DNA of 64,000 bases from Planctomycetota bacterium (GTDB lineage: Bacteria > Planctomycetota > UBA11346), in contig JBBQCI010000001.1 of the NCBI GenBank assembly GCA_038318565.1, positions 42,724 through 106,723 on the forward strand. Direction: 5' to 3'. The notes beneath the pieces were generated by a model, which had not been told where the DNA came from, searched no databases, and saw nothing but the letters and a program-made list of their open reading frames with translations. A program made the translations under genes and the position numbers. This document shows, piece after piece, positions 1-64,000 of the stretch (within the stretch, counting starts at the first letter, position 1; each line of letters starts with the position of its first letter).

Positions 1-1
1 G

Positions 2-505
2 GCGATCCAGCTGTGGGACGAGGACGGGGTCGGCCCACTGCTGATGCACGCCTGCACAGAGGACACCCAGCGGACTGCCGGCTGGCAGGCCAGTCTGCAG
101 GCTTCTGTCACCGCCGCCCTGGTCGCCATGGCCAGACGGGCCGCATCGCGGTGTTCGCCTCCGACAACTACCGCAGCGGGTGCTTTAGCCCGGATCAGCC
201 CTGCGCTGGCGGTGATGGGGCAGGACTTCGGCCAGCCGCTGCGCGTACCCGAGTTAGCCCTCGCCTGCAATCTGGGAGCGGTGCAGTTCCGCCGCATCTT
301 CCGCAAGGCGCTGGGCTCCACGCCGGTTAAACACCAACAAATTCTGCGCCTGGCAGAGGCTCAACGCCTGATTGCTGGCGGAGCGCTGGTGCGCGAAGCG
401 GCCGAGGCGGTGGGCTACCGTTCGACGGCTTGTCTGGACCGGGTGTTCCGGCGTCTGGCTGGCACCAGTCCAGGGCGTTGGCGTACCGCTACGACAACTA
501 CCTGA
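2..505 (+). CDS. AraC-family transcriptional regulator, C-terminal HTH domain; the 5' end lies outside the window
   Basis: The frame is open from position 2. The tail ELALACNLGAVQFRRIFRKALGSTPVKHQQILRLAEAQRLI...AVGYRSTACLDRVFRRLAGTSPGRW matches the tandem HTH_AraC signature. Confidence 0.7.
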   Translation, partial: AIQLWDEDGVGPLLMHACTEDTQRTAGWQASLQASVTAALVAMARRAASRCSPPTTTAAGALARISPALAVMGQDFGQPLRVPELALACNLGAVQFRRIFRKALGSTPVKHQQILRLAEAQRLIAGGALVREAAEAVGYRSTACLDRVFRRLAGTSPGRWRTATTTT

Positions 506-2141
506 CCAGGGGAACGCCTTCATAAGCCAGGATCAACGGGCCACGTCCAGCGAGGTTGGCCCAAACGGCTATGCATGCTGCACCTGGCACGAAAGTCGAC
601 GCATTGACCAGTCCAAGCCGTGCCGCCAGCCCACTGCCCTTGGGGAATCGTTCCAACGGCAATGGGGCGGGTTCGACGGCCAGCTCGCGGACGCGGGCGG
701 CCACGGAACTGAGCGTGCCCAAGCCATCGGCCAGACCATCGGCCACCGCCTGTTCCCCGGTGAACACACGACCCTGTGCTAGCTGGTCAACCCGGGCGCG
801 CAGCAGTTTGCGCCGGCTGGCAACCAGGTTACGGAAGCGGTCGTCGACGTCGGCGATGACCGTGCGATAAACGGCCTCTTTGGCATCATTCCAGCCGCCC
901 ATGCGCAGGATGTCCGCGTGCGGCGAACCCAGTTCGACATGGCGCTTCAGGCCAAGCAACCCGGCTGCACCATCGACATCGGGAACCAGGGCGAAGGCGC
1001 CGATGGATCCAGTTATGGTGGCGCGGTGCACCCGGATCTCTCGGGCGGCGCAGGCGATCCAATAGCCACCGCTAGCGGCCACCGCGTCCATCAAGCAGAC
1101 CACCGGCTTGACGGCATCAAGCCGACGCACCGCCTGATGAATGCGGTCGCTGGCCCCGGCGTCGCCGCCGCCGGAATCGATGCGCAGGACGACCCCGGCG
1201 ATCCGCCGGTCGTCACGCAGACGGTCGAGCATCGCTACGGTGTCGCCGTCGGCGACGGTATCGCCGGGCATTGAGCGTTCGCCTGGTATGATCATGCCGG
1301 CCAGTTCCACCACCGCGATGGCCCGCACCGGCCGGACGGCGGCATCACCGCCGATGATCTGGCCCCAGAAGCGCATGATTCCGGCGAAACTGCTGAGATC
1401 CGGTACGTCAGGACCGAAGCGGACCATGCGCATCGGCTGCGGCTGGGCAGCCAGCCAGGCTCCGGGCTCAACCAGACTCTTGACCAGACCAAGATCGCGG
1501 GCGATCGGCGCCGTCTGCAAACCGGAGGCTCGCACCTTGGCCAAGGCTGCGGCATTGAAATCCGGTCGCTGACTCAGGGAAATGACGATTTTGTCCAATC
1601 CGTCCAGCAATTGGCGCATTTCGACGCGCGATTCGTCGGTCGGACCCTCGCGGGTGAAGGATTCCGGAGCGGTCTTGTAGGGACCACTGGCAACGGCGTG
1701 AAAACGCACGCCGATACGACCAAGAGCGCCAGCCATGTACCAGTGCTCGGCAGCTAATCCTCGCACGGCCTGCATGCCAGCGATCGGCATGGCGATGTCA
1801 TCGCACGCAGCAAGCACCAGCAGAGCCGGATCCTCAATCTGATCGATCAGGCAGCTGACCGTCTTGCCAGGGGCACGCTCGCGCAGGACGGCGGCAATTT
1901 CTTCGGCCGCGGCCAGACCTGGACGAAAGCCGCGCGACAAGTCCAGGACCAGTCGAGGTTCAGGCGCCAGCAGGGCTTCACGCAGCTTCTGCGTCACCTC
2001 ATGCAGCGATGGTTCGCCGCCGCCAAGGAGACCCTCGGATGGGCGCAGGCCACAGCTGCCGGCCAAGGTCAGGTGCACGCTGCCACGCGCTTCGCCCGCG
2101 TGCGCGAGGACAGCGGCTAGGAGTGCGATCAACAAGCGCAT
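498..2141 (-). CDS. sppA: signal peptide peptidase SppA (S49 family, 67K type; protease IV)
   Basis: 547 aa with an N-terminal signal peptide (MRLLIALLAAVLAHAGEA). It contains the S49 motif GGYWIACAAREIRVHRATITGSIGAF and a duplicated ClpP/crotonase-like domain. It converges on the AraC gene. Confidence 0.85.
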   Translation of the reverse strand: MRLLIALLAAVLAHAGEARGSVHLTLAGSCGLRPSEGLLGGGEPSLHEVTQKLREALLAPEPRLVLDLSRGFRPGLAAAEEIAAVLRERAPGKTVSCLIDQIEDPALLVLAACDDIAMPIAGMQAVRGLAAEHWYMAGALGRIGVRFHAVASGPYKTAPESFTREGPTDESRVEMRQLLDGLDKIVISLSQRPDFNAAALAKVRASGLQTAPIARDLGLVKSLVEPGAWLAAQPQPMRMVRFGPDVPDLSSFAGIMRFWGQIIGGDAAVRPVRAIAVVELAGMIIPGERSMPGDTVADGDTVAMLDRLRDDRRIAGVVLRIDSGGGDAGASDRIHQAVRRLDAVKPVVCLMDAVAASGGYWIACAAREIRVHRATITGSIGAFALVPDVDGAAGLLGLKRHVELGSPHADILRMGGWNDAKEAVYRTVIADVDDRFRNLVASRRKLLRARVDQLAQGRVFTGEQAVADGLADGLGTLSSVAARVRELAVEPAPLPLERFPKGSGLAARLGLVNASTFVPGAACIAVWANLAGRGPLILAYEGVPLVR

Positions 2142-2197
2142 GGGGAATTCCTTGGGGACGAAGATAGGACTTTTCGCAAGGCGGCAAACACCTGCTG

Positions 2198-2488
2198 TTA
2201 CAATCCTTTGCGACTGTAAGCTCGTTCGATCACTCCGCTCAGGTGGGTCTGGGCGTTACGCAGGTCGGTGGCATCCCCGTGCACGGCTGTAAAGAAATCC
2301 GCTCCTTGATCCGTCGGCTTGATGCCGACCAGGACAAAGCTCATACCCCCCAGGATGATCTGCACGGCTTTTCGCTGATCCTCGGTCAAACCGTCCGTTC
2401 CGCGCTCGGCCTCCGCCGGCGAAGTTGGCGCAGCCGGGGGTTTGGCAGCCCCAGCTACGCCCGGAAACTGGATGATCTTATCACTCAT
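2198..2488 (-). CDS. small hypothetical protein (about 96 aa)
   Basis: The ORF has consistent GC3 bias. I place the start at ATG 2488 (MSDKIIQFPGVAGAAK...). It lies upstream of sppA and co-directional with it. No family recognised. Confidence 0.35.
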   Translation of the reverse strand: MSDKIIQFPGVAGAAKPPAAPTSPAEAERGTDGLTEDQRKAVQIILGGMSFVLVGIKPTDQGADFFTAVHGDATDLRNAQTHLSGVIERAYSRKGL

Positions 2489-2675
2489 ACCCGTACGGTG
2501 GCACCGAATGCGGGTGCGCAACCTGGACCGGAGGCGGTGGGCCACTCACCCCCCCCGGTGACACACGCGCCCACTCCCTGTACTCTGCCACCCTTGGTCG
2601 CGGCCAACCAAAGCGCTAGCGTGCAGCCTTGCCCGGCTAGCTGCCGGTACGCATCCACCAGCGGGGATTCACGTT

Positions 2676-4529
2676 ATGGACAGCCATCAGGTCGCCTGGG
2701 GCCTCGACATCGGTCACTCGTCGATCAAGGCGGTCAAGCTCAGCCGCAATGGCAGTGACGTCACCGTACTCGGCTACGCCATCGAGCCCATCACCGTCGC
2801 GGAAGGTGGCGACCGCGATGCCGCCCTCCTCACCGCATTGCAGGCGATCATCGCCCGAGAGGAGTTCGGTGTCACGCCGGTCTTCGCCGCGATCAGCGGC
2901 AGGCAGGTGTTCACCCGCGCGGTCAACGTGCCGATGCTCAACCCCAAGCGCATGCATGCGATGGTGGAGCTGGAAGCCAAACAACAGATCCCTGGCAATT
3001 TCAATGAAGTCGAGTGGGGCTACCACAGCTCGCCGGCTCCTGACGGCGCCTCCCTGGATGTCGCCCTCTTTGCGGTCAAGCGCGAGATCATCCAGCAACT
3101 CATCACCAAGTGCAAAGGCGTTGGCCTCAATCTTGCCGGCGTCTCGGTCCCTTCGCTCGCGCTCTACAATTTCATCAAGTTCGACCAGCAGTTCCCAGAC
3201 GGAGAAGCGGTCATCATCCTTGATGTTGGCGCCGACAACACTGATCTCGTCGTCTACCAGGCCGACCAGCTGTGGATGCGCTCGCTGCCGGTTTCGGGCA
3301 ACGACATCACGCAGGTTTTCGCCAAGAAGTTCCGCGTTAGCGTCGCCGAAGCCGAAACGCTCAAGCGACAGGTCAACGATAGCCGCCAGGCCGACAAGAT
3401 CATCAAGGTGATCGAAAGTGGACTGACCGAACTGGTCAGCGAGATCAACCGCAGCATCGGTTTCTACAGGACGCAGAACACCAAGGCCGCGCTCGACAAC
3501 CTGGTGATCTCGGGGAACACCTTCCGCTTGCCCGGCCTGCCAGAATACATGGCCGAGAAGCTGCGCCTGACCATCAATATTCTCGAAGATCTCGATCGCA
3601 TCCAGGTCGCTGCGGGATTGGATCGTACCCACTTCATGCAGGACCTGCAGTGCCTTGGCGTTGCCATCGGGCTCGGCCTGCAGGCCACCGGCACCGCCCG
3701 CGCCAACGTCAACCTGATGCCCAGCGGCATGCAGGTCGAACGTCTGCTCAGCACCAAGAAATGGGCGGCAGCAGCGGTCATCGGCCTGCTTGGTGCAACC
3801 CTCTTCGCAGACTACTCCATCGCCAACAGCGCGGCGGAGAACAACGCCCGCTTGGCGACCAAGGTGACCCAGTACGCCAAGGACAACAAGGACCGCATGA
3901 AGCAGTCCGAGGCCGTCCTGCAAACCGTGCAGCAGCTGGCCCCGCAACTTGCCGCCTATGACGCAGTCGGGTCAAACCAGGGGCTGACCCATGCGGTCTT
4001 GTCAGGCGTCGTCGGAGTGGTCCAGACCATTGCCACCACCACCGAGATGCGCCCGGCAACCCCGGGCGGGGTGGGCGCGGCCGAACGATCGCCGCCATTG
4101 CAAGGCGCCTATCTCCGCCAGGTCGAGATGGGCGAACCAGCCGGCAACGGCAATACGGCCACCGCCACAGGCAACGATCCCTTCAGGCCGCTGGAGACCG
4201 AACGCATCGTCAACGTCCGGATCGACATCCCCGCCGGTGGCCGTCAAGGCGACATCCGGGCAGCCTTGCTGGATTCCCTGCGCAAGCTCCCGGTACCTGC
4301 GCACCTCCAGGATCTGACGCGTTCCCCCACCCTGTTCACCGATGTGCAGGTCCCAGAGGAGAAGGATGGCCAGGTCGAATGGTATTATCTCGACCGCGAC
4401 AACATCGATGAAGCCGGGAATGTGAAGCCGATCGAGGAGCGTCGTATGCTCTCCACCAGCATCACCACCTTCGTGTGCAAGCTGGCGACGTCTGCTGCAC
4501 CCGCCACTGCTCCGGAGGCCCAGAAGTGA
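2676..4529 (+). CDS. pilMN: type IV pilus / T2SS-like inner-membrane assembly protein, PilM-PilN fusion
   Basis: The N-terminal roughly 350 aa form an actin-like PilM domain (MDSHQVAWGLDIGHSSIKAVKL...). The conserved PilN N-terminal peptide (ANVNLMPSGMQVERLL) follows directly. After it come one TM helix (WAAAAVIGLLGATLFADY) and a PilN-like periplasmic coiled-coil and alpha/beta region. There is a GGGGA ribosome-binding site 8 nt upstream of the ATG. Confidence 0.7.
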   Translation: MDSHQVAWGLDIGHSSIKAVKLSRNGSDVTVLGYAIEPITVAEGGDRDAALLTALQAIIAREEFGVTPVFAAISGRQVFTRAVNVPMLNPKRMHAMVELEAKQQIPGNFNEVEWGYHSSPAPDGASLDVALFAVKREIIQQLITKCKGVGLNLAGVSVPSLALYNFIKFDQQFPDGEAVIILDVGADNTDLVVYQADQLWMRSLPVSGNDITQVFAKKFRVSVAEAETLKRQVNDSRQADKIIKVIESGLTELVSEINRSIGFYRTQNTKAALDNLVISGNTFRLPGLPEYMAEKLRLTINILEDLDRIQVAAGLDRTHFMQDLQCLGVAIGLGLQATGTARANVNLMPSGMQVERLLSTKKWAAAAVIGLLGATLFADYSIANSAAENNARLATKVTQYAKDNKDRMKQSEAVLQTVQQLAPQLAAYDAVGSNQGLTHAVLSGVVGVVQTIATTTEMRPATPGGVGAAERSPPLQGAYLRQVEMGEPAGNGNTATATGNDPFRPLETERIVNVRIDIPAGGRQGDIRAALLDSLRKLPVPAHLQDLTRSPTLFTDVQVPEEKDGQVEWYYLDRDNIDEAGNVKPIEERRMLSTSITTFVCKLATSAAPATAPEAQK

Positions 4530-5629
4530 AGCACCTCTACTGGATCGTGTGCGGCGTCACCATCGGCGTCATCCTCGTCGCCTGGTTCCTCGTTGTGCCC
4601 GCCGACAACGCCAGGGCGTCCAAACTGAAGCTCGACCAGCAGTCGAAGGACCTCAAGGATCTCGAGAAGCGTGCCGAGCGTGGCGATCCGCAAGGCGTCT
4701 TCGATGCCGAGAATTCGGCGGACACCCAGCGCCTGGCCAACGAATATCTGATTACCGAGAACTGGAAGCGGGTCCTGCAGCCGCACGTTGAGAAGTACGA
4801 GAAGCAGATGAAGGACCTCAAGGCCCAGTTGATGGGACGCGGAGCCTATCTGCATACCGTGGTTGCTCCGACGAAAAACACCCTGGAATGGTATAACGCC
4901 TACGCCACCGCTTCCGAGGCACTGGTGGTGCGTCTACGCGACGCCGGTTGTCTGCAGCGGGCCGCCGAAGACGAGATCCGTTCGGCTTCAGGCGAAAGTC
5001 CAGCGGCCGTCCGCAGCAGCGTCGGCCTGTTCACCCGCGCCGCTACATTCCCGGATCCCAGCCAGCATGCGCAGCTGACCACCAGATTGCGCGCCATGGA
5101 ACTGCTCGCCGACCGGCTCATCGAAGCCCGCCTCGCTGTGGCGAACAATCCGCTGATCGGCCCGACCGGCCGCAGCGAAGACCGAGCCAAGGCGGCCGCC
5201 GTGATTTTGTCCGTTGAATGGACTGCTGGCAGCGAGGCCGATGGCGGGGTGCGCAATCTGACCACCACCCTGTCCGGCCAGCTGCAGGCCCGCTCGGTCG
5301 GCTTGCGCCTGACACTTGAAGGGCCATTGAGCGCCCTCCTCGCCGCAAGCTCCACAATGGAACGCAACGCCGAGACGAATCGCCCCCTCGTCGCAGTGAC
5401 CTCAGCCAACCTCAGCCGGCGCGATAATGGCAAAGCCGGCGACCGTTTCGATATTGCTGATGACAACATCAGGCTGGTTCTGGCGGTCGAGATCATCGAA
5501 TTCGCCGAGACTGGAACCGGAACCGCTTCTGACAACGCGGCCAATACGCCAAGCGGTATGCCTCCGGCTATGGGGTCCCCCCCCGGTATAATGCCTGGCC
5601 GTCCACCTACGTCCCCCGGAGGCCGCTGA
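4526..5629 (+). CDS. PilO/GspM-like bitopic membrane protein with a Pro/Gly-rich C-terminal tail
   Basis: The GTG start overlaps the pilMN stop (GTGA). An N-terminal TM helix (LYWIVCGVTIGVILVAWFLVV) is followed by a coiled-coil and then an alpha/beta domain. The tail MPPAMGSPPGIMPGRPPTSPGG is proline-rich. I call it PilO-like from its architecture and its position after pilMN. Confidence 0.5.
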   Translation: MKHLYWIVCGVTIGVILVAWFLVVPADNARASKLKLDQQSKDLKDLEKRAERGDPQGVFDAENSADTQRLANEYLITENWKRVLQPHVEKYEKQMKDLKAQLMGRGAYLHTVVAPTKNTLEWYNAYATASEALVVRLRDAGCLQRAAEDEIRSASGESPAAVRSSVGLFTRAATFPDPSQHAQLTTRLRAMELLADRLIEARLAVANNPLIGPTGRSEDRAKAAAVILSVEWTAGSEADGGVRNLTTTLSGQLQARSVGLRLTLEGPLSALLAASSTMERNAETNRPLVAVTSANLSRRDNGKAGDRFDIADDNIRLVLAVEIIEFAETGTGTASDNAANTPSGMPPAMGSPPGIMPGRPPTSPGGR

Positions 5630-5630
5630 C

Positions 5631-7523
5631 ATGAGCGCCAAGACCTTTCTGATCGCCCATGGCGAGAAGCTCGCTGTCGCCGCCGTTGCCGGCGGCTGCA
5701 CCCTGGTGCTGATGGGCACGATCGACGACCCGACTATCCGCCCCAAAGACAACCAGGCGGCGATCGAGGCGATCAACGCCAAGATCGACGTCGTGTTCAA
5801 AAAGCAGAGCCCACCGGTGATGAAGGAGCCGCGCGCCTACCTCGACCAGCTCCTTGGCCGAATCGCGGACAGCGCGCCGACCACCCCAACGATGGCCTGG
5901 CTTACCAGTCCGCCTGACAAGGGCCGCGGCACAACGGTGATCGAAGGCAAGAATGTGCCACCCAGCGGCACCTACGTCTACATCTACGAACTGCTCGCCC
6001 CCACGGTGGCGCTTGAGGACGCGATCGGCTCGCTAAAAGTCAGCATCGCTCCACCGGTTGTTGCGGCCCAGGGCGCAGGCCGCCGCGTCACCAGCGAGGT
6101 CAGCCGGACCTGGACCCGCGACGACAAGGGCACGGTCACCAACACCGGACGCCACCTAGGCGTGCAGGTACAGATCAAGGTCGGCGACAACGACTGGAAG
6201 GCACTCGTGCTGCCCGGCGCCGGCAAGGATGGTGTGCTGCCGATCGACAAGCTGGCCAGCGCCCCAGTCACGATCCCGACTCCCGAGCCATGGCAACGCC
6301 ATCATCTCCGAGCTCGGCTGATCGCCGCAGCCACCGCCCTGGATCTTGATGCTAAGATCGAACGTCCCAAGCAGAGCGTCATCGTCTATCCTGGCGAAGC
6401 CTCCGCCGGGCCGACCGAGGACCAGGCCCTGCTCGATAAGGCCACGGCTCAATACGCAGCCAAGGATGGCGCACTATACAAGCTGTTCCTGCGTCCCTCC
6501 CCTGGCCCCCTGCCGACCAACAGCACACTGGAACCCGGCGAGAAGCTGTTCCTCGGTCCGTGGAGCCCGATCGCCAAAGTCGACGCCACCGCCAGTGTGC
6601 GCTTCGCCCTGGTTGGTCTCAGCACGGCTCCGATGGCGGAGGACCCGACCAAGACGCGCGACGTCGGACGCTTTTTGCTGCTGCGCCTGTTCCAGCAGGG
6701 CGAGGAGCGCAAATGGATGGAAAAACCTCTTGAATTGAAATTTGGCATCGGCGACGTCCTGGGCGTTAAGGGGGTAAAGATCGAGCATCCGTTTCTTGCA
6801 GGGAAGACGATTGAAGTCGATCTGATGACTCCCTTCGTCATCGACAAGCTAGTCAAGGATGAGAAGCGTGTCCTCTACTGGATGGTACGGGCAAAGACGC
6901 GTCCGACCGGCGGCAAGGACCGCGACCTAGAACTGTCGAACAAGGAAGTTCCAACCGATATCGTGGTACTGAAGAATCCGGAGACGGGCAGCGAGCTCAC
7001 CTTGACCAAGCTCATCAGCATCTCCCCGCCAAACCAGGCGAACGTGCAAGTCTACCCGTATCACGCCAGCCAGTACGTGGAGAAGGATGACTTCACCTCG
7101 GCGCCAAGCGAATTCCGCCAGTGGGGTCTGATCCCCGAAAAGCCCAAGGACTGGGCTCCCGGCAAAGGTCCGCTCGCGGAGCTATACAAGGCCAAGAAGG
7201 ACGAGGAGGCTCTCGACGCCGAAAGCTTCACCACCGACACCGCCTATTACGCCTTCCCTGATGGACGTCTGGTGTGGTGGGAACGGATAGAACACAAACA
7301 GATGGTCCACGACCCGGACGGCGTCCTGAGCGACAAGTCAGCTCTGCCCGCTCCGACCAAGACGGAACCGGCGCCGGGCCCAACCACAAAGCCGCCAGCT
7401 GGCATGCCGCCCACCGGTGCAACCAAGCCACCGGCTGGCTCGTCGCTGCCTCCTCCTGGAGGCATGCCACCCGGTGGCATGCCTCCCAGCTACACCCCAC
7501 CACCAGCACCGCCACGCAGGTGA
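5631..7523 (+). CDS. hypothetical 630-aa signal-anchored periplasmic protein, proline-rich C-terminus (occupies the pilP position)
   Basis: An N-terminal hydrophobic anchor (LAVAAVAGGCTLVLMG) is followed by a roughly 560-aa domain with no recognisable family. The C-terminal tail is PAPTKTEPAPGPTTKPPAGMPPTGATKPPAGSSLPPPGGMPPGGMPPSYTPPPAPP. It sits between the PilO-like gene and the first secretin. Confidence 0.5.
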   Translation: MSAKTFLIAHGEKLAVAAVAGGCTLVLMGTIDDPTIRPKDNQAAIEAINAKIDVVFKKQSPPVMKEPRAYLDQLLGRIADSAPTTPTMAWLTSPPDKGRGTTVIEGKNVPPSGTYVYIYELLAPTVALEDAIGSLKVSIAPPVVAAQGAGRRVTSEVSRTWTRDDKGTVTNTGRHLGVQVQIKVGDNDWKALVLPGAGKDGVLPIDKLASAPVTIPTPEPWQRHHLRARLIAAATALDLDAKIERPKQSVIVYPGEASAGPTEDQALLDKATAQYAAKDGALYKLFLRPSPGPLPTNSTLEPGEKLFLGPWSPIAKVDATASVRFALVGLSTAPMAEDPTKTRDVGRFLLLRLFQQGEERKWMEKPLELKFGIGDVLGVKGVKIEHPFLAGKTIEVDLMTPFVIDKLVKDEKRVLYWMVRAKTRPTGGKDRDLELSNKEVPTDIVVLKNPETGSELTLTKLISISPPNQANVQVYPYHASQYVEKDDFTSAPSEFRQWGLIPEKPKDWAPGKGPLAELYKAKKDEEALDAESFTTDTAYYAFPDGRLVWWERIEHKQMVHDPDGVLSDKSALPAPTKTEPAPGPTTKPPAGMPPTGATKPPAGSSLPPPGGMPPGGMPPSYTPPPAPPRR

Positions 7524-7659
7524 CGGTGAGAGTGACACCAGCAACGCCGGCGGGGTCTTCCCCCTCCGGCCCTCTGCTGTGGTCCTAGCATCCTCCAGAC
7601 CATCGTCGACGGCTGATCCAGCCGTCTCCCCGCCCCGAGCCTGACCAGAGGGACGCCCC

Positions 7660-10161
7660 ATGCGCTCGCGTTCACACATTCCGACCCACCTCTCGCCGCT
7701 TTTGCTGGCTATCGCCGTCCTGGCGCCTGCCGCGGAAGGTGGGCCTGCGCCGACTCCGGCACCCGCTCCAGCCGCGGTCGAACAGACTGCCCGGCCGGGC
7801 GAGGCCGAGGTCGCAGCTGACGCGGCTTATGCCGAAGCGCTGGCCAAGTATCGAGCAGGCGCCTTCGCCGAATCGCTCGAGCTGGTCGATCGCGCCGTCC
7901 AGCTATACCCGCCGCACGCTGGCGCCCAGCAGCTGCGCAGCGATGTGCTTGCCGTGCTCAACAACCGTGACAACCGCCTCAAGATGGCTGCTGCCTGGTT
8001 CGGCAGCCTGCAGGACGTCCGCACCCAAGAGACCGCCGTACGGCTGGCCGCCCTGCTCGAACGCGGCGACAAGGCGATGGCGGCGGGCGATTTCGAATCA
8101 GCGGAGCTGGACTACGATCGCGTCGACATCGGTATCCGCTCGTTTCCTTTTGCCTTCGAATGGGGCGAACTGCCCAAGCAGGTCGCCGCCAAGCGAGCCG
8201 AGGCCAGCGACAAAGTGCGCCTACGTACCATTCAGCGCCAGACCGATGACCGTCAGGCCGCTGCCGACACGGCCAAACGCCAAGCCGATCTCCAGGCCGA
8301 AGGTCTGCGCCTGAAGGTCGACGAACTCATGCGTCGCGCCAAGACCGCATACGACCGCAAAGATTACCGTCGCTCCGAAGTCGAGTCGTGGAACGCCTAC
8401 GAGTTGGATCGGCGCCGCGACGACGCTCGCGAACTCTATCTCGCGTCACGCCGCGAAGGCCATTACCAGTTCGATGGCCAATACCGTGTCGAGCGCGCCG
8501 AAGGCATCGCCCGGGTTTCGGAGGAGATCCACAAGGCGCTGGTTCCGCAGAATGAACTGCTGGTCTACCCGGAAGATTGGCGCCGCCGCACTCTGCGTAC
8601 TCCGCGAGAGATCGGCACACAGAAGGCCGAACCGTGGATGGCGGCCCTCAACGACCGCCTCGAACAGCGCGTCACCTTCGACTTTCAGGACCAGTCCTTT
8701 GAAGACGTCGTTGCCTTCCTCCGTCAAGTGACCGGAGTCAACATCATCGTTAGCCCGCAGGTCCTGGCCACCGCAGGCGGCGGCACGGTGACCCTGAAGG
8801 TGCGCGAGATGCGCTTCCGGGATGCCCTGAAATGGATCCTGGAAATCACTGGCTGGAAGATGGCTATTCAGGATCAAGCCATCTTCATCAATAATGAGGT
8901 GATCACTGGCGCGGCAGCCCTGCGTCTCTACGACGTCACTGACCTGATCACACCGGTGCGAGACTTCGCAGGTGTCGAACTGGCGTACGCTGCCGGTGGC
9001 GGCGCAGGCGGCGCTGCAGGCGGCGGACTGTTTGGGGCCGGCGGTGCCGAAGAGACTGGCGCAGCGCAGGATCCCCAAGAGTTGGTGGACTTCATCAAGA
9101 ACAACGTCACCAAAGACCAGTGGGGCCAGAACAATATCGACGTGCAGCAGCGCAGTGGCTCGACCCTGTTCGTCAGTCACACTCCGGAAGGTCACGAACT
9201 GGTCGCCCGTCTGCTCGCCAACCTGCGCAAGCAGACGGCCTTGCAGGTCAATGTCGGCGTCCGCTTGTTGGATGTGCGCAAAGGCTTCTTCGAAGAGATC
9301 GGCGTCGCCTGGACGGACAATCCCGCTGGATTCCTGAATAACACTGGCGCCGCGTCACTTCCTGGCAGTTTAGCAAACGGCACACCCGTTGATAGTCTGG
9401 AAGGCTGGACGACACGTCGCAATATGAATGGGGAGGCGGGTTACGTCGCTGACGGTTCGATCACCCAGAACCTGCCTGGTAACCGCACCGGGTATATTGC
9501 CCGCGGCCTAACCCTGGAAGGATCGCTGAACTCATCGAACTTCCTCAATGCTGATCAATTGAACGCCATCTTCACCGCCTCTGAGGACGAAACCGACTCG
9601 ACCGTGGTTCAGCATCCGATGCTCAGTTGCTTCAATGGTCAACGTGCCAATGCGACGTTCATCAACCAGTATGCGTTCATCTCCGACTACGAGATCGTCT
9701 CGGGCAACTACGACCCGGTGATCACGGTGCTGAACTACGGTAATATCCTGGATGTGCGTCCGGTTGTTTCCAGCGACCGCAAGTACATCACCATGGAGAT
9801 CCGACCCACGGCTGTCAGCTTCGTCGAATCAACGACGGAGACGATCATCGGTGTGCAGATCATCAACACTGGCGACATCGGGGTTGTCATTCCTGGCGTC
9901 GGGTACCCGATCGAACTGCCCAACATGCTGGTGCAGACCTTGCGCTCGACCGTCATGTTGCCCGATCGTGGAAGCCTCCTCATTGGCGGATTCAACCAGT
10001 CGACGCGTGTACGCAGCCACAGTGGCGTGCCGTTCCTCAGCCACATCCCGTTCCTCGGACGGCTGTTCAGCAAGAACGGCATCTACGACGACAACCGCAG
10101 GTCCTTTTTCCTGCTCAACGCGACCATCATGGACCTTACCGAGGCCGAGTCGCAGCAGTGA
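7660..10161 (+). CDS. secretin (GspD/PilQ family) paralog 1, 833 aa
   Basis: It has a signal peptide and an Arg/Asp/Glu-rich helical N-terminal region. An STN-like domain follows (VTFDFQDQSFEDVVAFLRQVTGVNIIV...ALKWILEITGWKMAIQ), then an N3-like domain. The C-terminal secretin domain ends with GVPFLSHIPFLGRLFSKNG. Confidence 0.85.
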   Translation: MRSRSHIPTHLSPLLLAIAVLAPAAEGGPAPTPAPAPAAVEQTARPGEAEVAADAAYAEALAKYRAGAFAESLELVDRAVQLYPPHAGAQQLRSDVLAVLNNRDNRLKMAAAWFGSLQDVRTQETAVRLAALLERGDKAMAAGDFESAELDYDRVDIGIRSFPFAFEWGELPKQVAAKRAEASDKVRLRTIQRQTDDRQAAADTAKRQADLQAEGLRLKVDELMRRAKTAYDRKDYRRSEVESWNAYELDRRRDDARELYLASRREGHYQFDGQYRVERAEGIARVSEEIHKALVPQNELLVYPEDWRRRTLRTPREIGTQKAEPWMAALNDRLEQRVTFDFQDQSFEDVVAFLRQVTGVNIIVSPQVLATAGGGTVTLKVREMRFRDALKWILEITGWKMAIQDQAIFINNEVITGAAALRLYDVTDLITPVRDFAGVELAYAAGGGAGGAAGGGLFGAGGAEETGAAQDPQELVDFIKNNVTKDQWGQNNIDVQQRSGSTLFVSHTPEGHELVARLLANLRKQTALQVNVGVRLLDVRKGFFEEIGVAWTDNPAGFLNNTGAASLPGSLANGTPVDSLEGWTTRRNMNGEAGYVADGSITQNLPGNRTGYIARGLTLEGSLNSSNFLNADQLNAIFTASEDETDSTVVQHPMLSCFNGQRANATFINQYAFISDYEIVSGNYDPVITVLNYGNILDVRPVVSSDRKYITMEIRPTAVSFVESTTETIIGVQIINTGDIGVVIPGVGYPIELPNMLVQTLRSTVMLPDRGSLLIGGFNQSTRVRSHSGVPFLSHIPFLGRLFSKNGIYDDNRRSFFLLNATIMDLTEAESQQ

Positions 10162-12359
10162 GCCGGAGGCACCAGGATTCGATGCAGACGGGTTCCGCGC
10201 ATGGGCGCGGCCAGTTGCCGCACGCCCTAGTGCTCACGTGTGTCGCCCTGGTAGGACTGCACGGGGCGGACCCGGTATCTGACCATGTGGCAGAGGCACA
10301 GGTCGGCACTGAGGCCGTCGCCATAGAGCTTATACGGGCCATCGATGATGCGTCCTTTCTGCTGGCTGCAGGACGTGCGCGTGAAGCAGCTGGACGCCTG
10401 AGCGATGCCTTGGCTGCAGCCGGGGCCAATGCCCCGCTGGCTGATCGACGACGGGCCGAAGCGTTGCTCGCCGACATCCATCGTCAGGAATCGCGCGATC
10501 AGACGGCTGGCGCGGAAGCCCTGCGCCGGTCCAGCGCTGCCGATGCCCAGGTTGCAGCGAACCATCAGTCTCGTGCTGCCGGCAATGCACGGGCGGAGCG
10601 CTTGTCGCGTATCGATGATCTGCGTCAGCGGAAACACAACGAGCTGGCGCTGGCACATTGCCGCTCGCTCCTGCACGATCTGCCGGGCGATGAAGAGGTT
10701 GATGCGATCTACCGTGAGATCCTCGATGAGACTCATACCGCCCGCAAGATGATTATTGAGGATCGCCAACGTGAACTCCGCAGCGAGTTGGCATTAATGA
10801 TCGAAAAGTCCCTCATCCCTGAGGGACTTGATGGCATGCCTATGTTCCCATCCGATTGGGGGACGGAGCGCATCCGACGTCAATCACCGATAGATGTGTC
10901 CGATCGTCCGGCCGCCTGGGAAGTGACGTTATCCGATCGGCTTGCCAGCCGAGCAACTGTTCAATTGGACGCAGTGCCACTACAAGAGGCGCTGGAACTG
11001 GTCTCCAAGCTGGGTGGGGTCAACCTGATCCCCGCTCCAGAACTGATCGCCTCGGGAGATCGGCTTATCACGCTGCGCGCGAACGACATGCGCTTGGACA
11101 GCATCCTCTCGTGGATAGCCCAACAGGCCTCAACCACCTGGGGCCTGGTGAGCGGTGGGGTTTTTGTTGGAGAACAGCCGGCTTCCAGTCGCAGCATCGT
11201 CCTGCACGACCTCGGTGAACTCCTGGTCGGAGTCGGCGACTTCCCTGGTTTGAGCCTAGCCATGACCACTGGTGGCGGAGGCGGTGGAACAGTAGGTTTC
11301 CTTGCGCCTGCCGCTACAGGCACAGTTGTCCCGACCGCAGATGACATCGCCGACCTCATCCGCAGATCAGTCAGTCCGGCCACCTGGACCGATTCCGAAA
11401 ACACCATGGTGGTTCGCGGCAATGCCCTGCTGGTAACGGCTCCGCCTGCCGTGCATCGTCTCCTGAGGGAATTCCTGCGCGCGCAATCGGCCCAGCACAG
11501 CCTGATGGTCCGAGTTCAACTGTACTGGTTAGAGTTGACCGACACATACGCCGAAGAGATCGGGGTGCAGTGGAGTAGCGGTGGCACCTACCTGACTGGC
11601 ATTCCCGGCAACGCCACGAACAGCTCCGGTCTGCTCCGTCAGGTTAACGGATGGGCTGTCGAGGGTGGTACGGCCAATCAGCTGCCGGCAAATTCGATGA
11701 CCCTGCAGGCATCGGGAACACCCGGAATGACCATGCAGACATCGTTCCTGGGCGATAGCCAGATCTCGGCAGTTCTTCAGGCAAGCGAGCGAAACCATCA
11801 GGGTCGAGTCCTGCGGTCCCCAGAGGTGGCCTGCATGAATGGCCAGCGGGCGAATGCCTTTTTCGGCGACCAGATCGCCTACATCAGCGACTACGAGATT
11901 GTCAGCGGAAACTATGATCCGGTGATCACCGTGCTCAACATCGGCAGTTCGATCGATGTGCGACCACTAGTCAGTGCGGATCGCCGTTACGTGACAATGG
12001 AACTGCGCGCCGCAACTGCCACAGCAACCTTCACGACCGAAAATATTATCGGCGTGCAGATTCTTGCCGGCGATGTCGGTTTGGCCATTCCTGGACAGAC
12101 CTTTCCCGTCGAACTGCCTAACGTCGAAGTCCGCGAAGTCGGTACAACCGTCATGCTGCCAGACAAAGGCAGCCTCTTGGTTGGCGGATTCACGTCGGGA
12201 CTCGATCAATTCGTTGCGACTCGCGTACCCTTGATCGGATCCATCCCGTTCCTGGGTCGTCTCTTCGGCGCTCGCGGTCGCTATGCCGAAAAGCGCAAAC
12301 TCAACCTGCTGACCACCGTCACCATCATCAACTATCCCGAACTGGAGGCCCGCCTGTGA
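10158..12359 (+). CDS. secretin (GspD/PilQ family) paralog 2, 733 aa
   Basis: Its start overlaps the paralog 1 stop. It has an STN-like domain (VQLDAVPLQEALELVSKLGGVNLIP...LDSILSWIAQQAS) and a secretin domain ending RVPLIGSIPFLGRLFGARG. The N-terminal helical region is shorter than in paralogs 1 and 3. Confidence 0.85.
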   Translation: MSRRHQDSMQTGSAHGRGQLPHALVLTCVALVGLHGADPVSDHVAEAQVGTEAVAIELIRAIDDASFLLAAGRAREAAGRLSDALAAAGANAPLADRRRAEALLADIHRQESRDQTAGAEALRRSSAADAQVAANHQSRAAGNARAERLSRIDDLRQRKHNELALAHCRSLLHDLPGDEEVDAIYREILDETHTARKMIIEDRQRELRSELALMIEKSLIPEGLDGMPMFPSDWGTERIRRQSPIDVSDRPAAWEVTLSDRLASRATVQLDAVPLQEALELVSKLGGVNLIPAPELIASGDRLITLRANDMRLDSILSWIAQQASTTWGLVSGGVFVGEQPASSRSIVLHDLGELLVGVGDFPGLSLAMTTGGGGGGTVGFLAPAATGTVVPTADDIADLIRRSVSPATWTDSENTMVVRGNALLVTAPPAVHRLLREFLRAQSAQHSLMVRVQLYWLELTDTYAEEIGVQWSSGGTYLTGIPGNATNSSGLLRQVNGWAVEGGTANQLPANSMTLQASGTPGMTMQTSFLGDSQISAVLQASERNHQGRVLRSPEVACMNGQRANAFFGDQIAYISDYEIVSGNYDPVITVLNIGSSIDVRPLVSADRRYVTMELRAATATATFTTENIIGVQILAGDVGLAIPGQTFPVELPNVEVREVGTTVMLPDKGSLLVGGFTSGLDQFVATRVPLIGSIPFLGRLFGARGRYAEKRKLNLLTTVTIINYPELEARL

Positions 12360-14869
12360 AGCCCCTGCACCACCGCCGTCTGGCGCTCACCGCCACCATG
12401 CTTGCCCTGGCCTACGCCCCGGTGACTGCCGCCGAGACGCCGCCGGCACCGCCTGCCCCACAGACCACTGGCGACGCCAACGCGGCGGCTGCCTTGGACA
12501 AGTACGCGACCGAACGTGACGCCCACCAGGCGGGACCTAACCAGGCGGCCGAGTACCACTTCGTCCGCGGCATGCGCGCCAGGGAAGAGAACCGCTTGCC
12601 CGACGCCGTGCGCGACCTGACTCTGGCGGTCGACTACGCTCCAGCCAATGCCGAGTACCAGGCCCAGCTGCGCGCTGTCCGCGCCCTCGCCGGCCTCGAA
12701 CGCGACCCGCGTTCGCAGCAGATCGACCGGCTCGTCGATGAGGTCCAGGTCAAGGATCAGGAGCTGTGGAATGAGTCCCAGGCAAAGAAGGCCGAAGGCA
12801 TCGCTGCCATGCAGGCCGGAGACTACAATCTGGCCGATCGCACCTTCCAGATGGCACTAGTACGCGTCGAAAGCCTGCCTTTCTCGGATGATCGCAAGAC
12901 CTCGGCAACGACCGAGCTGAACACCCTATTGGCCGAGGCCAAGACCCGTCGCGAAAGCGCCGACCGTGACGATGCCGCTTCCCGCAATCGTGCGGCATCC
13001 GACCGCAGCCGCGAACTGCGCGACATCGGCCTACAGCTCGAACGTGACCGCATCGACGCCATGCTGCGCCGCGCCCTACGCGCCCGCGAACGTCGTGACT
13101 ACGACGAATCCATCCTGATCTGCGAACAGGTTTTGAAGCTCAACCGGGCCGACGACCGGGCGACCGAACTGCTCGCCAAATGTCGCCGGGAACGCCACGT
13201 CTATATCCGCCAGATGACGGCCGACCGCTGGGACGAGGAGCACAAGCTGCTCTCGGAATCCATCCGCACCGCCATGCTGCCGCAGCTCGAACTCGTACGT
13301 TACACCACCGAATGGCCGGAGATCGACGCCCGCCGCAGCGCACCGGTGCAGGGTCTCGAGGAGAAGAGCGAATCCTGGCGCAAGGAGATCGCCAACCAGC
13401 TGGAACAGGAGATTACGCTCGACTTCCAAGATACCGACCTGGCCGACGTGGTGTCCTTCCTGCAACGGGTGACCAACGCCAACATCGTGCTCGATCCGCG
13501 GGTTCTGGCTGCCACGCCAGCCCCGGTGACCCTACGCGTCGAACGCATGAAGTTGAAATTCGTCCTCGACTTTGTGATGAAGATCACCGGTCTGAAGTAC
13601 ACTATGCGCAACGAGGCGATCTACATCTCCAACGAGGAAGGTACGCGCGGCGACCTCTTCATGAAGATGTATGACATCCGCGATCTGACCCACGCCATGG
13701 CCAGCTTCCCAGGCCCGAGCCTGGAAATCCCTGAACCAGGCGGTACCGGCAGCCAGCTGCTGCCTCCGATCGAAGCTGAAGCCAAGCCGGAGACGGGGGA
13801 ATTCATCGAAATCATCAAGCAGGTGGTCGTTCCCGCTTCGTGGGCCGATGGCACAGGCACGACCATCGAAGAGTACAACGGCTCCATGGTGGTGACCCAG
13901 AGCAATGAAGTTCACGTTCAGATCGACGAATTGCTGCGGGCCCTACGCAATCAGCGCGGCTCGCAGGTGCACGTGAAGTGCAAGTTCCTATCGGTAGAAA
14001 ATTCGGCCATGGAAGAGATAGGCGTCAACTGGCGCAATTATGGTACGAGCACCATCTATGGCGCGCCGCAGCCAACCGCTGTACCGCCGTTCAATACCGC
14101 TCCGATCACGGCAGCGAATCCCGTAAACATCGGCAATGCCGGTGCCTCCTGGCAGGGACCAGGTGCCGTCAATACAGCCGGTGAAGTCAATTCCGGCCTT
14201 GCCGGTAGCGGCCTGCCCGGCTATCTGACCGGGACGAACCTGACGACCACCGGTGGTCTGACGGCCAGCACCGCGACGTGGCAGCTTGGATCCGACTTCT
14301 TCGCCCGCGCTATCGTCAATGCGGTCGAGAAAGAGAATCGGGGCAACATCATCTTCCAACCAGACATCACCCTGTTCAACGGTCAACAGGCACACATCGT
14401 CAACATGAATCAGCGGTCGTACATTTCCGACTACGACGTCGTGCAGGGCCAGTATGATCCGATCATCTCGATTCTGTCCTACGGCACAGTGCTTGATGTG
14501 CAGGCCATCGCTTCGGCCGATAAGAAGTACATCACCCTGACGATGCGACCGACCAACGCGAACCTCGACCAGTTCCGTCGCTTCGTCATCGGTCAGTCCG
14601 CCTTCGGATCGTACCCGCTGACCGTACCGCAGATGGTCTACAACGCGGTGCGCACCTCGGCCACCATCCCCGATGGCGGCTCGCTGGTACTGGCCGGCAT
14701 GACCAATGGCATCAGCAACCGCAGTCACGCAGGCGTGCCATTCCTCAGCCACATCCCATTCCTTGGTCGGCTGTTCAGCACCAATGGCCGGGCCGAGTCG
14801 GAACGCCGCCAGATCATCGTCGTGCAGGCAGATCTAGTCCTCTTCGACGAGATCGAGTCGAAGCTGTAA
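12356..14869 (+). CDS. secretin (GspD/PilQ family) paralog 3, 837 aa
   Basis: The GTG start overlaps the paralog 2 stop (GTGA). It has a clear signal peptide (MKPLHHRRLALTATMLALAYAPVTAAE), an STN-like domain (ITLDFQDTDLADVVSFLQRVTNANIVLD) and a secretin domain ending GVPFLSHIPFLGRLFSTNG. A long Gly/Thr/Asn-rich insertion lies within the secretin domain. Confidence 0.85.
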   Translation: MKPLHHRRLALTATMLALAYAPVTAAETPPAPPAPQTTGDANAAAALDKYATERDAHQAGPNQAAEYHFVRGMRAREENRLPDAVRDLTLAVDYAPANAEYQAQLRAVRALAGLERDPRSQQIDRLVDEVQVKDQELWNESQAKKAEGIAAMQAGDYNLADRTFQMALVRVESLPFSDDRKTSATTELNTLLAEAKTRRESADRDDAASRNRAASDRSRELRDIGLQLERDRIDAMLRRALRARERRDYDESILICEQVLKLNRADDRATELLAKCRRERHVYIRQMTADRWDEEHKLLSESIRTAMLPQLELVRYTTEWPEIDARRSAPVQGLEEKSESWRKEIANQLEQEITLDFQDTDLADVVSFLQRVTNANIVLDPRVLAATPAPVTLRVERMKLKFVLDFVMKITGLKYTMRNEAIYISNEEGTRGDLFMKMYDIRDLTHAMASFPGPSLEIPEPGGTGSQLLPPIEAEAKPETGEFIEIIKQVVVPASWADGTGTTIEEYNGSMVVTQSNEVHVQIDELLRALRNQRGSQVHVKCKFLSVENSAMEEIGVNWRNYGTSTIYGAPQPTAVPPFNTAPITAANPVNIGNAGASWQGPGAVNTAGEVNSGLAGSGLPGYLTGTNLTTTGGLTASTATWQLGSDFFARAIVNAVEKENRGNIIFQPDITLFNGQQAHIVNMNQRSYISDYDVVQGQYDPIISILSYGTVLDVQAIASADKKYITLTMRPTNANLDQFRRFVIGQSAFGSYPLTVPQMVYNAVRTSATIPDGGSLVLAGMTNGISNRSHAGVPFLSHIPFLGRLFSTNGRAESERRQIIVVQADLVLFDEIESKL

Positions 14870-14902
14870 GCAACTCAGGTCCAGATCCTATTGGATTTTC
14901 GA

Positions 14903-14941
14903 GAGACACCGACAGCTGTTGCTGTCGGTGTCTCCGTTTCC
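14903..14941 (+). terminator. intrinsic terminator-like hairpin after the secretin operon
   Basis: A perfect 14-bp GC-rich stem (GAGACACCGACAGC, loop TGTT, GCTGTCGGTGTCTC) is followed by CGTTTCC. It lies 34 nt after the secretin 3 stop. Confidence 0.5.
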
Positions 14942-15030
14942 AGCGTATCTGACACCGATCGTTTCAATCGTTGCGTCAGTGGGTCCTGGAGATTGCACCT
15001 TCAGCACGCGTCCATACGTTTTGTAAAGAT

Positions 15031-18021
15031 ATGCCCGGTCAAGAGATCAACCCAACTGCGCGTCCCGGCGAATTGATCGCTGGGCGTTGGCGTCTGCTGC
15101 GCGAGATCGGGCGTGGCACATCTGGCCGAGTGTGGCAGGCCAAAGACGAGCATCTTGAGCGTGATGTTGCGGTGAAAGTTCTCGAAGCTTCGATAGAGGA
15201 CGAAGAACAGGTCCGCCGCTTCGAACGCGAGATCCGCGTTACTGCCCGTCTGCAGCATCCTGGCATTTGCGCCGTTTTCGAGGCTGCCGCGGACGACACG
15301 TCGCGACCGTGCTATGTCATGACCTTGGCCCGGGGTAGAACCCTCGATCAATTCATCGAAGAGCTCCGCCAAGTACCCGACCATTGGCGCACCTGGCCCC
15401 TGGTGGACCGATTGACCCTGTTCCTGAAGCTGCTCGACATCATGCATTACGCCCACAGCCAGGGCGTGGTGCATCGTGACCTGAAACCGGCCAACATCGT
15501 CATCGGCCAGTACGGCGAGTTGTGGGTGCTCGACTGGGGTCTTGCCCGCGACCTCCACGAAGAGCAGGCGGCCGAGAAGGCGTGGGATGCTGCCTTCTCC
15601 ACGGCAGACGAGAAGGTGAAGACTCCGCAACCGACTCCCGATCCGGTGACCGTCCGATCGCAGCGACTCGACACTGCGACTGTGATCATGAATGATCCCG
15701 ATGCAGCGGAAACCCAGGCGCTGGAATCACGACGACAGCCGCCTTCTTCACGCATCACCACTCCGGTTCCTGGCCAGAGCAGCACCAGCGAACGCCTGCG
15801 CAGCACCGACAGTCACCGGCGATCTTCGATGCGGGTATCGCGTTCGACGCATTTCGGACAGATCATGGGCAGCCCGGCCTACATGAGTCCGGAACAGGCG
15901 CTCGGCCGCGCTTCCGTTGTGGATCAGCGTACGGATGTCTATTCCCTCGGTTCGATCCTGGTCGAGATGATGGCTCTGCGCACGGCTCAGGAAATGGGCG
16001 AGGGTGAGGCGCTGATCGATTTCCTCGCCCGGATCAAAAAGGGCGACCGAAGGACGCTACGCGACCTCTGGCCCGAGGCGCCCCAGACGCTGCAGACGAT
16101 CGCCGAATGGGCCCTGGCCCGCGACCATCAGGACCGCTACCCGGACTGTGAGGTCTTCGCCCAGGATCTACGCACCCTGCTCATCCAGGTCTCCGAGAGC
16201 TATGCGCAACAGGAAGCCGTGCGCATGGCGCGGGAACGTGAAGGAGCCTGGCGAGGCCTGGGTCGCTGGGACTTCACCGCCAATCCGGATTCGGGACCAT
16301 TCAACCTGCCGTCGACCAGTTGGTGCGGCGAACAAGTCGGACACGTCCACCATCCCGAACTGGGCGGCATGCTGCTGGGCGGTTATGGCCTGCAGATCTA
16401 CCCATTGCAGGTCGAGGTCGGTGACGACGTACGCGTCACCGTCGAGATTGAGCTCATCCAAGGCGAGGAATTTTGGCTGCTTGCCCGCGGGATAGATCCC
16501 AGCCAGAGCTATCAGTTCCGTCTCGGTGCCTATGAAGGTCGATGGAGCACGATCACGCGTTCGCGCGGGGCGGCCAGCCCACAGGATGCTGAACTGCTGA
16601 GCATGCGCCCGATGCGCGAAACCGAGACAACCACCAAGATCGAGCGGTCGCAGCGGTCGCATCGCGTCGTGGTGGAATGCGAAGGCCAGATCCTGCGTTT
16701 CCATGTCGATGGCCAGGAGCCGCTGGCATTCCGCGACCTCAATCCGTTGACTGTCGCCCCGGGGACGACTATCGCGCTGGCAACCTGGAAGACCCAGGCC
16801 CTGGTCCGGACCCTGACCGTCGAACGCCGGCACGCTCCGCTGATGGTACCCAGCTACACGGTCGGCAACGAATTGCTGCGCCTCGGCCTCAATCAGGAGG
16901 CCGAGAACTGGTACGTGCGCTTCCTTGCCGAGCACGCTGATTCCGCGGAAGCGGTGCAGGCCTCGTTCCTGCGATGCATGGCCGTGCTCAAGCGTGGCGA
17001 CCTCGCGGCGACCTCCGAAGCGCTGCGCGAGTTCCTCGGCGACCATCTTGAGGATGTCTTGGCCCGTGACGCCATCTTCACCCTCGCCAAGGTACAGTAC
17101 GAGCGTCATGGCGGCAGCCTGCGAGCAGCAATCCGCGAACTGCTCGGCTATCAGGAATCGGGAGACGTGGTGCGTACCCGTTTCTGCCTGTGGATCATGC
17201 CGCTGATCGGCGCCCAGGTCGAACACGGGGGCCTGACAACCGAGGTCGAACACGACCTTGAACATCTCGCCCGCCTCATGCGCGGCTCCCCTGATGAATC
17301 GGCCCTGATGGGTACGATGTCCCGTTGGCTGTCGAGCCACCTGCGCGGCTGGCTGAACCACCTGGTCGACCGTACAGATGCGGTCGCCATTTCGGCCTGC
17401 CGTGACGCCATGCGCAGGTCCCGGGCGCTGGGTTACACCATTACCATTCGTGAACCGCGCATGCTCAGCGATTATGCCAGGATTTCGCACGAGATCAGCA
17501 ACACCGACGATCCTGCCCGAACCGTCCTGGTGATCGGTCGCGGCGAGGATCGGCCGACTACCTTGTTCGACTTCGTGCGCGACTCGCTGGTTCTGGTCGG
17601 GATGGGTGCTGAACGCCCGGTGCTGGCAGCGCTGTCGGGTGGCGAGGAGCTGACCCCGGTCGAACGCGTGCTGCGCGCCGGCCTGCGTCGCCGTCTCGGC
17701 GAGACTGCCGGAGCACAGGAAGACCTCGAGTGGTGTTTCCGGCTGACCGACGAACTGGAAACCTCACGCACCTCGCTGACCAAGCTGTTCGCAGCCCGCC
17801 TGGGCTGCCTGGCCCTCGGCTACCTTCCGGCCTCCTTGGTGCTCGACGGATTGTCGACCATCCGCGAGGATATCCTGCATTCCCCGCTGCTCGCCCTCAC
17901 CGCGTTCACCTGCGAAAGCCATGGTGACCGGCTCACCGCCATGCAACTATGGCGCGAACTGGCGGCCGAGGGCACCGGATTCAGCCTAGTCGGCAAGCAG
18001 GGCATCGAGCGGCTGAGCTGA
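15031..18021 (+). CDS. serine/threonine protein kinase with a roughly 700-aa C-terminal extension (beta-rich middle domain plus TPR-like helical region)
   Basis: It carries the Hanks kinase motifs: Gly loop GRGTSGRV, VAVK, HRDLKPANIV, DWGLAR, and SPAYMSPE in the activation loop. The ATG at 15031 sits 27 aa before the Gly loop. The ORF is open from TTG at 14971. Confidence 0.8.
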   Translation: MPGQEINPTARPGELIAGRWRLLREIGRGTSGRVWQAKDEHLERDVAVKVLEASIEDEEQVRRFEREIRVTARLQHPGICAVFEAAADDTSRPCYVMTLARGRTLDQFIEELRQVPDHWRTWPLVDRLTLFLKLLDIMHYAHSQGVVHRDLKPANIVIGQYGELWVLDWGLARDLHEEQAAEKAWDAAFSTADEKVKTPQPTPDPVTVRSQRLDTATVIMNDPDAAETQALESRRQPPSSRITTPVPGQSSTSERLRSTDSHRRSSMRVSRSTHFGQIMGSPAYMSPEQALGRASVVDQRTDVYSLGSILVEMMALRTAQEMGEGEALIDFLARIKKGDRRTLRDLWPEAPQTLQTIAEWALARDHQDRYPDCEVFAQDLRTLLIQVSESYAQQEAVRMAREREGAWRGLGRWDFTANPDSGPFNLPSTSWCGEQVGHVHHPELGGMLLGGYGLQIYPLQVEVGDDVRVTVEIELIQGEEFWLLARGIDPSQSYQFRLGAYEGRWSTITRSRGAASPQDAELLSMRPMRETETTTKIERSQRSHRVVVECEGQILRFHVDGQEPLAFRDLNPLTVAPGTTIALATWKTQALVRTLTVERRHAPLMVPSYTVGNELLRLGLNQEAENWYVRFLAEHADSAEAVQASFLRCMAVLKRGDLAATSEALREFLGDHLEDVLARDAIFTLAKVQYERHGGSLRAAIRELLGYQESGDVVRTRFCLWIMPLIGAQVEHGGLTTEVEHDLEHLARLMRGSPDESALMGTMSRWLSSHLRGWLNHLVDRTDAVAISACRDAMRRSRALGYTITIREPRMLSDYARISHEISNTDDPARTVLVIGRGEDRPTTLFDFVRDSLVLVGMGAERPVLAALSGGEELTPVERVLRAGLRRRLGETAGAQEDLEWCFRLTDELETSRTSLTKLFAARLGCLALGYLPASLVLDGLSTIREDILHSPLLALTAFTCESHGDRLTAMQLWRELAAEGTGFSLVGKQGIERLS

Positions 18022-18037
18022 CCCGGTCCGCTCAGCC
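18011..18037. terminator. possible bidirectional hairpin between convergent genes
   Basis: The structure is GGCTGAGC, an 11-nt loop, then GCTCAGCC. It spans the stop codons of the kinase (+) and the beta-helix gene (-). There is no clear U-tract. Confidence 0.25.
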
Positions 18038-20950
18038 CTCCAGGATGATGCGGGCGAGCCCCAGGGTGTTCGAGCCGTTGCCGAGTGATCCCCACCGCGC
18101 GAGCTTGAGGAAGTTCTGACCGGCAACTGGAGAGGCCGCGTTGCAGATCAGGTCGAAACGGAAGCGCTTGGCGTCGTTTGCTATGTCGACGCTGGCAAGG
18201 TCGATCCGCAGACGTGCATGCCACCCGCCTTCCACAGCTTCGATTGACCAGTCCGACGACGGCGGGGAATCGCCGCCGGCACGGCGGACCTCTGCCGGGC
18301 CATGTGCATCGGCCGGGATCAAAATCAGCTGGGTAGGCCGCGTCGATACGCCTATGGCTGGTTCCGGGGCGAGGAACAACTCGACCGAGGCACCCAACCA
18401 GGGGTTGACGCGGTCAAGACGCATCGCCGCGTCGCGCACGGTCAGATCGACGACGAGAGCTGATCCCACGACAGCGGCGCTGCCGGACAGGATGCTGGCG
18501 CCGGCATGTACGATGCCGATGTCCAAACCAACTGCCGGCTTCAGTCCGGCGACGGTTCGCGCCATGCGCACTTCGACAGGGATCACCAGCGGGATCGCCG
18601 CCGAGAAGCAAGTCCGTTCGTCGCCGACAACCTGCAACCATTGACGGCCTTGGCCGGCAGGGATACGGACCCGTAGTTCGCGGACCACTTCGCCGCCGGC
18701 AGCCAGGTCGGCGACGATCTGCGGCGAGGGCTCAACTATCGGCCGAATTGAACGATCACCCATGCGGATCCGCCAGACCCCCTTCACCCGACGATTTGAC
18801 GGATTGCTCAGGATGACCTTCATCGGCAATTCGACCTGACCGTCGGATACGACCAACTCGCCATGTTCGATACGAGCTACTGCGACGCCCTTCACCGGGG
18901 ACGCAGGCAACCGGTAACCGCGCCACGTGGATGACAACCGCCGGCGGGTACGCACGCCCGCCTTGCGCCAATCAAAAGGGCGGAATCCCAGCTGCAGAGC
19001 CGGCGAATCTGCGCGCAGAGCGAAATCGCCGCTGCGCGGATCGACAAACAGTGGATCGGCCTCGATGGAGTCCACCCATCGGCCGACCGCCTGCTCGTTG
19101 GCCAGACTCCCCTGGTGCCAATGCACGCCGCCTGATCCGGCATTCCACACCAGATTCCGCTTGGTGGCGCACAATTCGGGATGCCAATCCGCGTCGCTCT
19201 TGAGGTTGTCGCGATCGAACCACGTCAGGTTACGCTCGAAGATGATCCCGCAGCTGAGATCGGCCCGCCCGGGATTCAACATCGCCTTGTCCATGGTGGC
19301 GAAGATGTTGTTCTTTACCGTTAAAAAACGACCATAATGCACGCTGAATCCGCAATACTGCACATCATGGACGCAGTTGTCCCGGTAGGTGATGCCGCTG
19401 CTGCCCTCATCCGGGTAGAGACCCCAGCCGCCGTAGTGATAGCAGGCGATGTCATGCAGGTGGTTGCCGATCACCGTTGAACCCGGCTGAACGCCCAGCG
19501 AATAGATCCCTCCGTTATCCGACAACAGCCGTTCGTGATTGATGTGATGGATATAGTTCCAGTCGATGCGGTTGTCCCACGTCCGGGTCTGCTGATATCC
19601 CCAGGTCCATCCGAACGAAATGCCCGTGTAGGAGAAATGATGGATGTGGTTGTGCTGGATGCGATTGCCTCCGGCATTGCCAATCCACACGCCAATCGCG
19701 CTGGGATAGACATGGCCACCGTCGTGGAGATGGCAATCGGCCACCGTCGCGGCCATTGGCCGCAACCGTTCGGCTCTGAATGCCCTACCGACCGCGCCAT
19801 CATGCACCTGCAACTCCTCGTGCCCGATCTTCACTGCTCCGGCCCCAAGATCGCGGATGGTGCAGGCGGCAATCACGTTGCCGCTGCTGCCTGCCAGCAT
19901 CTCAACACCGTAGCCTGCACAGTGGGCCAATTCGCAACCATACAGCACGCAGCGTTCCGCCTGGTCGAACAGCACGGCTCCGGGCACATCGAAGGCGGCC
20001 TGGATGGTACCGCAGTTGGTGGGCAGACGGGACCACTCGTTGTGTTCGAGACCGATATTCTCTAGCACGACCTCGGAAACCAGGCCGGTTCGCGTGCCTT
20101 GGAAGCGGATCAGTTGTTCCAGCCGAGGTGCGACCACGGACACCGTTTCAGGCCGTTCGCCAGCATGCGGCAGGTAGGTCAGTCGGCCACTCGGCCGATC
20201 CAGATACCATTCACCGGGCTGGGATAGGGCTTCAGCGACGTTAATCAGGACGAAGCGGGCAAATTGGCCGCCCTCATCGCGCAGGCTGCCCAACGACGGT
20301 CCATGGAAACGGACGAGCCGACGGGTCTCGTCCAGCTCCCGTACGCGCAGATGGGTATCGAACCACAACTGATACGCCACGATCGTGACGTCATCTAGGT
20401 TGCGGAACCGGCTGATCGTTCCCTCGGGGTACTCGGCCCGATCGGGGCCCTTCAGCCAGGAAAAACCAGTATCAGGCAAGCCGTCAACACCACTGAAACG
20501 ATAGAAACCGGTTCGTGGCAGACGAGGACGGCTCCGCCGCTGTCCATCAACCCACAACTGGGTGAAGTTCCACGATTTGTCGCGCACCTCGGGCAGGTCG
20601 ATCGTCCAGGCCGTCTGCCCAGCCTGGGTACTGACCGACCAGCCGCCGAGCCGTCGTCCTCCGCTGAACACGGGCTTGCACCCGGTGGCAGCCGACCAGC
20701 GCTGGCCGTTATCAGCCGGCGTGAAGACCAGGGTCTCCTCGAGTTCATAGACCCCGGCGTGTACCACCACGTGGACGGGTCCTGTCGCCCTGCGCGCCAG
20801 CAGCTGGGCGCGTCTGGGCGTGGCCACGGGATGGGCTGCGCTGCCGTCGCCACGATCGTTCCCATCGACGTCGAGGTGGATCTGTTGAGTACGGCTGGTG
20901 GCCATGGTGTGCTCCGGTTGGGCAGCATTGTAGCCCTCGGCCGACATCAA
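18032..20950 (-). CDS. right-handed parallel beta-helix repeat protein (pectate-lyase-fold, 972 aa) with a C-terminal beta-rich domain; no obvious signal peptide
   Basis: It has repeated beta-helix coils with NxxH/NN motifs (NAGGNRIQHNHIHHFSYTGISFGWTWGY, GNHLHDIACYHYGGWGLYPDEGSSGITYRDNCVHD). The N-terminal GDGSAAHP...TGPVHVVVHAGVYELEETLVF resembles a glycan-lyase/hydrolase cap. Confidence 0.6.
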   Translation of the reverse strand: MMSAEGYNAAQPEHTMATSRTQQIHLDVDGNDRGDGSAAHPVATPRRAQLLARRATGPVHVVVHAGVYELEETLVFTPADNGQRWSAATGCKPVFSGGRRLGGWSVSTQAGQTAWTIDLPEVRDKSWNFTQLWVDGQRRSRPRLPRTGFYRFSGVDGLPDTGFSWLKGPDRAEYPEGTISRFRNLDDVTIVAYQLWFDTHLRVRELDETRRLVRFHGPSLGSLRDEGGQFARFVLINVAEALSQPGEWYLDRPSGRLTYLPHAGERPETVSVVAPRLEQLIRFQGTRTGLVSEVVLENIGLEHNEWSRLPTNCGTIQAAFDVPGAVLFDQAERCVLYGCELAHCAGYGVEMLAGSSGNVIAACTIRDLGAGAVKIGHEELQVHDGAVGRAFRAERLRPMAATVADCHLHDGGHVYPSAIGVWIGNAGGNRIQHNHIHHFSYTGISFGWTWGYQQTRTWDNRIDWNYIHHINHERLLSDNGGIYSLGVQPGSTVIGNHLHDIACYHYGGWGLYPDEGSSGITYRDNCVHDVQYCGFSVHYGRFLTVKNNIFATMDKAMLNPGRADLSCGIIFERNLTWFDRDNLKSDADWHPELCATKRNLVWNAGSGGVHWHQGSLANEQAVGRWVDSIEADPLFVDPRSGDFALRADSPALQLGFRPFDWRKAGVRTRRRLSSTWRGYRLPASPVKGVAVARIEHGELVVSDGQVELPMKVILSNPSNRRVKGVWRIRMGDRSIRPIVEPSPQIVADLAAGGEVVRELRVRIPAGQGRQWLQVVGDERTCFSAAIPLVIPVEVRMARTVAGLKPAVGLDIGIVHAGASILSGSAAVVGSALVVDLTVRDAAMRLDRVNPWLGASVELFLAPEPAIGVSTRPTQLILIPADAHGPAEVRRAGGDSPPSSDWSIEAVEGGWHARLRIDLASVDIANDAKRFRFDLICNAASPVAGQNFLKLARWGSLGNGSNTLGLARIILEG

Positions 20951-20957
20951 CTAGTGG

Positions 20958-22475
20958 CTAGGCCGGTCGGTCGAGAACTCGGTAGCCGATCGCCTCGCTG
21001 ACATCGTCGAGCCCGACCCCATCGCGTCCTTCAAGATCGGCGATGGTGCGCGCGACCTTGAGGATGCGGTCATGGGCCCGGGCCGACAGGCCGAGCTCGT
21101 CGACCGCCTGGCCGAGCAGGTGTAGGGCCTCAGGCGCGGCGTGGATGTGGCTGCGCAACCCGCGCGGTTCGAGCAGTGCGTTCGGCCGGCCCTGGCGCGC
21201 CACCATGAGGCCGCGGGCCGCCACCACGCGCTGGCGCAGGGCGGCGCTGGTCTCGCCCCCGTCGGCCCCCTGCAGCGTCTCGGGCCGCTGCGCCGGAACT
21301 TCCAGATGCAGGTCGATGCGATCGAGCAGGGGACCGCTGATTTTGGCACGATATCGGTGGATCTCATCGGAACCGCAGGTGCAGCGCCGGGTGGGATGGC
21401 CGAGGAAGCCGCACGGGCAGGGATTCATCGCCGCAACCAGGCAGCAACGGGCGGGAAATCGTAGCCGACCAGACGCCCGGACGATGGTGAGGAAGCCGTC
21501 CTCCAGCGGTTGGCGCAGCGATTCAAGCGCAGTCCGCGGGTACTCGGGCAATTCATCGAGGAATAGGACGCCATGATGGGCTAGGCTGATCTCCCCCGGC
21601 CGCGGCGGGCTGCCTCCTCCGACCAGACCCGGCCCGCTGACCCCGTGATGGGGTGAGCGGAACGGGCGCTGGGCGACCAAGCCACTGCCCAACGGCAGGA
21701 GTCCGGCGATCGAATGCACCCGCGTCACTTCCAGGGCCTCATCGGATGACAGCGCCGGCAGGATGCCGGACAACCGGCGCGCCAGCATGGTCTTGCCCGA
21801 ACCCGGCGGCCCGAGCATCAACAGGTTGTGCGCCCCCGCAGCAGCAATGACTATGGCTCGCTTGGCCTGCGCCTGGCCACGAACGTCCGAGAGACACGGT
21901 TCGTCAGTTTCGGCCTGCCGGGGAGCCGGTGGCATGGTCGGCATCTCGCCGCTGCGCAGCCAGGCGCAGCAGGCTCGCAGGTCCGATGGGGCGACGACGC
22001 GCAGACCGCCGACTGCAGCCGCCTCGTGGGCGTTGGCCGGGGCGACCACCGCCGTATCAAAGCCGGCCGCGCGAGCCGCCGCGGCGGCCGCAACGACTCC
22101 ACGCACTGGCCGCAATTCGCCACCCAGAGCAAGCTCAGCGAGGAACAGTGCGCGCTGCGGCGGCTCTGGCAGGGCGTTATCGCCCATGGTGGCCAGAAAA
22201 CCGATTGCACACGCCAGGTCAAAGGCGGGTCCTTCCTTGCGACGATCGGCTGGTGCCAAGTTGACGGTGATGTGATCGAGCGGGCTGTGACGCAAACCCG
22301 AGGCGAAAATGGCCGTGGTGACCCGCTGCACGCTCTCGCGCACAGCCGCATCAGGCAGCCCGACGACCGTGGTCCGACCCTCACCGTTTGCTGGAGTCGA
22401 CCGTGCGACCTCGACAGTGACTAGATAGCCATCCACCCCTTCGGTGCCGGCCGCGTGAACTCGTACAAGTCGCAT
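20958..22475 (-). CDS. yifB: YifB/ComM family Mg-chelatase-like AAA+ ATPase
   Basis: The sequence starts MRLVRVHAAGTEGVDGYLVTVEVARS. It contains a Lon-like domain, Walker A GPPGSGKTMLARR, Walker B VLFLDELPE, and a C-terminal ChlI domain. I set the start at the internal ATG at 22475 because the extended ORF would abut the divergent gene. Confidence 0.85.
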   Translation of the reverse strand: MRLVRVHAAGTEGVDGYLVTVEVARSTPANGEGRTTVVGLPDAAVRESVQRVTTAIFASGLRHSPLDHITVNLAPADRRKEGPAFDLACAIGFLATMGDNALPEPPQRALFLAELALGGELRPVRGVVAAAAAARAAGFDTAVVAPANAHEAAAVGGLRVVAPSDLRACCAWLRSGEMPTMPPAPRQAETDEPCLSDVRGQAQAKRAIVIAAAGAHNLLMLGPPGSGKTMLARRLSGILPALSSDEALEVTRVHSIAGLLPLGSGLVAQRPFRSPHHGVSGPGLVGGGSPPRPGEISLAHHGVLFLDELPEYPRTALESLRQPLEDGFLTIVRASGRLRFPARCCLVAAMNPCPCGFLGHPTRRCTCGSDEIHRYRAKISGPLLDRIDLHLEVPAQRPETLQGADGGETSAALRQRVVAARGLMVARQGRPNALLEPRGLRSHIHAAPEALHLLGQAVDELGLSARAHDRILKVARTIADLEGRDGVGLDDVSEAIGYRVLDRPA

Positions 22476-22665
22476 ACCGATAGCCTTCCATGGTCGCATC
22501 ACGCCGCAAGTGGACCGGCGTTGCACCGTCGAAGGGAAGCGGGATGATGCAGGGGTGCCGCAGGACCCTCGCCAGACTCCACCATCAGACGTACATGCCC
22601 TGGTCCGTGAGGTCCTCGGCGGAGCCCAGCCTACCAGCGGGGTTCCTGGTGGTGGCTTAGGGTGG

Positions 22666-23469
22666 ATGGATGAGGCCGAGCCGGAGAAGCCAGGAAACAG
22701 CAGTGGCTGGGCCAGGCCGGGTGCGAAACCAAAGAGCGAGGACAGCGAAGTCGAGCAGGCCCGCCACATTCAGCTGCGCATGCTGACCACCCCGCCGCGA
22801 CTGCCCGGCCTGAGCTGTGCGGCCCGGTTCGAGCCCCACCACGAAGTCAGCGGCGACTTCTACGACTTCTTCCAATTCCCGGATGGCCGCTTAGGGGTCG
22901 TGCAGGGCGACGTCAGCGGTCACGGTGTCGCTGCCGGCATGGTCATGGCCATGGCCAAACAGACCATCCGCCTGCTTGCTTCCACCGGCTCCAATCCGGG
23001 CAAAGTGCTGATCGAGGCCAACCGCTGGCTGTGCGGTGCGATGGCTGGCAAGTTTGTCACCTGCATCTACCTGACCATCGATCCAGCCAAAGGTGAGTTG
23101 CGGCTCGCCCGTGCCGGTCACCCACCCCTGATCCTGGTCAATGCCGCCACCGGCAAGCGGGACATTTTGTCGCCCAAGGGCATCGCCCTGGGCATCCGCA
23201 GTGGCGCCGCATTCGCCGCCGGATCCGAAGAGATCCGGGTCGGTTTGCGTCCAGCCGACCTGCTGGTACTCGCCACGGATGGCCTTTTGGAAGCCAAGGA
23301 TCGCCTGGGCGAAGAGTTCGGCTGCGAACGCATGACCGATGTCATCGCTCAGCATGCTCCGGCCGGTCCCGAAGCCGTGGTCAACCGCATCCTTGATGCT
23401 GCCCGGCATTTCCAGGGCAGCGTCAACCTAGATGATGACGCCATGGCGGTCGCCATAGCCGTCGGCTGA
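22666..23469 (+). CDS. PP2C-family (SpoIIE/RsbU-like) serine phosphatase
   Basis: Motifs GDFYDFFQF...GDVSGHGVAAGMVMA and ATDGLLEA are present. The ORF is open from 22510, but that start lies only 35 bp from the divergent yifB start. I chose the ATG at 22666, which has a GGGTGG ribosome-binding site. The start is uncertain. Confidence 0.65.
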   Translation: MDEAEPEKPGNSSGWARPGAKPKSEDSEVEQARHIQLRMLTTPPRLPGLSCAARFEPHHEVSGDFYDFFQFPDGRLGVVQGDVSGHGVAAGMVMAMAKQTIRLLASTGSNPGKVLIEANRWLCGAMAGKFVTCIYLTIDPAKGELRLARAGHPPLILVNAATGKRDILSPKGIALGIRSGAAFAAGSEEIRVGLRPADLLVLATDGLLEAKDRLGEEFGCERMTDVIAQHAPAGPEAVVNRILDAARHFQGSVNLDDDAMAVAIAVG

Positions 23470-24201
23470 TCAAGGTCGTGGCCCGCTGCGCCGGACCACC
23501 CAGTCGTCATTGCCATAGCGCTCCTGGCGAAGGTGCCTGGCCCGGGCCAACTCCTCCGTGGTCCAGATGCCAGGCAGCAACGGGGCGGCAAGGGCGTCAC
23601 TGACAGCTTCGCGCAGGACTGCCGCTGCAGCATCCCAATCCAGTCCGCAGCCACTGATTGTCGTGCCATCCCATCCGTTGCTCGCTAACTTCAGGCTACC
23701 GTGCAATAGGCACCGCGAACCGCGGGCCCGCGCGGCGCTGCCGAGCACCTTCCCACCATCGGCATGCACCAGGTCATCTGCCGCTGGACTGGCGAAACAA
23801 CGTGGTTCGTCCTGATACCGGCGATCGCCGATCGAGGTCGACTGCCGGGCCAGAGCCCGGTCGCGCCGTGCCAAGGCAGCCAGCACTGCCCCATGGATGA
23901 GCGGATAGAGATCACGGGCTCGCTCGGGCAGACCGTGCTGGCCGAGGATGCCAGCCAGCGCATAGGTGACCTCGTGCTCATGCCAGATCGCTCCACCCCC
24001 GGTGATGCGCCGCACCACCGCCATGCCAGCCGGCAGACCAGTCGTGGCGGTTGCATGATCCTGGAAGCAGCCCAGCGATACGGTTGGCGGATCCCAGCGA
24101 TAGAGACGCAGCGTGGTCTGATCAAAAACGTCCAGGAGAGCCTCATCTCGCGCCATCTGTTCAGGGCCATCGGCGATCAGAGTGGGGAGAAGACGGATCA
24201 T
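23470..24201 (-). CDS. biotin/lipoate A/B protein ligase (BPL/LPL) family protein, LplA/LipB-like
   Basis: The sequence MIRLLPTLIADGPEQMARDEALL...RITGGGAIWHEHEVTYALA has the BPL_LplA_LipB catalytic-domain pattern. Confidence 0.55.
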   Translation of the reverse strand: MIRLLPTLIADGPEQMARDEALLDVFDQTTLRLYRWDPPTVSLGCFQDHATATTGLPAGMAVVRRITGGGAIWHEHEVTYALAGILGQHGLPERARDLYPLIHGAVLAALARRDRALARQSTSIGDRRYQDEPRCFASPAADDLVHADGGKVLGSAARARGSRCLLHGSLKLASNGWDGTTISGCGLDWDAAAAVLREAVSDALAAPLLPGIWTTEELARARHLRQERYGNDDWVVRRSGPRP

Positions 24202-24281
24202 GCGGTGTCACACCTTGGCGGCGCGCAAGGACGTGCAATCCGGGCGGGTTGCCAGTCAACGATCGGTGCTATGGTGCCGAA

Positions 24282-25685
24282 ATGCGCATCCCGTTCAGCC
24301 AGTGGCGGCACGGCAGTCCGGTGCGGCGGGGACTGTTCTACGCCATGGTCGAAGGCGGCGTGGTCGGAGGCATGGTCGTGGCCATGGAGGCGTGGATGGT
24401 ACCACTGCTGCAGATCAGCCTGGGGGCAGCGGTGTTCGTGGTCGGACTCCTGACACTGATCCCGCAATTGGGCATGATCGGCTTGTCTCCCTTCGCCCGA
24501 CCCATGATCCAGCGCCTCGGAGGCCCCAAACGGGCCGCCATCCTCGCCTGCTGGTGGCAGGTGACCATCATCGGTCTGCTGTCGATCCCGCTGCACGCCC
24601 CAGAGCAACCGTGGGCGGTGCCGATGGCCGTCACCCTGATCTGCTGCTTTGGTCTTAGTGCCGTATTCGGCGGTCCGGCCTGGGTGGCCTGGGTCTCCGG
24701 CTTCGTCCCGCGACAGATCAGCGGCCGTTACCAGGCCCGGCGGATGCGCCTCTTCAACGTGATCAAGCTGCTTTTCGCGGCTGTGTTTGCCGGCCTCGCC
24801 CACTTCATGCCGCTCGACAAGGGGAGCGAAGGCCTGCAACTGATCCTGGCTTTGGCGTTGCTGTCGCGCCTTGCCTCAATCTGGTGTCTGGAACGGCAAC
24901 CCTACATCGAACCGAAGGTAGATCGTGCTCCGATGTCAGCGCGTGCCGCAGAGGCGGCCACCGGCATGGGCGGATTCCTGCGCACCATGACCAGTACAGA
25001 CATTGGTCGCTGGACCCTGGTGTGGGCGACCTTCCAAGGCGGTGTCATGGTCGCCGGTCCGTTCTTCGCCAGCTACATGATCACAGCCAGTGACCAGGGC
25101 GGACTTGGTCTACGTGACTTCGATTACACCCTGCTGCTGTATGTCAGCGTGATCGCACGCATCCTGTTCTATCCGGTAGTCGGGCGGATGGTCGATCTGT
25201 TCGGTCCCCGCGCCGTGCTGCGCATCTGTTTCTGCATCATCCTCTTGCTGCCGGTTGCGTGGTCCCTGACGACTAGCCTGCCGATCCTCCTGCTCAACGA
25301 GGTGTTGGCCGGGGCGGCCTGGGCGGCCGCCGAGATCTCGATCGGGGCACTGATGTTCGCGTCGCATCCCGATCCCGATCGCCGGATGGAACTGATCGGC
25401 TATTTCAACACCATCAGCGCCTCGTGCATCGCCCTGGGTACGCTGCTCGGTACTGTCCTGATCGATCTGGTGCCGGCGATCGCCGGAAGCCGCTACCATA
25501 GCATATTCCTGATCAGCATGGCCCTGCGCTTACCAGGAGTGATCCTGGCTTTACGGTGGCTGCCCAGTCTGCGTCCGATTGGACCGAACGAAGGGCGTCA
25601 CTTAGTCCAAGCGCTACCTGGAGTGGAGCTGGTGAGTGCTTTCGGGCGTGGGCTCGCGAACCTGTTCCGCAGACCGTTCGACTGA
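24282..25685 (+). CDS. MFS transporter
   Basis: About 12 predicted TM helices. I start it at the in-frame ATG 24282 (MRIPFSQW...), because the longer ORF would overlap the convergent gene. The segments are hydrophobic and rich in Gly, Leu and Ala. Confidence 0.7.
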   Translation: MRIPFSQWRHGSPVRRGLFYAMVEGGVVGGMVVAMEAWMVPLLQISLGAAVFVVGLLTLIPQLGMIGLSPFARPMIQRLGGPKRAAILACWWQVTIIGLLSIPLHAPEQPWAVPMAVTLICCFGLSAVFGGPAWVAWVSGFVPRQISGRYQARRMRLFNVIKLLFAAVFAGLAHFMPLDKGSEGLQLILALALLSRLASIWCLERQPYIEPKVDRAPMSARAAEAATGMGGFLRTMTSTDIGRWTLVWATFQGGVMVAGPFFASYMITASDQGGLGLRDFDYTLLLYVSVIARILFYPVVGRMVDLFGPRAVLRICFCIILLLPVAWSLTTSLPILLLNEVLAGAAWAAAEISIGALMFASHPDPDRRMELIGYFNTISASCIALGTLLGTVLIDLVPAIAGSRYHSIFLISMALRLPGVILALRWLPSLRPIGPNEGRHLVQALPGVELVSAFGRGLANLFRRPFD

Positions 25686-26300
25686 TGGGGGTGCGACTGG
25701 ATCCCGCCGAGGTCGGACCGATTGGCCCAACCACAGCTTACCAGCCAGGTCGGCAGAATGTTCCCGTCCGACAACATCGAGCCGAGACTGATCGATCAGA
25801 TGCAGCACGTGGCCGGCTTCCGCTCCACGTCCCAGGCGGAATAGCGCTTCGGCGTGCAGGAGCCTAGTGGCCGGCAGTAGATCACCGGGGTTCACTAGTC
25901 CGACCTGGACACAGGTCGCGTCAATGCCTGCCCAGTCGCCTTGTTCCGCGAGGTAGGTGCATCGAGCCCGCCAGATGGGTCCGGCGGCCAGCGGACGGGC
26001 CACGGTTTCCCTCCTGGTGGCCTCGCCATCTGCCAAGACATCGGCGGTGGGCAACGCCTCGGTCTCTCGGAAAGCAATCGCTGCATCTTGCGCGCGCATG
26101 TCCGCAACCAGGTCGGAAACTCTGGCACTCAACGCAAGCAGCGCCGCCACGAACATCAGAGTCAGCACCAGCACTGCGGCAACCAGCACGCGCACCAGGT
26201 TACGCGGCTTGGCGATGGCGACCCGCGGCGGCAGGGCGGGCTCAGTGGTGCGCGACAACGCCTCAGCCAGTGAGGAGACGGATGGTTCGCGGGAGGCCAT
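25614..26300 (-). CDS. hypothetical bitopic membrane protein downstream of pilC
   Basis: 228 aa with one TM helix (LVRVLVAAVLVLTLMFVAALLAL). It lies 12 bp after the pilC stop on the same strand. Its 3' end overlaps the MFS gene by 72 bp, which lowers my confidence. Confidence 0.35.
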   Translation of the reverse strand: MASREPSVSSLAEALSRTTEPALPPRVAIAKPRNLVRVLVAAVLVLTLMFVAALLALSARVSDLVADMRAQDAAIAFRETEALPTADVLADGEATRRETVARPLAAGPIWRARCTYLAEQGDWAGIDATCVQVGLVNPGDLLPATRLLHAEALFRLGRGAEAGHVLHLIDQSRLDVVGREHSADLAGKLWLGQSVRPRRDPVAPPSVERSAEQVREPTPESTHQLHSR

Positions 26301-26312
26301 CAGGCTGATCCC

Positions 26313-27539
26313 TCAGGACAGCGTCTTCTGCAGTTCCAGGATCGGATAGAAGATGGCGATCACGATGGTGCCGACGATCGTGCCCATGATGCCCAACATG
26401 ATCGGTTCGATCAGCGAAGTCAGCGCTTTCACCGTGGCATGGATCTGCTCGTCGTAAAAGTCCGAGATCTTGGCAAGTAACTGTTCCAACGCACCGGACT
26501 TCTCGCCGATGCCGATCATGCGCGTGACCATTGGGGGGAACACCCAGGCGGTCTTCAGGTGACTGGTCAGCGATTCACCCCGCTTAACTTGGTCACGAGT
26601 CGCTAGCAGCGTGTCTTCCAACACCGCATTGCCCGACGTCGATGCGACGATTTCGAGAGCTGCCAGCAAAGGCACGCCCGAGGCGAGCAGAGTCGACATG
26701 GTGCGGGCGAAGCGGCTGATCGCGACTTTCTGGCCAAGCGGGCCGAACACCGGCGCCTTGAGCATCCAGGTATCATTCATACGCCTGAAGTCGCGGTTAG
26801 TCATTGCCAACTTGTAGCCGAAATACGCGGCAAGACTCGCCCCGATCACCACATACCAGCGATCCTGCAGGAATTGCGAGCAGTCGAGCACGAATACCGT
26901 GATGCCGGGCAGCTTGGCATTCAGGCTCTTGAACATTGATTCGAACTTGGGGACGACAAACACCAGCAGGTAGGCGGTGATGCCCAGGACCAGGATCAGT
27001 GAGATCACCGGATAGGTCATCGCTGACTTGATCTCGCGCTTCAGCGATTCATTGGCCTCCAGGAAGTCGGCGAGACGGCCAAGGATGATGTCGAGCTGAC
27101 CAGAGGCCTCGCCCGCCTTCACCATGTTGATATAGATGTCAGGGAAGATGCGGGGGAAGCGGGTCATCGCTTCGGACAGTTCTGTGCCGCCGCGGACCAG
27201 ATCGGCGCATTCCTGAAGACCCATGCCGAAGCCTTTGTTCTGATCCATGGTCTGTTCAGATAGGATCTCGAAGGCTTCGAGCAGCGGGATGCCGGCGCCA
27301 ATCATGGTCGCCATCTGGCGAGTGAAGAGCGCCAGTTCCGAGGTGTTGGCCTTGCGCGCGACCGCACCGAGGCTCATGAAGCCACCCGGTTTGATGTCGA
27401 TGCGCTTGACCCCGGTCACCACTAGGTTCTGCGACTTCAACTTGGTATTGGCCTCGGCCTCGTTGTCGGCCTCGATCTGGCCCTTTACATCGATACCCGC
27501 TGAGTTGCGGGCGGTATAGGCGAACTTCTGCTTTGCCAC
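26313..27539 (-). CDS. pilC: type II secretion / type IV pilus platform protein, GspF/PilC family
   Basis: The two repeated T2SSF domains are present (ALFTRQMATMIGAGIPLLEAFEIL and SRFARTMSTLLASGVPLLAALEIV), with three TM segments. I place the start at GTG 27539, which has an AGGAG ribosome-binding site 5 nt upstream. Confidence 0.85.
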   Translation of the reverse strand: MAKQKFAYTARNSAGIDVKGQIEADNEAEANTKLKSQNLVVTGVKRIDIKPGGFMSLGAVARKANTSELALFTRQMATMIGAGIPLLEAFEILSEQTMDQNKGFGMGLQECADLVRGGTELSEAMTRFPRIFPDIYINMVKAGEASGQLDIILGRLADFLEANESLKREIKSAMTYPVISLILVLGITAYLLVFVVPKFESMFKSLNAKLPGITVFVLDCSQFLQDRWYVVIGASLAAYFGYKLAMTNRDFRRMNDTWMLKAPVFGPLGQKVAISRFARTMSTLLASGVPLLAALEIVASTSGNAVLEDTLLATRDQVKRGESLTSHLKTAWVFPPMVTRMIGIGEKSGALEQLLAKISDFYDEQIHATVKALTSLIEPIMLGIMGTIVGTIVIAIFYPILELQKTLS

Positions 27540-27769
27540 GGCGGCTCCTGGAAAGAGGTCTGCCCATACTATGCGGTCCCGCGTAAGGCCGCAACTGGAC
27601 AAACGGCACTAGGAGCCTGTCGGAGATTCTCCGCTAGGCTTTTGGCTTTCGCGGATTCAGCCTCCCTTTGGTCACGAGTTTGCGGAAACCGCGAAAACAG
27701 GCTCTTTGCGCAAGAGGCAAGCCCGGCAAGCCCACTTTGACCCCCTAGTCGCCTGTCTCCGACAGGCTC

Positions 27770-28381
27770 TTAGCGGCCATCGTCGCGCTCGGCCCAGGCA
27801 CGGTCCACGGCTGCGCGGAGGGGTTCCGCCATCATGATCGGGGGCCGATCGACCAGGATTCCCGCCCCGGCAAGCAGATCAGTTGTGAAATCATGGCAGT
27901 TCGTGCGCAGCGACCAGTCGTGGGTCGACGGCCACCAACAGCTACCCGGACGGATGGCAACGGGGTCTCCACGAGCCACCCAGGTCCGCAATCGAGCCTG
28001 GAGTCCCTCCAGATCCCTGCGACTGACGGGAAATGCCCAGATCCGCACCATGTCTGGTTTGGTCCCGCCACAGCGGTGCACCCACCAATCAACGTTGTCG
28101 ATCTGGACGCCTCCGTCGCCAGGGGCGATGGCCAGCCGCAGGGCCGCCAGGGTGCCAGAGGCCCGACCGCTGATCCAATGTTGCTCACCGAAATGCACCG
28201 CAACCCAGCGACGCTCGACTTCCGCTGGCAGCATTTCGGCCGGTAGATCGCCATGCGCCAGCATGATCCCACTGTGGAAATCATCGGCGAACACCAGGAC
28301 CAGGGCATCTGGATGGCTCGGTTCCCGCACAACCGTGCCGCAACCGCCCAGCAATAGCACGCTCAGAACGATCCAGCGCAT
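27770..28381 (-). CDS. hypothetical lipoprotein
   Basis: The signal peptide MRWIVLSVLLLGGCG has a lipobox-like LLGGC. The body is a roughly 180-aa Trp-rich domain. No family recognised. Confidence 0.45.
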   Translation of the reverse strand: MRWIVLSVLLLGGCGTVVREPSHPDALVLVFADDFHSGIMLAHGDLPAEMLPAEVERRWVAVHFGEQHWISGRASGTLAALRLAIAPGDGGVQIDNVDWWVHRCGGTKPDMVRIWAFPVSRRDLEGLQARLRTWVARGDPVAIRPGSCWWPSTHDWSLRTNCHDFTTDLLAGAGILVDRPPIMMAEPLRAAVDRAWAERDDGR

Positions 28382-28456
28382 TGCTATAGGCTGCCGCCCC
28401 CCCCTCGGCCGGCAAGGTGCTTGCCCAGGAGGCACCTACGCGGCACCATCCCGGCC

Positions 28457-29428
28457 ATGATTGTGGCTTGGTCTGTCGGCGAGAAGGGTCTGGTCAAACA
28501 GGATGTCGTCGGAGCCGCGATTCCCGGCAACGCGATCTGGCTCGACTGCATCGACATGTCACCCGAGGAGGAGTCCGGACTCGAGGCAGCATTGCACCTC
28601 GACATGCCCACTCGGGCCGAAATGCAGGAGATCGAGGCCAGCAGCCGGCTCTACCGCGCGGGCGGCGCCGTCTACATGACCGCGACCATGCTGGTCAAGA
28701 CCGAGACCGAACAGCCCGAGGGCACCCCGGTCACCTTTATTCTGTCCCGTTCGTGCCTGGTGACCCTGCGTTATGCCGAGCCGTGGAGCTTCCGCACCTT
28801 CTCAGTCAGGGCCTGCAAGAGCGACGCGAACACCGCAGAACTGGTCTTCATCAGTCTGTTGGAAACCACGGTTGAACGTCTGGCCGACATGCTTGAGTTG
28901 GTGTCACTTGAGCTCGAACGCATTCAGCAACAGATCTTCCGCCGCAAAGGGATCTCTGCCGATCTCAATCTTGAGCGGATCCTCTACAAGATCGGTCACT
29001 GCGGCAACATCGTTGGTAAGGCACGTGAATCCCTGGTCGACAAGAATCGCCTGCTGCACTTCTCCGAAAGCGCCAGCACCGAGTGGTGCCCCGAGGGCCG
29101 CTCGCGCATTCGCGGCGTACTCAACGACATCGCGTCGCTGACCGATCACTCCAGCTACACGGCCGGTAAGATCGCCTTCCTACTCGACGCGACCCTTGGG
29201 CTGATCAACAACAACGTCAATCAGCAGATGAAGCGCATGACCATGATCATGCTCGCCGTGCTGTGGCCTGCCCTGGTCAGCGGATTTTTCGCCATGAACG
29301 TGCAACTGCCCTTCCCTCAGCAGGGGGCGGCATGGCCATTCTATCTCTGTCTGACCCTGGCCTTCGGCCCGCTCGTGGGCGGATTCATCTGGTGGTTCCG
29401 TCAACAACGGCGCATGCGTAACCGCTGA
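28457..29428 (+). CDS. corA: CorA-family divalent cation transporter
   Basis: Two C-terminal TM helices carry the motif FFAMNVQLPFP, a variant of the CorA GMN motif. Upstream is a cytoplasmic funnel domain. Start is at ATG 28457. Confidence 0.75.
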   Translation: MIVAWSVGEKGLVKQDVVGAAIPGNAIWLDCIDMSPEEESGLEAALHLDMPTRAEMQEIEASSRLYRAGGAVYMTATMLVKTETEQPEGTPVTFILSRSCLVTLRYAEPWSFRTFSVRACKSDANTAELVFISLLETTVERLADMLELVSLELERIQQQIFRRKGISADLNLERILYKIGHCGNIVGKARESLVDKNRLLHFSESASTEWCPEGRSRIRGVLNDIASLTDHSSYTAGKIAFLLDATLGLINNNVNQQMKRMTMIMLAVLWPALVSGFFAMNVQLPFPQQGAAWPFYLCLTLAFGPLVGGFIWWFRQQRRMRNR

Positions 29429-30678
29429 TGTCCCTACCGGCTTCCCTCGCTGGAACCCGGGTCCTGGTGTGGGGTCTCGGCCGTCATGGTGGTGGTCTCG
29501 CGGCAGCCAGATTGTGCCGGTCGGAAGGTGCCCTCGTCACCATCCTCGACAACAAACCAGCTGACCAATGTGGTGAGGATGGCGTCAGCGCGCTGCGCGA
29601 GGGCTACGCCTGCGTGGTCGGCGATGCCCAACATGCCGAATTCCGGACAGCTGAGTTGATCGTCCCATCGCCAGCCATCCCACCGCGCGCCTGGCCGGCG
29701 TCACATCCGCCATTCGCAAGTCCGGAAGCCCTCGCCCTGCAGCGCCACCGTGGTCGCCGCATCGGGGTGACTGGAACCAAAGGCAAAAGCACCACCGCCA
29801 TGCTGACCGGCGCCTTGCTCGGCTGGCAGGTGGCTGGGAACTCGTGGCGACCGCTGTGCGAAGAGGTGCTGAAGGATCCCACCGCCGACCTGGTCTGCGA
29901 ACTGTCCAGTTTCCAGCTGTGGTATCTGCGCGACGTCCGACCCCATTTCCAGGCTGCGATCATGACCACGTTAGCGGTCGACCACCTCGACTGGCACCCG
30001 GATCTCGCCCATTACCACACTGCCAAACTCGCCTTGCTGGATTGGTCGGATGCCGTCGCCGCCCCGTCGCACGTGCTTGGGCAGCTTCGCCCCGGACTGC
30101 CGATGCTGCCCCTGGCCGACCTGCCGAAGGCTGCCGAGTTGCGGGTTCCTGGTCCGCACAATCTGGTCAATGCCGCCTTGGCCCTGGCGGTCGCCAGGCA
30201 TCTCAGAGCGCCCGAGCAGGAGTTGGCCGCCCGACTGCGGTCCGCCGAACCGCTACCCCATCGCCTGCGTACCGTCCATCAATCTTCCGGCATCGCCTTC
30301 GTCGACGACTCGATTGCCACCACACCCGAGGCGGCGATGGCTGGACTCGCATCCTTCGAGGGGCCGCTCGCCGTAATTCTCGGCGGCAGCGACAAAGGCG
30401 CGACCTTCGACGCCCTAGCCAAAACCGTGGCCAGCCGACAAGCGACACCCATCCTGCTGGGCGCCACCGCCAAGAGTATACAGAATGCTCTTCACCAGGC
30501 AGGCGTCCAAGCCCCGATCGCCACCGACCTGGACGAGGCCGTACGCTTGGCAGGCCGTGCTGTCGTCGGAGGCGGCACTGTGCTGCTGTCACCGGCATGC
30601 GCCTCGTTTGACCTCTTCCACGGCTTCGAACATCGCGGCGACTGCTTCGCTGACGCAAGCCGGCGGCTGTTCCCGTAG
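29428..30678 (+). CDS. murD: UDP-N-acetylmuramoyl-L-alanine--D-glutamate ligase
   Basis: It has the Mur-ligase P-loop GVTGTKGKSTTAMLTG and the MurD C-terminus VLLSPACASFDLFHGFEHRGDCF. The ATG overlaps the corA stop (ATGA). Confidence 0.75.
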   Translation: MSLPASLAGTRVLVWGLGRHGGGLAAARLCRSEGALVTILDNKPADQCGEDGVSALREGYACVVGDAQHAEFRTAELIVPSPAIPPRAWPASHPPFASPEALALQRHRGRRIGVTGTKGKSTTAMLTGALLGWQVAGNSWRPLCEEVLKDPTADLVCELSSFQLWYLRDVRPHFQAAIMTTLAVDHLDWHPDLAHYHTAKLALLDWSDAVAAPSHVLGQLRPGLPMLPLADLPKAAELRVPGPHNLVNAALALAVARHLRAPEQELAARLRSAEPLPHRLRTVHQSSGIAFVDDSIATTPEAAMAGLASFEGPLAVILGGSDKGATFDALAKTVASRQATPILLGATAKSIQNALHQAGVQAPIATDLDEAVRLAGRAVVGGGTVLLSPACASFDLFHGFEHRGDCFADASRRLFP

Positions 30679-30710
30679 CACACCCGTCCCGTTCCATAGC
30701 GTCCTGCCGC

Positions 30711-32339
30711 ATGCTGCCTTCCATCGTTGCGACCGGCCCGACCAGTCCGCGCCATCTGGTCGGCTTCGATCCCCGCCGACGGCCAGGTCTCGAGACTGAA
30801 GTTCTGGTCATCGGCGGCGGTATCGCCGGCCTGTCCGCCGCCATCGCTGCGGCAGAAGCCGGACGCGAGGTCCTGATCCTGTGCAAAGGCGAACTCAACG
30901 TCTCAAACACCGCCTGGGCCCAAGGCGGCGTCGCCGCGGTACTGGGGGCGGATGAGCGCTCGTCTGACGATGGCGTCGCCCTGCATGTGCAGGACACCTT
31001 GATCGCCGGAGCCGGTTTGTGCCACGAACCAGCAGTCCGGACGATCATCGGCGCAGCAGAACCGGCGATGGACTTCCTTCGTCAGGCCGGCTGCCGTTTC
31101 GACGGCGGCGCCGATGGCATGCCGCATCTCGCCCGCGAGGGCGGCCACAGCACCCGACGCATCCTGCACGCCCACGGCGACGCCACTGGTGCCGAGATCG
31201 CCCGTGCCCTGGCGGCGGCCGTACGTGCCCATCCCCGCATCACCATTATCGAACGCGCCTTCGCGATCGATCTGCTCGACCAGGGAGGACGCATCGGAGG
31301 AGCCTCGTACGGCCATCGCGACGAGGTCTATGCAGTGCGTGCCGGGGCGACGGTGCTGGCCACTGGCGGCTGCGGTGCCGCCTGGCGTGAGACGACGAAT
31401 CCCGCGCTAGCCACCGGCGACGGACTCGCCCTGGCCTACCGCGCCGGCGCAACCCTCGCTGATCTCGAGTTCATGCAATTCCACCCGACCACGCTGTACG
31501 TGGCCGGAGCCGCCCGTCTGCTCATCACCGAGGCGATGCGGGGCGAAGGCGCTTTGCTCAAGAATGCGGACGGCGAACGGTTCATGCCGCGTTACCACGC
31601 CGATGCCGAACTGGCACCGCGTGACGTGGTGACCCGGGCCATCGTCGCTGAGATCCGCCGCACCGGATTCCCTCACGTCTGGTTGGACGCCACCCATCTG
31701 GGCCCGGCCTTCCTCAAAGAGCGCTTTCCAACCATCCATCTGGCCTGTGCCCGCTTCGGCATCGATATCGCAACGGCGTGGATGCCGGTCCATCCCAGCG
31801 CCCACTATCACTGCGGCGGGATCGTCAGCGACCCACGCGGACGCACCGCCCTGGCAGGCCTGTGGACTGCTGGCGAAGTCGGATGCACCGGGCTGCACGG
31901 CGCCAACCGGCTTGCCTCCAATAGCCTGCTGGAGGGCGTTGTGGTCGGACTGGCCGCCGGAGCCGATGCCGCCGCTGATTGCGTCATGCCTGGACTGCTG
32001 CGCGCCGAGCACCGCGCCCCAGTGGTCGAGAACCTGGACGTTGCCGATCTGGTCGGATCGCTCCGCTCGCTCATGTGGCGCAGCGTCGGCATCGAACGCA
32101 ACGCCCGCGAACTTGGCCTGGCAAGGCGCTCGATCGCATTCTGGATGGGGCATCAGGCGAACGGTTTCCTGCGCACCCCGCCAGGCTGGGAGTTGCAGAA
32201 TCTCCTGCTGATCGGAGCCCTGATTGCGCAAGCAGCCGAGCTGCGCACGGCCTCGGTAGGTACCCACACCCGCAGCGATAGCACCGGCGCAATCGCTAGC
32301 GGACACTACGCCTTGCGCCGCGAGGGATCCCATGACTGA
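30711..32339 (+). CDS. nadB: L-aspartate oxidase (FAD flavoprotein, succinate-dehydrogenase/fumarate-reductase family)
   Basis: It has the dinucleotide fold VLVIGGGIAGLSAAIAAAEAG and SNTAWAQGGVAAVL. The active-site region reads HPSAHYHCGGI...GLWTAGEVGCTGLHGANRLASNSLLEGVV. The true start may be a few codons inside the ORF. Confidence 0.7.
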   Translation: MLPSIVATGPTSPRHLVGFDPRRRPGLETEVLVIGGGIAGLSAAIAAAEAGREVLILCKGELNVSNTAWAQGGVAAVLGADERSSDDGVALHVQDTLIAGAGLCHEPAVRTIIGAAEPAMDFLRQAGCRFDGGADGMPHLAREGGHSTRRILHAHGDATGAEIARALAAAVRAHPRITIIERAFAIDLLDQGGRIGGASYGHRDEVYAVRAGATVLATGGCGAAWRETTNPALATGDGLALAYRAGATLADLEFMQFHPTTLYVAGAARLLITEAMRGEGALLKNADGERFMPRYHADAELAPRDVVTRAIVAEIRRTGFPHVWLDATHLGPAFLKERFPTIHLACARFGIDIATAWMPVHPSAHYHCGGIVSDPRGRTALAGLWTAGEVGCTGLHGANRLASNSLLEGVVVGLAAGADAAADCVMPGLLRAEHRAPVVENLDVADLVGSLRSLMWRSVGIERNARELGLARRSIAFWMGHQANGFLRTPPGWELQNLLLIGALIAQAAELRTASVGTHTRSDSTGAIASGHYALRREGSHD

Positions 32340-32658
32340 CAGTGACGACCTCCGCTGGAGCCCAGTCGGCCAAGTTACCGAATTCAACGATGGCACGGGA
32401 CGGGTCGTCATGGTCGGCGCCCGGCGCATCGCCGTGTTCCGCACTGGCGAGCGCTTCCGCGCCTTGAAGGACGCCTGCCCGCATGCCGGCGTCTCGCTTG
32501 CGATGGGCTATCTTCACGAAGATACCGTGGTCTGCCCGGCCCACTCCTGGGGATTCAATCTTGATGACGGCCGCTGCACCCTGGGCCCGGCCAGCGCCAA
32601 AGCCGGCTGCTATGCGGTTCGCGCCATCAATGGCATGGTGGAAATCGGCATCCCCTGA
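32332..32658 (+). CDS. Rieske [2Fe-2S] domain protein, NirD-like small subunit
   Basis: Rieske ligand boxes CPHAGVSL and CPAHSWGF are present in a 108-aa protein. Its start overlaps the nadB stop by 8 nt. Confidence 0.7.
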   Translation: MTDSDDLRWSPVGQVTEFNDGTGRVVMVGARRIAVFRTGERFRALKDACPHAGVSLAMGYLHEDTVVCPAHSWGFNLDDGRCTLGPASAKAGCYAVRAINGMVEIGIP

Positions 32659-32679
32659 GATCTGAATCGGTCCGGCCGA

Positions 32680-33078
32680 TCAGAACGGGATAGCACCGCG
32701 GACGGTGCGCGCCATCATCGCCAGATCGGCCTGCAGGGCAGCGATCTCACCGGGTACCCCGGGCGCAGGCATCGCCGTGCGCGCTGGCGCCAACAGGTCA
32801 TCCAGGGCTGGCGCAGCCGGGATACGCATCACTGCCGCGGTCGGTGCTGCAACCTGCTCTGGACTGCCGCCGGCCTGGAACAGCCAGATCGACCCGGATG
32901 CCACAGCCAGAACTGCGGCTGCTGCTGCCAGCAAACGGGGCCATGGCAACCCTAGGCAATCGACGGTCCGCACACGGTGTGCTGGCACGGCAGCGCAAAT
33001 GCGCGTAACGAGATCTGGCCCGGCAGTCTGACTGATCGTGCTGGCCTCGCTGCGCAGGCGGGACGTAAGATCGCTCAT
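32680..33078 (-). CDS. putative anti-sigma factor (single TM) cognate to the ECF sigma factor
   Basis: 132 aa with one TM helix (LLAAAAAVLAVASGSIWLF). Its start overlaps the stop of the upstream ECF sigma gene. Confidence 0.4.
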   Translation of the reverse strand: MSDLTSRLRSEASTISQTAGPDLVTRICAAVPAHRVRTVDCLGLPWPRLLAAAAAVLAVASGSIWLFQAGGSPEQVAAPTAAVMRIPAAPALDDLLAPARTAMPAPGVPGEIAALQADLAMMARTVRGAIPF

Positions 33079-33626
33079 GACAGGGCCTCGGCAGTGGTGA
33101 ATGCAGGATCTGCGCGCAGGGCGTGCTCAAGCCGTCGTCGCGCGCGATGCAAGCGGACGCGGGCCGCTATCGGGTTGATGCCGATAACTCTGGCCACCTC
33201 AGCAGGTTCCATGTCTTCGGCATAGCGCAGCCACAAAGCCCGGTATTCGTCACTATTCAGGATGGAACGCGCGCGCGCCCACAGTCCCCCTGCCGGAACA
33301 ACATCTTCCTCCGCAGGAGGGGCAGCGATCTGGCAACTGTCCAGAGAAGTGTGCGGACGTCGGCGGGCCGCAAGGTCCCGTCGAACTCGATGCGCAATGG
33401 TGAACAGCCAGGTAGTGAAGGCCCAGCGGGGATCGTAACGGTCGATGGCAGCGTGGGCGCGCAGGAATGCCTCTTGGACCACATCTTCGGCATCGTGATG
33501 GCCCGTACCGGTGGCAACCAACCAGCGATGCAATCGTCCCGCATGGGCCTCGACCAGTGCTGCGAAGGCAACAGCATCGCCGCTGCCTGCCGCCGCCGCC
33601 AGACTACGGTCGTCCACCGCAGTCAT
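33075..33626 (-). CDS. ECF (sigma-70 family group 4) RNA polymerase sigma factor
   Basis: Region 2 reads DVVQEAFLRAHAAIDRYDP...FTTWLFTIAHRV. The region-4 HTH reads EPAEVARVIGINPIAARVRLHRARRRL. Confidence 0.85.
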   Translation of the reverse strand: MTAVDDRSLAAAAGSGDAVAFAALVEAHAGRLHRWLVATGTGHHDAEDVVQEAFLRAHAAIDRYDPRWAFTTWLFTIAHRVRRDLAARRRPHTSLDSCQIAAPPAEEDVVPAGGLWARARSILNSDEYRALWLRYAEDMEPAEVARVIGINPIAARVRLHRARRRLEHALRADPAFTTAEALS

Positions 33627-33627
33627 G

Positions 33628-34527
33628 TCAGCGCGCCCGACCCTGCTCGATCACCCGCAGGGCATCTGCCGCGGCCAAACCAACTCGGATGGTGACGGCC
33701 GGGCCTTCGCGCGACATCTTGGCATTCTGGATGGCTGTCAGCAGGGATGGGTCCAGGTGGTCCGGACGCTGTAGCTGAACCAGGGCGACCAGGCCGCGGC
33801 CGGCATCGAGCAACTGCTGCGCAGCCGCCTCGCTGGCCGCTATCGCACGCCCCTCGACCACGAGATCCGTGCCCTCTTCGACGATGCGTACCGACAACGA
33901 ACGTACATTGCGCAGCATGGCTGATTCCGGTTTACCCGCCGCGAGGTCGGCGATCTGTTCGGCTGCGCCTAGCATCAAGGCCGACTTCTCCCAGCCCGCT
34001 GGGGTGACGATGCCGCTGACCTCATCCCTTCCGACATCAACCGCCGCGATCAGATCGCGGATGCGGGTGCTGGTCTTGGCAAGCACCAGCAAATCTGAAG
34101 CAACCAGGCAGCCTGCCGCCGGCTTGCCCTTATCGAGCCAAGTGTGGATGGTGCGGGAACCGACGGGCAGGGCGAGGTGGCCATCGGCTGCCTGCGCCAC
34201 CATCTCAATGCGGGCAGCATCGAAGGTGCCGCGAACCAACACCAGACCCGTATCGTCGTCAGCACCGACTCCACACAGCGTGACCGAACGGATGTCGCGC
34301 CTCAGATCCAGTCCGCTGATCGCCTGAAGCATCTGCAAGCGTGCCGCATGGGGTTGCTTGACCATCTGCTGGCCGATCCATTCGCCGACCTTGGACTTGA
34401 ATATGGCCTGGGCATCGATCTGGACAAGCCACTGGCAATCAGCGGGAATCCGCTCGACTGACGATAAAAGGGTGCAGGACAGAACGAGGATGCAGATGAA
34501 GAGGCGAGTCATGATTGATCTCCGCAT
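33628..34527 (-). CDS. hypothetical secreted protein, first gene of the ECF sigma operon
   Basis: It has a signal peptide MTRLFICILVLSCTLLSSV and a roughly 280-aa domain with no recognised family. Its stop lies 2 bp before the sigma factor start. Confidence 0.45.
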   Translation of the reverse strand: MRRSIMTRLFICILVLSCTLLSSVERIPADCQWLVQIDAQAIFKSKVGEWIGQQMVKQPHAARLQMLQAISGLDLRRDIRSVTLCGVGADDDTGLVLVRGTFDAARIEMVAQAADGHLALPVGSRTIHTWLDKGKPAAGCLVASDLLVLAKTSTRIRDLIAAVDVGRDEVSGIVTPAGWEKSALMLGAAEQIADLAAGKPESAMLRNVRSLSVRIVEEGTDLVVEGRAIAASEAAAQQLLDAGRGLVALVQLQRPDHLDPSLLTAIQNAKMSREGPAVTIRVGLAAADALRVIEQGRAR

Positions 34528-34631
34528 CTTCTACCTGATTACAAGCGAAGCGTTACCGGAAACCCAGGATGTCCTATTTGCAGGTCAATTCTGGGCAACC
34601 GTGCAGCAGAGTGTTCTCTACGTACCCGCTA

Positions 34632-36503
34632 TCACTCGTCGTCGTCAACCGGCAGGAGTTTGGCACGTAGCTGTCCGCTCCGATCGGACGTACCGTAATA
34701 CGTCAATTGGGGGGAGAAGTAGAGCCGACCTGGACCGACCATGATCCCACAGTTCTTCTTCTCTCCGTTGTCCACCCAGGCCATCAGTGCCCCCATGTTG
34801 GATCCACCAGACGAATACATGTAGGAGGATGTCATCGTCGTGCCATTCATCGTATAGGTGTAGGTGCGGACGTATCCCTTCCACCCGAAGGACTTTTTGC
34901 CCCCGTCGCTGTACCAACTCGACAGATCGAAGGTCCATTGATCGGTCGGTTGCGGGACGACGCGGATACGCTCGCCAGCAGCCAGGGCGACACCCGAGTC
35001 GGTTCGGTCAGTGCGGGCTGGTATGACCACAATCTTGCCCTTGAGCTTGTCCCACTGGCTGGCAGTCAACGCCTCCCAGTCGACGCTGTCCGGATCCAGG
35101 GGCAGCAACTTGTCGATCTCCACGATGCGCTTGGCCACTCGATCCTTGGAGATGCCCTCGAGACCGCCAACGACGCTCTGGTACCAGGTCATGGAACGGG
35201 CCATGCAGCCGGTTTTGTCCTCTTTGGACTTGGCCGACTTCCCCACGTCATACCAGGCATCGGCGACCTGCATCTGCTCCTGGGCGTTGGTGGGGTGGTC
35301 GATCTCCATCTGAGCGACCTTGGCGATCGCCGGATCACCACCACGGGCAAGCAACGGAAAGCCCTCAGTCCAGCGCCGGGCAGTAAATGCGAACCAGCGC
35401 CCAGCGGCGAGGTTCGCTGCCGGATCACCTGGCGTATCCAACAGCTTGGCGATAGCGGTCGCTGTCGCCTTCCCACTCATCTTTTTTAGTGCCGCCTTCT
35501 TCTCGGCAATCGCATCATAGCCAGTGTAGGTCAACGCCATCTGATCGACTGCATCGAGCAGCGGTTCGTAATCCTCGGATTCGATGGCCAGCCTGATGGA
35601 TTCGCTGAGCATCTGTTGGTAGATCGCTGGATCGTTCTTGTTCTTCCCCGATTCCGCGAGGAGCTTGCGCGACAACTTGCGCTTCGACGCGGGGTCCTTC
35701 TTGGCATACGACTTGGCATAACTCTGCTTCACCGCCGCCAGAGCGTCCTTCTGAGCACTGGCCGACGGCAGGGGAGTCTCGCCAGGCTTGGTCGAGCCAG
35801 GCTTGGTGAATCGGGTGGCTCGGGCAGCCTCTGCTGCGTCCTGAGCCGCCTTGATCATTGCCTGCTGGGCTGCCAAAGCGCGCTTGTTCGCCTCGGTGCC
35901 TGATGCCTCGCCTGGGAAGCGCTCTGCGACTTCCAAAAAACGGATGGCAATCTGCAGGTGGTTGTCTGGGTTGGCAGAGGCGAATTTCTCTGCCCGGGCA
36001 AGATAGGTGGGGGCTTCCTTGGCGTCCGGCGTCACTGAACTGACAGCCTCAAGCTGAGCCATAGCCAACTTGCCATCCTCACCTTTGCGCGCGACGTAGT
36101 CCTTCAGTGCGTCCATATCCATCTGCTTCTTGCACCAGTACAGATTTGACTGCACCGCGGAGATGTCCTCGACGCTGCCGCTGGCCACCAGCAGTTTGCG
36201 CGCCTTTCCGAAACAGATCGCCGCGTCGACCACAGCGTTGGGGTTCTGCGCCTTGTTGTCGTTGAATTGACGAACCAGATCCATGCCTTCGCGGACCATC
36301 GTGTTGGCTTGGGCATTGGCCATGCGAGCCGCCGAGTCGCTTCCCTCGACAGGTGCTTCTGCCGGTGCGGTGGCGGCTGGAGCAGGATGCGGGGCGGTCC
36401 CGCCGATATCGCCCGCGGGATCGCCCTCAGCGGCAGATAATACGGAAAATGTCAGGGCAAAAGAAATGAAGAACTGGGAACAGGTTGGGGTGGGCATGGC
36501 CAT
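34632..36503 (-). CDS. hypothetical secreted protein: helical repeat region plus a C-terminal beta-sandwich, possibly a PA-IL/LecA-like lectin fold
   Basis: It has a signal peptide MAMPTPTCSQFFISFALTFSVLSAAEG and an N-terminal Ala/Lys-rich helical (TPR-like) region. The C-terminal roughly 130 aa (GERIRVVP...GWKGY...GALMAWVDNGEKKNCGIMVGPG...YGTSDRSGQL) loosely resemble the LecA pattern GALVMKIGNSG...NNSGSF. Confidence 0.5.
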   Translation of the reverse strand: MAMPTPTCSQFFISFALTFSVLSAAEGDPAGDIGGTAPHPAPAATAPAEAPVEGSDSAARMANAQANTMVREGMDLVRQFNDNKAQNPNAVVDAAICFGKARKLLVASGSVEDISAVQSNLYWCKKQMDMDALKDYVARKGEDGKLAMAQLEAVSSVTPDAKEAPTYLARAEKFASANPDNHLQIAIRFLEVAERFPGEASGTEANKRALAAQQAMIKAAQDAAEAARATRFTKPGSTKPGETPLPSASAQKDALAAVKQSYAKSYAKKDPASKRKLSRKLLAESGKNKNDPAIYQQMLSESIRLAIESEDYEPLLDAVDQMALTYTGYDAIAEKKAALKKMSGKATATAIAKLLDTPGDPAANLAAGRWFAFTARRWTEGFPLLARGGDPAIAKVAQMEIDHPTNAQEQMQVADAWYDVGKSAKSKEDKTGCMARSMTWYQSVVGGLEGISKDRVAKRIVEIDKLLPLDPDSVDWEALTASQWDKLKGKIVVIPARTDRTDSGVALAAGERIRVVPQPTDQWTFDLSSWYSDGGKKSFGWKGYVRTYTYTMNGTTMTSSYMYSSGGSNMGALMAWVDNGEKKNCGIMVGPGRLYFSPQLTYYGTSDRSGQLRAKLLPVDDDE

Positions 36504-36567
36504 GACGGCACTTTGTGTGCCATGCAGCCTGGAAGTCCAGCGGCAACCGTGTCATGAAATCAGGACA

Positions 36568-37614
36568 CTAGCGTCCTGCGTCCCGCGATCTATGTCCGCC
36601 GCCAATTCCCGCCAACCGACGGTAGTACTTACGCACCAGTTGGTTGCACGGCGCAACCAGATAGCCCGCCGCCAGCGTCTGATAGACGTGCTGGCGCCTG
36701 ATCTTCACCTTGTGGGATGGATCGAGCAACCGCGGGTCATTGGCTGCGAGCGTCAGCGTCCGGACGGCGAAGTACAACGGGGCAAGACAGAATAGCCGAA
36801 TACGGTAGTCGTAAGCGGGCAGCTCCAGGCAGTATTGTAACGCCCCATCGAGATGCCCGCGCGCCTTCATGATCATCCGCACCATCGTCTCCTTGGCCTG
36901 CGCCTGGTGTTGCTCCGACAGCAGGTCCTCCGGCTGGAAGCCGCTAGGAGTACAGAACTCGCGCGGAACAAACGACCAACCACGCGCACGATCGTCAGCC
37001 ACGTCCTTGATGATGTTGACCAACTGGAGACCCAAGCCGAATTCACCGGCACTTGCCTTCAGCCGGTCGTAACGCTGCCGGTCGATGCGCGGCGAGTGGA
37101 TGCGGAACAGTTCGGTCAGGAGATGACCCACCGTTCCTGCGACATACCAGCAGTATCGATCAAGATCAGCGGTGCGCTCCAGGGCTTGAAATGTCCCAGG
37201 ACTGGGCTGCAGTCCAGCGAACCACGCCATCCCCTCGCACATCTCCTGGACCCACGGCCTGATCGCCCTGCGCACATCAGCAGGGAAGGCCCGGAACTCA
37301 CGCAGCGTGCGGAGGGCGTCCCGAGTCAGCAGTTCATCCGCCGTCGCAGGCTGGGTGAAGGTATGGTCGAGCTCAGCGTCGCCGGTCGCTCCCTCATCCA
37401 GGCATGAACGAAATCCTGCGAGTAGGCTCTGCTTTTCGGCACACCGGAGCCGGGCACAGTCTTCGACCGTATCGGCGATACGGCACAAGAGATAGGCCAC
37501 CAGCACCCGATGTTGCAGCGGTTGCGGCAGCAGTCCGATGCAGGCCGCGAACGTCCGCGATACCTGAGGCAGCATGGCGATACAGAAGTCCCGGTCGGCC
37601 GCCGCCTCGGTCAT
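36568..37614 (-). CDS. squalene/phytoene synthase family protein (HpnC/HpnD-like, hopanoid-associated)
   Basis: It has the trans-isoprenyl diphosphate synthase head-to-head fold. The sequence reads MLPQVSRTFAACIGLLPQPLQHRVLVAYLLCRIADTVEDC...YCWYVAGTVGHLLTELF, with Asp-rich motifs. Confidence 0.7.
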   Translation of the reverse strand: MTEAAADRDFCIAMLPQVSRTFAACIGLLPQPLQHRVLVAYLLCRIADTVEDCARLRCAEKQSLLAGFRSCLDEGATGDAELDHTFTQPATADELLTRDALRTLREFRAFPADVRRAIRPWVQEMCEGMAWFAGLQPSPGTFQALERTADLDRYCWYVAGTVGHLLTELFRIHSPRIDRQRYDRLKASAGEFGLGLQLVNIIKDVADDRARGWSFVPREFCTPSGFQPEDLLSEQHQAQAKETMVRMIMKARGHLDGALQYCLELPAYDYRIRLFCLAPLYFAVRTLTLAANDPRLLDPSHKVKIRRQHVYQTLAAGYLVAPCNQLVRKYYRRLAGIGGGHRSRDAGR

Positions 37615-38531
37615 CAGCGGATCCCCTCTGGAGGAGCCTTGGTCTCTATTGACGGGGTATTCGCACGCGTTTCACCTTCAACCAAAGGCCACAATTGCCG
37701 GCCATAGGGATTGGTCACGTGGGTCAGGTTGAGGATCAGTCCGGCATCAAGCAATTCCTGCTGGTGCACCGCACCACGTGCGTCGCAACGTAGCAGTGCA
37801 AAGCGACGTCCATCGACCTGCATCTCAACCTCCAGCAACTCGGCATTGCCGGCAGCTGTCCGACGCATCCCTTTGCCGAGCACCGTAAAGACGGCGTCCT
37901 TGGTCGACAGGCGCATGCTGATCGGATCCAAACTGGATATGCGGTTTTTGAAACGACCCCCAGGCTTCAGCCCTGGGGGTAGATTGGCCGACAGTTCGCT
38001 ACCACTCAACTGTTCTGGGCGAACCTCGGGAATTACGCGGACCCCCTCCGTACCTGCCGCCTTCCAGGTCAGCCGCAGACCACGATGGTCGACCGGCCCT
38101 TCGGCACTGAACACTTGGCCAAACACGTTGCCGGAAACTTCAATGGCACGTAACCGCATATTGGCATCCAGCATCTCCTCGAGGCGCAAACGTATGCCGG
38201 CCTTGGCTGGCCCACCCATCGCCTGGCGCAGCATGCGTTCGCCCGGAAGAAACCTGGTGTTGTCGAGATCCAGCTGGGTCTCCAGCTTGACTCCCACATC
38301 GTCGGTCAGCGCCGCCAGCGAACAGCTGCCGACCTTCATGGCCGCATGGGTCGGCTGCGGGCGCCACAGGATGTCGTAGTGCTGGACCTTGCCAATGCGG
38401 GCCGCCAACGCGGATTTCGCATCGGTCTGCTGGCCCATCCCGAGATCCGGCAGGGTGTGACGTACGACGTACCAGCCGGTGACAGACAGCCAGGCGGCAA
38501 GCAGGCCGATGCGGATGATGTTGCCGAACAT
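37614..38531 (-). CDS. hypothetical signal-anchored protein
   Basis: N-terminal TM helix IIRIGLLAAWLSVTGWYVV. 305 aa. Its stop overlaps the hpn-like gene start. No family recognised. Confidence 0.4.
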   Translation of the reverse strand: MFGNIIRIGLLAAWLSVTGWYVVRHTLPDLGMGQQTDAKSALAARIGKVQHYDILWRPQPTHAAMKVGSCSLAALTDDVGVKLETQLDLDNTRFLPGERMLRQAMGGPAKAGIRLRLEEMLDANMRLRAIEVSGNVFGQVFSAEGPVDHRGLRLTWKAAGTEGVRVIPEVRPEQLSGSELSANLPPGLKPGGRFKNRISSLDPISMRLSTKDAVFTVLGKGMRRTAAGNAELLEVEMQVDGRRFALLRCDARGAVHQQELLDAGLILNLTHVTNPYGRQLWPLVEGETRANTPSIETKAPPEGIR

Positions 38532-38534
38532 GAA

Positions 38535-40715
38535 CTAGAATCCGTAGGATTTCAGCACGGGATCACGAACATCCTTCTCGTCTCCACCGAAAACGAAAGT
38601 CGCCGAGATGCGATTATCGACACTTCCCTGGGTGGGATCAAAGGCGTTCTCGTAGGATACGGCGGCTATGCCATCGATCATACGACGGGCCACGCCGAGG
38701 TGCCAGGTATCCAAGTTGCGTCCACCCGAACGCGCCTCGCTGCCCGGACGTACCTCACCCCAGGTATCCAGACGGTAGCGGTTGAGATAGAGCGCACCGC
38801 CCGCTCGGTGCAGCCAAGTGTCGCCGGTGGAGATCGTAGGCGGGACATAGGCACCATTATACAGCAACTCGACCCGTTCCGCCACCCGCCAACGTCCACG
38901 GGCATCGAAGCTGCTCCACCTAGCCAGTCTGGCGTCCCATACGCCATCCGCCACCGTGTCGACATCACGATGCGGTGATCCGCGTGCGCGGAAGGTGAGG
39001 TCGGCCAAGGACGAAGCGGAGGACCGCACGGACCCGTCGACTTCGACTGCCTCCTGGTCGACCTGACGGATTCCCCAACGGGCGACAACTTCGGCACTGC
39101 AGGAAACGCTGCCGACGTGAAGTTCACCGTCCAAACCGGTCAGAAAGTAGTGCCGGTCGCTATCCGGTGTGTCCACTCCATCGCCGAAATCATATCCTGG
39201 GTTGCCTGAGCCACGCGCTGTGCCCAGGACTTCGACTCCCAGGCGCGGGGTCAGCATGCCGGACGTTGTCTCGCCGGTGGCAAGCAGCCTCACGCGGATG
39301 CCGGCTTCGCCGACTGGGATGGTGATGCTCTCGCTGCCTAGTTCATTCACGCCCGAGATGCGACCATCGCTGTAGACCACGCCACGGCCACCGGCACTGA
39401 CGTCGAATCCCACGCCCCCGACCCACTTGACCATCTCCATCCGGCTCTCCCAGCTCACCCGAGTGGCCTCAGTGTCCTGCGCCTCCTGGCTAAGGCGTTC
39501 AGCACGGATTCGTCCGTCAACCGCCCAAGGACCGACGAGCCCAAGCCTGGGCAGGGTGATGTCCGCACCGAGCAGCCTTTCGGTCTCATCGATCTGGTTG
39601 TTCGGACGCCGCTCGATGTCGGCCATGAAGGCCAGGAACGGGGTGACCCAGGCGCCGTTCAAGCCGCGGCGCGCGAACGGTTGCTCCTCCAACGCTCGTT
39701 TCTGGTAGTCGGCCCGAAAGCGCTCATCCGGGCTACGCCCGTCGGGTAGCGTTGCCGACTCATCGGCATCCGGCAGGACGGTGTAGCGGCCTGCAGCGGC
39801 CCAACCGCGGCCGGCAACGTAATGGGCGGCATCCCAGGAGTTGACATCGCGCTCGCCGCCCTGCTGGGACTGGTCGGCCGGATCGGCGACGCGTTCGCGA
39901 TACATCCGATAGATTGAGGCATTGCCCCGACCGTAGGTCTCGTTCTTCCAGATCAGTTCCGCGCCGAATCCATTGCCAGCCCGAGTATAGCGGTCAGCGC
40001 GCCCCTGGATTCGGGTGTGCCAGCCGGTGAACTCGGGCAGATTGCTGCCGACCTGGTAGCGCAGGAATGCACCCAGCCGGTTGGTTTGGCCGACCTCCAC
40101 AGTGGACCACGGATAGTCGAGGACGTAGTCGCGGTAGAGATAGGGGAACCACAGCACCGGCACCCCAGCCATCTCAACCGTCGGACGCACGGCGGCGATA
40201 CCCTCGACATAACGATCGATCTGGTTTGCGCCCTTGTCCATCCGCTGCTCTTCGCGGATGTACACGTGCAGACGCGGGCAATGGAGCGACATCGTGCCAC
40301 CATGGCCGAAGTCGCCGACGACGTCATGGAAAGTCAGTCGATCTGGACGCAGCTCGACCCGCGCTGCCGTGATGCGCAGGCGGCGTTTGTCCTTCTCGAT
40401 CCAGGCCTCGACCCCCCAGGCGTCCCCAGTGCGTGCCTCGGTACGCATGCCCAGCTTGTCCGCATGGAGCCGCACTGACGGCATGACGAATACGACACCA
40501 CCAGTGGCGAAGAGGCTGTCGTTGTGCTGATCCCAGCGCAAGGCCTCGCCGGTCAGCAGCCAATCGCCACGGCGGGCGACGAAGCCTTGTCCGGCGATAG
40601 TGATGATGCCGCCTTCGCCCAACTGGGTGTTCGCCCCGGGCGCCTCGATGACGAGGGACTCACCAGCCTGGACAGATGCCAGGGCCAGCAACAGAGGCGC
40701 GCAGCGGAGAAGCAC
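38535..40715 (-). CDS. LptD/OstA-like outer-membrane beta-barrel protein
   Basis: It has a signal peptide MLLRCAPLLLALASVQA and an N-terminal OstA-like beta-jellyroll (repeated gap-containing strands ...LTGEALRWDQHNDSLFATGGVVFV...). A roughly 550-aa aromatic-rich barrel ends with the terminal motif LKSYGF. Confidence 0.5.
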   Translation of the reverse strand: MLLRCAPLLLALASVQAGESLVIEAPGANTQLGEGGIITIAGQGFVARRGDWLLTGEALRWDQHNDSLFATGGVVFVMPSVRLHADKLGMRTEARTGDAWGVEAWIEKDKRRLRITAARVELRPDRLTFHDVVGDFGHGGTMSLHCPRLHVYIREEQRMDKGANQIDRYVEGIAAVRPTVEMAGVPVLWFPYLYRDYVLDYPWSTVEVGQTNRLGAFLRYQVGSNLPEFTGWHTRIQGRADRYTRAGNGFGAELIWKNETYGRGNASIYRMYRERVADPADQSQQGGERDVNSWDAAHYVAGRGWAAAGRYTVLPDADESATLPDGRSPDERFRADYQKRALEEQPFARRGLNGAWVTPFLAFMADIERRPNNQIDETERLLGADITLPRLGLVGPWAVDGRIRAERLSQEAQDTEATRVSWESRMEMVKWVGGVGFDVSAGGRGVVYSDGRISGVNELGSESITIPVGEAGIRVRLLATGETTSGMLTPRLGVEVLGTARGSGNPGYDFGDGVDTPDSDRHYFLTGLDGELHVGSVSCSAEVVARWGIRQVDQEAVEVDGSVRSSASSLADLTFRARGSPHRDVDTVADGVWDARLARWSSFDARGRWRVAERVELLYNGAYVPPTISTGDTWLHRAGGALYLNRYRLDTWGEVRPGSEARSGGRNLDTWHLGVARRMIDGIAAVSYENAFDPTQGSVDNRISATFVFGGDEKDVRDPVLKSYGF

Positions 40716-40874
40716 CCCCGCATAGTGGGCGGGCGCACGAACCCGCCAGAGGCAGGCTGCCGTGGGTCCGGAATGCGAAGACGGAACGCCCCTAATGAAA
40801 ATGCCGTTCGCTACGACTCTGCGTCATTCCAGGCATCACGTAACCAGCTCTCGACCGCGGCCCTTGGATGGCGT

Positions 40875-42059
40875 TCAGACCGTGACCATTCCAGCCGTAT
40901 CAAGGGCGATGACCAGTTCCTCGTTGGTCGGCACAACCAGGGCAGGAATACTGCCGTCCGTGGTGATGCGCCCGTTCCAATCCCGACCATGCGCCGCGTT
41001 GCGCTGTGGATCCAACACCAGCCCGAGGACACGCAGGTGGCCGATCACCCTGGCGCGCACCTGCACAGAGTTTTCCCCGATTCCGCCGGTAAAGGCTATA
41101 GCGTCGATACGCCCCAGCGGCACAGCCAGAGCGGCCAGACTCTTGGCCAGGCGGTAGCAGAATACCTCGACGGCCAGGGCGGCGCGCTCGTTACCCTTGT
41201 CGACCTCGGCAAGCAGCGTGCGCATGTCGTTACTCGCCCCGGACAGACCCAAGAGCCCGCTCTGCTTGTTAAGGATATCGGTGACTTGGGCGGCATTCTT
41301 ACCCAAGCGCTCGCCCATGAAGGCGATCAGGGCGGGATCAATGTCGCCAGATCGGGTGCCCATTACCAAGCCTTCCAGCGGCGTCAGACCCATCGTCGTA
41401 TCAACGCTGATGCCGTTGCGGATCGCGGTGGCGCTGCAGCCGTTGCCGAGGTGGGCGACGATGACGGCGTGGTCGTCACCACGGAGGTTGAGCATCCCGA
41501 CCGTGCGGGCACTGACGTACCGGTGGCTGGTGCCGTGGAAACCGTACTTCCGCACCGCGTGCTGCTCGTACCAGGCGTACGGCACGGCATACATGTAGGC
41601 TTGGCGTGGCATGGTCTGATGGAACGCGGTATCGAACACCGCGACCTGTCGCAGTCCTGGAAAGAGCTCTTTGCAGATACGGATCCCAAGTAGGTTCGGA
41701 GGATTGTGCAACGGTCCCAAGGCAAAGCAGGATTCGATGCCCTGCTCGACCTGTTCATCGATCACTACCGAGGCAGAGAACAATTGACCGCCATGCACCA
41801 CCCGGTGGCCGATGCCGGCGATACCGGATGCCAGCCCACGCGCCTTGAGGCCCTCGTAGACCTCACGCATGGCCTTGGCGTGGTCCCCCCCTGGGATGAC
41901 ATCCTCGTACTTCCGTCCTGTGGCATCCTTCCAGACGATCGAGGCCTCTGGCGAGCCCAGTCGCTGAGCCAGTCCGTTGACCACCTCAGATCGTGCCGCC
42001 GGGTCGATCACCGCGAACTTCAGGGACGACGAACCGCAGTTGATGACGAGGATATGCAT
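40875..42059 (-). CDS. ackA: acetate kinase
   Basis: The N-terminus is MHILVINCGSSSLKFAVID. Motifs HRVVHGG and HLGNGCS are present. 394 aa. Confidence 0.9.
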   Translation of the reverse strand: MHILVINCGSSSLKFAVIDPAARSEVVNGLAQRLGSPEASIVWKDATGRKYEDVIPGGDHAKAMREVYEGLKARGLASGIAGIGHRVVHGGQLFSASVVIDEQVEQGIESCFALGPLHNPPNLLGIRICKELFPGLRQVAVFDTAFHQTMPRQAYMYAVPYAWYEQHAVRKYGFHGTSHRYVSARTVGMLNLRGDDHAVIVAHLGNGCSATAIRNGISVDTTMGLTPLEGLVMGTRSGDIDPALIAFMGERLGKNAAQVTDILNKQSGLLGLSGASNDMRTLLAEVDKGNERAALAVEVFCYRLAKSLAALAVPLGRIDAIAFTGGIGENSVQVRARVIGHLRVLGLVLDPQRNAAHGRDWNGRITTDGSIPALVVPTNEELVIALDTAGMVTV

Positions 42060-42163
42060 GGTCCTGGTAGCCTAACGACCGGGACGCGATGCGGAAGGCG
42101 TTGGCGGACGCATGTACAAGGCGCCGTCCGTTGCATGGATGGATGCGCCTGAACGTCGCGAAC

Positions 42164-42748
42164 CTAGACGATCTGCATAAGGTGGTCGAGACGCAGCTGA
42201 CGCAGCTGGGTGGCAACTTGAGACTTGGCCCGGAACACCTTCACCGGAACGGGCTTGGCCGATTGCACGACCTGCAACATCCAGGCGATCATTACCGAAT
42301 TGATCTGATTCAGACGGCTACAGTCGATGACCACCGCGACGGCATCCACGCCAGAGACCCACTGATGAAAGCACGGCTGGCCGAAACCAGTGCTGCGGTC
42401 GAGCACCGCACTGACCTCGATGACGATCTCCTGGTCGACTGCGTGGACCACGAAGGGCATCTGTTCGAGTTCGCGGCGTTCTTCACTGGTGGGTTCCAGG
42501 CCCAGCTTGGACCCCAGACCCAGTACGAGCAAGGCGCGTCGCAGCTGCGGCCGCAATCCACCAAATCGTACTCCCTCCGACTGCTGGAGGGCTGTGAAAC
42601 AAGCGGCAGGCAGACGGTCGACGGTCGATGCCTGGATCGCCGCAATGCGCGAGGATGCAATCAAGCCAGCAAGCCGCTGCGGGTCCGCCGGAGCGCTCAG
42701 CCAGCTTGACAAAGCGGCAGCAGGAGCTGGACAGGTTCCCTCAGTCAT
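42164..42748 (-). CDS. STAS-domain protein (anti-sigma-factor antagonist-like); the N-terminal about 95 aa are of uncertain reality
   Basis: The C-terminal roughly 100 aa (MPFVVHAVDQEIVIEVSAVLD...AVAVVIDCSRLNQINSVMIAWMLQVV) match the SpoIIAA/STAS pattern. The true start may be the internal ATG at 42460. Confidence 0.45.
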   Translation of the reverse strand: MTEGTCPAPAAALSSWLSAPADPQRLAGLIASSRIAAIQASTVDRLPAACFTALQQSEGVRFGGLRPQLRRALLVLGLGSKLGLEPTSEERRELEQMPFVVHAVDQEIVIEVSAVLDRSTGFGQPCFHQWVSGVDAVAVVIDCSRLNQINSVMIAWMLQVVQSAKPVPVKVFRAKSQVATQLRQLRLDHLMQIV

Positions 42749-42778
42749 GGAGCGACCTTAGCGGTCCCGGGGAATCCC

Positions 42779-44146
42779 TCAAGGGTCCGGATTGGCAGGC
42801 GCATCGAGGGCCTGACGCTGCAGCAGATGGTAATAGCGCCGGCAGAAGCGGTGGGCCTCGTCCCGGACATATTGCAGCAGCCGCAGTCCAGCGTCCCGGC
42901 GCGGAAGCCTGATCGATCGGCCACCAGGCACGACGATGGTCTCTTCGCGTTTGGCCAGACCGACGATCGCCGGCAGGACTACGCCTTCGGCCTCCAAGGC
43001 AGCCAAGGCGGCATTGAGCTGGCCGAGTCCACCGTCGATCAGGACCAGATCGGGGAGCGGCTGCCCCTCGTCACGCAATCGCCGGTAGCGCCGGCCGACC
43101 ACCTCCCGCATCGAGGCGAAGTCGTCATTGCGGGCCATGTCGATCGCACCTTTGACACGGAAGCGACGATAGCCGTCCTTGTTCGGTACGCCGTTCACAA
43201 ACTGGACCAGCGAAGCGACCACATGCTGGCCCTGCAGGTGGGCGATGTCAAAACCTTCGATGGTGCGAGCAGGTCCGGCCAGGCCGAGATGCGTCTGCAG
43301 CGCCAGTACCCCGGCACCGATGTCGATGACCGGGGCTGCCGGCTCGCGATAGTCAGACAGCTTGCCACGTTCCTTGAGGCGTCCGAGCGCTTCAATCTGA
43401 TCACGAATGCGGGCGGCATCTTCGAAACGTAATTCCTTGGCGACGGTGACCATGCGCTCCCGTAGGCCCGCGATCAACGATCCCTTTGCCCCACGACCAG
43501 TGACAAAGGCACGCATGGCGCGGATATCCTCGCCGTACGCGGCGGCATCGATACGCGTCGTGCACGGCGCACTGCATCGTTTGATATGCCAGTTGAGGCA
43601 GGCCGCGAAATGGCGCCGGCCAGGATCGTTCTCGCGGATATCGAGGTCGCAGGTACGGAAACGGAAGGCGCGCTGCAGGAAGTGATAGGCTCGTTGCAAC
43701 TCACCGGCATTGGTGAACGGTCCGAGTAGGTCAGCCCCAGTCTGGTTATGATCCCGGGTGATGAATACTTTGGGGAATTCCTCGCGCGTCACAGCAAGCA
43801 GTGGGTAGTTCTTGCCATCCTTCAGCAGCACGTTGAAGCGCGGCTGAAGGTCCTTAATAAGCTGATTCTCCAGCAGAAGCGCCTCGACCTCGGAGTCGGT
43901 CACCAGCCACTCGAGGTCGACCGACTCCTGCAACATGCGCAGGGTTCGGGTCGGGTGGTCCGCCAGCCGTTGGATGTAGCTAGCCACCCGACGGCGCAGG
44001 TGCTTGGCCTTCCCAACATAGATCACGCGGCCTTCCGCGTCCTTCCAGAGGTAACATCCGGGGTCGTCAGGGACCTTGCAGACCTTCGCAGCCAAGGCTG
44101 CGAAGGGCCCGGCATCCGTCTCCGGATGTCCGGCATGTTCTTTCAC
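42779..44146 (-). CDS. uvrC: excinuclease ABC subunit C homolog, short form lacking the C-terminal (HhH)2 domain
   Basis: The GIY-YIG motif is CYLWKDAEGRVIYVGKAKHLRRRVASY. The UvrBC region and the RNase-H-like endonuclease region (DLVLIDGGLGQLNAA...VGLAKREE) are present. It is 455 aa, about 150 aa shorter than a canonical UvrC. Confidence 0.75.
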   Translation of the reverse strand: MKEHAGHPETDAGPFAALAAKVCKVPDDPGCYLWKDAEGRVIYVGKAKHLRRRVASYIQRLADHPTRTLRMLQESVDLEWLVTDSEVEALLLENQLIKDLQPRFNVLLKDGKNYPLLAVTREEFPKVFITRDHNQTGADLLGPFTNAGELQRAYHFLQRAFRFRTCDLDIRENDPGRRHFAACLNWHIKRCSAPCTTRIDAAAYGEDIRAMRAFVTGRGAKGSLIAGLRERMVTVAKELRFEDAARIRDQIEALGRLKERGKLSDYREPAAPVIDIGAGVLALQTHLGLAGPARTIEGFDIAHLQGQHVVASLVQFVNGVPNKDGYRRFRVKGAIDMARNDDFASMREVVGRRYRRLRDEGQPLPDLVLIDGGLGQLNAALAALEAEGVVLPAIVGLAKREETIVVPGGRSIRLPRRDAGLRLLQYVRDEAHRFCRRYYHLLQRQALDAPANPDP

Positions 44147-45048
44147 AGGAAGGCGCTCTCGTCATCGCCTGGTGGCTCGCGACGGCTCATCAAACGGGCG
44201 TAATCGGACGCTGCGACGCTGCGTGGGGCCAGCGATTCGGCGACCCGCTTGGCCGAGGCCCAGCCCTGGATTTCGGCTTCGGGAGTGATCCGTCCCATCA
44301 ACATGCTGCAACGCAGGAACACCAGGTAGGTGTCGATGGCGTCGCAGGTGCAGTAGTCGTCGATGCGCTCGAATTCGCCGCGGTTCCATAGCTCCTGCAC
44401 CATGCTGCCCTTGGTGTCCATCTTGCCGCAGCCACCGACCAGCCTGGTAAACAGGTCGAGTCCACCGTTGGCGTGGGTCGCGCCGGCATTGGTAATGAAC
44501 TCCTGGACGTCGAAATGGAAGGTTGTGTTGAAACGGTTGCGCGGCTGCTGATATCCGGGACCACTCATGGTGAACCATTCCGGGACAGGGATGCCGAAGC
44601 GGTAGGCGCAATGCTCCATCACCGGCAGATCGAAAAAGCGGCCGTTGAAGGTGACGAAGCAGGGCGGCTCGCCACGGTTGCGGTCAAGATGCTTGCGCCA
44701 GCCGTTCCAGAACTGGCGGGCAATAACCTGGGGACGGAACTTCGGACGATCAAGGTTCTTGACGTCGATCAGGGTGTAGTCCTCGGCCACCCGTGCGATC
44801 GCCACCGACACCGGGAGGTGGTAGGTATGCGGGATGAAATCGCTCTTGCCGCTATCACGAAGCATGCCCTGCCACTTCGCCACCGCCTCGGCCGGGGTCA
44901 GTTGCGGTTCCTCCGGAAAACGCGAAACTTGGACGAGACGACCGTCGACGACGGACTCAAGATCGAAGACGAGGAACGCGGCGCGATCGGACATGCTGGG
45001 GCATGCTAGGGATCGCAGGTCCCGGGGAATCTCAGAATCGCTAGGCAT
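44143..45048 (-). CDS. predicted 3'-5' exonuclease of the PolB-exonuclease-like (RNase H fold) family
   Basis: The sequence reads FLVFDLESVVDG...FVTFNGRFFDLPVMEHCAYRFGI...GGLDLF...GKMD..GSMVQELW..GEFERIDDYCTCDAIDTYLVFLR. This matches the COG3298/PF10108 pattern of a DEDD-like exonuclease. The start ATG at 45048 has an AAGGTGG ribosome-binding site. The stop overlaps the uvrC start. Confidence 0.6.
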   Translation of the reverse strand: MPSDSEIPRDLRSLACPSMSDRAAFLVFDLESVVDGRLVQVSRFPEEPQLTPAEAVAKWQGMLRDSGKSDFIPHTYHLPVSVAIARVAEDYTLIDVKNLDRPKFRPQVIARQFWNGWRKHLDRNRGEPPCFVTFNGRFFDLPVMEHCAYRFGIPVPEWFTMSGPGYQQPRNRFNTTFHFDVQEFITNAGATHANGGLDLFTRLVGGCGKMDTKGSMVQELWNRGEFERIDDYCTCDAIDTYLVFLRCSMLMGRITPEAEIQGWASAKRVAESLAPRSVAASDYARLMSRREPPGDDESAFL

Positions 45049-45110
45049 CACCGAACCACCTTGTTCCGCTCTTCCCTTCTCCTCCTGTCCCAGACCCAAT
45101 AACCCCACCC

Positions 45111-45536
45111 ATGGATCGGGTCATCATCGGTGGATTCGTCCGGGCAGCGGGTGCGTGCGCCTGCTTCGTGGTTGCGCTCAGCCTGCTGTCGGTCGGACTG
45201 CGGTTCGGCTGGGGGATCGGCTGGATGGCCTGGATTCCGGCTGCATTCTTGTTGCTCCCTGCGCTTGCACTCAGCGGTCGGCGTGAGTTGCAACGCACGC
45301 CTCACGGCCTGGAAATCAGCGACGGACGCCTCTTCCGCCGCATCTACGCCGTGTCGTTGACGGAGGCCGAGTTGGAGATCCTGCCGGCCGGCGGCGCCTG
45401 GGCGGTGGTCCTGCATCTGCCCAGGCGCGAGGTGTCCCTAGCCAGCTGGGTGACCAAGGCGACTGCCGAGCGGATCGCCGCCCTGATGCCGGAACTGCCA
45501 CGTCGCACCCCTCGTGTCCCGCAGGGCGACCGGTGA
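45111..45536 (+). CDS. hypothetical membrane protein
   Basis: It has two TM segments (FVRAAGACACFVVALSLLSV and WMAWIPAAFLLLPALALSG). 141 aa. No family recognised. Confidence 0.35.
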   Translation: MDRVIIGGFVRAAGACACFVVALSLLSVGLRFGWGIGWMAWIPAAFLLLPALALSGRRELQRTPHGLEISDGRLFRRIYAVSLTEAELEILPAGGAWAVVLHLPRREVSLASWVTKATAERIAALMPELPRRTPRVPQGDR

Positions 45537-46000
45537 CGGAACCTCGGCACTTCCGCACCTCGGCGCTCTCCTACCATGCCGCAATGACCGACGAAGACGT
45601 CATCCGCGCTTCCGGCCTGTTGCTGCGCAGGGAATCGGGCGGACGCCGCAGCTGGCTGCTGCTACGCAACCGCAAACGTGGCGAATGGGGCTTTCCCAAA
45701 GGCCACGCCGAAGGTGACGAAGACGACGTCAGCACCGCCTTGCGCGAATGCGCCGAGGAATGCGGCATCGCTCTGGTCGCGCTCGACGGAACTACCCGCA
45801 TCCTGCGCTACCGGCTGTCGAACGGCTTCGCTAAGCAGGTGGTCTATTTGCCGGCCCGCACCTGTCAGGATCGTGTGCTTTTGTCGCACGAGCATGACCG
45901 TTCCGGCTGGTTCGATGCCAAGGGCGTCATCGCCCGCATGCCGTATGAAAGCCTGCGCGCCCTGTTCCGTGCCCACCTGCGCGATTTCCGGTACCGCTGA
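45533..46000 (+). CDS. NUDIX hydrolase
   Basis: The Nudix box is GEWGFPKGHAEGDEDDVSTALRECAEECGI. Its start overlaps the upstream gene stop. Confidence 0.8.
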   Translation: MTEPRHFRTSALSYHAAMTDEDVIRASGLLLRRESGGRRSWLLLRNRKRGEWGFPKGHAEGDEDDVSTALRECAEECGIALVALDGTTRILRYRLSNGFAKQVVYLPARTCQDRVLLSHEHDRSGWFDAKGVIARMPYESLRALFRAHLRDFRYR

Positions 46001-46794
46001 TGCAACGTTTTGAATTCCTCGTCCACGACGGCGATGACCTGCCCAACATCGATCAACTGGCAGCCGCCCTCATCGAACTCGGCTGCCTGCTGCACAATGG
46101 CGAGGATTACCGGCCTGGAAGCTGGTCAGATCCGGGCACCGGTGCCCGCGCTGTGCTCGATCTAGGCACTCCGCCAATTGAGGAGGATGCCCAGCACCCG
46201 CCGCGTGCTTATGCCGGCTGGGTGCCATTGCGTCTGGCCGTCCAGCTACCATTGGTCTGTCCGCACTGGCAGGCGGTAGAGGGTTTCCAGTTCATTGAAC
46301 GGCTGCTGGCAACCGTGCCGGGCGCTTTCGCCCTCGACTGCGAGGATATCCAGGAGACCAAAGACGCCGATCCGGGTCCGTTCGCCTGGAGTCGCCCACG
46401 CGCCCTGGCCAGCTGGGAACGCCAGCACACCGTGCAGATCGAAACGCGAACGGATCTGTCTCGGATGAATCGGGGTGACTCGCTCCGCTTATGGCGCTGG
46501 CGACGAGAACGGGAGGAAGCCTGGCCGGTGGCGGCCGTCTTGCGCGACCGTGCGGCATCCGAAGCGCATGCCGTAGTGGTTTGGCAGGATCCCACCAAGC
46601 CCTGCGTGCTGCCGTCGACCGGACTGATCCTGGTCCGCCTTGCCACGCCCCGCCTGGTGCGTCGCCGCGAATTACCTGACGGTACCCCTCTGCCGCGTGC
46701 CGGTGGCGCTCTGGTTGCACCGCCGACGGAATGGCCAGCCAGCCTGGCGATCGATCGTTTCACGGCCTGCGACGACGAGCTGTGGGTCGACTGA
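46000..46794 (+). CDS. hypothetical protein
   Basis: 264 aa with consistent codon bias. Its start overlaps the NUDIX stop. No family recognised. Confidence 0.4.
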   Translation: MQRFEFLVHDGDDLPNIDQLAAALIELGCLLHNGEDYRPGSWSDPGTGARAVLDLGTPPIEEDAQHPPRAYAGWVPLRLAVQLPLVCPHWQAVEGFQFIERLLATVPGAFALDCEDIQETKDADPGPFAWSRPRALASWERQHTVQIETRTDLSRMNRGDSLRLWRWRREREEAWPVAAVLRDRAASEAHAVVVWQDPTKPCVLPSTGLILVRLATPRLVRRRELPDGTPLPRAGGALVAPPTEWPASLAIDRFTACDDELWVD

Positions 46795-47036
46795 CCCACC
46801 TAATCATAAGCTATATTCGTCAGGCTTTTTGATGTGAGTATGCTGGCGTCTACGTCAGTTCACCAATGAATCTCAATCGACCCACCACCGTGCAGTTGGT
46901 AGCTCTCAGCTGATCATACCCGGTTGTCCGTTGCCGCACGATACCTCAAAGCACTGACCATGCTTGGCGAGTTCAGCGAACCACACATGGGATCGGAAGA
47001 TCAATCCCCCCTGTGGACAACGTCCGCGATAGCCGA

Positions 47037-47408
47037 CTACTCGTCCCACAATCCCTCGAGGATGTCCTTACGCATCTCCGCTACCTCAGCCGGTGGCGGC
47101 ACCGCCGCCGAATCTAACAATACTAACGCCTGATCGCTGTCACCGGTCCTGGCGAGACACCTCGCATAGTTCACCAGGTAATCGGTGCGCGACACGTTCT
47201 TCACTTTCGCATAGTACGAGAGGGCCGTTTCGGCCTCATCCACCAGGGTGTCGTAGGCGATCGCGGCTTCGAGCAGCAGATCATCACTGGCTGGAAAATC
47301 CTTCAAACCGTCAAGCAGGGTGTCTTGGATCAGCTTCAGGATGTTACGCTGATCGCCGTTGTCATAGACGGCATCCCTGAACTCGGCGATGAGGTCTTGC
47401 GGCGTCAT
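47037..47408 (-). CDS. hypothetical small helical protein
   Basis: 123 aa, acidic, helical (...LLLEAAIAYDTLVDEAETALSYYAKV...). No family recognised. Confidence 0.4.
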   Translation of the reverse strand: MTPQDLIAEFRDAVYDNGDQRNILKLIQDTLLDGLKDFPASDDLLLEAAIAYDTLVDEAETALSYYAKVKNVSRTDYLVNYARCLARTGDSDQALVLLDSAAVPPPAEVAEMRKDILEGLWDE

Positions 47409-47517
47409 GGCGTGGCTACCCGCGCATCTGGGTGGTCACGTCGAAGACGTGCAGTTGCGATAATATCCGTGTAGACGCACCGCGTCGTCCGTCAAGGCGA
47501 CCCATTGTGAAGTTTCA

Positions 47518-49563
47518 TCACCCGTGGACGAATCCATCCCGATACACCGTTCCGGTCAGATACGGCGCCCAGTTCTTCTCAAAGAAGATGCGGGCTGGAT
47601 CCTCCATGCCACGCAAGTCGGTCGACGAAACGGCAAAGCCGTCACGCCAGGTCACAGTCAGTTTCTGGCGACGTTGCTCCGGCCGTTCCTCGCGAAAGCG
47701 ATAGGCCGAGCAGTCGACGGATACGGCTTCGGGCATCTTTGTGCCGGCGGCATCGCAATAAGCACGTGCGCCTCGACTGCCACCACCGGAGACCAAGTAG
47801 GAGTCGAGCGCCGTGAGCACGGCCTCGGACAGCAGGGCTTGATGCCGCCATCGGAAGGCTTCTGCCGAACGTTCGGGCGTGACGCTAATGCCATCCCTGA
47901 TGACGCGAACGCGCAGGGCGCGCGCCGCGGCCAGGGCGGACGGAACCTCGGCCACCGGGCAGATAAAGCCGGCATGGTCGCTCATGCGCGCCTGAATCTC
48001 ATCACGCACGGCTGGGGCAGTCAGTCCGCTATCAGTGCGGGTGATTGCCAATGCGTTTCGGGCCGCCGCCTGCACCGCGGCGATCTCTATACCCGGACGC
48101 TGTGGACGCTCGGACGACAGGTGCTTGGCAACGCGCACGCCCATGACCTGGCCGGCGTTCAGGGCCGCACCGCCAGGACGGGTGACGCCATGGGTGCCGG
48201 CCACCTCACCCAAGGCGTAGAGTCCAGAGATGCTGCTGCGACCCCAGGTATCGACCTGCACACCGCCATTCATGTGCTGATTATTGACGTTGAACGGCAG
48301 CGGCTCGCGCGCGAGATCCGTTCCGTGCATGCGATACAACTCGATGGCGAGCGGATTCATCCGTCGCAGGCGCTCAATCGGGGTGGGCAGCAGGGCGTCG
48401 TTGTTGGCGAGGTAGCTACGCGCATCGTCGTCCAGGTCATCGAGCGAGAAGCCGGTCGGATTGCGCGTGAAGTCGAGACAGATGGTACGACCGAGGCGCG
48501 ATTCATGATGGATCGCCAGGTCGACCAGACTGGAGCCGAAGGCCAGCATGCGGCTGGCGTGGAACGGCCACTGGTAGCCCTTGCGGAAGACGTTGCTCGC
48601 CGCCTCACACGGTGAGCGATACCACGACTGGAGAAACTCACGCTCAGTTCCCGCAGCATCGCGACTGAAGATGCGCGGCACCACCTGCACGTAGGTTCCA
48701 GAGAGGTTCCACGGAAACTCCTGGCGGCGCGTGCCGATGCCGAACTGACTCTCGGTCAGATTGCACACCGCTGCACCGGATTCGATCGCCATACCGAGCG
48801 AGCCGTAGCAGTGGCGCGGATAGACGCTGTCCCGGTATAGCTCTCCGGGACCGCCCGTTGCCAGGACGGTTGCACCGGCCAGCAGCACGCACAGTCCCTG
48901 GGGATTGGCTCCTGGTCCCAGTTCGCGATCGACGGCGATGGCGCCCAGGCAACGTCCCTCGCTGACGATCAGATGAACCGCCTCGCAGCGACGACGGATG
49001 GTGACGCCGAGTCGCAGAGCCTCTTCGGCCAGCACCTTGACCATGAGGCGCGAGGTCCGCGGGCCGCAGCTGGTGGCGCGACCGACGTCATCATGGTCGG
49101 TCTGGTAGCGCAGCACCGCGCCGAAACGGTCGGTCGGCAGCGGCAAGCCGAGATACTGCAGTCCAGCGAATGCGCCGATCGATCCAACCGCTTCCACATA
49201 GGCCTGATCGAGATCCATCGCCCCGCCGGCGCCAATGTCGCTGGCCAGCTTGACGAAGTTGTCGCCTTTGTTCGATGTTCCGGCAGTATGGATGGTCTGC
49301 TTGTCCGATCCCGAGCAGGCCGACGTTCCGCCAAACGGACTCATCGTCGCCACGGTCACTTCAAGCCCAGCACGGTTGGCTTCAACAGCGGCCCGCAGAC
49401 CAGCGGCACCGCTACCAATTACCAGGACAGCTGTTCGCAGTACCGGCATGCGGACACTGTGCACATCAATGTGTTCGGTTAGGGCTGGAGATTCGGGCAG
49501 TGCCGGCATGTCGACGCGGGTCAGGGCGTCGAGGATGGCCTGGGGGACATCGATGGGCATCAC
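47518..49563 (-). CDS. FAD-dependent oxidoreductase (FAD_binding_2 / fumarate-reductase-flavoprotein-like fold)
   Basis: It has the dinucleotide-binding motif VLVIGSGAAGLRAAVEANRAGLEV. It is 681 aa. It is the last gene of the eda-SDR operon, and its start overlaps the SDR stop. Confidence 0.6.
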   Translation of the reverse strand: MMPIDVPQAILDALTRVDMPALPESPALTEHIDVHSVRMPVLRTAVLVIGSGAAGLRAAVEANRAGLEVTVATMSPFGGTSACSGSDKQTIHTAGTSNKGDNFVKLASDIGAGGAMDLDQAYVEAVGSIGAFAGLQYLGLPLPTDRFGAVLRYQTDHDDVGRATSCGPRTSRLMVKVLAEEALRLGVTIRRRCEAVHLIVSEGRCLGAIAVDRELGPGANPQGLCVLLAGATVLATGGPGELYRDSVYPRHCYGSLGMAIESGAAVCNLTESQFGIGTRRQEFPWNLSGTYVQVVPRIFSRDAAGTEREFLQSWYRSPCEAASNVFRKGYQWPFHASRMLAFGSSLVDLAIHHESRLGRTICLDFTRNPTGFSLDDLDDDARSYLANNDALLPTPIERLRRMNPLAIELYRMHGTDLAREPLPFNVNNQHMNGGVQVDTWGRSSISGLYALGEVAGTHGVTRPGGAALNAGQVMGVRVAKHLSSERPQRPGIEIAAVQAAARNALAITRTDSGLTAPAVRDEIQARMSDHAGFICPVAEVPSALAAARALRVRVIRDGISVTPERSAEAFRWRHQALLSEAVLTALDSYLVSGGGSRGARAYCDAAGTKMPEAVSVDCSAYRFREERPEQRRQKLTVTWRDGFAVSSTDLRGMEDPARIFFEKNWAPYLTGTVYRDGFVHG

Positions 49564-50351
49564 AACCTCCGTAACTGGAAGCCACCGTCTACGTCGATCA
49601 CCGTCCCGCTGCTGAATGGGAAATCGCCGGCAACCAGCGCCTTCACCGCCAATCCGACGTCTTCGCCGGTACCCCAGCGGTTCTGCGGCACCAGGCCCTG
49701 GGCGATCAGTGCGTCGTACTTGCCGGTGACGCCCGCAGTCATGTCGGTCTTCATGATGCCTGGGCGCACTTCATAGACCATGATGCCCTCTGGTGCCAGG
49801 CGAGTCGCCCACAGCTGCGCCGCCATCGCTACTCCGGCTTTGCTGATGCAATAGTCGCCACGCATGATTGAGGCGGTATGCACGCTGATCGAGGTGCAGA
49901 ACACCACCGAGCGGTAGCGGACCGCCGGTTCATACGGCTTGCCCAGCCAGTGCTTGGCCACTAGCTGGGTGAGAAAATATGGACCCTTGGTGTTGATGCC
50001 TACCAACCGATCGAAGCTCTCTTCGCCGGCATCAAGGATGTCCGCTCGCACGTTTGGGGCGACTCCGGCGTTGTTCACCAGACTGTCGATGCGGCCAAAG
50101 GCGGCGAGTGTTGCGTCGAGCAGGGTCTGACGTTGGCTCGCCTGGCTGATATCCCCCTGCAGCGGGATGAACCGTTGCGCGCAATCCTGTGCTGCGGTAC
50201 TGCACAGCTGCGCGCATTCCTCAGCAGCGCCTGCGTTGCCGGCGTAGTTGATACCGACGCTCCAACCGGCCTTTGCCAGTTCGAGGGCAACCCCACGGCC
50301 GAGTCCGCGCGAGGCACCCGTAACCAGGGCTACGGGAAAGGTCATGCGCAC
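49560..50351 (-). CDS. SDR-family oxidoreductase (KduD/FabG-like)
   Basis: The cofactor motif is TGASRGLGRGVALELA. NNAG is present, and the catalytic YxxxK is in GDYCISKAG. 263 aa. Confidence 0.8.
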   Translation of the reverse strand: MRMTFPVALVTGASRGLGRGVALELAKAGWSVGINYAGNAGAAEECAQLCSTAAQDCAQRFIPLQGDISQASQRQTLLDATLAAFGRIDSLVNNAGVAPNVRADILDAGEESFDRLVGINTKGPYFLTQLVAKHWLGKPYEPAVRYRSVVFCTSISVHTASIMRGDYCISKAGVAMAAQLWATRLAPEGIMVYEVRPGIMKTDMTAGVTGKYDALIAQGLVPQNRWGTGEDVGLAVKALVAGDFPFSSGTVIDVDGGFQLRRL

Positions 50352-50986
50352 TCCTTGGCGACGGCAACGGCCTCAGCCGTCAAACGGGTGATCTCGGCCC
50401 AGTTTCCCGAAGCTATCAGCTTCGGAGCCACCATCCAGGTACCACCGATGGCGAGAACTCCTGGGGTCTTCAACCAATCACGCAGGTTGCCAATCTCGAT
50501 TCCACCAGTCGCCACAAAGCGCACGCCACGATGCTGGTACGGCGCATGCAGCGACTTGATCATCGGGATACCGCCGGCTGCGACCGCGGGGAAGAATTTC
50601 AGCGCCGTGCATCCTAGTGACAACGCCCGTTCGACGTCACTGGGTGTACACACGCCTGGCCAGAACGGCAAGCCACTCGACTGGGCGAGTTTGACAATGT
50701 CGGGATTGCAGCCCGGAGCGACCGCGAATCTGGCCCCGGCCTGTTTCGCGGCAGCGACCTCCTCGGGCATGGTGACGGTGCCAGCTCCAAGGATGAATTC
50801 GGGGAAATCCCGGGCGACCGTGGCGATGGCCTCCCGAGCCGCTGCGGTGCGGAAGGTGATCTCGGCAACCTGAAGACCGCCTGCAGCAAGAGCTCGGCAG
50901 AGCGGTTCAGCATCGACTGCTCGTTCGATAACGATCACGGGTACGATGCGGGCGGCTGAGACTTCGGCGAGGATATCGGTGGGCAT
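50342..50986 (-). CDS. eda: 2-dehydro-3-deoxyphosphogluconate / 4-hydroxy-2-oxoglutarate aldolase
   Basis: The sequence reads VPVIVIERAVDAEPLCRALAAGGLQVAEITFRTAAAREAI...GAGTV...KFFPA...ATGGI. This is the typical Eda class I aldolase pattern. Confidence 0.85.
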   Translation of the reverse strand: MPTDILAEVSAARIVPVIVIERAVDAEPLCRALAAGGLQVAEITFRTAAAREAIATVARDFPEFILGAGTVTMPEEVAAAKQAGARFAVAPGCNPDIVKLAQSSGLPFWPGVCTPSDVERALSLGCTALKFFPAVAAGGIPMIKSLHAPYQHRGVRFVATGGIEIGNLRDWLKTPGVLAIGGTWMVAPKLIASGNWAEITRLTAEAVAVAKECA

Positions 50987-51021
50987 GCTGACATGCTACA
51001 ACGGGCCGACGCTGTGGCAAG

Positions 51022-51046
51022 CCGATCATATATGATATATGATCGG
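51022..51046. promoter_or_regulatory. 25-bp AT-rich near-perfect palindrome (putative operator) in the divergent eda promoter region
   Basis: The sequence CCGATCATATATGATATATGATCGG is an AT island in a roughly 66% GC genome. It lies 36 bp upstream of the eda start. It shares the core GATCATATATGAT with the site at 57525. Confidence 0.5.
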
Positions 51047-51105
51047 TAGACGCGCCGAGAACCGGGTGACTTGCGCATGACCAGTCGTGGCAACGCTGCC
51101 GCGCC

Positions 51106-52380
51106 ATGCTTGGAACCTTGCGGCGCATCACCTGGTGGCAGACCCTGATCCTCATCGGATGCCTGTTTGGCATCTTCGTGGCCTGTCTGGCCATGTGGCT
51201 TCGCAGTACCAGCGATCTGATAGCCGTCGATGCACGGGCCCGCCAGCTGCGGTTGCCAACTGGCCTGACGAATATCGCCTTTGCCAGCGCCACTCCCGCA
51301 CGCATCGCCGACTGGCAACGGCTGCTGACCCTGGGTGAACAGCTCAAGCCATGGTCGGAAAGCGAACCCGCCAAGGGCTGGACGCCGATTCCTGGTCAGG
51401 CACTGCCTGACGGTTTGGCAACTCATCATGAAGCACTCGACAAGGCGCTGCTGGTCGAATCGGCAGACATCCTCGGCCGTCTCGGTGATGCGCCAATCGA
51501 TGCCCACCGCGACCTGTCGCCAGCTGCCACGTTGCCCGACGTCACCGCCCTGCGCCGGCACATGCGCCTGCGCTGTGAGCGGATCCTGCTGGCGCCGTCT
51601 GCCGATCTGCCAGTCGAGATCAGCCGAGCCGCGGCCCTGATCCCTGCGCGCGAACCCCTTGGCCTGCTCCGTCTGATGGTCCAGGCCAATCTGATCGAGC
51701 AGTGGTCTACCGCTGTGATCATGCGCTCCGCTGATCTCGGCGCTGCTAAGGCCGCGATCGCCGATCAAGCGCGCGGCCTCGCCCCACTGGCTCCTCAAGG
51801 GCTGGCCGTTGCCTGGCGAAACGACCTCGCGTCTTTGCGTGGCTTCGTCGCCACCGCAGATCCTGCCGCCGTGTGGAGTCGACTAGGTCGGGACGGTGGT
51901 TTGTTCTCGTTCGACGCCTGGGGCTTCGCCATCGCCCTGCGCGCCGGCCGCGCCGAGACCATCACGCTGATGCAGGACATCGCCGTCGCCCAGGGCGAGG
52001 CGCTGGATGCAGCACGCCAGCTTGCTGCCACCCGGACAGCCGAGGCGATCGCACGGCAAGCCTCGTGGTGGCGGCCTGGCACCCTCCTGCCAGCCATGAC
52101 CCTACCCGTAGCGACCCCGGTCGTAGCAGGGGCGCACACGGCCCGGCTTCGGCTGCTGGTGCTGGCGGCCGAACTGACAGGCGAGGCTTGGCCGATCGAC
52201 CAACTCGATTCATCCGGCAAACCAGTACGGCGGGTCGAGCGCGCCGCCACGCTGATCGGGGCCTACAGCGTCAGCGCCGACGGCGTGGATGACGGCGGAC
52301 ATTCCCAAAACGACCGCTGTTGGCCGCTGTACGCCCCCTTGGGCAGTCCCAAGGCCGGGGATCCACTGCCCGCACCGTGA
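51106..52380 (+). CDS. hypothetical signal-anchored protein
   Basis: N-terminal TM helix WWQTLILIGCLFGIFVACLAMWL. 424 aa. Ala/Leu-rich and helical. No family recognised. Confidence 0.4.
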   Translation: MLGTLRRITWWQTLILIGCLFGIFVACLAMWLRSTSDLIAVDARARQLRLPTGLTNIAFASATPARIADWQRLLTLGEQLKPWSESEPAKGWTPIPGQALPDGLATHHEALDKALLVESADILGRLGDAPIDAHRDLSPAATLPDVTALRRHMRLRCERILLAPSADLPVEISRAAALIPAREPLGLLRLMVQANLIEQWSTAVIMRSADLGAAKAAIADQARGLAPLAPQGLAVAWRNDLASLRGFVATADPAAVWSRLGRDGGLFSFDAWGFAIALRAGRAETITLMQDIAVAQGEALDAARQLAATRTAEAIARQASWWRPGTLLPAMTLPVATPVVAGAHTARLRLLVLAAELTGEAWPIDQLDSSGKPVRRVERAATLIGAYSVSADGVDDGGHSQNDRCWPLYAPLGSPKAGDPLPAP

Positions 52381-52428
52381 GACTAGACGACGCCCGCCGC
52401 CTGCCACCCTTCCCGCCCGGAGCCCCAC

Positions 52429-53346
52429 ATGCCCGTCCGCGCCATCATCCACGCCGGTCTTGCCGGCATCGAACTCACCACGCCTGCCTTGCGTCTAATC
52501 GCCGTTCATGGTGCGGGGCCACGCCTCGCCTGGTTCGGCGCCTCGGCCGGCGACAACCTTCTGCTGTGGGACGACCAACAGCCGCTGAAGTACGTCCGTC
52601 AGGTGTCTGGTTTCGCCAAACCCTGGTCGCTACGCGGCGGCCACCGCGTCTGGACCGCACGCTTCGGCGCCGACGAGGACGAGCAGACCTACGCCAACGA
52701 TGATGCCGCTGGTACCGGAACAGTAAGCCCCGACGGCTTCACCGTCACTGGTGCGCTCTGCCGCGAAACCTTCAGCCGCCGTTCGATCAGCGTGCGCATT
52801 CTGCGCGACGATCGTCTGGAAGTGATCAACCGCATCATCAACGAAGGCGACATGCTGCTCGGCTGCGGACTGTGGGCGCTGACCTGCACCAAGCCCAATG
52901 CGGACACCCGTTATGTCATCCCACTGGGTGACGGTTCGTCGTGGGATACCGCCACGATCACCACCTTCCGCACCTGGGCCGGGCACGGCACCGGCAGCTT
53001 CCGCGAAGAGCAGTTCGAGACGACCGACGATGCCTACGTCCTGACCCCACGGGGCCGCGAGACCAAGCGCATGGTCGGCACGCCAGCCGGCAGCATCGCC
53101 ATGATTGATCCGGCTCGTAATCTGACCTTTGCGATCAGCACCACCTGGGAGCCGCGCGCGACCTACCCAGCCAATGCGAACATCGCCATGTACGTCGGCC
53201 CTGCGAACTTCATGGTCGAGATGGAGACGATGGGTCCACACGCTGTGCTGAAGGCTGGCCAGTCGCTGGAGCACCGTCAGGAGTGGACCCTCGCCAAGGG
53301 CACCATCCCACTGACCGGCGCTGCGGTGCGCGGCCTCACCGCCTGA
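52429..53346 (+). CDS. hypothetical protein (beta-rich; possibly sugar-related given its neighbours)
   Basis: 305 aa. No family recognised. It is embedded in the sugar-catabolic block. Confidence 0.4.
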   Translation: MPVRAIIHAGLAGIELTTPALRLIAVHGAGPRLAWFGASAGDNLLLWDDQQPLKYVRQVSGFAKPWSLRGGHRVWTARFGADEDEQTYANDDAAGTGTVSPDGFTVTGALCRETFSRRSISVRILRDDRLEVINRIINEGDMLLGCGLWALTCTKPNADTRYVIPLGDGSSWDTATITTFRTWAGHGTGSFREEQFETTDDAYVLTPRGRETKRMVGTPAGSIAMIDPARNLTFAISTTWEPRATYPANANIAMYVGPANFMVEMETMGPHAVLKAGQSLEHRQEWTLAKGTIPLTGAAVRGLTA

Positions 53347-53406
53347 CATGACGACAGTCCGCGCGTAGACTTCAGTTCGTTGCTTCAGCTGTTGCTTCAG
53401 CTGTTG

Positions 53407-54213
53407 CTACGGCTGTCCTGACAACCACGCGCTGGGGCTGCTTCCGGTAGCTGCCCTGAAGCGATGGTTGAAGTGGCTCTGGCTGCCAAATCCGCAGGCC
53501 AACGAGACATCGAGCAGGGTGCCTCGCCGTGCGCGCATCATCCGCTGGGCCTCGCGCAGGCGAATGTCCAGCAGGACATCGCCGATGGTGCGACCGGTAC
53601 GGGCGCGGAAGCGGGCCAGGAACTGCGAGCGACCAAGCGGGCCAAGCGCCACCAAGTCGGCGACGCGCACCGGCGTCATGTAATAGTCCTCAAGCCATCG
53701 GCAGGCCTGGTCGATTTGGCGATTGCCGGCAGCGACGGCGTCGGTGTCGGCAGTAGGCGCCTGCTGGGCATCGCGAGCCAGCGCAACGACAGCTTCGACG
53801 ACCAGGGCCTGGGCAGCCGGTCTGGCACCCAAGGCGGATGATGTCCATTCCCGCTCGGCCCGGTGGAGCAGCGCCGCAACCCGCTGACCCGTTGAAGATC
53901 GAACCGGCAGACGATTGGACTGCGCGGCAAGGTCCGAGATCCGGCCCAGCAGTACGCCAGCCTCTGCAGGCAGTTCGCCAGACGCCACGTTCAGCACCAC
54001 CGCACTGAACGTCTCATCCCGACCGGTCGCGCTCATGTGGGGGCATCCGATCGGATAGACGAAGACATCGCCGGGTACGCACGGGATGTCTCCTGTGCCG
54101 GTCAATTGCCGACCACGCCCCCGCTGGACCACAAGGAACTCGATGTCGTTATGCACATGACGATTCCCGGTCGGGTTGGTCAGGGCATGGGCCTGGAACG
54201 CCAGCAGGATCAT
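53407..54213 (-). CDS. AraC-family transcriptional regulator (cupin sensor domain plus HTH)
   Basis: The C-terminal HTH is LDVSLACGFGSQSHFNHRFRAATGSSPSAWL. The N-terminal cupin-like region reads VVQRGRGRQLTGTGDIPCVPGDVFVYPIGCPH. I chose the start at ATG 54213 to avoid overlapping the divergent MocA gene. The ORF is open to 54564. Confidence 0.7.
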   Translation of the reverse strand: MILLAFQAHALTNPTGNRHVHNDIEFLVVQRGRGRQLTGTGDIPCVPGDVFVYPIGCPHMSATGRDETFSAVVLNVASGELPAEAGVLLGRISDLAAQSNRLPVRSSTGQRVAALLHRAEREWTSSALGARPAAQALVVEAVVALARDAQQAPTADTDAVAAGNRQIDQACRWLEDYYMTPVRVADLVALGPLGRSQFLARFRARTGRTIGDVLLDIRLREAQRMMRARRGTLLDVSLACGFGSQSHFNHRFRAATGSSPSAWLSGQP

Positions 54214-54273
54214 GCCGGACGATACCACAAGCACCGGCGTGTGCGAGGGCAAGACACAGGCTGCCGGGGAGAT

Positions 54274-55317
54274 ATGCTGTTCGCCATGAGCACCCCCCTC
54301 CGTCTCGTCATCACCGGCTGCGGCGGCATCGCCGCCGCGTGGCTCGACAATCTGGTCAAGCGCGACGATGTCGCGCTTGCTGGCTTCGTCGATCTCAATC
54401 CGAAACGGGCGGCCGAGCGGGCCGAGCAGTACGCCAAAGGCGCCGCCACCGGTAGCGATCTGGCGGCCATGATCGACCAGGTGAAGCCCGACATCGTCAT
54501 CGACTTGACCATCCCCGATGCTCATGCCGACGTCGCCTGTCTTGCCCTCGGCAAGGGCTGCCATGTCCTGTCAGAGAAGCCCATGGCCGCCACTATGGAG
54601 GGCGCACGACGCATCCTGGCCGCCACCACGGCGAGCGGACGCACCCACGCGGTGATGCAGAACCGCCGCTGGCTGCCCAGCATCCGTCGCTACCGCGAAG
54701 CCGTGCTGGGCGGTTCGATCGGCCGGCTGACGGAACTGCACGCAGATTTCTTCATCGGTGCCCATTTCGGTGGTTTCCGCGACACTATGCGGCACGTCCT
54801 CCTGCTCGACATGTCGATCCATAGCTTCGACCAGGCCCGCTTCATTGGCAATCTGGAGCCGGTGGCGGTGCATGCGACCGAGTGGAATCCGCCCGGTTCC
54901 TGGTTCGCCCATGGTGCATCTGCCTTGGTCTGCGTCGAATGCGCTGGCGGCGAGCGGATTACTTATCGCGGCAGCTGGTGCAGCGAGGGCGCCAACACGT
55001 CGTGGGAATGCGCCTGGCGCGGTGTCTGCACCGGAGGCACCGCACTGTGGGATGGCCATGACGAGATCCGCGTCGATGCCGTCGACTTGGGAAAGGATGG
55101 GTGCATCCGGCCAAAACGCGAAGTCGCTGCCCCGCCGCTGGTGACACTCGATTTGACCCAGCACGCCGGATGTATCGACGATATGCTGACGGCAATCAAG
55201 ACCGGCAAGCAGCCAATGACCACCGGAAGCGATAATGTCAAGTCGCTGGCCATCGTCCATGCCGCCATCACCAGCGCAGACCGTGGTGGGGCCCGCGTCA
55301 CTATTGACTCGATCTGA
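54274..55317 (+). CDS. Gfo/Idh/MocA-family NAD(P)-dependent oxidoreductase
   Basis: The Rossmann N-terminus is LRLVITGCGGIAAAWLDNL, followed by the MocA C-terminal alpha/beta domain. A GGGGAG ribosome-binding site precedes ATG 54274. An alternative start is at 54286. Confidence 0.75.
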   Translation: MLFAMSTPLRLVITGCGGIAAAWLDNLVKRDDVALAGFVDLNPKRAAERAEQYAKGAATGSDLAAMIDQVKPDIVIDLTIPDAHADVACLALGKGCHVLSEKPMAATMEGARRILAATTASGRTHAVMQNRRWLPSIRRYREAVLGGSIGRLTELHADFFIGAHFGGFRDTMRHVLLLDMSIHSFDQARFIGNLEPVAVHATEWNPPGSWFAHGASALVCVECAGGERITYRGSWCSEGANTSWECAWRGVCTGGTALWDGHDEIRVDAVDLGKDGCIRPKREVAAPPLVTLDLTQHAGCIDDMLTAIKTGKQPMTTGSDNVKSLAIVHAAITSADRGGARVTIDSI

Positions 55318-55416
55318 GAGTGATCGCTTAAGCCCGGGCCTGTGTTGGTACCTGAGATCATCCTGCCTTTGCTTCCAACATAAAACTATCCAGCATATAA
55401 CATCCAAGGGGCATCC

Positions 55417-56310
55417 ATGACCACCCATCCTCTCCACGATATCCGCATCGGCACCCTGGTCGGCGGCGGTGCCGACACCGTCGACAAGCTGAAATTCCTC
55501 CTGCCGCATGGATTCGAGAGCTTCTCGATCACCTTCTGGCAGCAGCTTGGCGACACTCAGCTGCCGCGCCTGGCCGAGGAGGTGCGCAAGACGCTGGCTG
55601 GCACCAACACGGTGATCAGCAGCATCGGCGTGTTCGGTAACCCGCTGGAAACCACCGAGATCGACCTCAAGACGCTGGCTGGCTGGGAAGTCGCCATCGA
55701 CCACGCCAAGGATTTCGGAGCCGATATCGTCTCGGGATTCACCGGACGTGTGCGCGGCAAGAAGTTGGACGAAAGCATCCCGCGCTTCAAAGAGGTCTTC
55801 GGCCGTCTCGCCGACCGCGCCGCGGCCAAAGGCGTGCGACTGGCGTTTGAAAACTGTGCCATGGGTGGCGATTGGGGGTCCGGCGACTGGAATATCGCGC
55901 ATGGCCCGGATGCTTGGGACCTGATGTTCAACGCCGTGCCGGCCAAGCATATCGGCCTGGAGTGGGAGCCCTGCCACCAGATGGTCCGTCTGTGCGACCC
56001 ATTCCCGCAGTTGGACGACTGGCATCAGCGTATCTTCCACATCCATGGCAAAGATGCCTCGATCGATCATACGCGCCTGCGGAAGTACGGCTTCGGCGCT
56101 TCGAAAGAATGGTCGTGGCACCGTACCCCGGGCTTCGGCGACAGTGACTGGACGGCAATCATCAGTCGGCTTCGCCAACACCAGTTCAAGGGCTCGATCG
56201 ACATTGAAGGCTGGCATGATCCGGTCTACCGCGGCGACCTTGAATACACCGGCCAGGTCCATGGCTTGAACCACTTGATCCGCTGCCGCGGCGGCAAGAC
56301 GCCCGTCTAA
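55417..56310 (+). CDS. sugar phosphate isomerase/epimerase (xylose-isomerase-like TIM barrel)
   Basis: 297 aa. The pattern ...GFESFSITFWQ...AKDFGADIVSGFTG...LAFENC...HIHGKD... matches the AP endonuclease 2 / TIM-barrel family. Confidence 0.75.
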   Translation: MTTHPLHDIRIGTLVGGGADTVDKLKFLLPHGFESFSITFWQQLGDTQLPRLAEEVRKTLAGTNTVISSIGVFGNPLETTEIDLKTLAGWEVAIDHAKDFGADIVSGFTGRVRGKKLDESIPRFKEVFGRLADRAAAKGVRLAFENCAMGGDWGSGDWNIAHGPDAWDLMFNAVPAKHIGLEWEPCHQMVRLCDPFPQLDDWHQRIFHIHGKDASIDHTRLRKYGFGASKEWSWHRTPGFGDSDWTAIISRLRQHQFKGSIDIEGWHDPVYRGDLEYTGQVHGLNHLIRCRGGKTPV

Positions 56311-57524
56311 GTTGTAGCCAACCCGTCAACCGCCGCACGTAGTCGCGGCAGGTCGGCGGGGGTTACCCATGCGGGGCGCGGCGCCCAGGCGAAACCCTGG
56401 TCGCACGGATGCGTGCCATCGGCCAGGAATCGTGCGCTGGCATCCAGGATTCCTGGCATGGTTCCATTGCACGTCGGTTCTTGGCCGATCCGACCGGTCG
56501 ACAGATGGGCGAGCGCATTCAATCGCACAAACGATCGTGCGTCCGCCAAGGTGGTCGCCGGACGTCCACTACCGGCAGCCACCAGGGCGCAGGCAGCCTG
56601 CATGTTCTCATACTGGTGCTGGTTCACGGCTCCGCTGATCACCTCGTCGGGACGTCCAGGGCGGATGATGCGGACACGTTCAGCTTCGTCCGGACGGATC
56701 CGGATGAGCGCATCCCCGCACTGCATCTCCTCGATTGGATCGGTATTGCGCTCGCCAGCATGAGTCACAGCGATGCGTACGGGGACCGCCTCGGTGGCGA
56801 CCTCGACCAAAACCGTGTCGGCCCCCTGGATAAGGTGGGCACGCATCAGGCTGGCCCGAACCCGCAACGCCTGTCCAAAGCCATCCTGTGTTCCACCGGC
56901 CCAATGCAGGGCATCATGGACGAAATGGGCCATGGCATTGCCAAGCGGTCCATCGAGTACCAACCGATCGCGCAGGACCAAGCGACCCGCCCAATCGGCA
57001 CGGCCATAATATGCGTCGTTACGCTGCCAACTGACGAACACCCGCACCGACTGCAGGGGTCCGAATTCCCCAGTCAGGATCCGCCGTTTGACCGCCTGAC
57101 GGATCGGATCGCGGATGAAATTGAAACCAACCCAGGTCGGGATCGCGGCGGTGGCATCGACAGCGATCATCTGCTCCAACTCGTCGGGGTCGAGCGTCGG
57201 CGGCTTCTCCAGATAGACCGCGAGGCCACGACTCACGCAGACCTGATGCATCGAAGCGTGCAATGGGACCGGTGTCGGAATAGTGACCAGCTGCAACGTC
57301 TGGCCATGCTCACGCAGCATCGCGTCCAGATCTGGCAGCACCGCCACCCCACGTTCGGCCAGTCGTAGTTCTGGCGTCGCAGCAATCAGTTCTGCGGCAC
57401 GCGGATCGCACGTAGCGACCACCCGTACGGCACCCTCCTGCTCGAGGCGCTGGAGGGCGCGATGATGCACCGTGGCGTAGCCGCCAAGACCGACAACGGC
57501 GACGGGAAGAGGCTGGGTGCTCAT
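56307..57524 (-). CDS. Gfo/Idh/MocA-family oxidoreductase
   Basis: The Rossmann N-terminus is LPVAVVGLGGYATVHHRAL. 405 aa. Its stop overlaps the isomerase gene end. Confidence 0.8.
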   Translation of the reverse strand: MSTQPLPVAVVGLGGYATVHHRALQRLEQEGAVRVVATCDPRAAELIAATPELRLAERGVAVLPDLDAMLREHGQTLQLVTIPTPVPLHASMHQVCVSRGLAVYLEKPPTLDPDELEQMIAVDATAAIPTWVGFNFIRDPIRQAVKRRILTGEFGPLQSVRVFVSWQRNDAYYGRADWAGRLVLRDRLVLDGPLGNAMAHFVHDALHWAGGTQDGFGQALRVRASLMRAHLIQGADTVLVEVATEAVPVRIAVTHAGERNTDPIEEMQCGDALIRIRPDEAERVRIIRPGRPDEVISGAVNQHQYENMQAACALVAAGSGRPATTLADARSFVRLNALAHLSTGRIGQEPTCNGTMPGILDASARFLADGTHPCDQGFAWAPRPAWVTPADLPRLRAAVDGLATT

Positions 57525-57548
57525 CCTTAGATCATATATGATCTAAGG
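57525..57548. promoter_or_regulatory. 24-bp perfect AT-rich palindrome (putative operator) abutting the start codon of the MocA oxidoreductase
   Basis: The sequence is CCTTAGATCATATATGATCTAAGG. It is an exact palindrome directly 5' of the ATG at 57524. Its core is identical to the site at 51022. Confidence 0.5.
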
Positions 57549-57567
57549 ACGACACAACCCTTCATCC

Positions 57568-58629
57568 TCAGAAGCCGACCGGACCACCTGGACGGGGGGC
57601 ATCGGCTGGCGGAGCATTGGCGTCAGCCGGTGCATCGGGACGACGACGCATCCCACCGCCGCCAAATCCTCCCGGACCGCCACGCCCGCCCACCATGCCA
57701 CCCATAGCACCGCGCATCCATCGCAAGGCCGGAGAATCTGCGCTGACTTCCCAACCGCCGTCAACCAGCTTCAGCTTCAACGGCAGGGTCTGTTCGGCTG
57801 CAAAGGCGGTGAAGCGTACGACAACCGTGATGGTGCCGTCCGCATTGGCTGGCTCGGCAACGACCTTGGCCGAAGCGAAGGCCGCGTCAGCATCAAGTCC
57901 GTAGACAGCCAAGGCCTGCTTCAGGCGCGGCAGTCCAGCAGACCAGGCTGCCAGCAGGGTGCGAGACGGATCGACGGCGGAGGGGGCATCCGGCTTCGCT
58001 GCCGTGGCGGCCCGCACCGCAACCGCAAAAGCCTGAAGATGCGGCTGGGCGGCAGCGGCGCGTTGCTCATCGGTCAACGGGGCAGTCGCTGCCCACGTGG
58101 CAAAGCCCTTAGACCAGGTGTCGATGGCCGCGATCTGCCTGCTCTCTTGACCCTGGGCCAGTATGCCACTCATGATCCCGATGAGCATGCCGCCCGCCGC
58201 CATGCGCGGGACGAAGGCGAGGAACGGCTGGTCGGTCGGCAGCTGAACACTGGCCGGGGCCTTGCCGTCGAGCGACACCGTTCCCGCCATGGCCGCCAGG
58301 GTCGCGGCAAGGATGCGTCCACCCTGAGCCGCCTGATCGCCTTCAGCAAGCATGCGCAGTGGCATGTCGAGCGTGCGCCCGCCGCGTGGTCCGCCACGCT
58401 GACGGTCTGTTCCGGGGGCTCCTTCAGCCGGTGCCGGCGAAGTCGGCTGCGAGAGCGCCGCCGACCAGACCTTACGCTGCGCTTCGGGCAGGGCGTCCCA
58501 GGCGGTGGTCAGATCGTTGGCCTGCATGGCCTTGATCCAACTACCGACCGTCGCTGCCGGATCCGGAGCATCACCGGCGTACGCAGCCGCGAGCACCAGC
58601 ATGAGGATGAAGGAGCGGAATGCGGTCAT
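57568..58629 (-). CDS. hypothetical secreted protein with a Gly-rich C-terminal tail
   Basis: It has a signal peptide MTAFRSFILMLVLAAAYA and an Ala-rich helical body. The tail is GGMVGGRGGPGGFGGGGMRRRPDAPADANAPPADAPRPGGPVGF. Confidence 0.4.
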   Translation of the reverse strand: MTAFRSFILMLVLAAAYAGDAPDPAATVGSWIKAMQANDLTTAWDALPEAQRKVWSAALSQPTSPAPAEGAPGTDRQRGGPRGGRTLDMPLRMLAEGDQAAQGGRILAATLAAMAGTVSLDGKAPASVQLPTDQPFLAFVPRMAAGGMLIGIMSGILAQGQESRQIAAIDTWSKGFATWAATAPLTDEQRAAAAQPHLQAFAVAVRAATAAKPDAPSAVDPSRTLLAAWSAGLPRLKQALAVYGLDADAAFASAKVVAEPANADGTITVVVRFTAFAAEQTLPLKLKLVDGGWEVSADSPALRWMRGAMGGMVGGRGGPGGFGGGGMRRRPDAPADANAPPADAPRPGGPVGF

Positions 58630-59246
58630 GGTTTCTCCAAAGTCGGGAGCGTAGTCTTGGTCGGAGCGAGCGGAACCTGCTCCGGATCGTCCGGCGCACT
58701 GCGGATGTCGATGGTGATCTGAACCTTGAAGGTGCCGGTCGGATAGAGGCGTTTGTAGGCCTCGGCCATCTTGGGCAGACCTTCTTGGACGCGCACCAAC
58801 AGACGCAGGCAGTCCTGCAGATCGCTCTGCAGACGCGAGCGCTCGCCGTCCTCTTTCAGTTTGGCGATCTCAGCACGCAGCTTGTCGGCGTCGGTCAGCA
58901 ACTGCCGTGGGCGCGGCACCGCAGCGATGGTACCGGACAACAATATCTCAGTCCCGTCGCGCCGGACGGTCAGCTCGATCGGGGCATCAACAGTTAGTGG
59001 TGCGAGCGCAACAGCAACCTCGGCGGTGGTTGTCACCGGGGTGGTCCCGATACGCATCAAGCGGTCGCCAGGCTTCACGCCCATGCGGTCGGCACTGGCT
59101 CCGGCCGCGACCTGAGTCACCCGCAACGGGGGCGCGTCGGCGACCTCCTCCAGGTCGAGACCAAGCCAGATCGGTTCTGAGGAGACGACCGCCTCGCCAG
59201 TACAAGCGAGGGCGGCCAACAACAGGGCCAGCAGGCAGCGCGACAT
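58626..59246 (-). CDS. secreted PDZ-domain protein (no protease domain)
   Basis: It has a signal peptide MSRCLLALLLAALACTG. The PDZ domain reads WLGLDLEEVAD...LRVTQVAAGASADRMGVKPGDRLMRIG, with a GLGF-like loop. 206 aa. Confidence 0.6.
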   Translation of the reverse strand: MSRCLLALLLAALACTGEAVVSSEPIWLGLDLEEVADAPPLRVTQVAAGASADRMGVKPGDRLMRIGTTPVTTTAEVAVALAPLTVDAPIELTVRRDGTEILLSGTIAAVPRPRQLLTDADKLRAEIAKLKEDGERSRLQSDLQDCLRLLVRVQEGLPKMAEAYKRLYPTGTFKVQITIDIRSAPDDPEQVPLAPTKTTLPTLEKP

Positions 59247-59839
59247 CAGCGGATCTCCAGGTGAATGAACCAGGCTTTGGTCACGTCCGGTCGAGGAACG
59301 GACGCGAGTTCAGCAGCAGCCGAGGTCAGGGCATCACGCTCGGCAAGCAGTTGTTCGCGCTGTTCTGCTGCTGTCGGAGGTGGCCAGCTGCCGTCCATCT
59401 CTGGCGGTGGACCCATGCCCCATGGGGCCAACCCAGCCCACGGCGGTGGCCCCGCAGGCCGCGGCAGACGGGCCTGGAACTCGCCACGTAGGGTGGAGGT
59501 ACTCGACGAAGTCCCCCTTTTCACCGCAACCCGCACCGCGTCACCAGCCTCGGCTTGGCGGACGATGGCGCGCAGCTCACGACGGGTGGACACCGGCTGG
59601 CCATTGAGCGACATGACGATGTCCCCGGGGGCCACCCCCAGGCTGTCAGCCGTGCCGCCGGGACGCACGTGGAGAACCACCAGGCCTTGCCCAGGCATCA
59701 GGTCATGGGCTGCCTGCACCGACAGCGGCGGCGGAGCGGCAAAGGCGCCCCAACCGGCGCGGCCCGGTTCCTCGTAATCGTCGGCCGCCTGAGCGTTGGC
59801 AAGCACGGAAAACACGGCAAGCAGGAGGAACTGACGCAT
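59246..59839 (-). CDS. secreted PDZ-domain protein (no protease domain)
   Basis: It has a signal peptide MRQFLLLAVFSVLANAQA. The PDZ domain reads GQGLVVLHVRPGGTADSLGVAPGDIVMSLNGQPV. The ORF is open to 59884. Confidence 0.6.
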   Translation of the reverse strand: MRQFLLLAVFSVLANAQAADDYEEPGRAGWGAFAAPPPLSVQAAHDLMPGQGLVVLHVRPGGTADSLGVAPGDIVMSLNGQPVSTRRELRAIVRQAEAGDAVRVAVKRGTSSSTSTLRGEFQARLPRPAGPPPWAGLAPWGMGPPPEMDGSWPPPTAAEQREQLLAERDALTSAAAELASVPRPDVTKAWFIHLEIR

Positions 59840-59885
59840 GGCGGAAACATGCCTGTCCCAGGCCGTCAGGCGATCCCCGACCACG

Positions 59886-61220
59886 TCATCCAGGCGTCAT
59901 CGTCAAGCGGACGGTAAATTGCCCATCTGCGACGGATAAATCCATGGGAACTGCCAGCAGTGCCGTGATACGCCGGCATAAAGCCAGGCCGAGGCCACAG
60001 TGCGCCCCATTACTGCGGGCTCCATCGGCACGATAGAAGGCGGTACCCAGTCGGACAGGATCGACCTGACCAGGACAGGCGTTGGCAATAGTCAGCACGC
60101 CATCGGCCAGGAGGATCGTGATGGTCGAGCCAGGCGGCGCATGCGCAACCGCGTTCCCGACCAAGTTGTCGAAGACCACATCGAGATGCGCCGACGAGAC
60201 CTTCGCCATCATGGAATCCGGCGTCTTCATGTCCCATACGAGGCCACGGCCGAGCGCGCGCGATTCCCAGCGTTCGACAACCCCGCCAAGCAGTGGGACG
60301 ACGTCACACGGCTCGCTAGCGATGTGTTCTCGTCCGGCCTCGATCCGCGCCAGCATGAGGATGTTCCCCACCATCCCCTGCATCCGGCCGACGGTGGCGA
60401 GGAGCCCGCGCAGCACGGCTTGCTCGTCTAGATACGCACTGGAAAGCAGCCGAAATTCAATCTCTGTACGCAAACCGGCAACTGGAGTGCGTAGTTCATG
60501 GGCGATGTTGGCGATGGTCGCCTGCTCGCGCTGGAACGCTTCCTCCAACCCGCCCAGCAGCGTATTGAGGCGGCCAACCAGACGGCGCACCTCGTCCGGC
60601 CCAGCTCCAGGCGGGACGCGCGCAGCAAGATCCTCCGGACGCAGTAGCGAGAGTTCATGATCGAGCGCCACCAGCGGACGCAGCACTGATCGTCTCAAAG
60701 CTAAGGCGGCACCGACAGCGAGACCCGTGGCGACCAACCACAAGGTGGCCAGTCCGATCGCCATGCGCCGGAGCTCGGCGTGCACGGGGGTGAGATCCTC
60801 GCCAATCAACACCGTCGCCTGAATTGGAGACGCCCCCTCGGCTTGCGGAGGCGGATGCTGCAAAGCGACCGCCAAGACGCGGATGCCACGCACCTCACCG
60901 CGCCAGCCATCCGGAGGTACGCTGCCATCGTCCAGTTTCAGACTGGTGTCCGGTTCGGGTCCCACGGTAGAGCCATTCGCGCTCAGTATATGCATCAGAC
61001 GCGGGGCACGCCCGTCCGGGGGGCGACTTGGTCCACGCCAACGCCCACTCATCATGGCGTCGAAGCGCCGGGTGCGTTCCGCCCGATTGTCGAGATCGCG
61101 ATCAACCCCAGAACGCAGCACCACCGACAGCGACCACCACATCACCACGGCGGCGATCAGCACCGTTCCGGCTGTTATTCCGACCACAGCCAGGGTCAGG
61201 CGAGTGGCCAAGCTGCTCAT
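59886..61220 (-). CDS. two-component sensor histidine kinase
   Basis: It has two TM helices flanking a periplasmic segment. The HisKA H-box is IANIAHELRTPVAGL. The HATPase_c domain carries the N, G1 and G2 boxes (VFDNLVGNAVAHA...GLGLAL). Confidence 0.85.
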   Translation of the reverse strand: MSSLATRLTLAVVGITAGTVLIAAVVMWWSLSVVLRSGVDRDLDNRAERTRRFDAMMSGRWRGPSRPPDGRAPRLMHILSANGSTVGPEPDTSLKLDDGSVPPDGWRGEVRGIRVLAVALQHPPPQAEGASPIQATVLIGEDLTPVHAELRRMAIGLATLWLVATGLAVGAALALRRSVLRPLVALDHELSLLRPEDLAARVPPGAGPDEVRRLVGRLNTLLGGLEEAFQREQATIANIAHELRTPVAGLRTEIEFRLLSSAYLDEQAVLRGLLATVGRMQGMVGNILMLARIEAGREHIASEPCDVVPLLGGVVERWESRALGRGLVWDMKTPDSMMAKVSSAHLDVVFDNLVGNAVAHAPPGSTITILLADGVLTIANACPGQVDPVRLGTAFYRADGARSNGAHCGLGLALCRRITALLAVPMDLSVADGQFTVRLTMTPG

Positions 61221-61891
61221 GCGTCGATGCCGAGTTGGTAGCCAAAGCCCCGTCGGGTGTGCAGCACAGCTGCCGCACCCGGTGGATGCAGCTTGCGGCG
61301 CAACCGACCCACCAGCACATCGATGAGGTTGCTCGCCGCTGCCCCTTCGCCGGGATAGAGCTGGGCGAACAGTTCGTCCCGTGCGACCACCGCCGGCATA
61401 CGAGCGGCCAGCATCTCGAGGAGGTGGAATTCCTTCGGCGTCAGGTCGATGCGCCGACCAGCGCGTCGGACCATACGGGCCCCGGTGTCGAGCTCGACAT
61501 CGCCAATCTGGATGATGGGGTCGGCGCGGTTGTCACCCCGGCGCAGCAGGGCGCGCAGCCGTGCCAGTAGTTCAGCGACGGCGAAAGGCTTGACCAAGTA
61601 GTCATCGGCTCCGGCGTCCAAGCCCGTCACTCGCGCATCGACTCCATCACAAGCCGTCAGCAGCAGGACCGGCACACGCGATCCGGCACGGCGCAGACGG
61701 CGCAGGATCTCGAGTCCATCCAAGCCTGGCATCATGCGGTCGAGAACGATCAGGTCGTGGGTCGCCTCGCTGGCCGACTCCCAGCCAGCGACCCCGTCGG
61801 GACACGCCGTCACCTCGTACCCGGCAGCGGTCAATCCGCGTTGCAGGGAGTCACGCAGGGTCTCATTATCTTCAATCACCAGGAGACGCAC
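61217..61891 (-). CDS. OmpR/PhoB-family response regulator
   Basis: The receiver domain begins MRLLVIEDNETLRDSL, with the phospho-acceptor aspartate in LIVLDRMMPGLDG. A winged-helix output domain follows. Its stop overlaps the histidine kinase start. Confidence 0.9.
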   Translation of the reverse strand: MRLLVIEDNETLRDSLQRGLTAAGYEVTACPDGVAGWESASEATHDLIVLDRMMPGLDGLEILRRLRRAGSRVPVLLLTACDGVDARVTGLDAGADDYLVKPFAVAELLARLRALLRRGDNRADPIIQIGDVELDTGARMVRRAGRRIDLTPKEFHLLEMLAARMPAVVARDELFAQLYPGEGAAASNLIDVLVGRLRRKLHPPGAAAVLHTRRGFGYQLGIDA

Positions 61892-61958
61892 GACACCAGC
61901 CTGTCATGGAGCGCGGCCGGAACAGCGCCGGTTGGCGTCATCAAGCTGTCATCCCGCC

Positions 61959-62675
61959 TCAGGACTTACGCTTCTTCGATGGAGTCTTGGGCTCCAGTGC
62001 ACCCTGCTCGGTGGCTTCGCCGATATCCTTCTTCTTGTGCACCTTGGTGACGCTGATCAGGTCCTCTTGGCGGACATACGTCTTGATCACCTTGACCTTG
62101 GCCTTCAGCCCTTTGGGCGTTGGGCTGTTCCAACGGTCGATCAGGCCCTTCTTGAAGTCGTTGTAGCGCGCTATCGACTCGGTGATGATCTGGTGGGCCA
62201 TCAGGCGGTCTTCCCAGCCGTAGGTGTCCGACTTCTTGCCTTCTAACTCCTTGTAGATGTTGAAGAAGTAGTCGATTTCCGAGAGGTAATGCTTGGCCAG
62301 GTGCTGCAGTCCATGAACCTCACGCAGGCGTGGATCGTTGACCGGCACGGCCAGAACCTTGTGGTCGAGTCCAGCGTCGTCACGCATGACCAGCACACCA
62401 ACCGGACGGACCTCAATGAGACAGCCGGGAAAGGTGTCGTGCTCGACGATCACGACCACGTCGAGCGGGTCGCCGTCCTCAGACAAGGTGCGCGGGAAGA
62501 AGCCGTAGGCGCCAGGGTAGTGGACCGGGCTGTACAGCGTCCGGTCCAGCCGGAAGACGTTCAGTTCCTTGTCGTACTCATACTTGTTCGATGATCCTTT
62601 GGGAATCTCGATGATGGCGTTGAGGACGTGGGGGACGTCAGGACCGGTCGGAATGTCGTCGAGGTAGCTACGCAT
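61959..62675 (-). CDS. ppa: inorganic pyrophosphatase (family I) with a Lys-rich C-terminal extension
   Basis: The core reads VLNAIIEIPKGSSNKYEYDKELNVFRLDRTLYSPVHYPGAYGFFPRTLSEDGDPLDVVV. The roughly 60-aa tail is ...KVHKKKDIGEATEQGALEPKTPSKKRKS. Confidence 0.85.
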   Translation of the reverse strand: MRSYLDDIPTGPDVPHVLNAIIEIPKGSSNKYEYDKELNVFRLDRTLYSPVHYPGAYGFFPRTLSEDGDPLDVVVIVEHDTFPGCLIEVRPVGVLVMRDDAGLDHKVLAVPVNDPRLREVHGLQHLAKHYLSEIDYFFNIYKELEGKKSDTYGWEDRLMAHQIITESIARYNDFKKGLIDRWNSPTPKGLKAKVKVIKTYVRQEDLISVTKVHKKKDIGEATEQGALEPKTPSKKRKS

Positions 62676-62754
62676 GGCGATGTCCTACCGCATCGGGGAA
62701 GGCCAGACAACCGCATCCGTTGCATGGATCCGCCGCCTCCCATGACAGTCTCTC

Positions 62755-63030
62755 ATGCGTCGCCTCCTCGCAGTTCTTGCCCTCGTCCTCGTTTGCACCA
62801 GTTGCAATGACCGCCTGCCGCTCACCCACCTCGAGGCGAGTGCCGCTGCGCGCAACTGGTGCATTCGTGAAGTCTTACCCTGGGGCGACCCGGTGATCGT
62901 CACCGGACCCGGGCCCGAAGACGCCGATAAACGCTTGTGGTATACGGTACGATTCGCCGCGCCGAAGGATGGCCCCCCGCGCGTACTGCTGGTCAACAGC
63001 GCATCGGGATGGGTCAAGCGGGCGCCATAG
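62755..63030 (+). CDS. hypothetical small secreted protein
   Basis: 91 aa. It has a signal peptide MRRLLAVLALVLVCTSC. No family recognised. Confidence 0.35.
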   Translation: MRRLLAVLALVLVCTSCNDRLPLTHLEASAAARNWCIREVLPWGDPVIVTGPGPEDADKRLWYTVRFAAPKDGPPRVLLVNSASGWVKRAP

Positions 63031-63047
63031 GCGAAGGGGCGCGGATT

Positions 63048-64000
63048 GTGCATCCTCTCGTCCGGCTGCTGTCGCTCTATCGTGACCACCTGGGTCTGGC
63101 CACCAGCGTCGTGGCCGGATTGGGTCTGGTCAACCTCGCCCAGCCCGCCACGGCTTGGCTAGTCGGGCTCGCTGTCGAGGATCTGCGCTCCGGCATCGCT
63201 GTCCGACCCATGCTTGGCGGAGGTCTGGATGCCAGCGGAGCCTGGACCTGGGTATGGATCCTGGTCGGCGTCACCGTCCTGCGCGGATTGCTGCAGTATG
63301 GCTCAACCATCATCGCGATGGTCCTCGGACAACGCCTGCTGCACACCATGCGCGATCGCCTCTTGCAGGCCGTGCAGGGCCTGGACCTCGCCTGGCATCG
63401 CCTGCATGGCGCCGGTGAGGTGATCAACCGTGCCACCCGCGACAGTGATCTGGTGCGCGACGCGATCGTCGGGGGTTCGCGCAATCTATTCGAATTAGCG
63501 TTGGTCATCCTGGGCACCGTCGGCCTGCTGCTCTACTACCATTGGCTGCTGGCACTGGTGCCCGCTCTGCTCGTCCTGGTGGCGATCGTGATCATGAAGC
63601 GGCAGGCCGCCCGGCTGGTCGCCCTCGACCGCCAGGCGGCCGCCAGCTACGACGCGGTCAGCCAGGAACTTAGCGAGGGCATCCACGGCGTACGCGTGAT
63701 CAAGGCGTTCGCCCTTGAAGATCAGCGCATCGACCGGTTCTCGGACCGGGTCGATGCTTTCACCGTCAAGGCGCGGGCTGCCGTCCGCTACACCGCGGTG
63801 CGCCTGCCGCTGCCCCAGCTGATCGTCTCGTTGGGCCATGTCTGGGTGCTCGGCTGCGGCGGCGTGCTGGTGTCCCGCGGTCAGCTGGTGCCGGGCGACC
63901 TGATCGCAGCGGTGATGGTCATCCAAGGCCTGGTCTTCCGTGTCGAAGCGATCGGTTCGCTGGTACGCATGTTCGCCGACGCCTCGTCCTCGGCCGGACG
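63048..64000 (+). CDS. ABC transporter, fused permease/ATPase (MsbA-like exporter); only the transmembrane domain is in the window (3' partial)
   Basis: The frame is open from GTG 63048 to the window end. It has six TM helices in the type I exporter TMD pattern (…LLHTMRDRLLQAVQGLDLAWH…GEVINRATRDSDLVRDAI…). It is absent from the ORF track because it has no stop codon in the window. Confidence 0.7.
   Translation, partial: MHPLVRLLSLYRDHLGLATSVVAGLGLVNLAQPATAWLVGLAVEDLRSGIAVRPMLGGGLDASGAWTWVWILVGVTVLRGLLQYGSTIIAMVLGQRLLHTMRDRLLQAVQGLDLAWHRLHGAGEVINRATRDSDLVRDAIVGGSRNLFELALVILGTVGLLLYYHWLLALVPALLVLVAIVIMKRQAARLVALDRQAAASYDAVSQELSEGIHGVRVIKAFALEDQRIDRFSDRVDAFTVKARAAVRYTAVRLPLPQLIVSLGHVWVLGCGGVLVSRGQLVPGDLIAAVMVIQGLVFRVEAIGSLVRMFADASSSAG

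Follow-up and report, generated by a model that had tools for sequence, protein, structure and literature searches.

The evidence supports the view that two palindromes in the DNA of an uncultured Planctomycetota bacterium represent one common class of functional cis-elements of sugar and sugar-acid catabolic genes. The window, that is, the whole stretch of DNA analysed, is 64 kb long with a GC content of about 63%. We tentatively believe, at slightly less than an even chance, that the palindromes serve as operators within two leaderless promoters for a symmetric regulator (a dimer or a tetramer), and that this regulator is encoded outside the window. Both sites are ordinary in kind, being local regulatory sites with few targets. 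The palindromic motif was not found in the literature searched. The original prediction described two near-perfect palindromes; both were present as described and are in fact perfect.

51022-51046, no strand: site 1, perfect 12+1+12 palindrome of 25 bp, CCGATCATATAT-G-ATATATGATCGG
51024-51044, no strand: conserved 21-bp core of site 1, GATCATATAT-N-ATATATGATC
57525-57548, no strand: site 2, perfect 24-bp palindrome, CCTTAGATCATATATGATCTAAGG, with the core GATCATATATGATC at 57530-57543
57522-57551, minus strand: extended dyad of site 2, arms up to 15 bp; with one G-T pair the dyad reaches 57521-57552

Both palindromes recur with the same sequences in assemblies from JGI, ENA and Logan that are independent of one another, and are therefore not assembly artefacts. 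The common core, predicted to be 13-14 bp, corresponds to the 13 nt exact stretch GATCATATATGAT shared by both sites. Site 1 consists of the 14-bp core plus an internal 7-bp repeat (ATATGAT), and its core is readable as three heptads (GATCATA/TATGATA/TATGATC). The sequence ATCATATATGAT occurs exactly twice in the window. With up to 2 mismatches it gave 4 matches against 0.53 expected, a number reached by 0 of 100 shuffles, and the two palindromes are thus far beyond chance. The half-site ATATGATC was found in the window at sites 1 and 2 only, and about 218 kb of clade DNA held no further copies of the motif. The genes around the two sites are listed below.

47518-49563, minus strand: FAD_binding_2 oxidoreductase gene (Pfam)
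49560-50351, minus strand: SDR gene (Pfam)
50342-50986, minus strand: eda, KDPG/KHG aldolase (Pfam)
47518-50986, minus strand: eda-SDR-FAD operon, conserved in L121, L122, L124 and L129
51106-52380, plus strand: divergent 424-aa gene, no family match
51106-53346, plus strand: divergent gene pair of 424 aa and 305 aa, the latter with a weak mutarotase-like match
53407-54213, minus strand: AraC/cupin regulator, syntenic with the cluster
56307-57524, minus strand: Gfo/Idh/MocA oxidoreductase, 405 aa, ATG at 57524

Site 1 lies in the divergent promoter region upstream of eda-SDR-FAD, between eda (minus) and the 424-aa gene (plus), where it had been placed. The ortholog of the 424-aa gene in L022 has no motif upstream, which indicates that site 1 travels with eda. 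Site 2 had been placed directly against the Gfo/Idh/MocA start codon, and its end does abut the ATG (57524-57522, minus strand). This ATG is the sole possible start, given the in-frame TAG upstream of it and a Rossmann motif that starts at residue 8.

The predicted link to sugar and sugar-acid catabolic genes was borne out, as each site is kept at an orthologous promoter in related Planctomycetota. Because the palindromes stay at the same promoter spots across related species, we consider them real control elements. A dyad-symmetric site was retained in 9 Gfo orthologs and 5 eda lineages while the flanking non-coding DNA diverged, and even the neighbour genes changed. The core of site 2 had 0-2 mismatches in 8 of the 9 Gfo orthologs (63-100% protein identity) and always ended 5 nt ahead of the ATG. 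The gene just upstream of Gfo varied (a 353-aa gene, a histidine kinase or another) and was co-directional in all nine; none of them had a divergent gene at site 2. The L126 ortholog had 5 core changes and still formed a 13-of-15 palindrome. The 21-bp form of site 1 was kept in the five eda lineages (70-100% identity; L121, L122/123, L124/125 and L129-131 among them). It always stood 2-3 nt upstream of a TTGNCN hexamer (TTGCCC, TTGACC or TTGACT in the orthologs), regardless of the upstream gene. Divergent genes flank site 1 in four of these lineages; in L122 the upstream gene is co-directional and the site is unchanged. L129 carries a symmetric change of C4/G18 to A/T, which fits pairing as well as protein. 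One other genome, GCA_022841245.1, has both sites (L019 and L121), and the motif is present at two functionally linked units in that genome as in the window.

Both palindromes are embedded in predicted promoters of the layout TTGnnn-15/16-TAnnnT-6-ATG, the elements of which are as follows.

50993-50998, minus strand: eda -10-like hexamer TAGCAT, 6 nt ahead of the eda ATG, in leaderless geometry
51015-51020, minus strand: eda -35-like hexamer TTGCCA, 2 nt past the 21-bp core and 1 nt past the 25-bp palindrome
57531-57536, minus strand: Gfo -10 hexamer TATGAT, within the right arm of site 2, 6 nt ahead of the ATG
57552-57557, minus strand: Gfo -35-like TTGTGT, with a 15 nt spacer to the -10; its TTG (T10, T11, G12) is invariant in 9 orthologs

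The Gfo promoter therefore reads TTGTGT-15-TATGAT-6-ATG and the eda promoter TTGCCA-16-TAGCAT-6-ATG. Across the clade, TAnnnT peaks 5-7 nt and TTGC 33-35 nt before start codons. Judged from sequence, the Gfo and eda transcripts appear to be leaderless and to start from sigma-70-type promoters; both genes show the features of this type, including no Shine-Dalgarno sequence at working distance. If Gfo is leaderless, site 2 spans -24 to -1, the -10 hexamer included. Site 1 would lie at -38 to -58 relative to the putative eda start. TAnnnT at the exact Gfo -10 spacing was kept in 9 of 9 orthologs (TACGAT in L020, TACGGT in L126). The -10 hexamers of AraC, the second Gfo and eda drift between the same genomes, whereas the TATGAT of site 2 does not.

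We suggest that the 14-bp dyad GATCATA/TATGATC at Gfo would occupy the stretch from the -35 element to the start, with its right half serving as the -10 hexamer. A bound protein would exclude RNA polymerase, and the expected outcome would be repression since the dyad overlaps the -10. The 21-bp version at eda-SDR-FAD may be regarded as two overlapping 14-bp dyads offset by 7 bp, and a protein bound there could block or recruit polymerase. The sites would thereby couple a sugar dehydrogenase to the 2-keto-3-deoxy-sugar-acid branch (aldolase, SDR and, in some relatives, PfkB kinase). To our knowledge, almost nothing is known of Planctomycetota promoters and regulons. If the operator reading is true, this would be a first conserved operator-like motif to connect a Gfo/Idh/MocA dehydrogenase with the keto-deoxy-sugar-acid branch, together with sequence-level evidence for leaderless promoters of the form TTGC-N15-17-TAnnnT-N5-7-ATG in this clade. 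Such a promoter form would improve gene-start calling and regulon prediction in MAGs of the clade.

The original prediction proposed a dimeric operator of the LacI, GntR, IclR or a similar type. A shared conserved cis-element was supported, while a binder from these families was not established. The cognate regulator was indeed not obvious: the 64 kb window contains no LacI, GntR or IclR gene, and the transcription factor genes found in it were only AraC and an OmpR-type response regulator. In the divergent promoter of AraC, within the intergenic region shared with the second Gfo, the conserved box is a different one, CTTGCCCTCGCA, and there is no palindrome. AraC is therefore probably not the palindrome binder, which agrees with the doubt expressed earlier. 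The candidate regulator comes from one related lineage only (L124/L125), in which a divergent IclR-family gene adjoins PfkB, site 1 and eda. This IclR-like protein has no homolog in the window or in any other compared locus, and its 6 homologs in the protein collection form a very small divergent group. The search for a LacI, GntR or IclR gene with its own site gave none in the window, and the 40 nt that precede the start of the L124 gene hold no palindrome. As to the concern that the motif might occur at only two sites with no regulator, two sites were found in about 218 kb of clade DNA, and an IclR-like gene stands beside the site in L124.

In the IclR family, A/T-rich palindromes are reported as the binding sites of certain regulators, including KdgR, and three-box sites as those of some (PMC8222616). 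By analogy, our sites would resemble a KdgR-type regulon. In both cases an A/T-rich palindrome precedes an eda-type aldolase operon with an SDR, a PfkB kinase gene is divergent in some relatives, and an IclR-fold regulator adjoins in L124; site 1, at about 21 bp, is a palindrome of odd length, and for the family both three-box sites and binding as tetramers are described (PMC8222616). Unlike in those regulons, no IclR gene lies in the window, the L124 protein is from a small group, and there is no consensus match: by inspection, GATCATATATGATC and GATCATATATCATATATGATC did not match group 1 GKTYCRYW3-4RYGRAMC, group 2 TGRAACAN1-2TGTTYCA or the KdgR motif (PMC8222616). The Gfo dyad is also comparable to repressor operators over the -10 and start, because it spans -24 to -1 with the -10 hexamer and occupancy by a protein or by polymerase would be mutually exclusive. 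It differs from them in that Gfo is putatively leaderless, with the site also abutting the start codon, and in that the flanks of site 2 co-vary and stay self-complementary. Such species-varying, self-complementary flanks are unusual for an operator, and protein contact does not predict them. The operator reading is further strained because the 14-bp and 21-bp forms differ by 7 bp in where they place the GATC ends, so one rigid dimer cannot read both sites alike. The -10 within site 2, the covariation of its flanks and the changed core of L126 leave room for promoter-only or structure-based explanations.

The first of these, which we regard as rather unlikely, holds that the AT-rich dyads are near-consensus -10 hexamers on both strands. 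They would be symmetric or bidirectional core promoters with neither a dedicated regulator nor a selected structure. Hairpin-templated template switching in replication (concerted evolution of the arms) would have generated the palindromic form and would preserve it, species-specific flanks included. Template switching has been reported to produce and sustain perfect hairpins along with seemingly compensatory changes (PMC8794818), and flank symmetry was weakest in L022 and L023, where an upstream ORF was called across the left arm. Hexamers resembling -10 elements are present on both strands at sites 1 and 2, and TATGAT 6 nt before the ATG is the usual leaderless geometry of the clade. A common bidirectional layout, with coinciding -7T and -11A on the two strands and starts 18 bp apart (PMC10268837), is matched by TATCATA at the centre of site 1, and a divergent gene stands there in 4 of 5 lineages. 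As far as the account of Warman et al. 2021 in PMC10268837 goes, the likeness is one of hexamers on both strands of an AT-rich dyad; the differences are that the 14-bp core has its hexamers back-to-back (starts about 25 bp apart) rather than overlapping, that site 2 lacks a divergent gene, and that every dyad position is conserved. GC-rich metagenome contigs of unrelated origin also contain the identical 14-mer, for the most part in intergenic DNA, where it precedes a start codon by 5-7 nt or separates closely spaced divergent genes (L092, L085, L057, L030 and the 10-member L027 family). However, the hit count (96 stretches) was near the rough chance expectation, so these hits inform on position only and not on enrichment. 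Against the promoter-only explanation, the left half of site 2 is kept in 8 of 9 orthologs despite having no divergent gene to serve, site 1 is unchanged beside the co-directional gene of L122, -10 hexamers elsewhere in these genomes vary freely, and downstream of site 1 eda possesses a conserved -35/-10 pair of its own.

A structural role for the palindrome is rather unlikely in our estimation. Here a read-through RNA stem-loop would bury the AUG and would end or insulate the co-directional upstream transcript, so that only the leaderless transcript from the embedded -10 would be translated; in the DNA version, a supercoil-dependent cruciform would hide the -10. Conservation of the AT-rich core would follow from the right arm being the -10, with which the left arm has to pair. 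From species to species the 5-bp flanks of site 2 change, but their complementarity is retained, and two positions show 4-5 pair types; 88% of cells were paired compared with 25-40% in slid controls, and the covariation score of 0.336 (controls at most 0.098) was reached by 0 of 500 shuffles. In the extended dyad, the upstream CGT pairs with the Gfo ATG via one G-U pair, and this stem onto the start codon (pairs 16-45, 17-44 and 18-43) is formed in 7-8 of 9 orthologs. Mismatches were mostly G-T on the sense strand (7 G-T/T-G vs 2 A-C). The compensatory changes of L126 fall mostly at degenerate -10 positions and their partners, leaving TACGGT-6-ATG. Strong folds were predicted in six orthologs from five lineages (-22 to -30 kcal/mol, z -3.5 to -6.7), and the co-directional upstream gene of every Gfo ortholog would supply the read-through transcript. 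In L020, L022 and L023, however, the extended hairpin is absent (z -0.5 to -1.1) while the 14-bp core, with its left half GATCATA, is kept, so neither the -10 element nor a stable stem accounts for that half. In 4 of 5 lineages the genes on either side of site 1 diverge, so that no sense transcript would cross it, and the flanks of site 1 showed no complementarity in the orthologs. Neither hairpin is followed by a T-run or appears in the terminator scan, which gives no Rho-independent terminator at either palindrome. Rfam 15 gave no family match with E up to 1 at positions 50000-59000, and other tandem leaderless genes of the clade have no similar hairpin. A structural role also leaves unexplained why the same core stands at two separate sites in several genomes.

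Start-codon-sequestering stem-loops and cruciform-gated promoters are known classes. Site 2 is like them in its 12-15 bp stem containing the AUG and the -10 region and in its strong predicted folds in five lineages; it is unlike them in that the transcript of Gfo itself should have no leader, features for sensing a ligand or temperature are not evident, and the stem is lost in three lineages. A more specific proposal, which we hold to be doubtful, is a 24-30-nt self-complementary module, acting by structure and not as a protein site, that combines in one stem a leaderless gene's -10, transcription start and start codon. The AUG would be paired to an upstream CAU or CGU and read-through RNA would be ended or made untranslatable, or a cruciform would gate the promoter. 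We know of no earlier description of such a promoter-in-a-hairpin insulator for leaderless genes.

That the sites have no part in regulation and derive from a mobile or dispersed palindromic repeat (REP/MITE type or transposon ends), as remnants or as copies, is highly improbable and largely refuted: perfect palindromes distinct in composition, and a 7-bp internal repeat by which site 1 differs from site 2 and which could recall a duplication footprint, would suit it, but the copies number two in the window with no others in the clade DNA, each keeps an orthologous, fixed distance from a start codon or -35 element across species, no transposase/RAYT-like gene was seen among the scanned neighbours, and the 80 loci that the metagenome scan listed for the core flanked by GC belong to 57 unrelated families, with one host-lineage locus among the matches listed, which is site 2 (L066).

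The site 2 palindrome co-varies in the manner of an RNA stem. A long minus-strand ORF at 54571-56274 is not a called gene; on identical metagenome contigs the genes called in this stretch are on the plus strand and encode a second Gfo protein and an AP_endonuc_2 protein. In relatives, KDPG aldolase, SDR and PfkB genes are found near fucosidases, rhamnosidases and sulfatases.

Both AT-rich palindromes of the original prediction were present in the window, whose mean G+C is about 63%, and the same sequences were found again in independent JGI, ENA and Logan assemblies. The gene map was based on Pfam matches and gene calls on identical metagenome contigs.

47518-50986, minus strand: FAD_binding_2 oxidoreductase, SDR and eda genes
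51022-51046: site 1, CCGATCATATAT-G-ATATATGATCGG, perfect 12-nt arms and one central base
beyond site 1 and before the AraC gene, plus strand: 424-aa and 305-aa genes
53407-54213, minus strand: AraC/cupin regulator gene
between the AraC and 405-aa Gfo genes, plus strand: second Gfo gene and AP_endonuc_2 gene
56307-57524, minus strand: 405-aa Gfo/Idh/MocA gene
57525-57548: site 2, CCTTAGATCATATATGATCTAAGG, perfect 24-mer
beyond site 2, all minus strand: 353-aa gene, two PDZ genes, histidine kinase and OmpR-type response regulator genes

Site 1 comprises the 14-bp core of site 2 plus an internal 7-bp repeat, and can also be parsed as three heptads (GATCATA/TATGATA/TATGATC). The 12-mer ATCATATATGAT occurred exactly twice in the window. 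With up to two mismatches, four matches were found against 0.53 expected, a number reached in none of 100 shuffles. A weak third site at 15684 (GATCATGAATGATC) lies within a 1016-aa ORF, did not turn up elsewhere and was taken as chance. Another perfect palindrome (14+1+14), GGAGGCATGCCACC-G-GGTGGCATGCCTCC, was seen at 7458-7486, near the 3' end of a 630-aa ORF. A 125-aa ORF at 53464-53841 on the plus strand, antisense to the AraC gene, was called in two assemblies. This call is probably spurious, because the AraC frame gives clear Pfam hits to HTH_18 and AraC_binding.

The nearest genomes were uncultured Planctomycetota MAGs. The ortholog group of the 405-aa Gfo protein is sharply bounded (63-100% identity, the next at most 47%), and nine upstream regions were aligned: the window, L019, L128, L020, L024, L126, L127, L023 and L022 (L numbers denote the other loci compared). 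A TAnnnT hexamer stood exactly 6 nt before the ATG in all nine (TATGAT in seven, TACGAT in L020, TACGGT in L126), with an invariant TTG 18 nt upstream of it. The entire 14-bp dyad was kept with 0-2 mismatches in eight of the nine. The gene upstream of site 2 differs, being the 353-aa gene, a histidine kinase gene with an ORF that terminates within the motif as D-H-I-stop, or another, which indicates that the element belongs to the Gfo start. This ATG is the sole possible start, with an in-frame TAG 21 nt upstream and the Rossmann motif from residue 8, and no Shine-Dalgarno sequence was found there at a working distance. The histidine-kinase ORFs upstream of Gfo in L022 (about 2292-2303) and L023 (about 9982-9993) end GAT CAT ATA TGA, the palindrome itself supplying their last three codons and the stop.

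For site 1, the upstream regions of the eda orthologs L121 (from the same MAG as L019), L122/123, L124/125 and L129-131 were aligned. A 21-bp form was present in all eda lineages traced: GATCATATATCATATATGATC in three, AATCATATATTATATATGATC in L124 and GATAATATATCATATATTATC in L129, where C/G is symmetrically replaced by A/T. The gene upstream varied between lineages: the 424-aa gene, a 304-aa gene and a PfkB kinase gene are divergent, and a 262-aa gene is co-directional. Directly downstream of site 1, a promoter-like pattern was kept, TTGCCA-16-TAGCAT-6-ATG in the window, where the promoter scan agreed, and TTGCCC-16-TAGACC-6-ATG, TTGACC-16-TAGGAG-8-ATG and TTGACT-18-TATCCC-7-ATG in the orthologs. 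The motif is absent upstream of the L022 counterpart of the 424-aa gene; site 1 was therefore assigned to eda and rejected as a promoter of the 424-aa gene. Judged by its conservation, the element is functional.

Start-codon geometry was surveyed in called genes of related loci (L001, L010, L011, L022-L024, L121, L122, L124, L128 and L129). TAnnnT peaked 5-7 nt before start codons (14 of 37 hexamers; 90 genes, operon-internal ones left out), and TTGC peaked at 33-35 nt (14 of 35 occurrences; 126 genes). In another group of genes, Shine-Dalgarno sequences peaked at 6-9 nt. The AraC gene (TGnTATCGT-5-ATG) and the second Gfo gene showed the same leaderless layout. Promoters of this planctomycete clade look leaderless. 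From the clade peaks and the layout of these two genes, we infer that Gfo and eda are transcribed as leaderless mRNAs, and the palindromes look like elements embedded in leaderless promoters. On this basis, site 2 would occupy -24 to -1, -10 hexamer included, and the site 1 core would occupy -38 to -58, immediately upstream of the -35 element. Examples of such leaderless-looking stretches in the window are 54214-54224, 50987-51020 and 57525-57557.

Our leading hypothesis, held tentatively, is that the palindromes are candidate operators of a regulator protein. Of all readings, this one explains the most. It accounts for a dyad conserved at full length at two linked promoters in several genomes, for a left half conserved where no stem can form, and for the dyad being more stable than the ordinary -10 hexamers of those genomes. 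The sites also lie where regulators typically bind. It does not explain the flank covariation at site 2 and the L126 variant, described below, unless co-evolution or concerted evolution is invoked, and it has no regulator to go with it.

Alternatively, the palindromes may be promoter sequence only, a symmetric -10 region aided by template switching (PMC8794818) and bidirectional promoter symmetry (PMC10268837). We consider this unlikely. It would cover the promoter geometry and the fact that the 14-mer recurs elsewhere, and it does not cover the conservation of the left half at site 2. The recurrence came from a metagenome scan that required an exact core and G or C at flank positions 4 and 5 (SSNNN-core-NNNSS), which gave 96 stretches. 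Matches on GC-rich contigs were mostly intergenic, often 5-7 nt before a start codon (L092, L085, L057, L030). Others lay between tightly divergent genes, among them a ten-member orthologous family of 65-70% GC (L027, L041, L045, L047, L054, L059, L063, L073, L087, L096). In this family an identical 14-mer separates chorismatase-like and DUF2062-methyltransferase genes starting about 13 and 20 nt away, which looks like a compact bidirectional promoter. The GC-rich matches fit a role of TATGAT as a -10 hexamer in unrelated bacteria, with leaders that are very short or missing. The 14-mer's neighbours in these other contigs had no common theme (esterase, ADH, M24 peptidase, FAD protein, gluconolactonase, GntR with aldehyde dehydrogenase), and we deduce no shared regulator from them. 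In L061, an unrelated GC-rich contig, the 14-mer (822-835) adjoins an aldehyde dehydrogenase gene and lies 34 nt upstream of a GntR/FCD regulator gene (870-1526).

The motif is new and its kind is familiar, with one odd feature: site 2 is symmetric in a way that partly resembles a nucleic-acid stem. The five bases flanking each side of the site 2 core are species-specific, yet complementary: CCTTA/TAAGG in the window, CCCGG/TCGGG in L019 and L128, TCCAG/CTGGA in L127, CAGCA/TGCGG in L024 and CCGCC/CGCGG in L126. In the nine-sequence alignment, 88% of flank cells were paired versus 25-40% with slid partners, and in two flank columns four to five kinds of pair occurred. The covariation score was 0.336 versus at most 0.098, and was reached in none of 500 shuffles. 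Three extra pairs extended onto the start codon (CAT or CGT opposite ATG) in seven to eight of the nine sequences, and mismatches were mainly G-T on the sense strand (seven G-T/T-G versus two A-C). The L126 core carried five changes (GACCGGATACGGTC), four of which make two compensating pairs; 13 of the 15 pairs of its 30-bp dyad remained, with TACGGT-6-ATG retained. Strong RNA folds (-22 to -30 kcal/mol, z -3.5 to -6.7) were predicted for the window, L019 (the L128 palindrome is identical), L024, L126 and L127. Those of L020, L022 and L023 were not strong (z -0.5 to -1.1), though the 14-bp core was kept.

A palindrome acting as a nucleic-acid stem would cover the covariation, L126 and the start-codon pairing. 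We regard this as unlikely, to much the same degree as the promoter-only reading. It fails at site 1 in divergent contexts and in the three lineages without a stem, and it needs the shared core to be a coincidence. The site 1 flanks of the orthologs showed no complementarity, with a single symmetric change seen, and the flank covariation was not reproduced in the unrelated L027 family. Rfam gave no match to a known RNA, and a canonical terminator was rejected, there being no T-run at the palindromes.

Origin as a mobile repeat is highly improbable: the number of stretches, 96, is close to what a rough estimate gives for chance, and hence no dispersed family exists. The original prediction had allowed for a dispersed repeat; instead, the 80 loci listed of the 96 stretches made up 57 unrelated families, and only one of them, L066, came from this lineage and was site 2 itself. 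Clade DNA totalling about 218 kb contained the motif at the two orthologous places only.

Returning to the operator hypothesis, a gene of the regulator families first proposed (LacI, GntR, IclR) was not found among the roughly 30 window ORFs with Pfam and NCBIfam. The only regulators among them were the AraC/cupin protein and the OmpR-type response regulator. A box, CTTGCCCTCGCA, in the divergent region between the AraC and second Gfo genes (about 54214-54273) was conserved in three lineages, including L023 and L128, and is likely an AraC site distinct from the palindrome. This intergenic region contained no palindrome. With a different conserved box in its own promoter, AraC is unlikely to be the binder, which bears out the doubt first expressed about it. 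Likeness to Fur or FNR boxes was dismissed by inspection, because spacing and orientation do not fit their consensus sequences. Nothing relevant to the exact motif was found in a literature search.

In a survey of the IclR family, palindromic A/T-rich motifs (IclR, KdgR) are described together with three-box sites and binding by tetramers, and the present motif does not match its consensus sequences (PMC8222616). A 249-aa gene adjoins PfkB, site 1 and eda in L124 (8105-8854) and L125 (3088-3837). Its homologs numbered only six among 5.8 billion proteins, with none in the window or any other locus compared. Sequence profiles and a predicted structure mark the protein as a divergent IclR-family regulator. 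It had no precomputed Pfam hit, its HTH_IclR and IclR_C matches were below threshold, and a profile matched the IclR homolog 5h1a (4.4e-6). The model had a mean pLDDT of 77.8, and its top 43 Foldseek matches were all full-length IclR-family proteins, the best being PcaR (1.9e-14).
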